Origin: Blastocladiella emersonii ATCC 22665
Taxonomy: Eukaryota; Fungi; Blastocladiomycota
Reading direction: 5' to 3'
Length of the DNA stretch: 64,000 nt
NCBI GenBank assembly: GCA_025594325.1
Contig: JANHCV010000016.1
Coordinates: 186,001-250,000 of the forward strand
Of this stretch, positions 1 to 64,000 are shown in pieces (the first letter of the stretch is position 1; the number at the start of each line of letters is the position of its first letter). The translations under genes were made by a program, and so were the position numbers. A model generated the notes under the pieces. That model saw nothing but the letters and a program-made list of their open reading frames with translations. It had not been told where the DNA came from and did not search any database.

Positions 1-639
1 CCGGCGACGGGATGTAGCGAGCGTGAGCCGGGTCCGAGAGCGAGACGGCGGCCGGCTCCGGTGCCGCGGACAGGGCAGGGTCAGCGTCGGCGACGTAGTC
101 CTCGCTGATCTGACACGTTCCGCTGTCCGACCGCGGTAGAGCTGCAGGGGCGAGTGGCTCCGGTTTCACCGGCGAGCCGGCGTGCGTCTCGGGCGCGGGC
201 GTCATGCACGACGACGGCGGGACCGTGGTCACGGCCTCGCTCGCGTCATCGGCCTCGGCGTCCAGGTCGATGGTGAGCGAAGCGGGCAGTGACGGGGGAA
301 GCGGTTCGCTCGGTGGTGCAGATGACGACGTGTTGTTGGACGCTCGCGATGCGGTGCGTTTCGAGAGTTTGTCCATGGCGGCCTACACAACGAACGGACG
401 CGGTCAGTCGTCCGACGCACAGAGGGGGAACGGGCGATGTTGCTTACCTGACGAGCGGCTTCGGCTTTCTCGAGCCTCCGCTTCCGCTGTTCGGCCATCG
501 TCTCGACGGGCGGCGCCGCCGACTTGGCGGGCGCCTTGGTCGCAAGCGGCGCCGCCGTGACCGTCGGGATGCGCGACTTCATGACCGATGGCCGCGGCCT
601 CGTTGACGTGGTCTTTTGTGGTGGTACAGAGGATTTCAT
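1..639 (-). CDS. Hypothetical Ser/Pro/Ala-rich protein, two exons visible, runs off the window start
   Basis: ORF 229..639 (MKSSVPPQ...EKAEAARQ) meets a CAG|GTAAGC donor. An intron with CTGAC and TGTAG then leads to GCC GCC ATG GAC AAA..., and that frame appears open to position 1. No recognisable domain. Confidence 0.45.
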
Positions 640-913
640 CGTCTATTCTGCGTACAGCTGCATGGCTCTCTATGCTAATGCTGAGCTCAGAGAGAGAGGA
701 AGGCCAGACTCGAGTTGACGCGCGAGGCGGAGACAGTCGCGACGCGTCGGCGCAAAGTGTCTCGCACCCAGCACGTGTTCCACGCGTTGCTGTCTCCCCT
801 CTATGCCAATCCTCGCACGCGTTTTCTGCGAAACGCGTTCGCTTCCCGGGCAGCTCGGAGTGAAGCGAACGGTCTAATGCTCGTCGGCGAACATTGTCCG
901 ACCATGGGCCACG

Positions 914-1687
914 ATGGCCACGGCCATGACCATGGCCGATGCCGACTCTCCGCGAGAATCGTGCAACATCGGACATCCCAATCGGGCTCCACGCAGTGCT
1001 CGGCCACAAGCTAGGTACGCGTTCTTGGAATGGCAAGCCTCCGGGATCGCCCACTTATTCATGCACGCAACTAGGGTGAACTTAATGGGCCACCCGACGA
1101 CGCGCGTGTACGAGCGCGCGCGCCAGGACGAGCATGTCCACGGCCCGCGCTGCCTGCGTTGGCTGCTGAGCTGGGCCGAGGATCACCGCCTGTCCTCGTC
1201 GCTGACCATGCCCTGTATCAATGCGGTTGACCCGACCCAGACCGTGGCTGACCTTTTGGCCTTGGCGCCGGACATGGCTCAGGATCTGGACAAGATCATG
1301 CAATGGACCCGCCGCTCCTTGGATCAGTCCAAGGACAGCCTCGAGCCCATCTTGTCCGCCATCAAGTCGGCCCAAGCAACCTTGGGGACGACGCAAGGTC
1401 CGCCTTTCACCAATCGTGACAGATGTGTCGCGGCATTTACGCGCTTCGATTTTCATGCGACGAGCTTCAGCGCTCTGCTCAACTTTGCAGTGTGTTCTGC
1501 GAGGCTCGAAGTGGTGGTGCGCCCTCTCAGCGGGATCGTGCTGACCACCCCGATGAAGCACATCCTGGACCTGTGCAACGCGGCGGTGGCTTCCCATACA
1601 GACGTAGTATTGGTCAAGGACAAGATCGGCACTATTTGTCCTCGGCTGGTCGAACCTGGCCTTGGGCTCGCTGCCGCGACTCCTTGA
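914..1687 (+). CDS. Hypothetical protein, possibly a degenerate accessory gene
   Basis: 257-aa ORF with coding-like codon use from about 1085 (MGHPTTRVYE...). It is followed by AT-richer, stop-riddled sequence. No domain recognised. Confidence 0.35.
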   Translation: MATAMTMADADSPRESCNIGHPNRAPRSARPQARYAFLEWQASGIAHLFMHATRVNLMGHPTTRVYERARQDEHVHGPRCLRWLLSWAEDHRLSSSLTMPCINAVDPTQTVADLLALAPDMAQDLDKIMQWTRRSLDQSKDSLEPILSAIKSAQATLGTTQGPPFTNRDRCVAAFTRFDFHATSFSALLNFAVCSARLEVVVRPLSGIVLTTPMKHILDLCNAAVASHTDVVLVKDKIGTICPRLVEPGLGLAAATP

Positions 1688-2868
1688 TTCGGCCGCACTG
1701 ACGTGTTGGATCGGCTGGTCACGGCGATGTTCGAGATCCGCTGAATACACGTGTAATTGGTCTTTCGGACTATTCATGGATACTAGCCGTCTTGTTAAAC
1801 TATTATCTATCTTCACGAGCTGGGTGCAGGAGCAGTTTACCTCAGGCGCCGTCGAATCCGAGTCCGATCACGCTGGCCATCACGATGGCCACGGTCGAAC
1901 CGCGGTGTGAAACTCAGCCGCCGAGCGTGGCCTGCTTTACGGATAAGCTCGAAAATGTGTAATTGACGATGTTTGAGCATCAAACCATGACCCAGTGAGA
2001 TCATACGGCGTCCAACAGCATTGACGAAGCGCGCGCATTGCTCGTCCCATCAGCTCGCTCCACCGACAAGTTCCGTCCACCGAACTCTTTCACCCGACTT
2101 GGAATAGCTACAGTGCTCGCACTCAGTGCAGCCAAACACCTGGCCGCGAACAAATCAAGCAAACTCTCACAACGACAGCAGTCATCAAACACTCATCCTG
2201 ATTCCAAACGCTTCCGCGACGCTGCCGGAGCTCAAATGGAGCACGAAATCACCCGCTCCCATCAGGTCCACTGAAATGTACCTGGAGTTGGCGGTTAGAA
2301 TCCACTTGAGGGCGAGGGCCAAGGAGCGCGCGCCAGCACGACAACGAGTCTTCGAGCACGCGTCGCGACCGCTTAACCAGAGTAAGGTCGACTTTACTTG
2401 CATTAGCCCCGAATTAAAGCCCAACTTAACTCCTTCGTCGCAATGGTCGAGGACGCGCGAGATGGGCGAAGGTGCTTGCCGCGCGACGCTGCCCTGAGGT
2501 GTTCGGCAGCGGCGAATTGACTGATGATAACGAGTTCCGACATCTACGAGAAAAGTCGTCGTATTGCATCGAAAAGTTGGGGTTTGTGTAGACGCTCCTG
2601 AAACTGCATTTCCACCGTGCCAATACTCTGATAGGGAACTGACAAACGGCTTCGGCTTGCTGTAGTGGACCACATACAAGACACGTTGGACGTGGTGGCA
2701 CGGATTGCGTTTTCACTACGGCCTTGTGCCCATGATGAATAAACGCGTTACTGTGGTGAGCGAGGGCACGAACAGCGGCGACGCGACCCGCGACGCGTCT
2801 CGCAGCCGGCACGTGTGGAGCTGCGCCACATCGCACGCCGATCACACTCGCGGTTCCCGCCCCCTCCC

Positions 2869-3921
2869 ATGCTACACCCCACCATGAATACGCACAATGA
2901 ACACTCGCAACCTACTGCAACGCTATCCATCCCACGCCTCCCAGCCTCAGACCGCGCGACACGGCTCGCGACGCACGCGCGGCTCCTCGACCTGGTGATG
3001 CGGGACACGCTGCTCGCGCTCCTGCAGTCGACGACGACCGACTCGCCCGCCGTGCACGCTGCCGCACAGCGCCTCGCTTCCCTCTCCACCGAGCTCATCG
3101 CCTACCATCCGGCGCTCGACGACCTACGCCTCGCGGTCCCGCACCTCCTGCGGCGCAAGCTGCTGCTCGACCTCGCGTCGGCATACTTTGGGCGGTGGCG
3201 CGTCCCCGGGTGGCGGTGCCGGCGCCACTACGAGCGCAAGTGTACGGCGAACGCGGTGTGTGCGGCGCTCGGCGAGCCGGTGGCGGGGAAGCGCGGCGCG
3301 GGGCTGTACCCGACGATCGCCGCGTTCATTGCCCTCGCCGAGGAGCAGTGCGCGCACGAGGAGCCCGGGAAGAGTCTTAGCGCCGTGTGGTGGCATAATC
3401 TCGTCGCGCTCAAGGCGCATGTACGTCGGTACGCTGCGTCCCGCAGCGAAGAGTCTCATGTCGGGCAGATGTAGGCCGTCGCCGAAGCAGTCGTGTGCGA
3501 CCACCACCCGCTCGCCGTCGCGGTCGCCACGGCGTTCCCGACGACCGAGCTCGCCGGCCCGTCAGCACCCACCCCACTCTCCATGTCCGTGACCACCCTC
3601 TCCTCATCAACAGCCCCACACCACCGCCCCGCGACCGACCCGTTCGGCTCGCGCGCGATCGTCGCGCGCATGTCGTCCTCGGCGCGCACCGAGTACCTGC
3701 GCAGCGTGCACCGGGAGCGGTCGCGGCTGCTTTCGCTGGACCCGCGGACGGACGTGCCGGCGCCGCTCGACGCGCGTGTGCCGGCGGGTATGCAGTCGGG
3801 CGCGCGCGCGGGGACGCGCAAAAAGCTGCGGATGCGGTACCCCGTCAGCGCGCTGGACGCGATGGTGGAAGAGTTTATCACCGTGTGTCACGGGGCGATT
3901 CCGGCGCCAGAGTATGGATGA
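2869..3921 (+). CDS. Hypothetical protein, two exons
   Basis: ORFs 2815..3474 and 3493..3921 share a frame and are joined by a 54-nt GTACGT...TGTAG intron (3421-3474). GC3-rich codons. The start codon is uncertain. Confidence 0.45.
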
Positions 3922-4001
3922 AGAAAAGGAGTCTATGATCTTGGAATGCTGGATGTGAACAAAAGAGGGAGGGGAGTGTGGTATACCAAAAGGAGAACTA
4001 C

Positions 4002-5492
4002 CTAGGCGTCGTTGCGCGCGATGGCCTCGTACAGGGCGTGGAGCGTGGCGAGGTCAGCGACGGGGTCGAGGTCGAGCGGGAGCGGGCGGGTGTAGTGGCG
4101 GGCGACGCGCTCGACGAGCTTGGCGACAGCGGTACGGGTCGACGCGGGGAGCTCGAGGTGCGCGGCGTGGTCGCTGGCGGCATCCACAACTGCAACGGCG
4201 CCGCTGACCGTGTACATGTTCTGGTACCCGGACAGGATGAGGTTACGCATGGTGAGCGGGAGCAGGGCGTCCTTGACGAGGACGTGGTCGAGGCAGAAGG
4301 CCTCGGCGAGGGCGACGCCAATCTCGGCCAGCATGCACGCGTGCACCAGCACGAACATGACCACAGTACGCGCCTCGTCCGTCGTCGGCGACAGGCTGCG
4401 CAGCCGGTCCTCGACGCTGCACGCGTACTGCTTGAGCACCACCAGCGCCTCGGCCGACTCGGTCGTCGCGGTCCCGCGCGACGCCGCCGGCGGGTAGATC
4501 ACCTCGAGCACCGCCGCCAGCGCATCGCCGCCGGCACCCGCCGCCGCACGGGCGCGAGCGCGTGCGTGGATGACCTCGACGCGCTGCGCCTCGGCGGCGC
4601 TCGCGAGGGCGATCACGACGGGCCGCTCATCATCTTCCGCCGCCGCGGCAGTCGACTCGGCGTGCTCGCTGCCGTTGCCGCCCTCGACGCCGCTGAGCGC
4701 GGACCGGACGTGGCTGTGCATCGACGACGGGCGGCTGCGGCTGCCGACAATCGAGGACGCGGCGGGCGAGACGGGACGGCCGCCGACGACCATGCTCACC
4801 TCGGCGGCGCCCATCCACGGCTGCCACGCGGACGGGAGCAGGTCGCGGGCGACGTACATGGCGCGGCGGGCCTTGGCGTGGAGCGGGCCGAGGACGGCGA
4901 ACCGCGCCGACCACCAGGCGGGCGGCCCGCCCGCGTGCTCCATGAGCGACCGCAGGTGCGCCTGGGTCTCGAGCAGCTGCGAGTAGACGCGGTCCGGATC
5001 CGCGGCCGCGGGGACCGTCGGCCACCACGACGAGCCCGCGGGGCTCGTGGGCGACGACGGGATCGAGGCCGAGACCTCGCTCGGGGACGCCGAGGAGGGC
5101 GGGGTGCCCGAGATGCCGGCGCGCGGGTGCCACGACTGCGGGCGCGCGCGCGTGCGCAGGTCGAAGGTCGGCGACGCCGGCGGCAGCGGGATCGAGCGGG
5201 CCTTGGCGGCGGGGTCGCTGTCGTCGACGTCGAGGCCCGGGACGTGGACCGGGTTCGGCAGCGTGGCGCGGCGCCGCCGCGTGTGGCTGCGACCGTCGCC
5301 GTGGGCGGCGTCCTTGGTGCTGCGGCGGCGAGCAGCGCGGTGTGAAGCGTGCGACAGCTTGACGGGGCGGAGCACGAAGACGGAGCCCTTGGGCGAGATG
5401 GCGAAGCCGACCAGGATCAGCATCGGCAGCACGGCGATCAGGCCGAGCCAGCGCCAGCCCGACTCGGTCGCGGCGGGTTCGAGGAGGGGCAT
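4002..5492 (-). CDS. Hypothetical protein with N-terminal hydrophobic (signal/TM) segment
   Basis: 496-aa ORF with WRWLGLIAVLPMLILVGFAIS near the N-terminus and strong codon bias. The + strand ORF 3978..5345 is its antisense shadow. Confidence 0.55.
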   Translation of the reverse strand: MPLLEPAATESGWRWLGLIAVLPMLILVGFAISPKGSVFVLRPVKLSHASHRAARRRSTKDAAHGDGRSHTRRRRATLPNPVHVPGLDVDDSDPAAKARSIPLPPASPTFDLRTRARPQSWHPRAGISGTPPSSASPSEVSASIPSSPTSPAGSSWWPTVPAAADPDRVYSQLLETQAHLRSLMEHAGGPPAWWSARFAVLGPLHAKARRAMYVARDLLPSAWQPWMGAAEVSMVVGGRPVSPAASSIVGSRSRPSSMHSHVRSALSGVEGGNGSEHAESTAAAAEDDERPVVIALASAAEAQRVEVIHARARARAAAGAGGDALAAVLEVIYPPAASRGTATTESAEALVVLKQYACSVEDRLRSLSPTTDEARTVVMFVLVHACMLAEIGVALAEAFCLDHVLVKDALLPLTMRNLILSGYQNMYTVSGAVAVVDAASDHAAHLELPASTRTAVAKLVERVARHYTRPLPLDLDPVADLATLHALYEAIARNDA

Positions 5493-6357
5493 CGCGGGTG
5501 GGTGCGGGTGGTAGGTGCTTTCGTCTATGGCCGTCTATAGAGGGTGTCTGAAGAGGGAGAGCGAGAACGGGGTCGCCGGTCGTGTGATGGTCGCTAGAGC
5601 GGGCTTGAGGTCGCAGGCAGGCCGTTTCCGCAGCAGGTCGACGCTCTTGAGTTGTTTAATGAAATGCACCACACACACGCTGGCAGGTCCGTGCCAAGGC
5701 CGACGACGTCGGGGTGGAGAGGAGGAGGAGAGCCCGAGCAAAGAACCCTGCTGGCTGATCGGGTCGAGGCCGATGACGCTCCGAGACTAGCTCCGCCCCC
5801 GGACACCCGGCGACGCCGGGTCCACGCGGCCCAACACGCTCTCGCAAGCGTGCGTGTGTGGCGGCGTCCGCGGCGGCGGCGAGGGCGGTCGGCCTGAAAA
5901 ATTAATGGCGAACCTGGCCTGGGGCCAGTGTCACGGAACACGTTTAGGCAGGGCGGGGCGGCGACGCCACCCACGCGAGCACGCGACGGTGATGTCACGG
6001 TCCCTCGCGGCCTTGGTCGCCGTGGCCACGGATGCGGACTTGAGGCCTTCGTGGCCGTGGCCATGGCCATGGTCGACGGTGGCGAGCAGGCGGTGGCGCT
6101 CAACTGCGCGACTTATGCCTTGCATCGCCCAGGACTCGTGATGGCGGGGGCCGCCGGTCCTGCAGTTGATCCGAGCGCTGGACGTGGTTCCGGATCCCGA
6201 CCATCATGAGAGCCATCATGAGCATCAGCTGAGTGTGCACACCGAGGCGAAGAACAGGGCGAACGACGCTTGCTCGAAGTTTCGCAGCGCCATCGTCATA
6301 GATTGGCGCCAGCGCGTCGCGCCACACCTCTCGTCACTCGCCGTCCATGAAACTGCC

Positions 6358-7758
6358 ATGAAGAGTGACTTGCCGCAACGCCCATGCATCGTGTGGTACA
6401 TGTCGGGCCATGGTGTGTGTCGCTGCCGTGCGAGAGGAACCCGCCCGCGTCGAGCTCGACCCTGACTCTGCCCCGCCAAATCCAGGCTACGGCCACGCCT
6501 CGCGGTGCTGCGCGCTGATCGAGCACCTGCTGTCGCACCGGTCCGAGTCGTACTCAGTCGAGGCCGTCACGCTGGCGCCGGACCTCCTGTTTGTGGGGCT
6601 GCGCGAGCGGCACGGCGACCGGTTCACGTTGAGACGGTACTCCCGTCCCCGTCTAACGGCGAGGAGAAGCTTCTGACGCCACGTGTGTAGTCCAGCTCAC
6701 CGCGTCGACGCGGGCGTGCTGCAGACGGACGCGCTGAACGTCGACCGCACGCGATCGCTCGCCGAGGCGGAGCGGTTCATGGTCGAGGAGCGCGACGTGG
6801 TCGTCCGCGAGGAGGTGGCACTGCTCGCAGCTCGCGAGCCGCGGCCGAGTGTGATCCTCTCGGACGCGTCGTTCGTCGCGGGTCCGATTGCGCGCGCGCT
6901 AGGGATCCCGGCCGTGCTGTGCACCAACTTGTACGCTTGCTCACCCAGTGGCTCGGCGTGGTCGCCGAACTAACTCTGCTCTAGTACGTGGGATGCCATC
7001 TACCTCGCCATGCTCAACGATGACGACGCAGCTCCGCCGGCGTGGCTCGACCGCGTCACGCGCGACTACGCGACCTTCACGTACTGGCTGTGCGAGGCCG
7101 GCGCGCTTGACCCCACCCGCGTCCCTGCACCCGTCCGCGCGCTTCCCACGACGACGATCCCCGTCTTCGGCCCCGCGCGCTCGACCACCGCATCCACGCG
7201 CGAGCAGCTCCGCACCGAGCTCGGTCTCACGGCCACGGACCGCGTGGCGCTGCTGACGTTTGGCGGGCACGAGACGGCGCAGCTGCTCGGCCCGCTCGCG
7301 CTGCGGTTCCCCGGGTGGACGCTGGTCGGCGCGGTGCAACACCCTGACGTGGTCGCGCTCGATCCCGTCACGGTCGACGTGCCCGCGTGGATGCGCGCAG
7401 CGGACGTGGTGATTGGCAAGATGGTGCGGACTTTTCTCTCTGGAGTGTTGGGGGATGAATCTCACGCGTGCGCAACGTGTAGGGCTACGGGACGTGTGCC
7501 GAGGTACTCGCGGCGGGCCGCCCGTTCCTATACGTGTCGCGGTCGCACTGGGCCGAGGAGGCGGCGCTGGTGCGCATGATGCGCGAGCACGGCGCCGCAA
7601 TAGCCGAGCTGCCACGCGACGCGTTCCTCGCGGGCGACTGGCTTCCGGGAATGGACAAGCTCGCCCAGCCGCCGCTGCCTGACGCGGTGCCGGTCGCGGA
7701 TGGACTCGGCGCGTTCTGGGACGCGCTCGCGGATTGTCTCAGGGCGGAGAGGCGGTGA
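6358..7758 (+). CDS. Stand-alone GT-B glycosyltransferase-like protein resembling the N-terminal domain of L-arabinokinase (ARA1); five exons
   Basis: The spliced product carries IVWYMSGHG|YGHASR, VDAGVLQTDALNVD, VILSDASF, CTN..WDAIY, DVVIGKM|GYGTCAE..RPFLYVSR and FLAGDW. These match ARA1 N-domain motifs I recall (YYVTGHGFGHATR, SDVVP, TNFSWDFIY, KIGYGTVSE). Four GT..AG introns. Confidence 0.75.
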
Positions 7759-7827
7759 TGCGGTTCATGGTGGTGATACATTTCTGGTACACTCGCGTCA
7801 CACGATCACCGACTCGCGACCGCGCCG

Positions 7828-8411
7828 TTAGTGCGCGGCCGCGACCTGGTCCGCGGCCCCCTCCGTCTCGGCTGCCTCCTCCTCGTCGTCCTCGCGCGTG
7901 AGCTCGTCGAGGATCTTCTTGGCGAAATCCTACGATGCGTTGACGCGGTACACGAGTCAGTCACGACGCACGACGCGGCGCGGGACACGAGGAAACGGAC
8001 GCGGTTCTCGTTGATGGTGGCGAGCCGCGCCTGCACCTCGTCGCTGGCGCCCTCGCCGGCGTCGTTGGTCAGGATGACGGGGTCGCGCTCGGCGACGCGC
8101 TCGACGAAGCGCTTGAGCGTGTTGGCGTAGCTGGTCGGCTTGGTGGTGGGCTGACGGTCGGCCGGCAGGTCCACGCTGATGCGGGCGATGACGATGCGCG
8201 CGGCCTCGAGCCACTCGAAGGTGCCGCCGCCGCTGCCGCCGCCCTCGGCCTCGCCCGCCTTGGCGGCGTCCATGAACTCGCGCACGATGCCGAGGATCTT
8301 GCGCTCGAGCGGGTCGCCCGGCTTGGCCGTCGGCATCTTCACGACGGTCGGCGTCTTCTTCGGGGTGGTGGCCGGGGTGGTCTTCTTCTTGGTCGGGGTC
8401 GTCTTGGGCAT
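7828..8411 (-). CDS. Hypothetical small protein with a TPxKK-rich basic N-terminus and an acidic C-terminus; two exons
   Basis: MPKTTPTKKKTTPATTPKK... An intron after ...NRVRFL ends in CGTAG, then DFAKKILDELTREDDEEEAA...AAAH*. Confidence 0.55.
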
Positions 8412-8651
8412 GGTGCTACGTTGGCTGCTGCAGTGAGGGCCGTGAGGGGAGAGCGGGGGCCGTGGTCAAGGGCCCCGTCCCTTCTTGAGGGCCGCGGATC
8501 GGAGCCGAGGAGTCAGCTTGCACCGGGCAAGCGGTGGCCCGCGTTGGGGGGAAGGTGGGCCCGCACCTGGAAAAACGCGGCGGATGACCGACGCGTCGCG
8601 TTTCGCGTTCCCGCCCGCCGCGCTTCGCCTCTCCCCCCGCCCGCCCCCGCC

Positions 8652-10228
8652 ATGAACGAAGCCCTTGACCCTCTCCCGCGGCCACTGTGCGCCTGCGCCG
8701 AGTGCAATGCATCAACTTCATCCGCAACCCTGCCCACCACGCACGCGCGCGGCCTCGCGCTCGATGTGCGCCCCGCGACCGCCCCACTGGTCCCCGCGTC
8801 CTCGCTCGCGCGCCCGTCGCACCATGCGCTGTGGTTCCTGGACCTGAGCCGGCAGCGGCTGACGTCGCTGACGCAACGGCACTCGTCGTCGGCCGCGCGC
8901 CTGCTGCCCGGCGCGCTCGGCCTGCTGAACCTCGCGCACAACCGGCTCGGCGTGTCCGAGATCCAGCGCGCGCTCGCGGGCGTCGACGCCGTGCTACACC
9001 TGGTCGTGACGGGCAACCCGGCGTGCGTCGGGCTCGGCCTCGAGAACCCCGTCTCGCAGCGGCTGCGCGTCCCGCTCTCGACGCCTGCGCCCGCGACCGC
9101 CGCCCTCGCGCCCGCCGACGCGCGCGCAGTCCTCGTGTGTGTCCTGCCGCAGGTATGGTGCCTCGACTTTGCCTTCATCACCGCCGCCGAGGACCGCGCC
9201 GCGCGCGAGACGGTCCGCGCCCGCATGCCTGCGACCGCGCTCGTCGTGTTCGCGAGCCACGCCCTCGTCACCACGCGCGAGGAGCGCGACCGCGCGCTCC
9301 GGCTCGCGACCGAGGACGCGTCGTGGAGCAAGTGGGGACGCACCCTGCTCCGCCACGTGCCCAAGGCCGCGGCGCTCGCGCCGAGCGGTGGCGGGAACGG
9401 GCTCGGTGCTGCCATGTGGTGGCAGCTGCACACGCTCGCGCGCGACTGGGACGCGGATATTGGGCACCGCAGCACCGTCCACGGCGGCGGCGCTGACGAG
9501 GACGCGGTCCCGCTCGACGCGCTCGGCCGGTGGGCGCCGCAGCTCATGGACAACCCGCGCGCCGCCGTCGTCCTCATCATGGCCGCGCTCCTGCTCGTCG
9601 ACCCACGCTTCCCGCACTGCCTCGTCCACCCGAGCCTGCCGACGCTATGGGCCGTGCTCGGGAACGGACCGCGCCGCGTCGAGCTGCCGTCGGCCGACGT
9701 CGTCGTCGCGCTCCCGCCGCTCAACGTGCTCAAGCTCGCCACCGTGATTCTCGGCGCCATGGAGCTCGAGCAAGGTACTCTCTTCACTCACTCGAGTCTG
9801 TGGATCGCAAACTCACAACCGCGTCGCTTCGCGTAGTCAAGACGTCCGTCTACGACCCGACGCTCCTCGCCTCGCTGCGGCGACACCTCGCATACCTGTC
9901 GTGGTCAGTCCCGACCCCGCCGCCGCCCAACCCGCCGCTCGCCGCGCCCGCGCCGAGCCGCCGCGTCACGCTCGAACTCATCATGACGTGCGCATCCGCC
10001 ACCGCCGACTGGGCCGTCCTCGAGCACCGCCCGTGGCTCGCCTACCTCGCCGCGCACCCGCGCACGCCGAGTCTCGAGTCCGCGCCGCCCGAGGCACGCG
10101 TGCCGAACGCAGCTGTCGCGGCGGACCGGCTCACGGACCCGAAAACGGCGCTCGCCGCGGTCGAGGCGCGGTTCGCGCTGGCGAGCACGGTCGAGGAGGC
10201 TATGGTGCGTGAGGAGGTTTCAATATAG
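8652..10228 (+). CDS. Hypothetical protein with N-terminal leucine-rich repeats
   Basis: LxxLDLSxQxLTSL, LxLLNLAHNRL and LHLVVTGNP LRR motifs. GTACTC...TAG intron near 9774-9836. The 3' end abuts the AT-richer accessory zone and may be truncated (possible GTGCGT donor at about 10204). Confidence 0.55.
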
Positions 10229-10389
10229 ACGCAGGTTCGCAGCGATAGGGCTCATCGGGCATGTGCACGAGGGTACTCCTGTGCGGGTGGTTGGAAATGT
10301 ACAAAGCACGGCCATGAACAGAGAGACCAGCCCCACGATGGCGCTTTCATTTGAAGGAAGTGTGTATAATCACGCGATTATGTCGGCGC

Positions 10390-10490
10390 CTAGCTTCCTC
10401 GATAATAATAAAGCGTATCGAAGGAAACGGGGCACTGGTTGCCGATTTTGATCGTCACGTCGTACAAGTTTGTTGCTTCAGCGACAAGGG
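10390..10490 (-). pseudogene. 3' part of a degenerate gene whose 5' part lies at 22834-23399
   Basis: Reading ...LAL|VAEATNLYDVTIKIG... across the AAGGG TSD joins it to the right flank of the composite. The joined peptide resembles the ORF at 31367-31690. Confidence 0.35.
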
Positions 10491-10664
10491 TGTCACGGTT
10501 CAGTGATCCGACGGCTCGGGCTGGTGGCGCGGGCTGGTGGCGCAGTCCCTCATAAGCCGAGCGTTGCCCTCGCTCTCCCTCTCTCTTGTCATTCGTGATA
10601 CAATCCTTCATTATCCGGCTAGTCATTCCTTGTGGCGCAAGACCCTCCCCCTCGGCACCTTACA
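10491..10664 (+). mobile_element. Isolated 174-bp LTR (TG...CA) of the Ty3/Gypsy element at 17539-22833
   Basis: Differs from each of the other two LTRs at only 2 of 174 positions. Left flank AAGGG, right flank ACGAC, so it has no TSD of its own. Confidence 0.97.
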
Positions 10665-10742
10665 ACGACCACCACCACCACCACCACCTCGACGACCGAG
10701 ACCACCTCAACCACCGAAGCTGTCGCCGCCAAGGAGGAGTAA
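10665..10742 (+). pseudogene. Displaced C-terminal codons of the reticulon gene (TTTTTTTTSTTETTSTTEAVAAKEE*)
   Basis: Begins with the ACGAC TSD and continues the Thr repeat of 16839-17538 in the same frame to TAA at 10740-10742. Confidence 0.85.
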
Positions 10743-11969
10743 ATGCAGTACTGAGACCCCAAGTTTGGGAGCCCGCGTGCGTACGGTGTGCGTGCAGTGT
10801 GCGCCTCCACTTCCCTGCCGTGGAAGTGGCTGGCCGCCCACTCGCTCGCGCGCGCGTCGCGTCGCTCCGCGTCTTGATATCCCCCAATCATCGTCAACGT
10901 TCTGTATTGCGAAACGACGGCGAGACAAGGCGAAACGACGGCGAGATGAGGCGCGGGCCGGTGACTGATGGAGAGAGCGAGCGGAGGGGGCGACGAGGCC
11001 GGGGTTTTGAGGCGGGCGTGGCCGGCGAGTTGTCGCCAGTGTCTCAAAATGATGATGGCCAAGGTCGATGCCGCCCGCGCGTCCAGGTCCGGGCGCACCG
11101 CCGTGAGTCAGCGGCGGCGGCGACGCGGCAGTGACGCGCGCCTGCCGAGGGAAGGTGTGACCCGAATGGGAATCAGCAGCGGCGGCGAGAACGCGCGGCG
11201 ATGAATACCGCGCCCCAGCGACACCGCGCTCTGTCGCGCGACGCGCGTGATGCTCGGGTCACGCGCGCGCGCGCCGCTGATCCCCGCGTGATCCCCCACG
11301 CCGCGGACACGGCCGTCCGCGCCCGTCCGCCGCTGGTGACTCGCCGCCCATTTCTCCGTCGCCCTCAAAAGGTGGCCGCGCCCCTGCCGCAGACGTGAGC
11401 TCTCTTTGAGCTCACGTTCCGTTACCACCAGGTGAGTGCGGCCCCTTTACCTTTCCTTTCCCTCTCGTTTCCCCCTCGGTTTGTCCCCCTCGTTCCTCTG
11501 TAATCGAAGCTCACGTTCCGTTATCACTAGTTGTATCAGTCTACGTACACGGGCTTCCTGCCTAGAACGCCGTTTCCCCCGCAGCGCTCTTCAGCTCCGG
11601 CCGGAATCGGCGGCAACACCGCGCTTCAATGGGAATCGGCTGCGACACCACGCACCGGCAACAACGCGCGTTGACACCGCGCACTGGCAAGAACGCGCGG
11701 CGACACCGCGCACCGGTGGGAATCAGCGGCGGCGGCGGCAACGTGGTGGGCATGGGCCAGCCCAGCTGGCCGAGGGAAGGTGCGACCCGAGCGAGAAAGG
11801 GCGAGCGGTTGGCGCGCGTTATCGGGCAGGCGGACGCAAAGGGCGGAAGGGAACGAGGACGGCGAGGGAGATGAGGAGACCGAGCGCCGCCGAGCCCTCA
11901 AAAGCGGGCCGGACCCCCCGCCCGCCGGCCGCTTGTCAGCACGCACGCAAGCCGCGACCAATCACCCAG

Positions 11970-12861
11970 TCACTCGCGTCCCCATCTCCTCCTCCCACCA
12001 GCCGTGCTCGCTGAGCGTGTTGAGCGGGACCCGCGGAACGACCAGGTCGGGGAGCGCGTCCAAATCGCGACCATTGAGGTCCTCGATTTGGCAAGGATGC
12101 GCACGCTCGAGAAGCTGGCTGCAGAGCGCGTTGGAAGCCGAAACGCGCTCGACTTTAGACGTGAAGTCGCTGAGCGCGTCCTTGGCCGGCTCGCGGACAA
12201 CTGCTTTAAGCGCGTGGTGGCCCTGGTCATGCACAAGCTTGCGAGTGAGCTCAACAATGTTCATTAGATGGTCGACCGCCAGTTTGAGCTGGGTCGCGGG
12301 TTGAACGCACACGCGACCCGCGACAATCAGGTCGACCGCGGCGATGGCAAGGTCGATAACGTAATCGTGCTCCTCGGCCTTGATCACGGCCTGCGGCGAG
12401 TCGCCACGAGGAACCAAGTCGCGCAGAAGCTTGAGGTCAATCAAAAGGGCGTCGCTCGGGTCGGACATATCGTCAGGCCCAGCAACAGCCACGCTACTAC
12501 CATCGTTTACCTTCAAACGCTTGGAAGAAGCCTTGGCTAACCGTTTGTTTGCCTGGCGACGGGCGATCACTTTCTTTGAGTACTCGTCGATGAAGCGGCC
12601 CTTGGGGTACTTCTCCAAGTACGCATAAGCAAGAACGGCACAGGCCTTGTTTGAAAGCGTTTGGAGGCTGTAAGGAGTGAGCCCGCGCAATCCGCCAATC
12701 GGAGAACTGTTCAGCCGCTCGAGTTCACGATGCATCGAGTCGCGGGTGTGTGAGAGCAGCGCGACATGGTCGCTCGGCTGGGTAGCGCCGTCCACGGCGT
12801 CACCGGCCGGTACATGAGATTTCGACGCATCGTTTGCATGGGGTTCCATTTGTTTTATCAT
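11970..12861 (-). CDS. Hypothetical protein (cargo)
   Basis: 299-aa ORF with protein-like composition and no recognised domain. May be decaying. Confidence 0.4.
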
Positions 12862-13106
12862 GGTGGATTAAGTGCACGGGTGGGTTACTGTCGGGGTCGG
12901 GTCGCTCTCGCACCGTGAGCGAGGGACAGAGACGCGGCTCCGCGATCTGGCGCCACAGCGCTCGCGTCATGTGACGGCGTCCGCTCACAATTTCCGTGGC
13001 CAGCCCGCTCTTCATCACTCCGTTCGGGTGTCACTGTGCGGGGCTCTGCCCAAGTGCCCCTCTCGCCGCGATCATTTGGCGCAACGGACGCGATCAAGTC
13101 AAGGGA

Positions 13107-13739
13107 TCAACAAAGCGACACTGTATATACATGCAACGACATGAAACTCTCGATCGACTCTGAACAAACTACTGCGGCGGCGGACGCGCGCGACGACTTG
13201 AGCTCCTTCTCGATCTTGATGAGCGCGTCGTGCGCGTCGCGGAGAAAGTAGCCGGCGATGATCTTGCACTTGGCGTCGCGCACCACGCCGCGGTCCGAGA
13301 GCGCGAGCGTGCACGGGTCCACGAACGCGGGGCACGGCAGGTCGACGATGCGGTACTGCTCCTTGAGCTTCTCGGGCAGCTCGGGCGGGAACCGCAGCAC
13401 GCGGTCCATGGCGGCCCACGGGAAGTCGTCGATGGCGACGCGGACGATCTTGGCGCCGATGAACATCATGCCCGTCACGATGCACGCGCGGCCCGAGTGC
13501 TCCATCTTGTCCTTGCGCGCCTCGCGGAATCCGCTGGTGCAGCGGTCGTCGGGCGAGATCATGGTGATGCGCGGGTTGGTGCTCAGGTCATCGAGCTTCT
13601 CGGGGGCGAGGTAGCGGGCGTCGGCGGTCGCGGCCGTGGCGGCCTTGTCGGCCTCGACGCGCTCGCGCTCAGTCGCGCGGCGGTCGGCCTGCGCAAGACG
13701 GCGGCTTTCGTCGTAGGAGGTACTCTCGTCGGTCGTCAT
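13107..13739 (-). CDS. Hypothetical protein (cargo)
   Basis: 210-aa ORF with strong GC3 bias from 13739 to about 13190. No recognised domain. Confidence 0.5.
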   Translation of the reverse strand: MTTDESTSYDESRRLAQADRRATERERVEADKAATAATADARYLAPEKLDDLSTNPRITMISPDDRCTSGFREARKDKMEHSGRACIVTGMMFIGAKIVRVAIDDFPWAAMDRVLRFPPELPEKLKEQYRIVDLPCPAFVDPCTLALSDRGVVRDAKCKIIAGYFLRDAHDALIKIEKELKSSRASAAAVVCSESIESFMSLHVYTVSLC

Positions 13740-13825
13740 TTTCTGAACACGCGCTTGCGCACGCTTGGTGTTGGTTGCAGCGGGTGCTCGAGGCGGATCG
13801 GGCGGCTATACACATGAGCAAGGAA

Positions 13826-14676
13826 TCAGCGAGTCTCTTGTTGTGCAGACCAATCGATCACACGCACCAGCGTGACAGGAACGGCATAGGGGCCAGCGCC
13901 CTCGTAGAAGTTGCGCGTCACTATCGCGTCGACGGGCGCGTGCGCCGCGTACGGCTCGTGCAGGTTGGTTCGAGGCGCGGGTGCAGCGACAGATGGTTGT
14001 AGAACAGGGAGCGAGTGCGTGACGGCAGGCGCGGGCGCGGGCGCGGGCGGAGCGGATTGCTGGACTGCTGGGGCGCACGCAGGCGCAGATGGGAGAGTGT
14101 GCGAGGCGGAGAGCGAGAGTGGAAGCGCGACAAGTGGTGCGGGCGTGGCGGGGAGCGGGAGCGCGACAGCGGGAGCGAGCGCCAAGTGTGGAGGGCGAGC
14201 TGTGACAGGCGCGGGCGCAGCGCGTAGTGGATAAGTCGCAGCCGGTGCGGGCGCAGCAGGTGGCGGGAGCGCAACAGGCGGCGCGGTCGCGGCAGATGGT
14301 GCGTGCGTCGCGGCGGCAGGCGGACCCCAGATGCGGGCGAGCTGGTAAGCATGCGGGAACTCGTGTCGACGAAGACGCGCTGCTCCTCGTTCAGCGAGGA
14401 CCGATCACGGAGGGCGTCGGCGGTGATGCCCAGCACGTTGGTCTGCAGCAGGTCGTTAAAGCTCTCCTTGAGCTTGTTGACCTTTCGCTCAATGGTGGTG
14501 GTCGCGATAGCGGACGCAGAACCCAAAGCGGACACCCGTTGAGGAAGATGAGCTTGCGCATCCAGAAGAGCTTTTCGTCGAGCGCCGCGTGCGCTGAAGG
14601 TCGTGTAGTTGTCGCCGGAGCACAGCCAGTTGACGAGGCGCGAGGTTTTGTTGGCCGACCAGCGTGGCGCGGCCAT
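13826..14676 (-). CDS. Putative Myb/SANT-like (trihelix) protein with a Pro/Ala-rich tail (cargo)
   Basis: The N-terminus WSANKTSRLVNWL...NY...IERKVNKLKESF fits a trihelix pattern. It probably splices (ACCAG acceptor) into the PA-rich frame of ORF 13826..14185. Exon limits are uncertain. Confidence 0.35.
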
Positions 14677-14908
14677 GGTGGAGCGGGAGCGGTTGCGCGG
14701 AGTCGAGTATCAGATGATGTTGATGCGTTGCGGTATGATGTATGGACGGGAGCAAAATAGCGAGAGCAGACGAGGAGCAACAAGAAAGCAGGCTCGCGAC
14801 GCGCCACGGGGAGTGCGGGGCCTGCACGCTGCCCGCCGCCTCCCTCCCCTCCTCCTCTTCCCTCTGCGAAGCAGTCGGTTCCTGCTGCCCACGCCGATAC
14901 ACCCCACC

Positions 14909-16731
14909 ATGTCCGTCGTTGGTATTGATTTCGGTAACCTGCAGACGTGCATTGCCGTCGCCCGCAGCCGCGGCATCAACATCATCTGCAAGGAGGTGTC
15001 AAACCGCTTCACCCCGTACGCTCCTGCCGCCAGCGTCCTCGCACCAATCCGGTCCGCCCGCTGACCCCCGGCCCCATGCACGCCGCCCGTCTAGCTCGCT
15101 CGTTGGCTTCGGCCCCAAGTCGCGCCACCTCGGCAAGGGCGCCGCGACGCTGCACGTGTCGAACCTGAAGAACACGGTCAGCTCGCTCAAGCGCCTGGTT
15201 GGCCGCCCCGCGACGGACGCGACGCTCGCCAAGGAGCGCGAGTACACAATGGCCAACATGGTCGCGTCAGACCCGTCCGTGTCGCCATCGGGCGAGATTG
15301 GCGTGCAGGTGCAGTACCTCGGCGAGGAGCGCACCTTCTTGGCGACCCAGTGCGCCGCCATGTACCTCGGCAAGATCAAGCAGATCACCAAGCACGAGCT
15401 CAAGGCGCCTGTCTCGGACGTGGTCGTGTCAGTCCCCGTGTGGTTCTCACCTGCCCAGCGCCAGGCCATGATCGAGTCGTGCAAGATTGCCAGCCTCAAC
15501 CCGCTGCGCATCATCAACAACACCACTGCTGCGGCCCTCGCCTACGGCATCACCAAGACGGACCTGCCCGAGGAGAAGGAGTACCCACACAAGGTCGTCT
15601 TCGTTGACATTGGCCACTTGTCAACCTCAATTGCCGCCGTTGCCTTCGTCAAGGGCAAGCTGCAGGTCGAGGCCACCACCGCCGACCCCTTCCTCAGCGG
15701 CCGCGACCTCGACCAGCTCCTCATCAACCACTTTGTGGCCGAGTTCAAGGAGAAGTACAAGTTCAACCTCGCCCAGCACCCCAAGCCCCTCTTCTGCCTG
15801 CGCGCCGCTATTGACAAGCTCAAGAAGGTGCTGTTGTCCAACTTGCAGGCCCCGCTCAACATCGAGGCGCTGTTCGAGGACCGCGATGTGTCGTCCATGA
15901 TCACCCGCGACGAGTTCGAGAAGTACGCCGAGCCCTTCACCTTGCACATTGCGCCCATGATCTGCAACGTGCTCTACCAGGCCGGCTGGACCAGGGAGGA
16001 GGTGTTCTGCATTGAGACGGTGGGCAGAACCACCTGCGTCCCCGCAATCCGCAAGGCCATCATCAAGTACTTTGAGCGCGACCTGCTCTTGTTCACCATC
16101 AACCAGGACGAGGCCGTGGCCTGCGGGTGCGCCCTCATGTGTGCCATCATCTTGCCCGCGTTCTGCGTGCACAAGTTTGAGATCAAGGACGTGTCGGCGT
16201 ACAATGCGACTGTGTTGTGGATGCAGCACGCCAAGGCAGGCGCCGGCGACGAGGCCAAGCAGCTGACCATGTTTGAGAAGGGCGCCGTGGTGCCTGCGAC
16301 CAAGGTGCTGACTTTCTACTGCAAGCCCAAGCAGCTGTTCAAGTTCGAGGCCAACCTTGACGCCAAGGCGACGCCGCCCGCGACGCAGGGCGCCACCTTC
16401 CTCAGCCGCCACACCATCACCAAGGTGCCTGTCGGGTTGACTGAGAACCCCAAGGAGCTCACCACGCTCAAGGTGTGCGTGCACATGAACCCTAACCACA
16501 TGGTGTCAGTTGAGTCGGCCCACACCCTGGTCGAGGACAACACCCCCGAGGAGCCCGCAGCCAAGGGCAACGCGCCCGCTGCGTCCGAGGAGCCGCCCAA
16601 GAAGAAGCACAAGGAGGTCAAGGTGAGGGTGGTCTTGTTGGAGCCCGGCCTTGCCAAGACGGTGGTGCAAGACCTCAAGGAGGTGGAGAACTCAATGGCG
16701 TTGTCAGACCGCCTGGTGTTCAACACGGAGG
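14909..16731 (+). pseudogene. SSE1: Hsp110/SSE-family Hsp70, 3'-truncated and CpG-hypermutated copy
   Basis: MSVVGIDFGN, NRFTP|SLVGFG (intron 15016-15094), VFVDIGH, LNIE, NQDEAVA. It ends at ...LVFNTE G|GTACGC and the C-terminal helical lid is absent. Many conserved residues are altered by C>T or G>A changes at CpG. Confidence 0.88.
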
Positions 16732-16838
16732 GTACGCTCTGTTGTCACTGCGCCGCGTTGCTGCGCGTGCGTTCGCCTGACTGATCCTCTCAAGAACATG
16801 ACACTAACGCACTCACCCGCTCCGCTCCGCACTTGCAG

Positions 16839-17538
16839 AGGATGCGACCCTCCTCAACCCCTACTTCGAGACGGCATGCGACCTGACGCTGTGGCACAAG
16901 CCCGTCATCTCGGGCAGCGTGTTTGCCGGGTCCGTGGTCGGCGTGCTGGTGGCGCGCTACTACTCAGGCGACCTGCTGCGCATCATTCTTGGCCTCGCCT
17001 TTGGCGCCGTGCTGCTCAACCTTGCGTACACGCTCGTGTCCAAGGTGATGGCCAAGGCCATGGGCACAGCGGCACCGCTGCCGTTGGCGTCGCGCGCGCT
17101 GTCCAAGGCGCGCATCAAGATCACCGAGGACCAGGTCCGCCACGTGTTGATGGTCGCCGTGGCGGTTGCCAACCGTGGGCTCAAGACGGCTGCCGCCCTT
17201 GTCCTTGTTGAGGACATTGCCCAGTCAGCGCTCGCCCTCATTGCCCTGTACTTTGCCTGGACCATGGCCACATATCTGTTGACGTCAACGCTCGTCCTGA
17301 TTGCCCTTGTCCTCGCCTTCGCCATCCCCGTTGCCTACGACCACAACTGCAAGCTCATTGACACCCAGCGCGCCATCCTTGCCAAGGTCGCCAACCAGAA
17401 GCTCGGCCTTGTCCTCGAGCAGACCCGCTTGATCCGCGCGACCATCAACGCCAAGGTCAAGTCGGCTAACAGCGCTTCGGCTGCCGCAGTTGCCACCGAG
17501 TCTACCACCGAGTCATCAACCACCACCACCACCACGAC
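16839..17538 (+). pseudogene. Reticulon (RTN homology domain) main exon, cut by the 5' LTR inside a Thr repeat
   Basis: DLTLWHKPVISGSVF, two long hydrophobic stretches, and a ..AIPVAYDHN.KLID motif. Preceded by CTAAC...TTGCAG. The ORF now terminates 16 nt into the LTR (TGA ending at 17554). Confidence 0.8.
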
Positions 17539-17714
17539 TGTCACGGTTCAGTGATCTGACGGCTCGGGCTGGTGGCGCGGGCTGGTGGCGCAGTCCCTCA
17601 TAAGCCGAGCGTTGCCCTTGCTCTCCCTCTCTCTTGTCATTCGTGATACAATCCTTCATTATCCGGCTAGTCATTCCTTGTGGCGCAAGACCCTCCCCCT
17701 CGGCACCTTACACT

Positions 17715-17723
17715 TTGTATCAC
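17715..17723 (+). promoter_or_regulatory. Candidate self-priming primer-binding site
   Basis: TTGTATCAC, 2 nt after the 5' LTR, is the exact reverse complement of GTGATACAA in the LTR (17643-17651). There is no TGG-type tRNA PBS. Confidence 0.6.
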
Positions 17724-17766
17724 TGTAAAACCCCCTCCGAGCGGTGATTTCTTCCACGACGGCAAG

Positions 17767-18847
17767 ATGATAACGCCGGCACAGTTCCTCGAAAAGCTGG
17801 CGACGTTTGACGTTGCGGCCATCGTCCCCAAGTACCAACCAGCTCGCGCCGTGGCGCGACCTGGTCATGCCGTACGAGGACAAAGCCAAGCTCGTCTTCC
17901 TCGCGCTCAACGTCGCCAGCGACTACTGGCAACTGGGCGTGTCGACCGAGGCCCGCGCGGTCGCGGCCGAGCGGCGCGCCGAGACGGCGGAGCGCCGCGC
18001 GTATGCGCTCGAGGTCGAGCTGCGGCAGACGCAGCAGAGCCAGCCGCTCAACGGTATCCTGCAAGGCGAGCTCGACAGCATCCAGGTCAGCAGCGCGCGC
18101 GGGCCGGGCGTGGGCGTTGATGGCTTCACGCCGGCCGCGATGCACGCGCTGATGCGCATGAATTCGGTTGACGGCGTCAACTTCAAGGTCAAGAGCGCCA
18201 TCGCGCAGTACGAGAGCATCCTCCAGCTCACGTTCAACGTCCCGGAGAAGTTCAAGATTGCGCACTTCCACGGCAAGCTGATGGGCAAGGTGCTCAAGGC
18301 CGTGGAGCTGGCGATGGCCGGGTCCAAGTTCGAGGACTACGGCTCGTTCAACGCCTACATCTCCCTCGTCAAGTCGACGCAGCCGGCCGAGAAGTCGGAG
18401 ACCGAGTACGCGCACAAGCTCAAGAACCTCAAGTACGTGCGCGGCGCCATGCCGGCGCGCGATTTCGTCTCCAAGTTCCGCCAGACCGCGTCCGGTGCAG
18501 GCTACCGCGCGCTCAGCGAGCTGGCGATGCAGTTCTACCTGTTGGTCACGGCCGGCAACTCGCCGCTGGCCGCGGACGTGGCCTTCGCCTCGCTGCGCAA
18601 GTGCTACCGTTTCGACAAGATGGTCGAGCACTTCCTGGTGCACGAGGGCGGGGCGGCGGGCGTCGCGGCCGAGCTCGTCCCGGACCCGGACGCCATGGAC
18701 GTTGGCGCGATTCGGCAGCGGGCGGCGGCGCACCAGGGCCGCGCCCTCACCAACATCAAGTGCTACAACTGCGAGGGCTACGGCCACAAGGCGGCTGATT
18801 GCCCGTCGCCCCCGCGCTCGTCGTCGGGAAACGCCAGTCGGGCGTAG
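17767..18847 (+). CDS. gag: Gag with zinc knuckle; apparent +1 frameshift near 17835-17845
   Basis: CYNCEGYGHKAADC knuckle before TAG at 18845-18847. The first ATG (17767) is in a different frame from the main ORF, whose first in-frame ATG is 17867. Confidence 0.85.
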
Positions 18848-21800
18848 CGGAGCAGGCCGCGACGTCCTCGAAGCCAAAACCTGCGGATTTGGGTGGTACA
18901 ACGGCGATGGCCACGGCGGCCGCCGCCGCGGACAAGATGTCGGTGCCCGCCGACAAGAAGAAAAAAATGAACAAAAACAAGAAACAAAACATGAATGATA
19001 AGAAGACTAATGGAAAATCTGTTGCTGCGTACTTTGGTGCACTTGTGCGTCTAGAGATGGCGCAGGACCACCTGCACCTCGGCGGGCTCCTCGCGCATCC
19101 AGGGCTCCGCACGGCGCCGATCCCGACGTTCATGATGCTCGACACGGGCGCGCCGGTTAACCTGATCAGCCGCAGGGTGGCCGAGCAGGCCGGGCTCGTG
19201 CCGAAGCGCCTAGCGCGTCGCATCGACCTCCGCGGTGTCGTCGGGTCCGCGCCGGGCCAGCGCCAGTACATCTCGCATTACGTGCACGCGGCCGTGTCCG
19301 TCACGTCGCCCGAGTTCCTGCACGCGGCGGTCGCGGGATCCCAAACCGTGTTCGCGGACGGCGTCGTGCCTCCCGGCGACGCGTCCAAGCAGAAGCGCGT
19401 GGTGGGAGACGCGGGTCGCGCCATCGACATTCCGTGCCTTCATTGCTCGGTCGCGCGCTTCCTCGTCGTCGACTCTCCCGCGTTTCCGGTGATCATGGGA
19501 CTCGAATGGATGGTCGCGAACGGCGCGAAGCCGGATCCGCGCTCGGCCACGGTCGCGATTGACGGCGCGTGCACTGGTCGCTGCGGGTGCCCGCCCGCCC
19601 AGCGCGTCACGGTGGCCACGGTCGCACCGCGCGTCGACCTCGACCCGCTCGCGTGGGACGAGGCGCACGGCCCGCCCGAGGCGCCAGATGACGCGGCGCC
19701 GAAGCGCGTGCTGCCCGCCAAGTACCTCAAGTGGGCGCACGTCTTCGATGCCGCCGCGGCGTCCGCGCTCCCGCCGCACCGACCGTACGACTGCGAGATC
19801 GAGCTCGTCGAGGGCGCCAAGGTGCCGTTCCTGCCCGTCTACGCCCTGTCGCAGCCCGAACTCGAGGAGCTGCGCAAGACCATCGACGAGAACCTCGCGC
19901 GCGGCTTCATCCGCCCATCGCGGTCGCCAGCCGGCGCGCCGATCATGTTCGTGCCCAAGAAGGACGGGTCGCGCCGCATGTGTGTGGACTACCGCCGCCT
20001 CAACGCGCTGACGGTCAAGAACCGCTACGCGCTGCCGCTCATCGCGGAGCTCATGAACCAAGTGCAGGGCGCGCGCATCTTCACCAAGTTCGACCTGCGC
20101 GGCGCGTACAACCTGGTCCGCATCCGCGAGGGCGACGAGTGGAAGACGGCGATCCGCACGCGCTACGGACATTATGAATGGATGGTGATGCCGTTCGGGC
20201 TGACCAGCGCGCCGGCCGCGTTCCAGGCGTTTGTCAACGACGTGTTCCGCGACCTGCTCGACCGCCGCGGCGTTCTCGTGTACCTGGACGACATCCTCAT
20301 CTTCAGCGAGGACCCCGAAGAGCACACGGCGCTCGTCAAGGAGGTGCTGCAGCGGCTCGCCGACAACAAGCTGTACGTCAAGCTCGAGAAGTGCGAATTC
20401 GACGTGACGCGCGTCGAGTACCTCGGCCACATCCTGACCACCGAGGGCGCCGAGATGGACCCGGCCAAGGTCCGCGCCGTGACCGAGTGGCCCGCGCCAC
20501 GGACGGTCAAGGAGGTGCAGGCGTTCCTGGGCCTCGCCAACTACTACCGCCGCTTCATCCCCGAGTTCTCGGAACTGACCATCCCGCTCACCCGTCTTAC
20601 GCAGAAGGACACGCCGTGGCGGTGGGGCGACACCGAGGCGGCGGCCTTCGCGGCCATCAAGACGCGGTTCGCGTCCGACCAGTTCCTCGCGCACCCCGAC
20701 CCCTCAAAACCGTTCATTGTCGAGGCCGACGCGTCCAACTTCGCCATTGGGTGCGTCCTGTCGCAGGTCGACTACGAGGGCACGCTGCGGCCGGTAGCGT
20801 TCCACTCGCGCGCGCTCAAGGCGGCGGAGCTGAATTATCCCATCTTGGATAAGGAGCTGCTCTCCATCAAGGTCGCGTTCGAGATCTGGCGCCACCACCT
20901 CGAGGGCGCGCAGCACCCGGTCGAGGTGTACACGGACCACAAGAACCTCGAGCACTTTCGCACCATGACGGTCGAGTCGCAGCGGCACGCGCGGTGGGCA
21001 CTGTTCCTCGAGCGGTTTTCGTTCCGGTTCACGTACCGGCCCGGCGCAATCAACGGGCGCGCCGACGCGCTGTCGCGCCGCGCCGACTACGAGCTGTTTG
21101 ACAACCCGATGCTCGGCCGCGCTGTCGTTCCCGCGTCGGCGCTCACGGTGGCCGCCACGGCCGCGGCCAGCGCGCCGCTCGTCGCGGGCACGCAGGGCGA
21201 CGACGTGCTCGCCGCGATTCGGGACGGCCTGGCGGAGGACGAGCTCGCGCAGTCGATGCAGCGGAACCCGGGCAAGCACCCGTCGCTCACCATGGACCTC
21301 GACGGCTTCGTTTGGCGAGACGACCGGCTGTACGTACCGTCGGGCGTCGCGCGCACCCGGGTGATCGAGGAGGCGCACGCGACGCGTGTAGCCGGTCATT
21401 TCGGCGTCCAGCGCACCATCGAGAAGGTGTCGCGCTCGTACTGGTGGCCCGGGATGCGCAATGTGATCGAGCGGTTCGTCAAGTCGTGCCTCACCTGCGC
21501 GCGGGCCAAGGTGCCGCGCCACCGGCCTGACGGCGAGCTGCAGCCGCTGCCCACGCCGCCGCGGCCATGGTCGTCGATCTCCATGGACTTCATCACGGAC
21601 CTGCCGCGCAGCAAGGGTCACACCTGCATCATGGTCGTCGTCGATCGGTTCTCCAAGATGACGCACTTCATCCCGCTCGCCGCGCTCCCGACGGCCGCCA
21701 CGACCGCCGACGCCTTCATCGAGCACGTGGTGCGGCCGCACGGGCTGCCCGACGACATCGTCTCGGACCGCGGGTCGCAGTTCACGTCGCGGTTCTGGTC

Positions 21801-22767
21801 GGCCATGTGCGAGTCGCTTGAGATCAAGGCCAAGCTCTCGACGGCGTACCACCCGCAGACCGACGGGCAGACCGAGCGCATGAACCAGACCCTCGAGGTG
21901 TACCTGCGCATGTTCGCCAACGAGGACCAGTCGAACTGGGCCGAGCTGCTGCGGTACGCCGAGATGGCCATCAACAACACGGTCAACGAGTCAACGGGCA
22001 TGTCGCCGTTCAAGGCCAACTACGCGTTTGACCCGCGGCTCTCGGCCGCGCCAGTTCGGTCGGATCGGGTCCCGTCAGCCGCCGCGCTGGCCGAGCGCAT
22101 CGCCGACGTCCAGGGCAAGCTGCGCGAGAAGGTCGAGCGCGCCAAGGAGCTGTACAAGAAGCACGCTGACCGCCGCCGCCGCGAGGGCCCCGACTACAAG
22201 GTCGGCGACATGGTGCTGCTGAGCACCAAGAACCTGCGCGTCAACGTGCCCAAGGCCAAGCTCGGGCCCAAGTACACGGAGCCGCTCAAGATCGTGCGCC
22301 TCATCCGGAAATCGGCCGTCGAGCTCAAGCTGCCGCCGACCATGGCGCGCGTCCATCCCGTGTTCCACGTCTCGCTCATCAAGCCGATCGACGAGCACGA
22401 CGAGGAGGCGTTCCCGGGCCGCGCGCTGCCGCCGCCAACGCCGTACGCCGTCAACGGGCACGAGGAGTGGACGGTCGAGGCGATCCGCGACGCGCGCAAG
22501 GTCGGCCGCAGCGTCGAGTACCTGCTCAAGTGGCACGGCTGCCCCGAGGACGACAACACCTGGGAGCCGTACGCGAACCTCAAGCACCTCGAGCTGCTCG
22601 CCGAGTTCCACGCGCAGAACCCGTCAAAACCCGACCCGCGGAGGGGGAAGGGGAGATGGTGTCACGGTTCAGTGATCCGACGGCTCGGGCTGGTGGCGCG
22701 GGCTGGTGGCGCAGTCCCTCATAAGCCGAGCGTTGCCCTTGCTCTCCCTCTCTCTTGTCATTCGTGA
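18799..22767 (+). CDS. pol: Pol polyprotein: protease, reverse transcriptase, RNase H, integrase, chromodomain
   Basis: LDTGA protease, YLDDILI RT, EADASNFAIG RNase H, HHCC zinc finger plus D,D35E integrase core, and chromodomain EYLLKWHG..DNTWEP. The frame is uninterrupted and reads through the PPT into the 3' LTR. Confidence 0.97.
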   Translation: MPVAPALVVGKRQSGVAEQAATSSKPKPADLGGTTAMATAAAAADKMSVPADKKKKMNKNKKQNMNDKKTNGKSVAAYFGALVRLEMAQDHLHLGGLLAHPGLRTAPIPTFMMLDTGAPVNLISRRVAEQAGLVPKRLARRIDLRGVVGSAPGQRQYISHYVHAAVSVTSPEFLHAAVAGSQTVFADGVVPPGDASKQKRVVGDAGRAIDIPCLHCSVARFLVVDSPAFPVIMGLEWMVANGAKPDPRSATVAIDGACTGRCGCPPAQRVTVATVAPRVDLDPLAWDEAHGPPEAPDDAAPKRVLPAKYLKWAHVFDAAAASALPPHRPYDCEIELVEGAKVPFLPVYALSQPELEELRKTIDENLARGFIRPSRSPAGAPIMFVPKKDGSRRMCVDYRRLNALTVKNRYALPLIAELMNQVQGARIFTKFDLRGAYNLVRIREGDEWKTAIRTRYGHYEWMVMPFGLTSAPAAFQAFVNDVFRDLLDRRGVLVYLDDILIFSEDPEEHTALVKEVLQRLADNKLYVKLEKCEFDVTRVEYLGHILTTEGAEMDPAKVRAVTEWPAPRTVKEVQAFLGLANYYRRFIPEFSELTIPLTRLTQKDTPWRWGDTEAAAFAAIKTRFASDQFLAHPDPSKPFIVEADASNFAIGCVLSQVDYEGTLRPVAFHSRALKAAELNYPILDKELLSIKVAFEIWRHHLEGAQHPVEVYTDHKNLEHFRTMTVESQRHARWALFLERFSFRFTYRPGAINGRADALSRRADYELFDNPMLGRAVVPASALTVAATAAASAPLVAGTQGDDVLAAIRDGLAEDELAQSMQRNPGKHPSLTMDLDGFVWRDDRLYVPSGVARTRVIEEAHATRVAGHFGVQRTIEKVSRSYWWPGMRNVIERFVKSCLTCARAKVPRHRPDGELQPLPTPPRPWSSISMDFITDLPRSKGHTCIMVVVDRFSKMTHFIPLAALPTAATTADAFIEHVVRPHGLPDDIVSDRGSQFTSRFWSAMCESLEIKAKLSTAYHPQTDGQTERMNQTLEVYLRMFANEDQSNWAELLRYAEMAINNTVNESTGMSPFKANYAFDPRLSAAPVRSDRVPSAAALAERIADVQGKLREKVERAKELYKKHADRRRREGPDYKVGDMVLLSTKNLRVNVPKAKLGPKYTEPLKIVRLIRKSAVELKLPPTMARVHPVFHVSLIKPIDEHDEEAFPGRALPPPTPYAVNGHEEWTVEAIRDARKVGRSVEYLLKWHGCPEDDNTWEPYANLKHLELLAEFHAQNPSKPDPRRGKGRWCHGSVIRRLGLVARAGGAVPHKPSVALALPLSCHS
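18826..18867 (+). promoter_or_regulatory. Putative -1 ribosomal frameshift signal joining gag to pol
   Basis: G GGA AAC heptamer in the gag frame, followed 7 nt later by the hairpin GGGCGT-A-GCGG/loop/CCGC-G-ACGTCC. pol is in the -1 frame. Confidence 0.7.
22641..22659 (+). promoter_or_regulatory. Polypurine tract
   Basis: GAGGGGGAAGGGGAGATGG immediately before the TG of the 3' LTR. Confidence 0.9.
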
Positions 22768-22833
22768 TACAATCCTTCATTATCCGGCTAGTCATTCCTC
22801 GTGGCGCAAGACCCTCCCCCTCGGCACCTTACA

Positions 22834-23399
22834 AAGGGCGAGACAGCTGTAATCGTAACTCCTGGAGCCAAGTCCTCGTCGTCCCAGAGGTCGGCACAGC
22901 TCGCCAAGAGCAGGTCGAGTCGAAGCACCATGGCAGCTTGATGGGCACGAATTGCTGCGAGGTCTGCGATCTTGCAGCGTATGTAGCTGGGGGAAGCTGA
23001 GTTGGGAAGACGACCAGCCCCGCGCCTCGAGGCCATTGAAGCATACAACTTGTCAAGCGAGTCCAGGTACTGCCGATTTCGCGTGAGCATGCTCATGGTG
23101 GAGTCGATGCAGCTGAGAACGCGGCGGGCCAGGTTGTAAGTCCTGACACGAGCGTCATCGTCAACCGTGGCCACAGGGAAGCTGAACAGCGACAAATCGA
23201 TTCGGGCGAGAAATGTCGCCAACAGTCCGCTGCCCTCACAGTAATCGAACTGCTCAGCGATAGCGAGAAACTTGGCTGTGGGAGAGGGAAAAACTTTGGG
23301 TTGAAAGCCGTCTACGACGTCGCGAACCTTGAGGGCCAACAAGAGGTCGACCGGAAGACCACAGGCGGTTAATTCCCTGCGACGCTCAGCAGCTCTCAT
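22834..23399 (-). pseudogene. 5' part of a degenerate gene interrupted by the LTR composite
   Basis: ORF 22788..23399 runs into the 3' LTR. Its ...IRAHQAAMVLRLDLLLASCADLWDDEDL segment resembles ORF 31367..31690. Confidence 0.45.
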
Positions 23400-23599
23400 C
23401 GCCGAAACGGCTCCCAGCTTGAGGGGCCTGGCGTCACGCCTGACGTCAGGTCCGACGCGTGGGTCGCGACGCGACGGCTGACGCCAGGGTCAAAATGTTT
23501 TTCATCAGGTCTGGCGTCAGACCACGCAGAAATCGTCAGCCGTGACGCCAGGCCTGACGCAACGGTTGATGCGAGGGTCGGTGCCTGGTTCGCGCCACG

Positions 23600-24750
23600 C
23601 TTCCGGATTGCTCACTTGCTCACCCTGATAGGCATTCCGATAGACCGATTCGAATAATAGCTCTGTATTAATCATGATACGCCGCTGCTCGCGGCCCGAG
23701 CTCTTCCGCGGCCGCCGTCGCCGCCACTCCTTGATGCGCGGGAACGAGTGCTTGAGCTCGGTCTCGATGCCGCCGACCCGTGCCCTCCCGCCCACCTTCG
23801 ACGTGGCAGTCGATCTTGATCGGGCTGAGTGGGTGCGCTTGATGGCCGCGCGGAGGCTGGTGCCCTTGATCTCCTTGAGTGACGCGATCTCGCACTTGGC
23901 GTCGGCGATGGCCACGGTCACCGACCGTCGCAGCGAGTCGAGCTTGGACTTCTGCGCCGCCGAGTGTCGTTGCCCTGGTGCGGAGGGGCGCAAGGTCAGC
24001 GACGCGGAGGGAGAGAGGGGCGGTGCCCGCGAGACGTACCGCGTGGTCCTCGTAGCCGAGGGCGACTTGTCCTTGCACTGCAGCGAGTCGAGGACCTTGG
24101 TCTTGCCGATGTTGGCGCCAGCAAGCTGCCGCTTGATCTGCAGTGAGATGCGTACGTGCGTGTTAGCGAGGGGCTCGAAGCGCGCATCCTAGGCCGCGGA
24201 CCAGGTCGAGAACGCACCGTGATCGAGCATGCCCGAGATCTCGCTGTACTCGACCTCGAACACCTTGGCGGGTGCGAGGAAGTCGATGGCCATGGTCGGG
24301 GCCGTGGTTGACGTTGCTCGAGGTCTTGACGGCCGTCGCGGACGCGTCCTTGGTGACCATGGCGGTGCAGTTGGTGATCGAGTCGATCTCGGCCTTGACG
24401 ACACCATGGGCGCGCGGGCGACGGCGGCCACGATGTCCGAGCGGCGCAGACGCCCACAGCGAGTGAGAAAGCGTACCGCATCGCGGAGCAGCTTGGCGGC
24501 CTTGATTACGGCGACGTGCTCGCAGTGTCGCTACACGGCCGACAACGCGTCAGAAAGCGGGTCGCATTGTGGACGCGGCGATCCACGCGCACACCTCGTT
24601 GAACTCGGCCGTGCACACGCTTGGCGAGGCCCTTGTCGAGCAGCCTGGTCGCGTCGGGAGCTCGACCTTGCGCGCGTCACCGAGGTGGTCGATAGTGTCG
24701 GACGAGGCGCGCTTGGCGCGGGTCAGCACAAGCGCCCGGTGGGTGGAGAT
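23600..24750 (-). pseudogene. Frameshifted, stop-containing accessory gene inside the putative DNA transposon
   Basis: Coding-like minus-strand segments (HGVVKAEIDSITNC..., MAIDFLAPAKVFEVEYSEISG..., ...ASLKEIKGTSLRAAIKR) lie in different frames with internal stops. Confidence 0.3.
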
Positions 24751-25414
24751 CTGAAAACGTGGGGCGACGTGGGGAACAAGTGAGCGGTGTTTGAGCGGCA
24801 CAGCAGGGCGGCGAGTGATTAGGGGGTGATGACGGGCGCAACCAAGCCAATCCGACGCATGGGTCAATCGGCAGCGGTCCCGCGCGTGGCGAGGGCGAAG
24901 GGTGTCGAGGGAAAGGGCGAAAGTGGGGCAGATGAGTCGACGGAAAATGCGCCCTCGCGGCGACTCAGCACGACGCGGATGCACCGCCGCAGAGGCGACG
25001 TACGCCTCCTTGGTGGCCCTGAGCACGTCTCGGGGGTCGGTTCGTCGTCTTAGGCGAGCGTGGAGGCCGCGGACACGACTCGGACCCGGCGAGCGACGCG
25101 GCGAAGGCGGCCTCACGACGCGGGCGCCGCGTTGGCCGGCGCAGTGTGGGCAACATACGGGCGGGGCTGCATGCGATGCCGAGGGGAGTGGTGCGTCAAA
25201 TGCATGGTGATAGAGGGGGTCGCGCGGGGACTTGGCGGGTCGGCGGGAGCGGCAGCCATCCGCGCCCAACGCGCGCGCTGAAGAAGGATCGGCAAAGAAC
25301 GAAAGCGTCACGTGGCGTGACCTTCGCGTCCCTCGCCTCCCTCACCGCTCGACGCACCATGCAAACCCATCTTGCGACTCTATGCAACCGACCTGAAATA
25401 CCGAGCTCTACCTC

Positions 25415-26927
25415 TTGCTATGCCTGACGCTGTCAAATCTGTGTGTTTGCGCTCACACAGCTCCGATCTCCCCGTCGGAACTTGTCAAGTTCAAAGTTCT
25501 CACACTCGATGAGCTCCACTGCACTCTGCTCCGCGGATCAGCGCAGAGTGACCGGTCGCTCGAGTACGCCGAACTGGCCCTCGGCTGGTTCGACCAGGCC
25601 GCTCGCCGCGCGTCTGTGCGCGCGCTCCTCAACGACTACACCATGACCCACACGCTCAAGTACCACTACCTGAGCGAGTACGTCGAGTTCATCAAGCGCT
25701 TCGGTCCCACCACGATCCTGTCGACCGAGGCAATGGAGCGCTTGCACAAGTTCAACGCCAAGATCGTGGCCAAGTTCACCAACCACACGGCGACCTCGAC
25801 CGAGCAGACGTTCTCGCGCATGGCCTCGTGCGAGGCCCTGCAGGCGATTGCGCGGGCACTCGTGACGGAGTACGATCCTGCCGTACAGACTTGCTGATTC
25901 CTTGCACGCCACGGGGCATCACTAACACTCGCGTTACCACGATTGCGTTACAGGAATACGAGGGCATGGACGAGGTCTTCAACAACCTGACCGACGTGCG
26001 CCTGACCACGCTCAAGGCGACGACGTTTGACCTCAGCAACTTTGGTCCCGGGCGCGAGGAACACTTCTCGTTCGGCACGACCGCGAGCTTGAGCATGGAC
26101 CAGCTCTCGACCCGGACCCCGTTCCTCGCCCAGATCCTCCATGGTTACCTGGCAGAGGACGCTGGACTCTCGGCGCAGCGCGCGGCCGACGATCCGCTCA
26201 TGCGTCCTGACGACAGCAAGGTGCTCGCGTGCGCGCGAACTGTATTGCAAACACTTGAAGCTGACGCTCCCGCCTCGTTCCGCGTGTAGCTCTTCATGTC
26301 CAAGGCGATATCGTTCGAGGCCTTCTCGCTCGGCGGGTTCCGCAACGAGCAGCTCACGGGCAAGTGCCAGTTCCCGACCCGCGGCAAGACGCACGCGGAC
26401 TGGGTCATGGTACGCTGCTGGCTGTGCTCATAACCGAATCGTTCGGTCGCTAACATCTGCTATTATCTCGTGTACGGTAGTATCTCACGTCGGACAAGAA
26501 GTACCGCGTCGGGAAGCTGGCCGCCGCGCTGCACTTCACGCACAACGGCACCGAGCATGACGTGACCATCGTCGAGCAGTTCCGCGTCCAGAACGACGCG
26601 CCGGGCGGCGGTAAAAAGTACAAGAACATCCCGGTACAGGTCCTTGCCCTGCATCCCGCGGTGCCGGGGATGGGTCTCGGCCGCTACCACGCCTTGAGCG
26701 TGGCGGCCTTCCAGACCTATGTCCACGTCGTGCCCGACTACGATCGGCCCGCGGCGCCGACGACCGCAGGCGCAGCCAACTTAAAGCTCGACAGCGAGTA
26801 CCGGGTGGCTGCTCAACCCGTTCGACTGCGCGGGGTCGGCCGCGCTCATGGCGTACCTGTGGGAGCGCGACCTGCTCGAGGTGGTGGTGTAGGGGACCCG
26901 ATCGGGGCCCGCGGCGGCGGCGCGTAG
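25415..26927 (+). pseudogene. Plavaka/CMC-like transposase, C-terminal fragment
   Basis: TLKYHYLSEYVEFIKRFGPTTILSTEAMERLHKFNAK..FTNH matches the KxHxxxHY..I..FG...STE..ERLH...K...TN motif I recall. The downstream ...VEQF...YVHVVPDY fits the same family. It has stops and frame breaks, and no N-terminal catalytic part is seen. Confidence 0.65.
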
Positions 26928-27849
26928 CGAGCGCCGTCCCTTGCAGAACTAGCAACGAGAACGAGCTGCGGCGCGTGGCGTGCGCCGCTGGTTGAAATAC
27001 ATGCCCTCGTTCTCTCAACTACCGCGGCGGTGACTTGGCGTGTTTTGCGCCCGCGAACGACCCTTCCTCGAGGTCCGACGACGAGTTGGAGCGCAAAACC
27101 TCTCTTCGCCGCGTCGCCGTCTCCAGTAGTCGCTCATAAACAAGTTGCATCAAGTTGGAGAAGAGTAGGATTCATGGTTCGTGGTCGAGGCATACGTGGC
27201 GGAGAGCCGGGACTCTCGCGTCGCGAACCGGACCCCCACGCGTCAGACCTGGCGTCAGGTCCGGTCGAGGCTGACGCCAGCCCCGACGTGAGATTGGCTG
27301 GGACCACCGCCGACCTGGCGTCAGGGGTCTGGCGTCAGCCCTCGCGTCTCCAGGGCCGTTTCGGCGAGGCTCGCGGCGGCAATGAGCTTCAAAAGAAATA
27401 CATGAGTTGTCAGGCGGAGAGGACAGAGGCTTGTCGCAGAGTCGATCGGCGCCTCGGCCGCGCACGCCCTGGCGGCGCAGCCTGATCACGCTGGTCACGT
27501 GCGTCTGACCAACGCGTACGATCATTCACCTGTGCACGTTTCCTCCTGGCGTTTTTCACCGACTCCGCTAATTTGGACGATGACTTGCACCAATGTTGTG
27601 TTTTTCGGTGAGCGGAAATCCAGTTTAACGGCATTTAAACCATGCGCGCGAGGACCGTCTGACTGCGCACATTATCGGTGGATTGATTACTGATCGAAAA
27701 ATAATAGGATCATATCTTTCTCTAGAATCGAGCAAGGTGTTTTCAACTCAGCCAAAGGATAGTGCACACATCACAGAGAAAATCTGAAGAGTCCAGTCTC
27801 GTCAAGAATCATGTCTAGCAGGAGCAGCGACTCCACATGGAGTGAAAGG

Positions 27850-29120
27850 AGTTGGGCTGCCATTGCGCTGGGCGCGAACTTGGCCTCATCATCGTCGCAA
27901 AGATCTTCTTACTGGTACTCAAGAGCGTGAAGTCGCTCCAGGTAGGCTTGATTGCGCGCTCGCCGCATTGCGGTCTCAAAAGCAGCAAGTCCCAGCTTTT
28001 TCGTTCTTGGCTGACGCCTGCGGCGGTACGACGCGAGTTCCTTGTGGACCCTGGCAAGCTCGCGTCCCGCGAGTTCAAGTGTCCAATTGACGCTAGCCAT
28101 GATTTTTCTCGCAGCAAGAACGGTGGGGCGGCGAGCTGAACAAAGGCGGGCGCCTTTCAGTTTGGACTTGACCTTGCAAGGAATTTCGTCAACTCTGAAC
28201 ACGGTCATTGTAAGTCGTTTCGGGACAGTATGCTTCGCAATCAGTTGAAGATATCCGGAAACCGAACGGCTTTCTCTTTCATCAATCTTCGCGAGGTACC
28301 AAACATTGACCAGTCAAGGCTGGTGAGAAAAGCTGTCAGGGCCCCCACCCCATCACAGCGGTCAAGCAATGCAACGATGGCGATGTACTTTGCCATGAGC
28401 GAAGAGAAATGCCTGCCTTGAAGACGATTGAGAATGGGGCAAAGTTGGCTCGCCAGGACGATGTTGACTGGAATGTAACCAATGACGAACTGCCTGCGCG
28501 TCGCGATGCGTCGCTCACCGCCTCCCGTGGATGCAATAGTTGATTCATCAGCAGTTTTGGGTGGTCAGCAGCGGGAGAGAGCTATCGCTGGGAACCTTAG
28601 TGGCTGATGGAAGCGGTTTACGTCACGCGAAATTGTTGTTAGACGCATGCATTCGAGCGCTCGCTGCATGCAAAAGCGTGTAAGGATGTAATTTATTAAT
28701 CCGCTTTGTGGCAGAGAGGTGTCCATGTATCGCATCTGGTTTGGAACGATATGCGTGCGGTACGATGAGGGAAAGTGAGCAAGCTAGCTTGACTGTCAAC
28801 TTGGGGCCGTGACTTACTCGCCAGAAGCTGGCTCGGTCGTTGCGCAGGATCTCAGGGAAGACATTCTCACTACAGCAGTAGGAAGAGTTATTAAGGAAAA
28901 AAAATGAGGTGCTCTGGACCGAAACCGCGTACATTTCTGCAGCGACGGCCGCCTTAAACTTGGCAAACTCGGCCAGGTCGGCATCCTTGACGTCGGCATT
29001 CATGCGCTGGATCTAGTGCTTCTTGAATCCGTCGTACAGCACAGCTTCGATTGCGCGCTTCTCCCTCTGCAGACGCTGGATGCGGGCGACGTCAACGTGC
29101 GCCTGCACGTTAGCCATGGT
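27850..29120 (-). pseudogene. Degenerate gene remnants in an AT-richer zone
   Basis: Protein-like runs are broken by single stops, e.g. ...AIEAVLYDGFKKH*IQRMNADVKDADLAEF... and ...LHALEYQ*EDLCDDE.... Confidence 0.3.
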
Positions 29121-29525
29121 CGATTTGCTGAGCGACATTCTACACGCGTCTGGAAGTTGGCGATTTGCTTCATCGCAGGAACTGTGCGGGCGGAGTGCAG
29201 TGCATACGTTTCGTCGTTATGTGAGGCGACCCAAGGGGCAAACAGCAGTCGCGCGCGGCCGGGTTGACAGCGCACGCGCGCGGGCGGGTCGCGAGCGCTG
29301 GCGCAACGCGTGGCGATCATCGTGTGACCGCACGCCACTTGGAACGCGTCTCGCAGCACGTCTCTAATTGAACGCGAGCGCAAGTCGGCAAACTTGATGC
29401 CGTGATCGTGTTGCGACGCATGCAGTCATAACAGGAGCCGTCCGGGGATCACGGCTTTCTTGGGCGCTGAGAGCAGACACTCTCTGACAGCGTCGAGTAC
29501 AACGAATTCAGGATATGTATCAAAG

Positions 29526-30675
29526 CTACTCGTCATCAAAATCGTCGCCGTCCGAGTCCGCCTGCTTGGGCGCGGGCACTGACGTTGTCCGCGCGCGCTT
29601 GCTGGGCGGCAGTGCCGACTCGATCAGGGCCGCGGTCGCCGCGGCCTTGCGCTTGAGCGTCTTGGCGTCGATCTTCTCGCCCGTCTGCGCGGCCTCGATG
29701 CGCGCCAAGATCTCGTCGTTGGCCGTCGCGAAGATGTACGTCCGCGCGTGGCGGATCTCGGCGTTGGCGGCGGCTGAGATCTTGGCGTCGAAACCAAGCG
29801 TGCGGCGGTGCTCGTAGCCCGGGTACAGGTCGGGGAAGAAGGCTACATTTCGCGCGCGTGAGAGGTTAGCACACGCTACGAGGTCGAAACGCTGGCCGAG
29901 GAAACGTACGGAACGAGGCCTTGGTGATGAGCCCCGACATCTTGGCCAGCCGCTTGACGCCCCACAGGTCGTACGGGTTGCCCGCCTTGACCGTGACGAC
30001 GAACTCGGTGGTCAGCGAGCTGATCGCCGTCGACGACTTGAAGAACTTGAGGAGCAGCTCCTGGTTCGCGCGCACGTTGCGGTCCTGGTTCTTGATACCG
30101 AGACCGACGTGCGGGAAGTTGAACACGATCTTGGAGAAGGTCTTGCCCTTGAGCGCCGGCACCTTGTTGAGCGCCGTCGCGTCGATGCCGAACAGGACCG
30201 TGCCGTCGAGGTTGTTCTTGAGGTCGGCGATGATCTCGGCCGCGTCGGGGTACTTTTCCGCGACGGTCGCCTCGTCGTCGTACGCCGTCGCGATCACGTT
30301 TGCGCCTGACCCGAGCACCTGCGCCACGGCGCGCGCAAACGAGAAGTTGCCCTCGCCGACCAGCAGGATCGTGTCATCGAGCGTGTACGGCACGTAGTCA
30401 TGGCGTTGCCCAGGTGCGGGGACGGCGGCGGCGGCGGGAGCTGACGACTCGTCACCGCCGTTGCTCGCGGCCACCGAGGTAGCGGGAGCGGCAGCGGGCT
30501 TCGACGCGTTCTTCGAGTGACCGGGCCCCTTGCCCTTGAGCTTCCCGCCCGCCACCGCCGATTTGGGGTGCGTCTGCTGATTGTGATGAACCTGGCGGTC
30601 CTTTTTGGCCTGCTTGCCGTGCGTCGCCAGGAACTTGTTGAGCTGCGTCTTGAGCTTCGCCTTCTTTGGTGCCAT
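29526..30675 (-). CDS. BMT5: 25S rRNA (uridine-N3)-methyltransferase Bmt5-like (DUF2431); two exons
   Basis: ILLVGEGNFSFARA, LFGIDAT, IVFNFPHVG, N++LL..FF and YPGYEHRRT motifs. One GTACGT...CTAAC...TGTAG intron. Confidence 0.9.
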
Positions 30676-31366
30676 TGCAGAAAGTGTGTTTTGTGAAAGA
30701 GACAGGGTACGTGGAGCGTGGGGCAGCTGAGGCGAGAGCGCGGGGCAGGTCGAGTTGCGCCACATGTTGATCGCGTCACCTGATCTGCTTCCATGGACAA
30801 CGCGTCGACCGGCTCTCAGGCTGGCGCTGCCAGCGCGATGAGCGGTTCAATCTTTGAGAATAAAGAGATATGGTAATGCCTGCTAAGGATGTCCTTATTC
30901 CCTCAGCCCAGGAGAGATAGCGCAGCGTGCAACGTCCAACGCGGCTGCAAGTCTGATGCTGGACCTGATGCTGGACCACTCAACGAACTAAGCGCACTTA
31001 TATCTCGAGCACTTTGGTTGCTTTCAGTCGCGTTTGTTCTTGGCGACCGATTCCCGATGGGATCACGGACGTGATCACCACCTCAATCAGTGTGGCACAA
31101 CGCGTAACATCAGAGTAGCAGTTCGTTCCCTGCGCATGTCCGGTGGCGACCATGGGACGAGATGAATGGGGAGCATAGTCTTACTTGCGACTCGTTAAAT
31201 TGTTCGTTCGCCACCCGCACCAACCATGACCTGGCCAAGTGTCCGAGTTTCGCGCAACGATATCCAGAAACTTGTCATGGCAGGTACGGTCCCTGGTTTA
31301 CGGTACGTAGAACGTGTTCCTCGTCCGCGTTATTCGACAACTATGATAGATATGCGCACGTCACAT

Positions 31367-31690
31367 CTAGTCTTTGGGCGTCAACGCCCGTTCAGGGATT
31401 GAAGCACACGCTACGAACTTCTTCTCCCACTCCACACATCTCATCGCCTCGAATACACTGAAGTACTCGGCGAGGAGCGCAATTAGGTACGGGACTGTCG
31501 ACTTTGGTAACTCGCTTTCGTCGTCAAAAAGGTCCCGAAGCTCGTCGCACCTGGCCAAGAGCGCATCAACACGAAGCATGACTGCGCCGTAGTGGGCGCG
31601 CAACTCGACAAGTGAGGAGCATAATGTATCCATCTCACAGAACAGTCGTTGGCTCGCTCTCATGAAAACAGTCGTGGCTCGAATGCGCAA
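31367..31690 (-). pseudogene. Degenerate paralog of the gene interrupted at 10490/22834
   Basis: LRAHYGAVMLRVDALLARCDELRDLFDDE..PYLIALLAE resembles the reconstructed ORF. Lies in AT-richer, stop-rich sequence. Confidence 0.35.
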
Positions 31691-31890
31691 CTACTCGGAT
31701 GGTCGTGGCCATGGTCAGAGCTCAAGCGGCAGCTCGATCGTTGAACGGTCGCGGTTCGAAGGCGGGAGTTCTATTAAGAGCGTCGACCTTGATTTTGTCT
31801 CGAGAACGGCGATCCCGGTAACCCGCGAGGAGTCGTCGGCGATGGGACTCGATGTTCGTGATGATCGGGAAATGATCAGTGTGGCGCAAC

Positions 31891-31962
31891 GCGTCTCGTC
31901 TGGGTCGCGTCTCGTCTGGGTCGCGTCTCGTCTGGGTCGCGTCTCGGCTGGGTCGCGTCTCG
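31891..31962. repeat. 16-bp minisatellite GCGTCTCGTCTGGGTC, about 4.5 copies
   Basis: Three perfect units, one unit with a single substitution, and a half unit. Confidence 0.9.
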
Positions 31963-32054
31963 CCCCGACCTCCGCCGCTGCTGACCGCCCACAAGACAAA
32001 TTTGGAGATCAATAACTATGTACAGGTTTCAAATAACACAAATCAATCACAAAC

Positions 32055-34049
32055 CTACTCGTCGCCGGGCCCGTTGTTGAACACAGGGTCAGACGGCTCA
32101 GTGCGGTCAGGCTCCGCGACGCCGAGGTACCTCGGGAACCGCGGGATGCCGTCGCGCGTGAGCTCCTGGCACTTGTACTTGATGAGCGAGCCGATGGGCG
32201 GCGCCTTGCTCAGCTCGCGCTCGTCGGCCTTGAACCCGGACCCGACGCGGAACTCCTTGCCGCTCGCCATGCGGCACTCGAGCGCGCCCAGCATGCCGCC
32301 GAACTTGCCCGAGGTCGAGAGCTGGTGCCCGATGACGAGCGCCTCGCCGTCGGCAAATGACTTTACTTTTTTAAGGCTGTGGGAACGGCCGAAGGCGTAG
32401 GCGGACTTGGGTTCGCGGAGCATGAGGCCCTCGCCGCCCTGCTTCTCGATCTCGTCGAGGGCCTGCAGGACGTGGTCGACGCCGGTGCACACGACGTGCG
32501 GGACGAGCTTGAGCTGCGGGTGCTTGGAGGTGTCGAGGAACTTCTGGATGGCGGCGATGCGGGTCTCGAAGGGGCCGGGGACCGAGGGCGCGTCGAAGAT
32601 GTGGTAGTAGACCGTCTTCCAGCGCGCGTCGCCGCCGGCCGCGCGCACGATGGACGTGGTCGACTGGAACATGCCGCGGCCGCAGAACAGCTCGCCGTCG
32701 AGCGCCATGTCGGCGGGCATGCCCTCGATGAACCAGTCCGGGACAGGGAACTCGTTGTGGGCGCGCGAGAAGAAGCCGCGGCGGTGTGGGCAGAAGTAGG
32801 CGCGCAGCCCGTCGAGCTTCTCGGACATGTGCCAGCCCGTCGGGTTGTCCTTTTCCGGGTTCCACTTGTGCGCGAGCAGCACGTTGATGTTGTGCGAGGT
32901 CTCGGTGCCCTTGCGCGCCGTCGCGCCGGCCGACCGCTTGGGCCGGGACGAGGCGGCGGCGGGCGCGGCGCCGCACCGCGCGGCCTCGTACTCCTCGCCG
33001 AGCATCTGCTTGAGGTGCTTGCACGTGCGCGCGTCGACGGGAGTCTTCTGCATGCGCCACGAGGGGCACGTCTGTGTGGAAAAGGGTTGTTGTGGTTAGC
33101 CGGTGTTCGAGGAGAGAGAGCAAAGGGGAAAGCGGTAACGTACGCAGCTGTAGTGGTCATTGACGCGCTTGACCTTGTACGACGAGCTGCTCGACGCGGA
33201 CTCGACGAGGACCGTCTCGCCGTCGGCGAGGACGCGCAGCGGGGCGATGCCGGCGACGTACGCCGTGGCCTCGTCCATGACGCCCGACGCGAGGTCGGCG
33301 ACCGTGACGGCCGGGTGGTCGACGAGGAGGCCGGCGGCGGCGGCGGTCGAGGACGCGGCAGCCGCGGGAGCGTCGGACGCCGACGGGTGACCGTTGAGGC
33401 GGGCCTGCCACTGGTCCTCGGTCAGGATGGTGACGCCCGACTCGCGCGCCTTGGCGACCTTGGCGCCGTCCACGTCGACGGCGACCAGGATCGTCGTCTT
33501 CTTGGTCACACTGCTGCCGAACTTGTACCCGAAGCTCTCGGCCTGCGCCGTCGCCTCCTTGCGCGTCATGGTCGACAGGGTGCCCGAGAAGACGACGACG
33601 TGGTCGGCGGGCGAGCCGCCAGCCGACGTCGACGGCGCGGACGCGGCGGTCGGCGAGGTAGCGACCGGCTTGGCGGCGGGGGCAGCGCGCGCGCGCTTCG
33701 GCTTGGGCGCGGGCTCCTCCTCGTCCTCGTCGTCCTCCTCGCCATCCTCGTCGTCGGCAGCTGCGGCGGCGCGGGTGCGCTTGAGGTTCTTGGGCTTGGC
33801 GGGCGGCGCGTCGCGGACCTCGACGCCGGCGTCGCGCAGCATGGTGACGAACTCGGCCTCGGACACGCACTTGACGCCGCGCTCCTCGGCCTGCGCGACC
33901 TTTTCGCCGGCGTCGACGCCGACGACGAGCAGGTTCACCTTCTTGTTGAAGTTGGACGCGACAGCGTAGCCCGCCGACTTGGCGGCGGCCGTGGCCTCCT
34001 TGCGCGGCAGCGCGAGCGTGCCCGTGAACAGGATCGTGGTGTCGGCCAT
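32055..34049 (-). CDS. BRCT-BRCT-SWIM fused to a minimal ATP-dependent DNA ligase; two exons
   Basis: Two LigA/RFC1-style BRCTs (FTGTL..PRKEA; FSGTLSTMTRKEA..SSVTKKT). SWIM HYSC|TCPSW..CKH spans intron 33072-33143. Ligase motifs SEKLDG, LDGELF, EGLML, KVK and an OB fold ending GIPRFPRY. Confidence 0.92.
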
Positions 34050-34472
34050 GGTGGTGATTCGTGGGCTAGATACGTTGTGTGTGGCGATCCATGGTGGGGA
34101 GGGGGGAGAGCGGTCCTTTATAGTCGCGTCGGCGCGCGGTGGGCCACGCGGCGGGCCACGGCGGGCGACGGGCCGGGCAGCAGCGGTCGCCCACCACGGA
34201 ATGAAGGGACTCCGAGGTGGGAGACGCGACTCACTCGAAGCGCGTGTGGCGTTGCCGGTGCGCCGCGCTGCGTCGACTCACGGATTTACTGGTGCCTGTG
34301 CCCTCGCGACGGGCCAGGTGCGCCCACCTGACTTCAAGTCGCACCTTTCCGCCACGCTCGCGACTGCACCCCACGCGCCGCCGCTGCCGCCACGGCCGCG
34401 CGACGTGCGGTGACGACGACGTCGAGATCCCAGCGATCGTGCAACAAGCACTACCACGTAACTTGATCCACC

Positions 34473-36954
34473 ATGGTCCTCGACTTTGGCCCCGGCACGC
34501 TGCTCGACGACGCCGACGTCAAGGTGTACGCGTCCGACTCGGACGAGGAGGACACGGGCAAGCGCATCGTGCAGACCAAGGCTAAGAAGCAGAAGAAGCA
34601 GGCCAAGAAGGCTAAGGCCTCTGCTGCCGAGTCGGACGATGACGAGTCCGCCGCGGCCGAGGCTGCCCGCAAGGCCAACGCGGGCAAGTCGCTCGACCTG
34701 AACCCCGACTTCACCTTCTCGCTCGACACGGTCGGCGCCGGCGGCATCATCCACCCGTGGGACATCACGGACGCCCGCGCCAAGCTGCGCACCCGCACCG
34801 GCACCTACACCAGTATTGACGACAAGATCGCCAAACGCGTCAAGAAGTCGGCTGGTGACGATGAAGACGACGAGGATGATGAGGACGAGGACGAGGCCGA
34901 GGATGCCGTCGAGGAGAGCAAGGAGGCTGTCGCTGCCGCGGCGGATGTCGAGGAGGACGACGACATGGACGTGGACGGCGATGACGATGAGGACGCAGAA
35001 GAGGAGGATGAGAACAGCGAGGACGAGGGCGAGGACGAGGATGTCGTTCGCGACCGCGAAATGGTACGTGACCGCCCACCACGCGCGTACCCGATCCCGC
35101 GCAGCCCGCTCACTCGACATCACGAACAACGACTTGTAGGAGAAGCGGAAAGCCGAGTACTTCGAGACGGTCGAGGAGCCCGACGAGGAGGACCTGCCGA
35201 CCACGTTCGGCGCCATGAACCTGTCGCGCCCCGTCATCAAGGGCCTGACGCACCTCGGCTTCACGGCCCCGACCATCATCCAGGCCCGCACCATCCCCAT
35301 TGCGCTCATGGGCAAGGACATTGTCGGTGGCGCCGTGACCGGGTCCGGCAAGACGCTCGCCTTCATGATCCCGATCCTCGAGCGCCTGCTGTTCCGCCCC
35401 AAGGCGACCGCCGTGACGCGCGTCCTGGTGCTCGCGCCGACGCGAGAGCTCGCCATCCAGTGCCACTCGGTCGCGACCAAGGTGTCGCAGTTCACGGACA
35501 TCTCGATCGCGCTCGCCGTCGGTGGGCTCAGCATCAAGCAGCAGGAGGCCGAGCTGCGCAAGCAGCCCGACGTGCTCATCGCGACGCCCGGCCGACTCAT
35601 CGACTTCATCCACAACTCGTCCTTCTTCACGCTCGACTCGATCGAGATCCTGGTCATGGACGAGGCCGACCGGATGCTCGAGGACGGGTTCGCCGACGCG
35701 CTCAACGAGATTGTCAAGAACGCGCCGCGGTCGCGCCAGACCATGCTGTTCTCGGCCACCATGACCGACAACGTCGACCAGCTCATCCGCATGTCGCTGA
35801 CGCACCCGGTGCGCCTCTTCGTCGACTCGACGCAGGCCACGTCGCACCGCCTCGTGCAGGAGTTCATCCGCGTGCGCCCGAACCGCGAGGACGACCGCCC
35901 CGCGATCCTGCTCGCCCTGTGCAAGCGCACCTTCAAGGACAAGTGCATCGTCTTCTTCAAGTCCAAGGCCGCCGCCCACCAGATGAAGATCCTGTTCGGC
36001 CTCCACGGCCTGCGCGCCGCCGAGCTCCACGGCAACCTCAGCCAGGAGCAGCGACTCGACGCGCTCGAGCAGTTCCGCGACGGGTCCGTCGACTTTTTGC
36101 TCGCGACCGACCTCGCCGCCCGCGGTATCGACATCAAGGGTATCGAGACGGTGATCAACTACAACGTGCCCGTGGCGCACCCGCAGTACCTGCACCGTGT
36201 CGGGCGTACCGCGCGTGCGGGCCGCGCCGGTCGCGCCGTGTCGCTCGTCGGTGAGGCCGACCGCAAGCTGCTCCGCCTCGTCATCAAGCACGCGACGTCG
36301 GCCGACCAGATCAAGCACCGCACGATCCCCGTCGCCGTCATCGACAAGTACGCGGCCAAGGTCGAGGCGTCCAAGGACGACATCCGCGCGGTCCTCGACG
36401 AGGAGCGCCAGGAGAAGTCCCTCCGCGCCGCCGAGCAGGAGATCACGCGTGCGCAGAACCTGATTGACCACCGCGACGAGATCATGGCCCGCCCGAAGCG
36501 CGAGTGGTTCCAGTCCAACAAGGACCGCGAGAAGTCGCGCGTCGCGTCGGCCCGCGACGCCGGCCACGTCTCGGCCGCTGACGCCAAGGCCGCGCTCGAG
36601 GCCGCCAAGAAGCGGCCCGCCCACGGCCCGCTCGACGGCATGTCGCGCAAGAAGAAGCGCCGCATGATGAGCAAGGACGAGGACGATATCGCTGCGCAGC
36701 GCGACGGCGCACGCGCCGCCAAGGCCGCCAAGAAGTCGGCCCGCCCCGAGCGCATGCACGTCGTCAAGGAGGGGTCCACGGGCGGCGGGCCCGGCGGCAA
36801 GAAGAAGAAGATCAAGGGGTTCGAGGCCGACCTGCGCGGCGGCAACAAGCGCGCGTCCGGACCACGCGCCGGCGCCGGCGCCAAGGGCGGCAAGGGCAAG
36901 GCCATGGCCAAGATCAAGAACAAGTCCAAGGCCAAGGGCAAGGGCCGCAAGTGA
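34473..36954 (+). CDS. DRS1: ATP-dependent DEAD-box RNA helicase Drs1/DDX27; two exons
   Basis: Acidic N-terminus with LNPDFTF, then Q motif, GAVTGSGKT, PTRELA, TPGRL, DEAD, SAT and HRVGRTARAG. Intron 35064-35139. Confidence 0.95.
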
Positions 36955-37002
36955 GTCGTCCGTGCGCGAGAGCATACTAGTCCTTTTATATATACACATC
37001 AC

Positions 37003-39027
37003 CTAGCCATGCGGAAGCACCAGTCCACACATATTCCTCGCGCGCTCCTGCCTCTCCCGCGCGGCCGCCATCTGCTGGTTGACGAGCGCCGTCTCGCGCG
37101 CATGGCGAAACGCGCAGATGGGCGAGAACTCGCACTCGGCGCACCGGCGGCCGGCCTCCTCGATATCCTCGACGCCGCGCGCGCGCCGCGTCCCGAACGC
37201 GACATCGAGCGTCGCCTGCAGCTGTGCCGCGACCGCGGCCTCGTCGACGTCGTACGCGAGGGTGCCGAGCCGCGTCACTTTGCGGGACCGCGACCCGCGC
37301 CGCCCCGCGTACACGTAGCTGATCTCGACGCGCGGCGAGATGCGGAGCGGCGGGCCGAAGATCAGCTGCAGCGCGACGTGCGTCCACCCGGCCACGTCGT
37401 ACAGCGACACGCCGGCGCCGGCGGCGCCGGGCGCGACGGCGTCGTCGAACCCGGGGCACAGCGCGGACATGGTGCGCGAGGCCGCGATGTAGTCGATGAC
37501 GGACCGCGACAGCGGGCGCGTCGCGGCGAACGGGCGGCCGCGCGCGAGCGCCGTCAGGACAGTCGGCGGGGACCACTCGCCCGCCAGCATCCCGCTTAGG
37601 AGCCGGCGGTACATGCCGAGCTGGGTCACGGCGAGCGCGGGGCCCGGCGCGTCGCGCGGCGGGAGCGAGGCCGTCGCGCGCGTCTTGTGGTCGACGAGGA
37701 CGAGTTCCACTTCCCCGGTATCGGGGTTGTCGCGGCGCTCGATCTCGTCAATGATGCCCACGACCCACACCTTCGTCCCCGTCGCCTCGTGCGTGACGAG
37801 CCCGCGGACGGGCATCTCGCGCGTGATCCCGTGCACGAGCAGCTCGCCGACCGAGAACAGGACGCGGAGGACGCGCAGGGCGAGGTCGTCCTCGAACGTC
37901 GACCGCTCCACGACCACGGGCTGGTGCAGCTCCAGCTCGATCTTGGCGTGCACCGCGGTGCCCGTCGCCATGGCCGCCTCGGCGCGCTCGTTGACGGCGC
38001 ACCCGAGGAGTTCCAGCGCGAGACGCGACCGCGTGTACGTCCGCGTGAACAGCCACTGGATCTCGCACCACTGCGCGCCCGTGATGTCGGTCACCTTGAG
38101 GTACGGCGTCGCGGGTTTGCGTGGCGGGCGCGGCGCGGAGGTGGTGTCGGGCAGGCTGCGCGATTTGGCGAGCCGGCGAGAGGAGGATTTGGGGCCGAAG
38201 ATGGGCAGCGGGGTGCGCAGGAGCGGGGTGACGCGCGCGGGTGCGCGGGTTGACGTTGCGGGTATCTCAGTGGCAGTCGGCATTTCGGCGGCAGTCGAAG
38301 TCTCGGTAGCGGGGTTCTCGGTGGCGGGGGACGCCTTGGTGGCGGGGACCTTGGCAACGGGCGAGTCGGGGATCGGTGGGTCCACGGGTGACTCCGGGAC
38401 CAGTAGCTCCGCGGTCGGCGCGGCGGTCGGCGACTCGATGGGCGACTCGGGCATGGGAACGTCGGTAGCAGCTAGCGGCGGTGTTGGTGGCGCTGGCGAG
38501 GAAGTCGCATTGGCGACAGGAGCTGTTGGTGCTGTCGAGAAACCGCTTTCGACTGGCGCTGCCGCTGGCGTCACGGCATCGACGGGCGGTGCGTTGACCA
38601 CATCCACGTCCATGGGCTCATCCTCACCGTCCTTCTGATCGGGCGGCGGGACCTGAGAGCCGACGGCCGGCTCAGCGAGCACAGGCAACGACTCGTGCGT
38701 CCGCGCCGGCGCTGATGCGAGCTGCTCGCTCCGCTTCTCCTCGAGATCCGCGACGTGCGCAGCGGCGAGCTCCCACCACGCCGACGTCGTATCGCTCGGC
38801 TCGCTGGAGGAGCGTACGGTGCGGAAGGTGGGGTGCTCGAGCGAGATCTGGGTCGCGGCGAGGGACCAGAAATCCTCTTCGTCGTCCGAGTCATCGCCGT
38901 CCGCGTCAACGGTAACGGCGGCGACGGGCTCGGTCAGCGTGGTTGATACATGTTGCGCGGCGAGTTGCCAAAAGTCGTCGTCGTCATCGTCGTCTTCATC
39001 GGGCGGGGGTACATGGTCAGGCTGCAT
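37003..39027 (-). CDS. EXO5: Exonuclease V (Exo5/Dem1 family, PD-(D/E)xK with Fe-S cysteines)
   Basis: LKVTDI...WCEIQ, GTAVH..IE, TREMPV, GIIDEI, DHKTR, QLGMY and C-terminal C..C.F...C. Confidence 0.88.
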   Translation of the reverse strand: MQPDHVPPPDEDDDDDDDFWQLAAQHVSTTLTEPVAAVTVDADGDDSDDEEDFWSLAATQISLEHPTFRTVRSSSEPSDTTSAWWELAAAHVADLEEKRSEQLASAPARTHESLPVLAEPAVGSQVPPPDQKDGEDEPMDVDVVNAPPVDAVTPAAAPVESGFSTAPTAPVANATSSPAPPTPPLAATDVPMPESPIESPTAAPTAELLVPESPVDPPIPDSPVAKVPATKASPATENPATETSTAAEMPTATEIPATSTRAPARVTPLLRTPLPIFGPKSSSRRLAKSRSLPDTTSAPRPPRKPATPYLKVTDITGAQWCEIQWLFTRTYTRSRLALELLGCAVNERAEAAMATGTAVHAKIELELHQPVVVERSTFEDDLALRVLRVLFSVGELLVHGITREMPVRGLVTHEATGTKVWVVGIIDEIERRDNPDTGEVELVLVDHKTRATASLPPRDAPGPALAVTQLGMYRRLLSGMLAGEWSPPTVLTALARGRPFAATRPLSRSVIDYIAASRTMSALCPGFDDAVAPGAAGAGVSLYDVAGWTHVALQLIFGPPLRISPRVEISYVYAGRRGSRSRKVTRLGTLAYDVDEAAVAAQLQATLDVAFGTRRARGVEDIEEAGRRCAECEFSPICAFRHARETALVNQQMAAARERQERARNMCGLVLPHG

Positions 39028-39114
39028 GGTCGGGGAGAGCGGGGGTGACTCGAGCGCGGACAGTTTGGAAAGCTTTGTATTCTTCTCCCCTCACGTCTAC
39101 CACACAGCAGCGAA

Positions 39115-39869
39115 TCAGGGGTTGCGCAGCTTGGCGAGGCGGGCCGACAGCTCGTCCTGCTTGGGCGCGGCGTCGGCGACGGCGTTCGAGGCGCCAATGG
39201 CCGTGTCGGGGACGGACCCGAGCTCCATGTTGAGCTCGAGGCCGTGCTCGTCGGCGACCTGCATCATGAGCGAGTCGACCTCGGCCTGCGGCGTGGTGAG
39301 GGTGGTGGAGGTGCCCATGGCGCCCTCCATGTACTGGGTCTGGACGTCGAGGTCCTCGAACTGCTGCTCGAACTTGTCCATGACCATGGAGATCTGCTCG
39401 AGGTTCATGGCGGCCATGGCCTTGTCCATCTGCTTGACGACGCCGGCCATGTTGGCCGTGACCTGGCGCATAGTGACGGCGGTCTGGACGCGCGAGGCGA
39501 CGCCGTCGAGGCGAGACGCCAGGCGCAGCAGGTTCAGCGACTCGTTCTTCTTGCGGATCGCGTTGGCGGCGTAGATGCGCGCGCCCTCCATGTTGCCCTG
39601 CTGGATCGCCTTCTTCAGCTTGGCCTTCTCGGCCGTCTCCTCCTTGGCGCACTTGCGCGCGTTGCGCTGCAGCGACTTTGTCGTGAACTACGCGCACGAG
39701 GGGATGTGTGAGCTGTCGATCGTGGGTGTAGCGCGCAGTCATGATCGGACCTTGAGCTGGAAGAGGTGCTCTACACGATGAGAGCGGAGCGACACAGCCG
39801 TCAGCTTCCACACTGGCCGGCGGCCCAGCGGCGCGAGAGCACACACACACTTTCGAGGTTGCTGCTCAT
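39115..39869 (-). CDS. DID2: ESCRT-III-associated Did2/CHMP1; three exons
   Basis: The spliced product reads MSSNLE|KHLFQLK|FTTKSLQRNARKC...QQGNMEGARIYAANAIRKKNE...DELSARLAKLRN. Confidence 0.95.
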
Positions 39870-40111
39870 GGCGGTGCTTGATACGTTGCAGCGAGTGGTT
39901 CCGTGGCCGAGATGCGTCGTATTCGTCGTATTCGAGAGGGGGGCGTGGTGGCGTAGTCGCCGTGAGCAACGCGTCGCTCGCGAACCGCCAAGGTCGGCAG
40001 TCACGCGATGCTCGCAGCGACCAGCGAAGGCGGTCGAGTCAGCTCGCCCGATCGGCCCTCCCCTCCCGCACGGCGAATGAACCCCCAATAAAGCGAGCGC
40101 GCCCCCTCCTT

Positions 40112-41632
40112 ATGACTCGCCGCAACCGACGCGCGCTCGACCGACCCACGCACCACCGCGCCCGCGCCGCCGACCGCTCGCTCTCGCCGCCCTCCGCCGG
40201 TTCCGCATCATCACCCGCATCGCACGCCGCCGCAGCCCAGCGCAAGGCCGGCTCGCTGCACCTCCGCCACCGCATCGGCGCCCAGTACCGCAGCGTTTCC
40301 GCGTCGTCGCTGTGCGCGAGCCAGGAGAACCAGCTCCGCTCCGACTCCGCGTACGCCCTGCCCGTCGACGACGTTGACCTCGACGAGGGCTCCGCCGCTT
40401 CTTCTCCTACGGCTGCCGCTGCCACCATGAATCAAGTCCTTCCACCGCACGCTCCGCTGGCATCACCACCGCACGCGCCGATGTCGGCCGCGAACCAAAT
40501 CCCGCTGATCCCCGTGGTCGCGGCCGACGGTCCCTCGCGCGCCGCCGCGCTTCGCTCGACGTTCGCCCTCTTGCGACCCAACGCGCCGCGGCCACGGATC
40601 CACGGGGCGCATGCGCCGGCGCAGCGTCACCCGCCGGCCATCTCAGCAGCGCGGCGCGCCATGGCGCCGTCCAACGTGCCAGACGTGCTGCCCGCGTCGC
40701 CGGTGCACGCGTACACGATGATCCTCGAGGTGCAGGAGGAGCGGCAGCGCGAGCAGTGGGCGCGCGCGCACCTGCAGCCGGCGACGGCGGGGCCCGCAGT
40801 CCCGAAAGGGTGGCGGCAGGGCGTGCAGCTGCGCCCGCCGCTCTACGACCTCAAGAGCGGGCAGGTCCCCTCGCTCGTCCAGGTCGCCCTATGCCACTAC
40901 CTGCGCTGGCTGCAGCGCGTTGGGCCCGCGGCGCCTGCGGCGCTCCCGCTCGCCAGCATGCCGCCGGGCGTCCGCCAGCTCGTCCTGTACCACCTCTCGT
41001 ACTACGTGACGCCGACCGACGCGACGTTGCATCTCTGGCGCGATTGCGGCGTCCAGTTCCTCAACCTCAGCAACGGGCGGTTCTCGGCGCCCGCGCTCGC
41101 TGCGCTGCTCGACGATCCCGCGACGCCTGCGGCTGCTGCGCCCGAGGACGACGCGGTGCCCGACGCGTGGGACGAGCTCGCGGGCTCGGACGGCGACGAC
41201 AACGACCCGCCCGACAAGCCGTCGCCCTCGCGGCCCGAGGCGGGCGGCAGCGGCGGGTGGGCGCTCGAGTCGCTCGACCTGTCCTTCTGCTCGCTCCCGC
41301 AGGCCGCGGTGGTGCAGACGCTGACATCCTCGCGGCGCGCGGCGCAGCTGACGCACCTCAACCTGTCGGGCGTGCACTTCACGGTCAGCGACGCCGGGTG
41401 GGCGCTGGCGCGGCTCGCCGACCACCTGCTGCACCTCGCGGTGCTCGAGGTCCACTACTGCCCGTGGCTCACGCCCGCGGCCGTCGCCGCCGTCGACTGG
41501 ACCACCAAGTGGCGCAACCTGCGCGTCCTCGGCGCGCACAAGTCGGCCGTCGCCGCCGACGACGTGGCCGCGATCCGCGCGTACCTCGCGGCGGTGCGGC
41601 CCGAGATCTGCGTCGTGACGGACGCGCCGTGA
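40112..41632 (+). CDS. RNI-like leucine-rich repeat protein
   Basis: VPSLVQ.A, FLNLSNG, LESLDLSFC, LTHLNLSG and LAVLEVHYCPWL repeats. Start codon uncertain. Confidence 0.65.
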   Translation: MTRRNRRALDRPTHHRARAADRSLSPPSAGSASSPASHAAAAQRKAGSLHLRHRIGAQYRSVSASSLCASQENQLRSDSAYALPVDDVDLDEGSAASSPTAAAATMNQVLPPHAPLASPPHAPMSAANQIPLIPVVAADGPSRAAALRSTFALLRPNAPRPRIHGAHAPAQRHPPAISAARRAMAPSNVPDVLPASPVHAYTMILEVQEERQREQWARAHLQPATAGPAVPKGWRQGVQLRPPLYDLKSGQVPSLVQVALCHYLRWLQRVGPAAPAALPLASMPPGVRQLVLYHLSYYVTPTDATLHLWRDCGVQFLNLSNGRFSAPALAALLDDPATPAAAAPEDDAVPDAWDELAGSDGDDNDPPDKPSPSRPEAGGSGGWALESLDLSFCSLPQAAVVQTLTSSRRAAQLTHLNLSGVHFTVSDAGWALARLADHLLHLAVLEVHYCPWLTPAAVAAVDWTTKWRNLRVLGAHKSAVAADDVAAIRAYLAAVRPEICVVTDAP

Positions 41633-42052
41633 AGCGGAGGAGGGTGTGGTGTGTCAGGATTCTTCTATATACACGAGTGCCGGGTGCCCGACTTGGGGCT
41701 CGCGCGTTTTGGAGTCTTCGCCAGGGTGGCGCGGCTACGCTTGCCGTGCAACGTGTGCTGCCGAGCGTGCTGCATGATCTTGGGCGTCCTCGTTAGAGTG
41801 CTGAGCAGCGCTGTCGACCGGGCGGCCGGCGACCGTCAAAAAGCGACGCGCCGCCCGTTCTCGCTCTCGCTCCCTTCTCCCCGCCGCTCGCTCCCGCGGC
41901 GTTGCATGTAATCGAGTGAGCGCACACCCGCACCGTTGCATACGACACGAACCACCGCACCGCCTCCAGCTCCTGTCGCCCGATCGCGCACACACACGGC
42001 CACCTTCCCCTGCGCCACAGCGCGCTCTCTTCATACACACCCGACCGACACC

Positions 42053-45000
42053 ATGGACTCGGCGCTAGACGCTTCGGCGCGCTCGACGCTGCTGCCGGCG
42101 TCGTCGGGCCCGGCGTCGCTCGCGCCCTCGGCCCCGCCGTCCGCCGACACGAGTGTCGCGGGCAGCGCCGCCAACACGGTCCCGCGTAACGCCAACGTCA
42201 CGCTGTCGTCGTCCTCGTTCCTCGAGTCGGATGTCGCCGCCTCGGTCGCGTCGCTGCCGCCGCACCCGGCCGCTGCTCAACAACCGCCACCGACCACTAC
42301 CGCCGTCGCGGGCGTGACCGAGCTCCCCGGCACCTACTTCTTCGACCCGCAGCCGTCGACGCGCGACCTTCCGCTCGTGGTGGGCGCCGAGGCGACGGCC
42401 GCGACATCGGTGCCCGCGCCCGTGCTCGCGCTGGGCCTGTTCAACCCGAGCGAGATCGAGGCGCTGCGCGGGTCCGGCCTGCTGTTCGCGGTGGCCGGCG
42501 GCGTGTGGCTCGTCAACCTGCTCGGCGCGGGGCTCTCGGGCACGCTGCTGGTCGCGCTCGGCGGCGTCCACTACTACAACATGTCGCGCGGCAAGCTCGC
42601 CAACAAGGTGCGGCTCGAGGCCGAGTTCAACGCGTCGCGCCGCCGGCTCCAGCTCGGCGCCGAGGAGGCCGACTGGTTCAACACCATCCTCGCCAAGTTC
42701 TGGCTCGCCTACGAGCCCACGCTGTCGGCGACGATCCAGGCTTCGCTCGGTACGCTTTCTGCCGCTCCGATCTTTGTGATAACGCGTACTCACTTCTCAA
42801 ACCCGACAACAGAGCCGATCCTCGAGTGGGTGTGCCCGACCTTCATCGACTCGATGAAGTTCTCGCACTTCACGCTCGGCACCTTCCCGCCGCAGCTGCG
42901 CAACATCATCTCGGCGCGCCACCAGCCCGACGATATCATCGACTTCCAGTTCGACCTGTCGCTCGGCTCGTTTGGCCCGCGTGGCCCGACCGCCCGCAAG
43001 GCCTCGGGCAGCCGCGGCACGTCGCAGGAGGACCTGACGGGCTCCTCGGCCAGCCTCGCCGGCGGCGCCACGGCTTCGACCGGTGCGCCCGGCGGCGACG
43101 ACGGCACGGGCGACGACACGCCGGCGGACGCAACCAACTCGCGGATCGACCTGGTGGTCCGCATCAAGGGCATCTCGCTGACGGTGCGGGCCGAGAACAT
43201 CACGGTCGAGGGCCGGATGCGCGTGCGCATGAAGCTCATGACGGCGTTCCCGCACGTCAAGGTGCTGGAGCTGTGGTTCCTCGAGGCGCCGCGCATCGGG
43301 TTCGAGCTGCGCCCGCTCGGGTCGTTTGACGTGAACGCGCTCGGGTCGATCCGCAAGTGGCTCGACGACACCATCGCCTGGGCCATCAACACCAACCTCG
43401 TGTACCCGGTCCCGCTCGTCTTGCCGTTCGACGACTGGTTCAACAACCCGATGCTCGAGGCCGACAAGTCCATCGGCGTCCTCGTCGTCCACGTCCGCTT
43501 TGCCAAGGGGCTCAAGAACGCGGACCTCATTGGCAAGTCGGACCCCTTCGCCCGCATCGTCGTCGGGTCCAACGTCGTCGGCAAGACCAACGTCATCAAC
43601 AACAACCTCAACCCGACGTGGGACGAGATCAAGTACGTGCCGATCGGCGACCTCAAGGACGCCGGCCTCCGCCTCGAGGTGTTCGACTACGACAAGTCGG
43701 CCAAGAACAAGATGCTCGGGTTCGTCGAGATCGACCTCGCGTCGATTGACCAGGCCAAGGGCGGCAAGCTGCCCGTCTCCACCTTCAACCTTACCGACAA
43801 CGAGCGCCGCGCCGGGTGCGGGTCCATCACCGCCGACATCAGCTTCTACCCGGTCGTCATCCCGACGGACCCCGCCGTCGCTGCTGCTGCTGCCTCCGCT
43901 GCGCCTGCCGCCGACGGCTCGACGACCGCTGCGCCGGCCCCTGTCGCCCCCGTCGTCCCCGCGCCCGAGTGCACGTCGGGCCTGCTCAAGGTGACGGTGC
44001 ACGCGGCCAAGAACCTCGAGGGCGGGTCGAAGCTGCGCAGTCCGCAGACCTTTGTGGCGTTCAACGGCGAGGAGGTGTTCAAGTCGCGCATCAAGAAGCA
44101 CAGCAACAACCCGCTGTGGGAGGAGTCGTTCGAGGTGTTCGTGCCCGACTTCCGCACCGCCAAGCTGCACTTCAAGGTCAAGGACGACGCGCCCATCGTC
44201 AAGCTGGGCGCCAGTGACTCGTCGCTCGGCCAGGTCACGGTCTCGGTCGCGTCGGCGCTGAAAAAGGACTTCAAGGACGACTGGTACACGCTCGCCGACG
44301 GCAACTCGCGCGACGCCAAGCTGCGCATGACCATGAAGTGGCGCCCGGTCCCGCTCAAGAACGACAGCGCGCACGCGTCGATCGGCGCGCTCCGCGTCCG
44401 CGTCCTCGGGTGCTCGGACCTCAAGTCGTCGGTCGTCATGACGTCCTCGGTCAACCCGTACGTCCGCCTGCTCACCAGCTCCAAGGTGCGCGCGCAGACG
44501 CGCCGGCTCACCGATACCGCCAACCCCGAGTTCCACGAGACCCTGTTCGCGCTCGTCCGCGACGTCGCCGAGCCCGTCGTCCTGCAGGTCTGGGACTACT
44601 CGCGCACCCGCAAGGACGCGCTGATCGGGACCGCGACGCTCGACGTGAGCAAGTACGTGACGGTGAACCCCGCGACGGGCGCCGTCGAGCCCCGCGGGTC
44701 CGAGCCCGACGACCTCCGCCTGTTCCACCTCGACCACCCGAACAAGACGCGCGGCCGCATGTCGGTCGAGGTGTCGTTCCACCCCAAGGAGACGGTGGCG
44801 GCTGCGCCCGCGGGCGCCGTGGCGACCGCGCCCGATCTCGCGGCGACGTCGCCGCGCACGTGCGGCGTGCTCAAGGTCAACATCCACCAGCTCAAGGACC
44901 TGCCGCGCAAGGGCAACTCGTTCGTCGAGGTGTTTGCCGACGACCCGCAGCTGTGCATGTTCCGCACGGTCACCCGCAAGAAGACGGCCGACCCGATCTT

Positions 45001-47125
45001 CGAGCAGTCGTGCGAGGTCTTTGTGCGCAACGTGTACGCGACGCTGCTCAAGCTCAACGTGCGCGAGGACGCGACCGCGGGGAACACGGGGCCGGGCGAC
45101 GGCGTGGCCGCGGGCGCCGTCAACGCCGCGAAATCGCTCACGTCTACGGCCGCCGCCGGGCTCGTGTCCGCGGTCTCGGCCGGGTCCAACTCGGGCAACG
45201 CGTCGGCGGCGACGGGCAAGTCGCACCCGCTCGTCGGGTTCCTCGAGACGCTGGTGGCCGAGCCGTTCGGGGATGAGCGGTGGTACGAGCTGAGCAGCGG
45301 CGGCCGCGCCAAGCTGTCGTTCGAGTTCACGCCGGTCCACTGCACCATCGACGCGTCCGAGTCGCACGGCAACGTCGGGATGCTGCACCTCGAGGTGGTG
45401 GGCGCGCGCGGGCTGCCGAGCACCGACCGGCTCGGGCGGTCCGACCCGTTCGCGATCGTCATGCTCAACGACGAGCGGTGGCACCGCACCGGCGTCCAGA
45501 AGAAGACGCTCAACCCGGTGTGGAAGGAGCGCGTCAAGATCCCCATCGTCAACCGCAACCGGTCCGCGCTCAAGGTTGAAATATTTGATTGGGACAGGGT
45601 CGGCGAGAACGAGCGCATCGGCGGCGCCGAGGTCAATCTCGGCGAAATCGCCCTCGACACGCAGCAGACGGTCGAGGTCCCGCTCATCGACGCGCCCGGG
45701 TTCGTCGTCCTCAGCTACCGCTTCGAGCCGCAGCGCATGGACAAGGTCCCCTCGCGCGCCATGACCCTCACCCGCGCCACGCTCGACCGGTTCGACCCGC
45801 GCCGCGTCCTCGGCAACGCCAAGTTCTCCTCGTCGTTCCGCCAGTCGGGCGACCCGACCGCCACGGGCAGCAGCGTCTCGGCCATCAACACGCTCGCGTC
45901 GTCGTCGTCGGCCAACAACTCGCGGTCCGGGCTCCTCGCCGGCGACGAGGCCGGGTCGCCGACCGACCCGTCGTCCTCCGTGGCGGCCGCGCACATGAGC
46001 GGCCCGCTCGACGACGGCGCCGGCGGGATCGACGGCAGCCTGCCCGGCAGCGGCGCCGGGTCGGCCGAGAACCTGTCGCGGTCGGCGTCGACGGATTTCG
46101 GGTCCAACAGCTCGCTCAACACGTTCGTCGACGAGCACACCGAGAAGGTGAGCGAGCGCGGCGCCGTGACGGTCACGGTGATCGAGGCGCAGGACCTCCC
46201 CGCCGTCGACCGCGACGGCATGTCGGACCCGTACGTCAAGATCCGGCTGACGCCGACGGGCGCGGCGGCCTCGGTGACCTCGCGCACCGTGATCAAGTTC
46301 GAGACGCGCACCGTGTCCAACGAGCTCAACCCGGTGTGGGAGCAGACGTTCACGTCCGCCCTCCCAAAACACGTGCTGGGGACCGACGTGTTCACGGCGC
46401 GCGTCGCCGTGTGGGACCGCAACCGGGCCTCGTCCGACACGCTGATCGGGACCTTCGAGTTCAACGTGTGGGACCTCGTCCACGAGCGCGTCCACAAGCG
46501 CCGCGTCGTGCACGACCCGCGCGGGCTCGGCTGGGCGTACATCCAGCAGGACCTCTGGCTCACGCTCGCCCTCGACCCCGCGGCTGTCGCCCTCGCGGAT
46601 AAGGTCAAGCGCAGCCAGTCCAAGCTCAACGGGCCGTCCGAGGATGATGGCAGTGAGATGGCGCGGCCCGCGCGCATCCGGATCCTCGTCGCCGTCCTGG
46701 TCCCGTCCAAGGCGCTCGACCGCCTCACCGGTGTCGCGCCGCGCCCGCTGCCCCCCGGCATGGCCAGCGCCACGCCCGACGACGAGTACTGGCGCGACCA
46801 GGTGCTGTTCCCGACGTCGCTGCTCGGGCACGGGCACGAGATTGGCGGGTCGCCGCCGGCCACGGCCGAGTACCGCCCGAACGGCACCATGGGCGAGTAC
46901 CTGACGGCGGCGAACGCGGGCGGCGCCGGCGGGCGGCACCGCGACGCGAGCAACGACGCGGCGAGTATCATCTCGTCCAAGTCGTCGTCGAACAAGCTCA
47001 CCTCTGGGTTCAAGCGCGTGTTCGGGCGCGGCTCCAAGGACGGCAAGCACGGTGGGTCGTCGTCGGCGCACTCGTCGAGCGAGGGCGGGCTGCACGGCAG
47101 TTCGTCGTTTATGCCGGATCATTAA
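42053..47125 (+). CDS. TCB: Tricalbin/extended synaptotagmin (TM hairpin, SMP domain, multiple C2 domains)
   Basis: EEADWFNTILAKFW..YEP SMP start, FTLGT.PP, and C2 motifs GKSDPFA, SDPFA and SDPYVK. Probable in-frame intron near 42750-42812. Confidence 0.92.
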   Translation: MDSALDASARSTLLPASSGPASLAPSAPPSADTSVAGSAANTVPRNANVTLSSSSFLESDVAASVASLPPHPAAAQQPPPTTTAVAGVTELPGTYFFDPQPSTRDLPLVVGAEATAATSVPAPVLALGLFNPSEIEALRGSGLLFAVAGGVWLVNLLGAGLSGTLLVALGGVHYYNMSRGKLANKVRLEAEFNASRRRLQLGAEEADWFNTILAKFWLAYEPTLSATIQASLGTLSAAPIFVITRTHFSNPTTEPILEWVCPTFIDSMKFSHFTLGTFPPQLRNIISARHQPDDIIDFQFDLSLGSFGPRGPTARKASGSRGTSQEDLTGSSASLAGGATASTGAPGGDDGTGDDTPADATNSRIDLVVRIKGISLTVRAENITVEGRMRVRMKLMTAFPHVKVLELWFLEAPRIGFELRPLGSFDVNALGSIRKWLDDTIAWAINTNLVYPVPLVLPFDDWFNNPMLEADKSIGVLVVHVRFAKGLKNADLIGKSDPFARIVVGSNVVGKTNVINNNLNPTWDEIKYVPIGDLKDAGLRLEVFDYDKSAKNKMLGFVEIDLASIDQAKGGKLPVSTFNLTDNERRAGCGSITADISFYPVVIPTDPAVAAAAASAAPAADGSTTAAPAPVAPVVPAPECTSGLLKVTVHAAKNLEGGSKLRSPQTFVAFNGEEVFKSRIKKHSNNPLWEESFEVFVPDFRTAKLHFKVKDDAPIVKLGASDSSLGQVTVSVASALKKDFKDDWYTLADGNSRDAKLRMTMKWRPVPLKNDSAHASIGALRVRVLGCSDLKSSVVMTSSVNPYVRLLTSSKVRAQTRRLTDTANPEFHETLFALVRDVAEPVVLQVWDYSRTRKDALIGTATLDVSKYVTVNPATGAVEPRGSEPDDLRLFHLDHPNKTRGRMSVEVSFHPKETVAAAPAGAVATAPDLAATSPRTCGVLKVNIHQLKDLPRKGNSFVEVFADDPQLCMFRTVTRKKTADPIFEQSCEVFVRNVYATLLKLNVREDATAGNTGPGDGVAAGAVNAAKSLTSTAAAGLVSAVSAGSNSGNASAATGKSHPLVGFLETLVAEPFGDERWYELSSGGRAKLSFEFTPVHCTIDASESHGNVGMLHLEVVGARGLPSTDRLGRSDPFAIVMLNDERWHRTGVQKKTLNPVWKERVKIPIVNRNRSALKVEIFDWDRVGENERIGGAEVNLGEIALDTQQTVEVPLIDAPGFVVLSYRFEPQRMDKVPSRAMTLTRATLDRFDPRRVLGNAKFSSSFRQSGDPTATGSSVSAINTLASSSSANNSRSGLLAGDEAGSPTDPSSSVAAAHMSGPLDDGAGGIDGSLPGSGAGSAENLSRSASTDFGSNSSLNTFVDEHTEKVSERGAVTVTVIEAQDLPAVDRDGMSDPYVKIRLTPTGAAASVTSRTVIKFETRTVSNELNPVWEQTFTSALPKHVLGTDVFTARVAVWDRNRASSDTLIGTFEFNVWDLVHERVHKRRVVHDPRGLGWAYIQQDLWLTLALDPAAVALADKVKRSQSKLNGPSEDDGSEMARPARIRILVAVLVPSKALDRLTGVAPRPLPPGMASATPDDEYWRDQVLFPTSLLGHGHEIGGSPPATAEYRPNGTMGEYLTAANAGGAGGRHRDASNDAASIISSKSSSNKLTSGFKRVFGRGSKDGKHGGSSSAHSSSEGGLHGSSSFMPDH

Positions 47126-47167
47126 TCAACTACTACAGCAGTATACATTTCATTTTGGCCTTCATCC

Positions 47168-48866
47168 TTACTCGCCGCGCGACTTGCGCAGCACCCGGTC
47201 GAGGTTGGCCTGGGCCTCGCGGCGCGCGTCCACGAGCCCGGCGCCGCGGGCGACCAGGAGCGACTCGCGCAGGGCGCGCGCGGCCGCGTCAAAGTCGCCC
47301 ATGAGCTCGCTCACCCGGCCGAGGTTGTTGAGGGCGGCGGCGCGGCACTCGCCGCACTCGGGCGCCGACTTGGCGTCGGTCGAGTCGCGCGCGCGCACGA
47401 GCCAGCGTTTCGCCTCGGCGAGGTACTCGGCGGGGGCAGGGGAGTCGCCACCTTCGCGCGCTTGCGCGTGCTCGTAGCCCGCGACCAGGTCGCCCGCGAG
47501 ATTGTTCATGACGCTCGCGCGGCGGCAGTACACGTCGCGGGCGTCGGTGCCCGGCATGTACCCGAGCAGCGTGCGGCGGAGCGCCGCGGCGTACGCCGGC
47601 TGGTGCCGCGAGGCGTAGTGCGTGGCCATTTCCTCGAGCAGCGCGACGAGACCGGCGGGCGGGTTCGGGGAGCCGGCGGTCGCCGAGACGGTGGGAGGAG
47701 GGACGGAGCCGCGGAGGAGGTGGCCGAGGTGTGCCTGGACGGCGGCGTGCGCGTGCGCGTGCTCAGCGCCGGTCGGTGGGGCCGACGCGAGTAGGAAAGT
47801 GCCGAGCGCCATCGAGTAGTACCGGTCGGTGCCCCAGTTGGGCGTCTCCTTCCTCCCGCCAGCGGCGTCCTTGGCGACGGCCGCCGCGGCGGACTCGGGG
47901 TTGGCCTCGAGGTACGCGGCGGCGCGAGCCATGTGGGCCAGAATCGCCGCGACGCGCTCGAGTTTCGCGGACGCGACCGCCGGCGCGTGCCACGGGACCG
48001 CGGCGCGGCGGTGGTTGTTCCGCTCGCCGGCGTCCGCGTACCAGGCGACGAGCGACTCGAGGCCGCGGTGGTACCAGCGGAGCGCGGGGACGGGCGCGGT
48101 CTGGTCGGCGTAGAAGCGCGCGAGCTGGAGGGCGATGCCGGCCTCGAGGTCGAGGTGACCCCCCGCCTTGGCCGCGTCCCACGCCGTCAGGTAAAACGCC
48201 TCGGCCTTGGCAGCGTCGGGCACGTAGTGGTGGTACAGGACCGCGGACCGCAGCGGGGAACGCACGGCCGACGGGTACATCCACAGGTTCTGCAGGCGCA
48301 CCCACAGGTTGCCGGTCGTCGACAGCAGGCGCGCCTCGCGCGCGTCGTCCTCGTCGGCGGTCAGCGATACACCGAAGGGGTCCTCGCCGGAGCGCGGACC
48401 GGTGGTGTTCGTGGTGTCGAGGTCGATGCGCTCGCTCGACTTGGCGCCGACGTAGTAGATGGACCCGCCGATCAGGAGCGCCGAGAGCATGTACATGGGC
48501 ACGCTGTCTGTATGGGTTCCTCTCGTCAGTATCCCGCGTCGTGGCGCGGCGGCGAGAGAACAACGTACAGGGACTCTCATCCTCGACCTGCTGCTGCCCA
48601 CCAGGCCCGCCCGCCTGCGGACCGCCGGCAACGGGCGCGGGGGCGGCCTGCGCCTGGAGCGTGGCGAGCGGCGCGGCGGACCACGTCGGGCCGGACGTCA
48701 TGGCGTCGCCCTGGCCCTGCTGCGAGGATGGCGGCTGGGTCGACTGGGACTGGAAGCGGCGCACGGCGGCCATCCGCATCGGGGCCAGCGAGCGCGTCAA
48801 AGACGCGGCGGCGGCGGCGGAACGGGCCGCGGGCCGGGCGAGACGCGATAGGAGCGACATTTGCAT
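47168..48866 (-). CDS. Mitochondrial TPR protein, Mgr3/TTC19-like; two exons
   Basis: Arg/Ser/Ala-rich presequence (LLSRLARPAARS..RRFQS), one TM (MLSALLIGGSIYYV), YP..VR.PLR.A..Y, and TPR-like NNLA/NNLG repeats. Confidence 0.6.
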
Positions 48867-49024
48867 TGGCTACGTGATGAAGGGCAGCGGAGAGAGAGGA
48901 CAGAGTTGCGAGGTCGGCGCGGGTGTTGACGAGCGGCCGCCGCCGAGATCGCGGCGACGCACACGCACATGTACCTCACGCCCTGCACGCAGAACCGGCC
49001 GCCGTCGCCGCTGAATGTAACCTG

Positions 49025-51432
49025 ATGCAACCTCGATCCCGTCAACAGCAGAAACCGGTGCCGGCGGGCCACTACGTCAAGTTCGGCACGCCGCTGGCAC
49101 GGTCGTCGGGGAGCGACTCGCTCGCGCTCGACCTCGCCCGCCCCGGCGGCGCCCGGTCCATCACCCCAAACGTCCCCGTGTGGAAGCAGGAGGTCACGGA
49201 CGAGCAGGGCCGCCGCCGCCTGCACGGCGCCTTCAAGGGCGGCTTCTCGGCCGGCTACTACAACACGGTCGGCAGCAAGGAAGGTGGGTACGTCTCAGCT
49301 TTCGCTCAAGCGCAGTGTGCCCGACCCTCACCATCCGCCAAACTGTAGGATGGACGCCCGCGACCTTCACGTCGTCGCGCGCCGCGCGGTCCGACCGCAA
49401 GGCGATGCGGCCCGAGGACTACATGGACGACGAGGACCGCGAGGACGCGGTTGACGGGAAGCAGCTGCGCGTTGCGGGCCCGAAACCCGAGACCTCCGCC
49501 GCGGCAGGCGCGGCAGCGGACCCGATCCAGCGCCTGTTCGTCCCGCAGCCCGCGGCCGGCGGCACCGGCGGCGCCGACTCGCTCGGGATGCGTCTCCTGC
49601 GCCGCGCCGGGTACCGCGACGGCGTGCTCCCGGACGCGCTGCCGACGCGCGACTCGGCGATGCGCGGGAACGCCGGGCTCGGGTTCCGCGAAGCGAGCAA
49701 CCCGTTCGGCCGCGTCGTCCGTGAGCCCGCCGCCGCTGCGCCACCAACCGCGACAGCAGCAGCCCCGCTCGGGATCCGCGGCGGGATCGGGCTCGGCGTG
49801 CTCAACGACGAGGACGACGACGACGCGAACGTGTACGACGACGTGCCCGTCGCGCCGGGCGCGGACCTCGAGACGGCCGCCGCGGCGGCCACGGGGCTCG
49901 CGCCGCTCCCGCAGCTCGTCACGCAGCGCAAGAAGAAGAAAGCAGCCGCGGCGGCGCCGGCGGGGATCGTCCCGCCCGAGCTCACCGTGTGCAGCGACGG
50001 GCTGCGCGCGGTCCCCGGCTTCGTCGTTGGCGCCAAGGCCTTCACGGTCCCACCGCGTAAGGCATACCCCGCGCCACCCGTCCCGCCCGGATGGACGCCG
50101 CGGCCGCCAATCGTGTTCCGCCCACCACCGCCGCCAGGAGCGGGACAGCGGCCGCTGGAAAAACCACGGTCAGTGCAGCAGCAGCCCGTGACCGCGGTCG
50201 CCGCACCGCTGACGGGCCCGCGCGCAGCGCCCGTGGCGCGCGACGTGGCCGAGGCCGCGCTCGCCGCGTCGTACAAGCCGTTCGAGGGCGCTAAGCGCGC
50301 GCGGTACCTCGCCTTTTGCGAGTTTTACGCCGGCCAGCGGATCGTCATGCCTGTACGTCCTCCAGTACGCCCACACCCGTTTCACGCCAACTGACGATAC
50401 TCGTGGGAACAGACCGTGGACGACGCCGAATCCGTCGAATTCGCCGCAACGGCCAACCTGTTCCGGCCCATGTCGACGCAACTCGAGGCGCGGTTCACGC
50501 GCGCGCACGTCCAGGTCGGCGACGCCACGCCCGCCGACTCCGACGCCGAGCAGCGCGTCGAGACGCGGACCCCCGCCGAGGAGGCTGCTGCCGCCGGCCG
50601 GTTCGGCAGCCTGACGCGCGAGGTGGTCGACTTTTTCCCCGCGCGGCTCCTGTGCAAGCGGTTCGGTGTGCCCGTCCCGCTGAACGGCGCGGCGCCGAGC
50701 GCGCGAGGAGGCGAGCGCGAGAGCGCCGTCGGGCAGCTCCTGTCGGCGGACACCATGGCCGAGATCCTGCGCGGCGGTTCTGGGGGAATGGGCGGCATGT
50801 TCCACGCGAGCCGCGGCCTCACGCCGCCAAACCCCGCGCAGGCCGACGACGAGGATCCGCTCCCGCCGCGCGCCCAGGACGTGCTGCTGCGCGTGCGGCG
50901 GCCGCCGCAGGAGGTGTTTGACAAGATCTTTGGCGTCGCGACCATGGCGCTCGCGGCACACCTCGCGGCCACGGCGTCGGGCAAGCCGGCGGCAGCCAGT
51001 GAAGAAGATCTCCCGCAGGTCGTCGTTGACGCGTCCGCCGCGGACCTACCCGCGGCCGCGGTCGCGCGGATCGTCGCGCAGGCCGACTCTGGCACGGAGC
51101 CAAAGCCGAAACCTGCGGTCGCGGTCCCACCCGTGGCGGCCAGCGGCAACTACACGCGCGTCGACGAGCGCGACGTGGCGGAGCGCGCGCTCGCCGAGGC
51201 CGGCGGCGCCGACGCGGTCGCGGTCAAGTTCAAGCCGCGGTTCAAGCGCAAGCTCCCCGTCGCTGCTGCTGCGGGCACGGAGGAGGAGGGTGTGGTGCAG
51301 GTCCCGCTGCGGCCCGCCAAGAAGTCCAAGTCGAACGGGTCCGCAGCGGCAGCAGCAGCGGGCAAGCGTAGCGGCGCTCGCGGAGGAGCCAAGTTCGCGG
51401 CGCTGTCTTTTGGCGACGACGACGAGATGTAG
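49025..51432 (+). CDS. G-patch domain-containing protein 1 (GPATCH1-like); three exons
   Basis: [37 protein letters not shown]|[17 protein letters not shown]-patch [12 protein letters not shown], and the late motif A.FG.LTR....FFP..LLCKRF.V. Confidence 0.92.
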
Positions 51433-52172
51433 CCGCGAGCGAGCGAATACATGTTGTCGATGGACATCGATGGCCGCGACGAGCTTGGACGGCCGCGTCT
51501 CATCGATCCAGGCCGGATCACGGCCATCGTACGGCGCACGGCGTATGGCTACCAAGTTCCCTTGGCGGCCACGGCTGCTGCCGCCTGCTCCGCGATGATC
51601 CGCACCGGAGCGAGCGAACGCCGCAGTCGCTGCGGAAGGTCGCAGCCAGAACCCCTGTCGCAGCAGCGCAGCGCAGAGGCCGCCGTGGCCATCGCCGCAG
51701 CGCGAAGCGGCAAGTCGGCGCCAACTCGCTCGCGAGAACGGTGTCGAACGATATGCCACGGAAAACGTGGGAGAACCCCGTCGTCGTGCTTGTTGCATCG
51801 CGCGCGAGGCTGCACGCCATGGTGCGCGCACACAGCACGTCGCGGGTGACGATGGCGTGCGCGCACGGCCTCGTGCTGGCTGGACACGCCATGCTGTGCC
51901 ACGTCAGTGTGGCCGTGGCCGCGACCATGAGCGGTGAGTGGGAGGGGAGAGCGGGATCAGATCGGGGCGGGCCGGAGGAGAAGAAGAAGAAGAACGTGCA
52001 CCGTTGGTTGCAAACGGCAAGATTCAATTCAACAAGGGCGGGAAAAGTCCCGGGACGGTAAGCAACGTCATGGGGTCGTGCTAAGCGCCCGCCTCTATAA
52101 AAGGGCGCCGCCCCCCGCACGCACCATCTCTCCTCCACATCCATCCAGCATCCGTCCCTCGCAACAACAACT

Positions 52173-53198
52173 ATGCCAGTCGTCCAGATTTCCTCGGCCG
52201 CTCCGGGCACGGCGCTCAGCACGATCCCGCCACCCGTCATGCGCCGCCCGGGCTCGCGATCCGCATCCTCGCGCCCGTTACCCACAGAGTACACGTGCAA
52301 GGTGCGCAAGCTGCGCGGCGCCGACGCCCAGGCCGCGCTGTACCGGACGTTCGTGCGCACGTCGTCGCCGCTGTCGGTCCTCGCCGGCGACGAGCACCCG
52401 CCGTCCGTCCTCAAGACGAGTTTCCGGTCGATCCACATGCGCGCGCGGCCCGTCGATCCCATGGTCCCGCTGTCGCGCGACGCGGTCGTCTACTTTTCGG
52501 GTGGTAACGACGATCGGCCGGGGTCTGCACCCGCAACCGCGGATCCCGAGCTCCCCGCCGAGTGCCTCGGCACGCCGCCGCCGACGTACCCGATGTGCGG
52601 TGCAGCCTACTCGGCCGAGCCGCCGCAGTACACGTTCACGGCTGTGTCGACAACAACGGCGCCGCGCGGGCGCACGTCGATCCTCGGCGGGCTCGTTGGG
52701 CGCGCCCGGTCCGTGTCGCGCAGCCGCGCCTCGAACTTTGCCGCGTCCGACTCGCCCTCCTCTTCAACAACCCCGATCCCGCCACCCGTCGGCGACTGCG
52801 GCGAGTCGGACGACCCGACCTCGGCGTGGATGGGCGTGGTGCGGATCACATCGGTGCAGTCGACCGATGCGCACGACGAGGTGGTGACGCACCACTGCCA
52901 GTTTGCGGGGCTCGACCCGGCCGCGTTGCACCACCCGGTCGTGTCCGTGTCGCGCAGCTTCGAGCTGATCGTGCGCGCCGTGGCGAGCCACCTGCGCGCC
53001 AAGCGCGTGGCGGGGAGCGGCGACCCGGCGGTGCACGAGCTCGTGGTGCACGTCCCCGCCGACGACGTGGCGCGCCGGCTCGCCATGAAGCGGCTCGCGG
53101 TCCCGCTCGCGGGCGAGTACGTCGACCCGCTCGCGCCTGGTGGTGGGCAGACGGTCATGATGTACGCGGTCGAGCTGCAGGCGTTCTTTTCGGCCTGA
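52173..53198 (+). CDS. Hypothetical protein
   Basis: 341-aa single ORF with strong codon bias and a TATAAAA upstream at about 52096. No recognised domain. Confidence 0.55.
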   Translation: MPVVQISSAAPGTALSTIPPPVMRRPGSRSASSRPLPTEYTCKVRKLRGADAQAALYRTFVRTSSPLSVLAGDEHPPSVLKTSFRSIHMRARPVDPMVPLSRDAVVYFSGGNDDRPGSAPATADPELPAECLGTPPPTYPMCGAAYSAEPPQYTFTAVSTTTAPRGRTSILGGLVGRARSVSRSRASNFAASDSPSSSTTPIPPPVGDCGESDDPTSAWMGVVRITSVQSTDAHDEVVTHHCQFAGLDPAALHHPVVSVSRSFELIVRAVASHLRAKRVAGSGDPAVHELVVHVPADDVARRLAMKRLAVPLAGEYVDPLAPGGGQTVMMYAVELQAFFSA

Positions 53199-53700
53199 TT
53201 CTTTGTTCTTGTCCCTTGGTGTGTTGTTCCTCCCTCGATTCCCGACTCTCTCTTCGACTTTCATCCATTCATTCGTGTGCCTGCGTGACTACTCTTGATC
53301 AAAACATATACTCTCTCTGGTAATGGGCTCCCCTCTCGTCTTCAACTCAGCGTCCTGAGTGCCGTGAAGCTCTGCACTCGATCCCAGTGCCGTGATAGCT
53401 GTAGGCGGAGCGCGAGCGCCGCATTGCACACACGGGCGACAAAGCGGATGGCAGCGCGCGTGTCCTTGTGACGCAGGCGACTGGTCCCGTTGCGTCTAGT
53501 TCCATTCCTGAGCGCGTCACGCGTATCCGGGGGAGGCAGGCGGGAGAGAAGCGAGAGAAGGCGGGGGACGCGGCGGCGGGGCGCTGGGCGGGGCGCGCCA
53601 CTTCGAAAACGCTCGACTCACCGCAACCCGCAATCCTCCGTCTCGTCCGCTCTCCGTCCCGCGACGCCACCACCGACGACGACGACGCGCCCCCGCCGCC

Positions 53701-56700
53701 ATGGAAGACGATGCAAACCCGCGCCGCCGCGCGCGCACGCTGCTCGACGTCGACGACGACAGCGAGATGCTGGCCGTGTTCCGCGACGCGCCCGCGACGC
53801 CGCCGCCGCCTGCTCGTCCCCCGCGCGCGCCCGCCGCCACCCGCGAGGTCGTGTTCCTCGACTCGGACGACAGCGACAGCGACGACGAGGTCGTGGCCAC
53901 CTTTGCCTCCGCGTCCGCCTCCGCGTCCGCCCCCTCGGCGAGTGGGAGCAGCAGCAGGACCAGCGGCGGCGGCGGCGGCAGCGGGACGCCCGTCGACCTC
54001 AAGACATCCGCTTTCGACCGGCTGCTCGAGGTGTTCCCGGACATCAGCCCCGACTTTCTCGACACCTTCCTCGACGCGTACCTGGCCCCGGACGGCGGCC
54101 CCGTCCCCGTCACCCTCGACTACGTGCTCGAGGCCGCCACCGTCGGCCTGCTCGAGCGCAACGGCGGGTACCCGCGCGTCACGCTCAACGCGCGCAAGCG
54201 GAAGCGCGAGAACGACGAGTCGGGTGCGGCGGGCTCGTCGTCGGCCGCCGACGCCCTCACGTACGAGGCCGAGGAGGCCAAGCGCCAGCGCACCCGCAAG
54301 CTCCAGGCGCCGCCCGGCCCGGACCTCCGCAACATCATCATCAACTGGCCCGTCCCGGCCAACTACCCGGCTGCATGGTGCGTTCCTCGGTCCCGTTCAC
54401 GAACGCCGTCTCACCCGCATCTCCCGCGCGTGCATCTAGCAAACACTACCTCTCCTCAACCTTCCCGCGGATGCCCGTGACGCTGATCGACACGACGCTG
54501 CGGCGGCACGGGTCGCAGTACGTGCCGACGCTGCTCGCGCTCGAGGCCATGGTCAAGCAGGACCCGCTGCCGTACGTGCCGCTGCGCGGGATGCGCAAGT
54601 CGTGCCCGCACGTGGCGTGCGGGTACCAGAACGAGCCGACGCTCGCGCAGCACCTCGCGTGGCTGCAGGAGCAGCGCGCGTACGACGCCGAGTCGGCGCG
54701 CGTCCAGGCCCAGGAGGAGGCCGAGTTCAAGCGCGCCGAGGCCGCCGGCGAGCTGCTCGACTGCGGGTGCTGCTACGACTCGCAGATCGCCAACAACATG
54801 GTCGCGTGCGACGACGGACACACGTTCTGTCGCGACTGCGTCCGCCGCACGCTCGAGAACTTTTTGGGGCTGCGCAACTCGGGCGGGCTCAAGTGCATGG
54901 ACGTCGACGGGTGCACGTTCGGGTTCACGCGGTCCACGCTCGTCCGGTGCGTCCCCGAGAAGACCATGCTCGCGTGGGACAAGCTCGTCGCCGAGGACGC
55001 GCTTCGCGAGGCCCAGCTCGAGGGGTTCTACGAGTGTCCGCACTGCGACTACGGTACGCGTCTTCCCTCGTCTCCTGCCCTTGGCCGTCACTGACATCCT
55101 CCCTCTCTCGTCTCGCGTAGGCGTCGTGCTCGACGCCGAGGTGACCACCTTCACGTGCGACAACTGCGAGAAGCGGTCATGCGTCCAGTGCCGCAAGGAC
55201 CCGCACCCGCCTCTGTCGTGCGAGGACGCGGCCAAGCGCGAGTCGAACCTCGGCATCCAGCACAAGATCGAGGAGCAGATGACCGAGGCCCTGCTGCGCG
55301 AGTGCCCCAAGTGCAAGCGCCGCTTCTACAAGACCGAGGGGTGCAACAAGATGACGTGCCAGTGCGGCACCGGTACGCTTTCTTCTCTCCCCGCTACGGT
55401 CTCGCTCGCCGCGCGCTGACCTTTTTGAGTATTGTCTAGTCATGTGCTACGTGTGCCGCCAGGTCGTCCGCGACTACACCCACTTTGCCGGGCAGGGCGT
55501 CGACCCGGGCGCCAAGTGCCTGCTGCACGACGACACGGTCGCGCGCAACGCGGCCGAGGTCGCCGCTGCCGAAAAGGCCGCGCTCGAGGCCGCGCAAAAG
55601 GAGGGCATCCAGGTCGCCGCCGACGAGCTCAACATCGGCGGGCCCGCGGGCCGCACCGCCGCCAACAACAACCACCGCGGCGGCGGCGGCCGGGGACACG
55701 GCCGCGACTTGGCGGCCGAGCTGATGCGCCATGCCCTGGGGTACCAGGCGCTGGCCGAGCAGCGGGCCCAGGCGTTCCAGGTGCAGGCCGCGCAGCGGCG
55801 GCGCGAGGCGGCGCAGCAGCAGCAGGAGCTCGCGCATCGGTTGCAGGCCGAGCAGCAGCGGCTCATGGCGCGGCTCGAGGAACAGCGCCTGCAGCGCGAG
55901 CGCGCCCGCGACATGCAGGACCAGCAGGATCTCCTCGTCGCGCAGCGGTACCTCGAGCGCCAGCGCAGGAACCGCGACCAGGGCGTACCCGCTCCCGCTG
56001 CGCCTGCGCCTGCGCCTGCGCCGGCACCAGCGCCAGCAGCGGCGCCGCAGATGCCGCCACTGCCCCACTACCTCCGCAACCAGTTTGGCGCGGGTGCGGG
56101 CGCGGATGCGTACGAGCTGGGAAACCACCTCATGCAGATGTTCGGCGGCGGCGGCGCCTTCGACTTCAACGGCGGCCTCGCGCCCGCGCCTCGGCCGCCC
56201 GCCGCCGCCCCGCCGGCCCCGCGGAGGAGACTAGGCGAACGTGTTCGGTTCGTCGAATCGGACGACGACGATGACGATCACGATCACGACCACGATGATG
56301 ACGACGATGATGATGACGACGACGACGACGAGGTGGACTTCGACTTTGCCGCCCACCGGTTCATGCCGCAAGCTCGCCCCGCTGCGCGGCACACGTACGC
56401 CGCGCCGGCGCCCGCCGCCCCCCGTGTCCGCGTCCTCGCGCCGCAGGCACCCCCGCGCACCGTGCCCGTGCCCGCCCGCACCGTCCCCGGGCCGCCGGGG
56501 GTTCTCGCGCCGCAGCCCGACCGGCCCCGCCTCGGGACCGTGGTTGCAGCGGACCCGCAACCAGCGCCGCCGTCGCGAGCAAAGCGACGCGGCACCGTCG
56601 CGCCGTACCACCCGGCGCCGCAGCCGGCCCCGGCGCCGGTCCCGTTCGTCCCGCCGCCCGCGCCCCCGGTCAAGCGCGAGCCGGCGGCCGCGGGCGGCCC

Positions 56701-56977
56701 GCCCTCGCCGCCGCGCCGGCGCGTGCGGATTCGCAACCCCGTCGCCGCGGCGGCGGCGGCGGCGGCGGCGGCGGCTGGCCCCGCGCCCGTGCCCGCGACG
56801 CCGCGGACGGAGGCGGCGGTGCGCGCGCAGATCGTGGCGGCCGAGGGCGAGGTGACGCGGCAGATGCGGCGGCGCGCGTGGCAGGGCGCGACGCAGGCCA
56901 TCAACGACGCCGAGGCCGCGGCGCGCGAGGCCGTGGCGGAGCTGCGGAACGAGCTGCGCCAGGTGCGCCGGCGCTGA
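53701..56977 (+). CDS. RBR (RING-IBR-RING2) E3 ubiquitin ligase, RNF216/TRIAD3-like; four exons
   Basis: RING1 CGCCYD..C..GH.FC..C, IBR CP.C..|..C..C..C..H..C, and RING2 CPKC....KTEGCNKMTC.C|.MCYVC. N-terminal CUE-like FPDISP and a low-complexity C-terminus. Confidence 0.9.
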
Positions 56978-57043
56978 CTCGGCGTGCGTGCTGTACAACA
57001 TCTTTATAAACGTGTAATTTATCAAACCTCGTCCCTTCCCAAC

Positions 57044-57944
57044 CTACTCGGCCGCGGCCCCGGTGCCGCCAGTGTGCAGGTTCGAGTAGTCGAAGCACTC
57101 GGGGAGATGGCGGTGCTTGAAGTAGATTTCGACGCACTTGGCCTTCCGCTCGACGGCGTCCCACCGCGTCACGGCGTAGAGCGACCGCGGGCACCCGATC
57201 TTGTTGGTGTTCTTGGTCTGCCCCGCGCGGTACCGCGCCGCCGCCTTCTTGCCGCCGCCCAGGCAGCACTGCCACAGCCGCTCGCGCAGGACGGTCCCGC
57301 GCGACCCGGGCTTGAGCACCCACGCCTGCCACCGCTTGCCGTCAAAGTCCGGCCGGTCCTTGTCGACGCCGCACCCGGCCTGGTCGTACCGCGGGACGAA
57401 GCTACACCCCGGTGGTCAGCTCACGCTTCAGGTCACCCGCTACAGGGAGAACGTACTGGCACGGTTCATGCCCCAGAAGCTCCTTGATCTTAGCGTCGGC
57501 TTCCTCGGGCTCGACAAAGTACTTTGGGTCCGACTGCTTGCAGTTGCGGCACACGGTGTCGCCCGGCGCGTCGAACTCGGTCGGCGGGACCCGGTGCGCC
57601 GCCGTCGGCTGCCCGCGGCACACGCGCCAGTGCTGCCGCTGCAGCAGCATCGCCTTGAGCTGCTGCACCTTGGGCCGGAACGCCGGCGCGAGCGGGTAGC
57701 CTGCCGCCGAGGCGTTCTCGGTCGCGGCGGGTGTGGGCTGGGCGGCGACGGGCTCGGCGGAGGTGGCAAACGCCTGCTGAGGATGGCCTTGCGGCGCCTG
57801 CGGCGGCTGCAACATGCTCGGCGGGTACGAGTAGCCCTGGCCCTGCTGCTGGTGCTGCTGGTGGTGTTGTGGCGGGTACACGGCAAACGCGCCGCCGCTG
57901 CTCCCGGCGCCGGCCGTCGTCACGTCGATGTTCATGGCGTCCAT
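57044..57944 (-). CDS. Protein with a C-terminal WRKY/GCM1-fold (FAR1/AFT-like) zinc DNA-binding domain; two exons
   Basis: Q/P-rich N-terminus, then ...RLWQCCLGG..(x)..KIGCPRSL..(x)..VEIYFKHRH, a C..C..HxH pattern. One GTACGT...TGTAG intron. Confidence 0.5.
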
Positions 57945-58137
57945 TGCGAGCAGTCGGGTCCTAATTCATGCGTTGCGTTTATGTTCTAGTGGGGAGAGAG
58001 AGTGAGAGTGGGCGAAGCGAGGCCAGGTCGACGAGCCACGGCGTTTCAAGCACGGCACCGCCGTGGCGCCGCGCCTCTGACACCGAAGCACCCGACTTCC
58101 ATCACGCAAGTCATCACATCATGTCGCATATTCGAGC

Positions 58138-59622
58138 TCAGCGCCCGCCAAACTCCATGTTCACGAGCCCGACGTCCGCGAGCACCTTGAGCTTGCCCAT
58201 GAACCCGGGGCCCATGGTCCGCAGCAGCCTACACGGTTCGCCCTCATCGTCAGTCAGCCGTCCCATCCCGTCTCACCAACAGTACACGTACACTGGGATC
58301 CGCTCGGGATGATCACGCCCGAGCGCGAGGAACCGCTGCACGTCCGGGTCGGCGAGCACCTCGCGGACGCGCGGGTCGCGCTGGACGCGGTCGACGATGG
58401 CCTGCTCGTGCGCGGGGAGCGGGGCCGCGGGTGCAGGTGGCGCGATGCGGCGCGTCTGGACGGGCGTGATCTCGGGCGTTTTCGACTGCTGCTGCTGCTT
58501 GGCCGCGACCACGTCGTCGTCGTCGTCGCTGAGCTCCTCGATCTTGGGCCGCGCCGGCTGTTGTTGCTGCGGCGGCGGCGACTGCGTAGGTGCGGGCTTC
58601 TTCTTACCGTAGTTGTCGTCGTGCTTCTCGAGCTGCGCGCCCATGAGCCCCGTCGTCTGCTGCATGGCGGCCATAAACTGCTGGCTGCACGGATGGCCCG
58701 CGTACCGGCGCATGGCGGTGCGTGGGTCGGCCTGCATCTCGGCGAGGAACCGGCCGAACTCGGGGTCGTTGAAGGTCGCGCGCAGGTCTGCGTTGCGGTC
58801 GATTTCCGAGAACAGGTCGGGAGTCATGAAGGCTATACGGGCGGCCGTTAGTGGGGTTTAGGTGAAGAGATGAGGAGGGGTGGGAGTACCCTTGGGATCG
58901 ACGCCGCTCACGGCGCGCATCGCCTCCTGCACGTCGTCGAACACGAACCGGTCCGACGTGCCCGCGCCGGCGGCCGAGGCGGGTGCGGCCTTGATGTGCA
59001 GGACCGCGTCCTTCTTGGCCTTGGCTGGCGCAGGGCCCGCGTTGAGGAACCCGCGGCGCAGGCCCGCGACGCCGGGCTCGGCCTTCTTCTGCTGCACCGC
59101 CGGCTTGATCTCCTGCTTCTTCTCCTGCTCGACGGGCGTCGGCGCGGGTTGGTCGAGCACGATCAGCGGACTCTACCCACTCCCACGCGTCGCGCGCGTC
59201 AGCCCCGACCCACCCCATCCCCACATCAGCCAGCATCCGCACCTTGCCCTTCCCAACCTCACTCGTCAACGACGTCGAATCCACCGCCTTCCTGCGCCCC
59301 GCGGACTGCCGCGCCTCGGCCTCGCGCGCTGCGTGCTCGCGCTCCACGGCGCCCGCGAGCTGCTGCGTCACGCTGCGCCGAGCGCGGAGTTCGGCGGACG
59401 CGTCTTCGAGCGGCGGCGGGAGATCGTCATCTTCATCATCGGCGCTGGCGGGTGAGGGTGCGCGCGGGACGGCGGCGGTGGGTTTGGACTTGCCCGCAGC
59501 TGCCGCGGAGGGGCGTGTGCGGGACGGGTTCGCGGCGGCGGCGGCGGCGGCTACACCAAGCGGCTCGGTGAGCAGGTGCGGGTTGAGTGTGATGCATGGT
59601 GTGTGCGTGTACTTGATAGCAT
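58138..59622 (-). CDS. STI1/HOP DP-domain co-chaperone-like protein; about five exons
   Basis: Two STI1-like units (FNDPEFGRFLAEMQADP..AM; DPRVREVLADPDVQRFL) and a terminal KLKVLADVGLV. Exon model built from visible GT..AG sites. Confidence 0.6.
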
Positions 59623-59952
59623 GGTTCTTTTTCAGTGAGCGAGTGTGGGAAGGGAGAAGCGAGCGCGCCGATCCTCGCTCCTGAACGACGCGTCGTTGAA
59701 CGCGTGAGACGCGCCTCCACGTGGCGCCGCTGATCACCGACCTCCTCCTCTCCTCTCTCCTCTCTCCTCCCCCGAAACCACTAGTGGGAAGGAACGGCAA
59801 CGTGTATGAAACAAGTATCGCCGCCGCCGCCACCCGCGCCCCGGATGGGTAGCGAGCGCGGGCGAGCCGGCGGCAGCGAGTTGGGAAGGGTGGGTGGTGC
59901 AAGGAGTGCGATCAGGGTCAAAATTGTTGTTGGAGCAGGACACGAGCACAAC

Positions 59953-62664
59953 TCAGTAGCCGCCGGCGCGGGGCGGGAACCCGCCGCCGCGCTCCGGGAA
60001 CCCACCGGCACGGTCGGACCGGTCGGGCCCGAACGCGGGCGGGCCGCGCGGCTGGTACGACGACGACGGGGGCGCCGGGCCGCCGCCGCCGCCGTACTGC
60101 TGCTGTGACGGGTGGTGCTGCGGCGCGTATCCGCGGGGACCTCCGGGACCGCCGGGCGACGGCGGCGACTGGCGGCCGCCACCGTACGGTGGGCCGCCGT
60201 TGCCGTAGGGCGAACCGGCGCCGCCGTACCCGCCGTTGTTGCCGTACCCGCCGGGTGGGCCCGCCGGCGGACCACCGCCGTACTGGTGCTGCGGGTGTTG
60301 CTGCTGCGGGTACGCCGGGCGCGCCGTGTACATGGGCGACGCCGGCATCGGCGGGGGCGGGCCCTGGTGGTCGTTGCGGAACCCGATCTGGGCGCCGTTC
60401 ATGGACCGCTGCGGCGGGAAGTAGAGCGAGTCGGGGGACCGGGGTGCCGCGGGGGCGGGCGACGACGCCAAGTTGCCGTTGGCGAGCGGGACGAGGACGG
60501 GCCGGTTGTTGGGGGTTTCAACCATGCGGTGCGGGCCGAGGCCGAGGGCAGCCGCCGAACGCGTCGCCGTGGCGGGCGTGGACCGGAACCCGTGCTCCTT
60601 GTCGAGCTCGGCCTTCTCGAGCGGGCCGAGGCCCGGCGGGAGCCCGCCAATGACCTTGGGGCCCGCGGACCGGCGGCCGTGGCGGCGGATGCAGCAGAAC
60701 CCGACGCAGGTGAGGACGATGGCGCCGATGACACCGAACGCGATTGAGTACAGGCCGAACTGGCCCTGGGTGGTCTGCTGCGACTTGAGCGCCTTGTCGG
60801 CGAGGTCGCGGGTCGCCGGCGAGATGGGCGTGTGGGCGAACGGCTTGGCCTTGGACTCGGGGTCCGACGGCACCTCGCGGACCTGCGGCGTCGAGTAGGC
60901 GAGCAGCAGGTCCTTGGCCTGGGCGGGCGTCAGCTGCTTCCCGTCGTACTTGTCGAAGAGCTGCGCGATCATGCCGGAGATGAAGGGCGCGGCCTGCGAG
61001 GTGCCCTGCTTGACGGCGTACCCGCCCGACGTGATGTTCGAGTGGCCCCAGATGTTGGATCCGGGCGCGTAGGTCGTGATGCACCCGTAGTTGGAGAAGG
61101 TGGCGCGCGGGAAGAACTTGGGGATGGCCGGGTCGGCGATCTCGGACACGGCGCCGACGACGATGATGTCCTTGACCTCCTCGGCCATGGGTGTGCACTC
61201 GCCCGACTCGTCGTTGCCCGCGGCCAGCACGATCGGGATCTGCATCTTCTGCGTGTACTGGTTGAGCATGTTGATGAGCGCCTCGGACCGCGGGAACTTG
61301 CCCGTGTCCTTGTCCTTGCCCGGGCCCAGCGACATGTTGATGACGGCTGGCTTCTTGATGGTCTTGGACAGGTCGTCGAGCGCGTTGATGATGTCCTGGT
61401 TGTTGGCCTTCTCCGAGCACCCGATGACGCGGATCATGTGCACCTTGGCCTCCTTGGCCACGCCCACCGACTTGGACGCGACAATCGACGACACGTGGCT
61501 GCCGTGCCCGCTGCAGTCGGCGAACCCCTTGGTGTCGAGGTTGGGCGCCTGCCAGATGAGGTCGGCGCGGCCCTCGAAGTCGGGGTGGCGGAACTCGATG
61601 CCGCTACGGTTACGGTCGGGGTGGGAAAGGTGAGTGATCGGCGGCCGTGGGAGACGAGCGGTGTGGTGGCGCAGCAGGGGGCGACCTGCTCGATCGGGAA
61701 AGCGAAGCGCGAAGCGCGAAGCGTACCTGTCGATCACGTAGACGTGGGCCGTCTTGCCCGTGTACTCGAACGTGTAGTTCTTGTCCTTGAGGCCGTCGAT
61801 CACGTCGAGCCCCCACAGGTTGAGGTTGTCGTTGGTCGGGAGGCGGGCCATGGTCGGCTTGCCGGGCACGCCGCCCGCGTCGGCCATGGGCGACGACGAG
61901 CCGGCATTGGAAGACGAGGAGGAGGAGCCCGAGTTGGCCACGGCCACGGCGCCAGCGCCAGCAGCAGCGCCGCCCACGACGGCGGCTCCAACGGCCGCGC
62001 CGGTCGGGTTGCGCGAGGCCGATGAGCCAGCGCCGGCTGCGGGCGCGGGCGTCGCGGTCGCCGCGGGAGCAGCGCGCGGCGCCGCCGAGGAAGTCGCGCG
62101 AGCAGCGGCGGCCGACGAGGACGACGCGACGGCGGCGGGCGGCGGGCGCGAGACCTGGCGCACGTCGATCTGCATGTCCTCCTCAATGTACTTGACGCAC
62201 GGCAGGTGGTAGAGCTCGCAGACGGGCAGGTCCTGCGGGAAGTTGACGGCGTAGGCGTTGATGAGGTTGAACTTGCGCAGCACCTTGCCGTCGAGGGTGG
62301 CGAGCAGCGCGGGCAGCTGCGCCTCGACGTCGGGGAACGCGCACTTGTCGCCCTCGGCAAAGGCGATCAGGTGGTTGCGGCGCTGCGTGCGCACGCTGGC
62401 CGGCGCCGCGAACACGTTGAAGGACGGCGGGCACGCCCGCGGGTCCGTCGAGTCGCGCGCCAGCAGCGCGCGCTTCGCCAGCGCAGGACCCGTCACGTCC
62501 GGGTGGTCGTGCGTCGCCTTGGCCAGCAGCGCGTAGAAGGCGTCGAGGTCGCGCGCGGCGTCCGCTGGCGCGGGCGCCGTCGCGAGCAGGACCACGGCAA
62601 CGGCGGCGGCAGCCACGAGGGCGACGAGCGGCGATGAGGATGCGCGTGTAGAGTGTTGCTTCAT
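59953..62664 (-). CDS. Subtilisin-like S8 serine protease with I9 prodomain, C-terminal TM helix and Pro/Gly/Tyr-rich tail
   Basis: Signal peptide, I9-like prodomain (..VKYIEED), triad VYVID|SG (in-frame intron), GHGSHV and GTSQAAP, plus AAGN and TM YSIAFGVIGAIVLTCVGFCCI. Confidence 0.9.
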   Translation of the reverse strand: MKQHSTRASSSPLVALVAAAAVAVVLLATAPAPADAARDLDAFYALLAKATHDHPDVTGPALAKRALLARDSTDPRACPPSFNVFAAPASVRTQRRNHLIAFAEGDKCAFPDVEAQLPALLATLDGKVLRKFNLINAYAVNFPQDLPVCELYHLPCVKYIEEDMQIDVRQVSRPPPAAVASSSSAAAARATSSAAPRAAPAATATPAPAAGAGSSASRNPTGAAVGAAVVGGAAAGAGAVAVANSGSSSSSSNAGSSSPMADAGGVPGKPTMARLPTNDNLNLWGLDVIDGLKDKNYTFEYTGKTAHVYVIDRYASRFALRFPDRAGRPLLRHHTARLPRPPITHLSHPDRNRSGIEFRHPDFEGRADLIWQAPNLDTKGFADCSGHGSHVSSIVASKSVGVAKEAKVHMIRVIGCSEKANNQDIINALDDLSKTIKKPAVINMSLGPGKDKDTGKFPRSEALINMLNQYTQKMQIPIVLAAGNDESGECTPMAEEVKDIIVVGAVSEIADPAIPKFFPRATFSNYGCITTYAPGSNIWGHSNITSGGYAVKQGTSQAAPFISGMIAQLFDKYDGKQLTPAQAKDLLLAYSTPQVREVPSDPESKAKPFAHTPISPATRDLADKALKSQQTTQGQFGLYSIAFGVIGAIVLTCVGFCCIRRHGRRSAGPKVIGGLPPGLGPLEKAELDKEHGFRSTPATATRSAAALGLGPHRMVETPNNRPVLVPLANGNLASSPAPAAPRSPDSLYFPPQRSMNGAQIGFRNDHQGPPPPMPASPMYTARPAYPQQQHPQHQYGGGPPAGPPGGYGNNGGYGGAGSPYGNGGPPYGGGRQSPPSPGGPGGPRGYAPQHHPSQQQYGGGGGPAPPSSSYQPRGPPAFGPDRSDRAGGFPERGGGFPPRAGGY

Positions 62665-64000
62665 GGTAGAGCGTGGTTTCAGATGATTCGGTGGGAAGAT
62701 GGCGCGAGAGTGCGTGGGAAGAAGGTGGGCGGGCGATGGCGATGGCGAGGGGCGGGCGCGGGCCGCAGACGTCTATGGAGGTGTATCGGTATAGGTCTGG
62801 CGAACGGGATCTCTATGAGACACGGGCGGGTGTCTCGGAGCGCGGTCGGGGAGGTGTCGTCGTCGGGGCAGGGTGGTGGTGGTGGTGGTTCGAGGGCAGA
62901 GACACGAGGGGGACGATTTCAACAGCGCGCGCACGGCCAGCGTCCGGGCGTTGTCTCGGGAGAGCGAGGAGGGGTCTCAGCGACGACAGCTGGTGCGTGT
63001 GCGGACGGTTGGTCGCTCGCCGTCGCCTGCAGTGATGGTGGTGGGTTGCGAGTGCACCGAGTGCGCGATTCGGGGGGCGACGACGTCGACGGCGACAGCG
63101 CAGGTCCGGGAGGGCGAGTGCCGGCAGGAGCCGATGCACGAGGTCTCTATAGCGTAGCGCCGGCGTGGACGACTGAAGCGGGCTCAAGAGGCGCAGAAGC
63201 GGCGCTGAGGGAGGCGTCGAAGCCAAGTCGCCGTGGCCGCAGCCCCGACGCTCTGAAACGCAGTCGGCGCGCCAGGGACCGGACCCGCCGACTCGACTCT
63301 TTCCGCCTTCGCTCGCGCTTTGATTTCGTCCCAACGCCCGGCCGTACGACGCCATCGTTTCACGATGACCTTGGATCAGAGGACGTCGCCATCCAGATTG
63401 CTCTCGGCCGTGAGCGGGGACCACACCGTCCCCAGAGCCGCTGCAGGCGTGCCGGCGACGTGGAGCCTCGAGCGAAACCCTCGCTGCTGGCGCTCATCGA
63501 TGGCGCTGCGAGCGAGCACAGCAGCAGGGAGGGCCGACGCGAAGGCGGCGACGACCTGCATCACACACGTGAGGGGGGAAATAGCGGGCGACCAATCAAA
63601 CCGCGGCGATCCCTCAGCCACATGGCCCAAATCTCTGGTCCTTGAGCGGCGCCGCAGCTCGCCGACTTCTCGGCCTGCCCGCTTTCGTCCTCCTCGCCCA
63701 CTCTCGCACTCGTCTTCCCGCACCGACGCACACGACGAGACTTGCCGCACCGTGCTGCTGCTGCCTGGCCGACTCTCCGCGACCCTCCGACGCCCGGCCG
63801 CCGCTCCCTCCTGCCGCAACCTCCTCGTCCTCGGCTCGTGCGAGCAACAACCCCGCGAGACTTCCGACCATTGCCCTGCCCTGCAACCGCCCGTGTCCGT
63901 CGTTGACGACGTTGACGCTGCCGCCGCTGCCTCCCCGCCCGCCCGCTCTGCTGCTGGCCGGCGCCTCGCTCCTCCTCTCCTCAACCCCGCGAGCCCTCGA

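Follow-up and report, generated by a model that had tools for sequence, protein, structure and literature searches.

Introduction

Unequal recombination between LTR retrotransposons in plant genomes gives rise to non-matching target-site duplications and to LTR-int-LTR-int-LTR tandems, and Helitron-like elements (HLE2/Helentron) pick up fragments of genes and transpose through circles. A marker of the HLE2 transposases is the DUF6570 domain (PMC11417382). Yeast, plants and Magnaporthe harbour large numbers of LTR-bearing circles, and it has been proposed that DNA can be moved when such circles re-enter the genome at LTRs. The mechanism itself is not new: for the extrachromosomal circular DNA (eccDNA) of yeast Ty elements, recombination of a genomic solo LTR with an LTR-bearing circle has already been speculated to act as a mover of DNA (Moller et al. 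2015, PMC4751563). Clean genomic footprints of circle re-entry are scarce. In wine yeast, an inserted segment, region B, is circularly permuted, which has been read as the mark of a circular intermediate (Galeote et al. 2011, PMC3053389).

Here we analyse a composite locus of the blastocladiomycete Blastocladiella emersonii ATCC 22665, in which three direct LTRs, designated A, B and C, enclose a cargo (between A and B) and a full retrotransposon (B to C). It shares with the plant products of inter-element recombination the three direct LTRs and the presence of single units without matching flanks, but here the mismatched flanks pair reciprocally and the A-B interval is a host-derived mosaic. 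A tandem LTR-int-LTR-int-LTR array generated by unequal crossing-over was rejected for this locus, since that interval is not element interior. The LTR-bounded eccDNA of yeast (the GAP1 circle and Ty circles; PMC4751563) resembles it in having direct LTRs around a non-TE segment, with exit and re-entry of a circle by LTR-LTR recombination. However, the yeast segment is native chromosome between two independent LTRs with their own matching scars, whereas the Blastocladiella segment, found in a different lineage and associated with a chromovirus, is permuted around a single insertion site and its scars are swapped and nested. Region B (PMC3053389) differs in that it was inserted by non-homologous end joining at repeat-free sites and exists in several permuted copies, whereas the present locus is a single copy whose entry would have been mediated by LTR homology. 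The signature, consisting of a matching outer pair of flanks, a matching inner pair and a permuted cargo, can be searched for genome-wide in long-read assemblies and would thus allow the frequency of this route to be gauged.

Taken as a whole, the locus may represent the footprint of a non-TE segment that moved as a circle with an LTR as homology handle, the circle having perhaps been thrown off by a Helitron-like element with captured fragments, and it may also record a copy-specific hypermutation, C-to-T with a TCG bias, of genes duplicated in a blastocladiomycete; we propose this combined interpretation tentatively.

The locus and its flanking duplications

The window, i.e. the whole stretch of DNA analysed, comprises 64 kb of contig JANHCV010000016.1, and the composite (12,353 bp) corresponds to contig positions 196,486-208,838. 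The assembly was generated from PacBio HiFi reads with a mean length of 10.5 kb and a coverage of ~186x (6.37 Gb over 34.27 Mb) (PMC9730499); its contigs were de-duplicated by hand and polished with Pilon (65-bp reads). The LTRs and outer duplications are as follows (window positions):

10486-10490, plus strand: outer target-site duplication, left copy AAGGG
10491-10664, plus strand: LTR-A, a solo LTR with no primer-binding site (PBS) after it; its three polymorphic CpG sites read C, C, T
17539-17712, plus strand: LTR-B, which bounds the full element on its 5' side; T at all three variant sites
22660-22833, plus strand: LTR-C, which bounds the full element on its 3' side; variant sites read C, T, C
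22834-22838, plus strand: outer target-site duplication, right copy AAGGG

Each LTR is 174 bp long with TG...CA ends. The three copies are 98-99% identical (98.9% between B and C) and differ at three positions only. The order of the flanks, AAGGG-A-ACGAC ... ACGAC-B-gag-pol-C-AAGGG, is exactly that given in the earlier note: the outer flanks match each other and so do the inner ones, while the full element has no matching flanks of its own (ACGAC on the left, AAGGG on the right), each of them pairing only with a flank of LTR-A. Both matches extend over exactly 5 bp, the sixth base being different, and a 5-bp match is expected by chance with a probability of ~0.0015 per pair according to our own arithmetic from this base composition. 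ACGAC sits within an (ACC)n threonine tract, which makes the inner 5-bp identity weaker when taken alone, and the argument for the inner pair consequently rests on the continuity of the reticulon gene described below. From the outer AAGGG pair it follows that the sequences now flanking the composite formerly adjoined each other and that integrase placed an LTR between them. The cargo measures 6874 bp with both ACGAC copies and 6869 bp after removal of the duplicate, so that the lengths previously reported for cargo (6.87 kb) and composite are right. Beyond the composite, the 64-kb window contains no copy of LTR, element or cargo, and the junction ORFs, looked up as exact proteins, gave no match.

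The full-length retrotransposon

Pfam domain matches identify the B-C unit as an intact Ty3/Gypsy chromovirus with the following features:

17715-17723, plus strand: PBS-like 9-mer TTGTATCAC, complementary to LTR positions 105-113
17807-18847, plus strand: gag ORF with a CCHC zinc knuckle (zf-CCHC)
18799-22659, plus strand: pol ORF without interruption, read in the -1 frame with respect to gag
22640-22659, plus strand: polypurine tract adjoining LTR-C

The pol ORF codes for 1287 aa, in which the Pfam domains are arranged in the order protease, RT, RNase H, integrase (H2C2, rve, SH3) and chromodomain, the latter at residues 1224-1272. LTR-B is not followed by a tRNA-type TGG PBS, and the 9-nt PBS-like complement suggests self-priming of the Tf1 type.

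Circular permutation and mosaic structure of the cargo

The cargo consists of the following blocks:

10665-10907, plus strand: reticulon 3' fragment (Y), ~82-85% identical to parent L001 10880-11113
10908-13012, minus strand: block K1, origin unassigned, CpG content normal
13013-13995, minus strand: paralogous fragment of a DUF6570 gene, resembling the 5' region of the P0123 gene
13996-14828, minus strand: block K2, origin unassigned, N-terminal part of the P0122 model
14829-16731, plus strand: Sse1/Hsp110 5' fragment, 92.6-93.2% identical to parent L003 9920-11813 (P0003)
16729-17538, plus strand: reticulon fragment (X), 88-90% identical to L001 10104-10899

The reticulon paralogue on contig 1 (P0001/L001), the C-terminus of which reads ...TTTTSTTEAVAAKEE, aligns co-linearly to 16729-17538 and then to 10665-10907. 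The start of fragment X coincides exactly with the 5' splice site (GTACGC) of intron 1 in the reticulon gene, and its last bases are one inner copy of ACGAC (17534-17538); fragment Y contains the other copy (10665-10669), the last 24 codons ending in ...STTEAVAAKEE* and ~170 bp of 3' flank. The cargo thus begins on the left with the 3' end of the gene and finishes on the right with its 5' part, two pieces that are contiguous in the paralogue. Co-linearity over X and then Y implies that the two ACGAC flanks were once neighbours in one reading frame, and the continuity of this frame from 17538 to 10665 indicates that the cargo is circularly permuted and the inner scar real. The paralogue therefore backs the inner pair independently of the five matching bases.

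This permutation bears on the possibility of an assembly or culture artefact, in which only an LTR or an element would be present at AAGGG and the cargo would have been threaded in from another locus or from an episome. Manual de-duplication and Pilon polishing of the contigs leave some room for such an event. However, a mis-join alone cannot yield a permuted cargo, since each cargo end would in any event have to be joined to an LTR within the reads; in addition, the variants tell the three LTRs apart, and HiFi reads of ~10.5 kb at ~186x span the 174-bp repeats with unique anchors on both sides, which makes a mis-join at these repeats unlikely. We regard an artefactual origin of the composite as highly improbable.

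The cargo had been taken for host DNA with one parent locus. It is instead a mosaic that combines orphan sequence with truncated paralogue fragments from three loci, derived from a reticulon gene, a Helitron-like (DUF6570) gene and Sse1/Hsp110, the last being a 1.9-kb 5' fragment joined to reticulon intron 1. The parent genes are located on contig 1, at ~1.43, 2.71 and 2.84 Mb. Block K1 opens with a 21-bp tandem duplication (10909-10950), and the orphan protein annotated as P0122 takes its C-terminal part from the 299-aa ORF (11962-12861) of this block. In the DUF6570-gene fragment, 13183-13995 is 84.5% identical to L004 9745-10563 and 13013-13068 matches L004 11212-11269; this P0123-like fragment stops just short of the DUF6570 domain, the match lying upstream of it. 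The Sse1 fragment starts 80 bp ahead of its ATG, which lies at 14909 (81 bp of the parent, with a single gap in the alignment), and spans exon 1, the retained intron and exon 2 to codon 581, where it is joined to reticulon X via a 3-bp microhomology, AGG. All block junctions are internal to the cargo, in which at least four blocks join up into a closed ring, and no similarity to the element was found within it.

Intron-containing gene fragments from unlinked loci, chimeric gene models and a block paralogous to a DUF6570-family gene are features that the cargo shares with HLE2/Helentron elements. In contrast to these, neither a DUF6570 nor a RepHel Pfam match was obtained in it, and no convincing Helitron terminus or terminal hairpin could be recognized; the matched 0.8-kb part lies upstream of DUF6570, and membership of this group is putative. 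The proposal that host genes are relocated via circles was overstated, since the coding content of the cargo amounts to a truncated, hypermutated Sse1-reticulon chimera and an orphan/Helitron-related model. The cargo nevertheless illustrates the birth and decay of chimeric genes in an early-diverging fungus, with an Sse1 exon spliced through a reticulon intron.

Both introns, that of Sse1 and intron 1 of reticulon, are kept, and the alignments to the genomic parents are co-linear. These retained introns and the copied upstream region establish capture at the DNA level, as the earlier note had concluded. It had also considered the missing PBS after LTR-A as excluding an RNA route, an argument that does not hold because a read-through transcript likewise sets a 3' LTR beside downstream flank. 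Such a route, similar to retroviral oncogene transduction, would start from an element in the reticulon fragment of a linear chromosomal mosaic. Its read-in transcript (mosaic-LTR-element) would be packaged together with its read-through transcript (element-LTR-downstream flank), one non-homologous template switch would join the two, and integrase would insert the resulting three-LTR cDNA, duplicating AAGGG on the outside. Furthermore, it predicts that LTR-C combines the U3 of A with the R-U5 of B (U3/R border near position 105), which fails at two of the three variant sites, and that a donor copy should persist, of which none is annotated.

Hypermutation of the duplicated genes

The Sse1 and reticulon copies have undergone heavy C-to-T hypermutation specific to CpG (TCG), and the Sse1 fragment is strongly CpG-depleted. 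The C-to-T changes affect CpG in 147 of 160 cases in the Sse1 and reticulon-X fragments, and in 170 of 197 when the four fragments analysed are taken together. The C-to-T direction predominates by 101:13 in Sse1 and by 59:7 in reticulon, from which it follows that only the ectopic copy changed and that the parents were left untouched. Hypermutation is absent from the element interior and the neighbouring cargo blocks are unaffected as well. The contrast between the hypermutated Sse1 and reticulon fragments and the unmutated element interior implies that the mosaic is much older than the element and must have resided in a chromosome.

This pattern in the duplicated copies suggests that a targeted process hypermutates CpG/TCG sites. 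Ascomycete-type RIP, which acts mainly on CpA and mutates both copies, was rejected, as the changes observed here are mainly in CpG and restricted to the ectopic copy. To our knowledge, no RIP-like process has been described in blastocladiomycetes. The RIP-like TCG hypermutation of repeats reported in Pucciniomycotina (Horns et al. 2012, PMC3318451) is similar in that duplicated DNA is affected by C-to-T changes in CpG with a preference for a 5' T; the Blastocladiella pattern differs in being confined to the ectopic copy, in sparing the adjacent element and blocks, and in its lineage, Blastocladiomycota.

Origin of the composite

Element-only crossovers cannot put Y 6.9 kb upstream of X, and a closure junction within the cargo is needed, which requires a circle or a tandem unit. 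We infer that the cargo was self-closed in one of these forms while carrying the element, this being the only way to reconcile the four junctions. In our opinion, the probable event was recombination between a closed molecule of mosaic and element, circle or tandem unit, and an LTR already resident at AAGGG; the two are most simply joined by homologous recombination between LTRs. A member of the chromovirus family would have integrated at AAGGG, between the present positions 10490 and 22834, either as a full copy or leaving a solo LTR. Elsewhere, a second copy of the element would have entered the reticulon piece of an older mosaic of duplicated gene fragments, duplicating ACGAC. Mosaic and element would then have been closed into an extrachromosomal circle of ~12.2 kb (~7 kb with one LTR) or would have formed a tandem unit able to pop out. 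A single homologous crossover between an LTR of the closed molecule and the resident LTR would finally have opened the circle inside the LTR and joined it to the chromosome. The expected product is a solo LTR followed by the permuted mosaic and the full element, with the resident scar outside and the scar of the circle inside.

The earlier note had proposed a circle and an LTR crossover. Self-closure of the cargo, the integrase scar and LTR-LTR recombination as the simplest join are retained from it; insertion of the element into a ready-made circle is not required, as insertion into a chromosomal mosaic followed by circularization would also serve. Against the closed-molecule model, the evidence comes from a single locus, neither a replication origin nor a Helitron terminus could be recognized in the cargo, and the chromosomal origin of the hypermutated mosaic adds an excision step to its history.

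Two other scenarios deal with the same junctions. In the first, there is no free circle, and the element or LTR resident at AAGGG is broken and then repaired by synthesis-dependent or break-induced copying, between LTR homologies, from a tandem donor X-E-Y-...-X-E-Y, where E is the element. It predicts the same junction pattern and permutation as a circle, and the short fragments and the 3-bp Sse1/reticulon microhomology are typical of template-switching repair. However, hypermutation indicates that the joints of the mosaic are old and do not stem from this event, and conservative copying leaves the tandem donor in place, whereas the annotated proteome contains only one Sse1-reticulon chimera, on one contig. 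This single chimera fits a donor that was cut out, and we consider repair by copying unlikely.

In the second, integrase inserts a DNA-level composite at AAGGG, either a linear LTR-cargo-LTR-int-LTR molecule or a circle cut at an LTR-LTR junction. The correct TG...CA termini and the perfect outer 5-bp duplication agree with this, but a prior tandem or circular stage is still needed, and a single insertion ancestral to all three LTRs demands five CpG changes, including two parallel pairs. We know of no reaction by which integrase inserts such composite chromosomal DNA in vivo, and this scenario appears extremely improbable.

The variant states of the LTRs (C,C,T in A; T,T,T in B; C,T,C in C) fit the reciprocal crossover of a closed molecule with a resident LTR plus one CpG-to-TpG change, although only three sites are concerned, all of them CpG/TpG hot spots in a Pilon-polished repeat, and other assignments of the parents fit equally. 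At sites 2 and 3, LTR-A and LTR-C would on this reading be complementary chimeras relative to LTR-B.

Structure of the LTR composite

The sequence analysed was contig JANHCV010000016.1 of the Blastocladiella emersonii ATCC 22665 assembly GCA_025594325.1, with record position 186,001 corresponding to window position 1. Positions 4909-27554 are 100% identical to the locus fetched through the annotated protein P0002. The three-LTR composite described in the earlier note is present in the sequence, and its LTRs and flanks lie where they had been placed:

10491-10664, direct: LTR-A, 174 bp, TG...CA ends
17539-17712, direct: LTR-B, 174 bp, TG...CA ends
22640-22659: polypurine tract
22660-22833, direct: LTR-C, 174 bp, TG...CA ends

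The three LTRs show mismatches at just three positions. Their flanks follow the order AAGGG/LTR-A/ACGAC, ACGAC/LTR-B and LTR-C/AAGGG, every match being exactly five bases long. LTR-B and LTR-C enclose gag (CCHC) and a -1-frame pol, both uninterrupted, the latter with the domain order protease, RT, RNase H, integrase and chromodomain. A tRNA-type primer-binding site (PBS) is absent from the element. A 9-nt stretch at 17715-17723, three bases 3' of LTR-B, is complementary to GTGATACAA at LTR positions 105-113 (e.g. 17643-17651), which suggests Tf1-like self-priming; elements of the Tf1/sushi group are self-priming, and the present element likewise has an LTR-complementary 9-mer in place of the tRNA-type site. 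If this is true, the U3/R border would lie near LTR position 105. No further copy of the LTR, the element or the cargo was found in the window or in the three fetched 21-kb loci.

Composition of the cargo

The DNA between LTR-A and LTR-B had been taken for a contiguous piece of host chromosome with a single parent locus. Neither expectation was borne out: the search found no such locus, and the cargo is instead a ring of blocks with three separate parents on contig 1:

10665-10907: reticulon 3' end
10908-13012: orphan sequence, holding a 299-aa ORF
13013-13995, minus strand: block paralogous to the 5' region of the gene for P0123 (84.5% nucleotide and 72% amino acid identity; compared with 9745-11371 of its locus, L004)
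13996-14828: sequence of unknown origin (K2)
14829-16731: 5' portion (1.9 kb) of an Sse1/Hsp110 gene that keeps its intron and 80 bp of upstream DNA; identity to the complete gene (P0003) 92.6-93.2%
16729-17538: reticulon, beginning at base 1 of intron 1

Contig 1 carries the full Sse1 gene at ~2.71 Mb. The source genes of the fragments are unlinked and occupy different strands, and their flanks have no similarity to the window. The strand differences and dissimilar flanks, along with the abrupt end of homology at the fragment edges, led to the rejection of a fractionated segmental duplication of contig 1. Among 1.84 billion representatives, the 299-aa ORF matched nothing but P0122, the 551-aa model annotated at this very locus.

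P0123 is a stand-alone 362-aa DUF6570 protein encoded at ~1.43 Mb of contig 1, and the cargo block matches its N-terminal part. DUF6570 is reported to mark the Helitron-like transposases of HLE2 (Helentron/Helitron2) (PMC11417382). The paralogous block thus suggests the presence of Helitron-like elements or their relics in the B. emersonii genome, and the cargo as a whole looks like Helitron-type captured junk. A scan of the cargo for Helitron-like termini or hairpins gave nothing convincing, and the putative Helitron link, which consists of one 0.8-kb block in a cargo where that scan found no termini, serves as a lead only.

The Sse1 and reticulon fragments meet at 16729-16731 in a 3-bp microhomology, AGG, exactly at the 5' splice site (GTACGC) of reticulon intron 1. 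Because of this position, the NCBI gene model P0002 (14909-17551) is a spliced Sse1-reticulon chimera of 819 aa with Hsp70 and reticulon domains, terminating 16 nt into LTR-B. That the joint falls on the very first nucleotide of the intron is a striking coincidence, which might point to a splicing intermediate as template or to selection favouring a fusion that can be spliced.

Two smaller features lie at other block borders. A 21-bp unit, GCGAAACGACGGCGAGACAAG, is tandemly duplicated at 10909-10950, right where reticulon homology gives way to orphan sequence, and could be a trace of repair where two pieces of the mosaic were joined. An inverted repeat of 16 nt without mismatches (14711-14726 and 14973-14988) spans the K2/Sse1 border; it was rejected as a fold-back relic, since it is isolated and became perfect only when the copy later underwent a CpG-to-CpA change, and is probably due to chance.

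Circular permutation of the cargo

When the reticulon-like ORF ending at 17538 was used as a query, it had one relative, Reticulon-4 (P0001), encoded on contig 1 of the same strain. The C-terminus of P0001 reads ...SSTTTTTTTTTTSTTEAVAAKEE. In the window, its threonine run halts at the ACGAC/LTR-B junction, and the remainder, ...TTSTTEAVAAKEE and the stop codon, comes after LTR-A/ACGAC. At the DNA level, positions 10104-10899 of the reticulon parent locus match window 16729-17538 (fragment X), and positions 10880-11113 match 10665-10907 (fragment Y). Consequently, the inner flanks were once neighbours within a single reading frame, and this is the point around which the cargo has been circularly permuted. 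The inner ACGAC pair is a real insertion scar. Since ACGAC sits within an (ACC)n tract, its 5-bp identity is weak evidence by itself, and the continuity of the gene is the stronger argument. The segment from LTR-A to LTR-B was also considered as a LARD-type non-autonomous LTR element and rejected, as its edges carry no PBS or polypurine tract and are the two halves of one gene.

Exact junctions at LTR ends are either made by integrase or inherited via recombination inside an LTR. Read in this way, the outer AAGGG pair marks the integration of an element at a time when 10490 and 22834 adjoined each other, and the inner pair marks an integration into the reticulon fragment. Flanks can be exchanged by crossovers between elements, but such crossovers cannot run downstream flank Y, over 6.9 kb, into upstream flank X. 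For this order the cargo has to contain a joint at which it was closed; provided that the assembly is correct, we infer that the LTR-bearing cargo must have existed as a circle or as a tandem unit. A single crossover between an LTR on such a closed molecule and a resident LTR would yield exactly the order and the scar pattern seen. Either partner could have carried the full element, which could have entered the mosaic before or after closure. Copying from a tandem donor, with no free circle, would give the same product as re-entry of a circle; however, the donor should then remain, and the proteome contains just one Sse1-reticulon chimera. Integrase might also have acted on the composite as DNA, for which we know of no precedent.

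An RNA route, by read-in or read-through transduction, would directly explain the outer scar. The earlier note had dismissed it because the cargo keeps its introns and LTR-A is not followed by a PBS; the missing PBS, however, is compatible with such transduction. The RNA route is nevertheless disfavoured by the retention of two introns, the absence of any poly(A) remnant at 10907/8, the long template that it would require and an LTR pattern that departs from prediction at two of the three variable sites. The states at these sites are C,C,T in LTR-A, T,T,T in LTR-B and C,T,C in LTR-C. They are compatible with reciprocal exchange plus one more CpG change, under either assignment of the partners, and models with no exchange fit worse, although this is weak evidence, as all three sites are hot spots and the repeat was Pilon-polished.

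The B. emersonii genome was assembled from HiFi reads with a mean length of 10.5 kb at ~186x coverage (PMC9730499), which makes an assembly artefact unlikely; moreover, the permutation cannot arise from a mis-join. Exact-protein look-ups toward Logan or Illumina assemblies with the ORF at the LTR-C/right-flank junction and one cargo ORF gave no match.

In yeast, the formation of LTR-bounded circles by LTR recombination is established, and Moller et al. explicitly speculated that DNA could be moved when a Ty circle recombines with a solo LTR (PMC4751563). Galeote et al. argued for a circular intermediate from the circularly permuted order of an inserted segment (PMC3053389). The present locus unites both signatures and adds another insertion scar, which marks the circle. 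It belongs to a distant fungal lineage, and its cargo resembles junk captured by a Helitron.

Hypermutation and age of the mosaic

The ectopic Sse1 and reticulon copies (14829-17538, also 10665-10907) carry C-to-T changes that are one-sided, strand-symmetric and almost wholly at CpG. In the Sse1 fragment, compared with 9920-11813 of its parent locus, 101 of 129 differences are from parental C/G to T/A, 96 of these 101 at CpG; in reticulon X the same holds for 59 of 81 differences (51 of 59 at CpG). Changes in the reverse direction number 13 and 7, respectively. Approximately 18-20% of CpG cytosines were changed, against ~1% of other cytosines, with a 5'-neighbour preference for TCG (34%) over CCG (21%), ACG (12%) and GCG (8%). 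Among 1-kb windows across the 64 kb (median CpG observed/expected 1.30), only the Sse1 and reticulon X blocks fall below 1.05, whereas the other cargo blocks, the flanks and the element interior (1.35) are normal. Hypermutation has spared the parent genes, the cargo blocks next to these copies and the interior of the retrotransposon. This pattern resembles that of a RIP-like or 5mC-deamination process directed at a duplicated segment in a blastocladiomycete. The mosaic must have resided in a chromosome during its hypermutation.

The uncorrected divergence between mosaic and parents (7-15%) was rejected as a clock, as CpG hypermutation accounts for 75% of the differences in Sse1 and 63% in reticulon X. 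The non-CpG divergence of the Sse1 copy is only ~1.7%, and the differences among the three LTRs are all at CpG/TpG sites; the mosaic thus predates the insertion of the element, without being ancient.

Right flank

The right flank (~22,800-32,000) has a GC content of 58-65%, whereas the rest of the window is at ~70%. Among its ORFs, only a BMT5-like rRNA methyltransferase gene at 29866-30765 gave a Pfam match. An unannotated 187-aa ORF on the minus strand (22839-23399) reaches the AAGGG site; with the composite removed, it would stop 10 codons inside the left flank.
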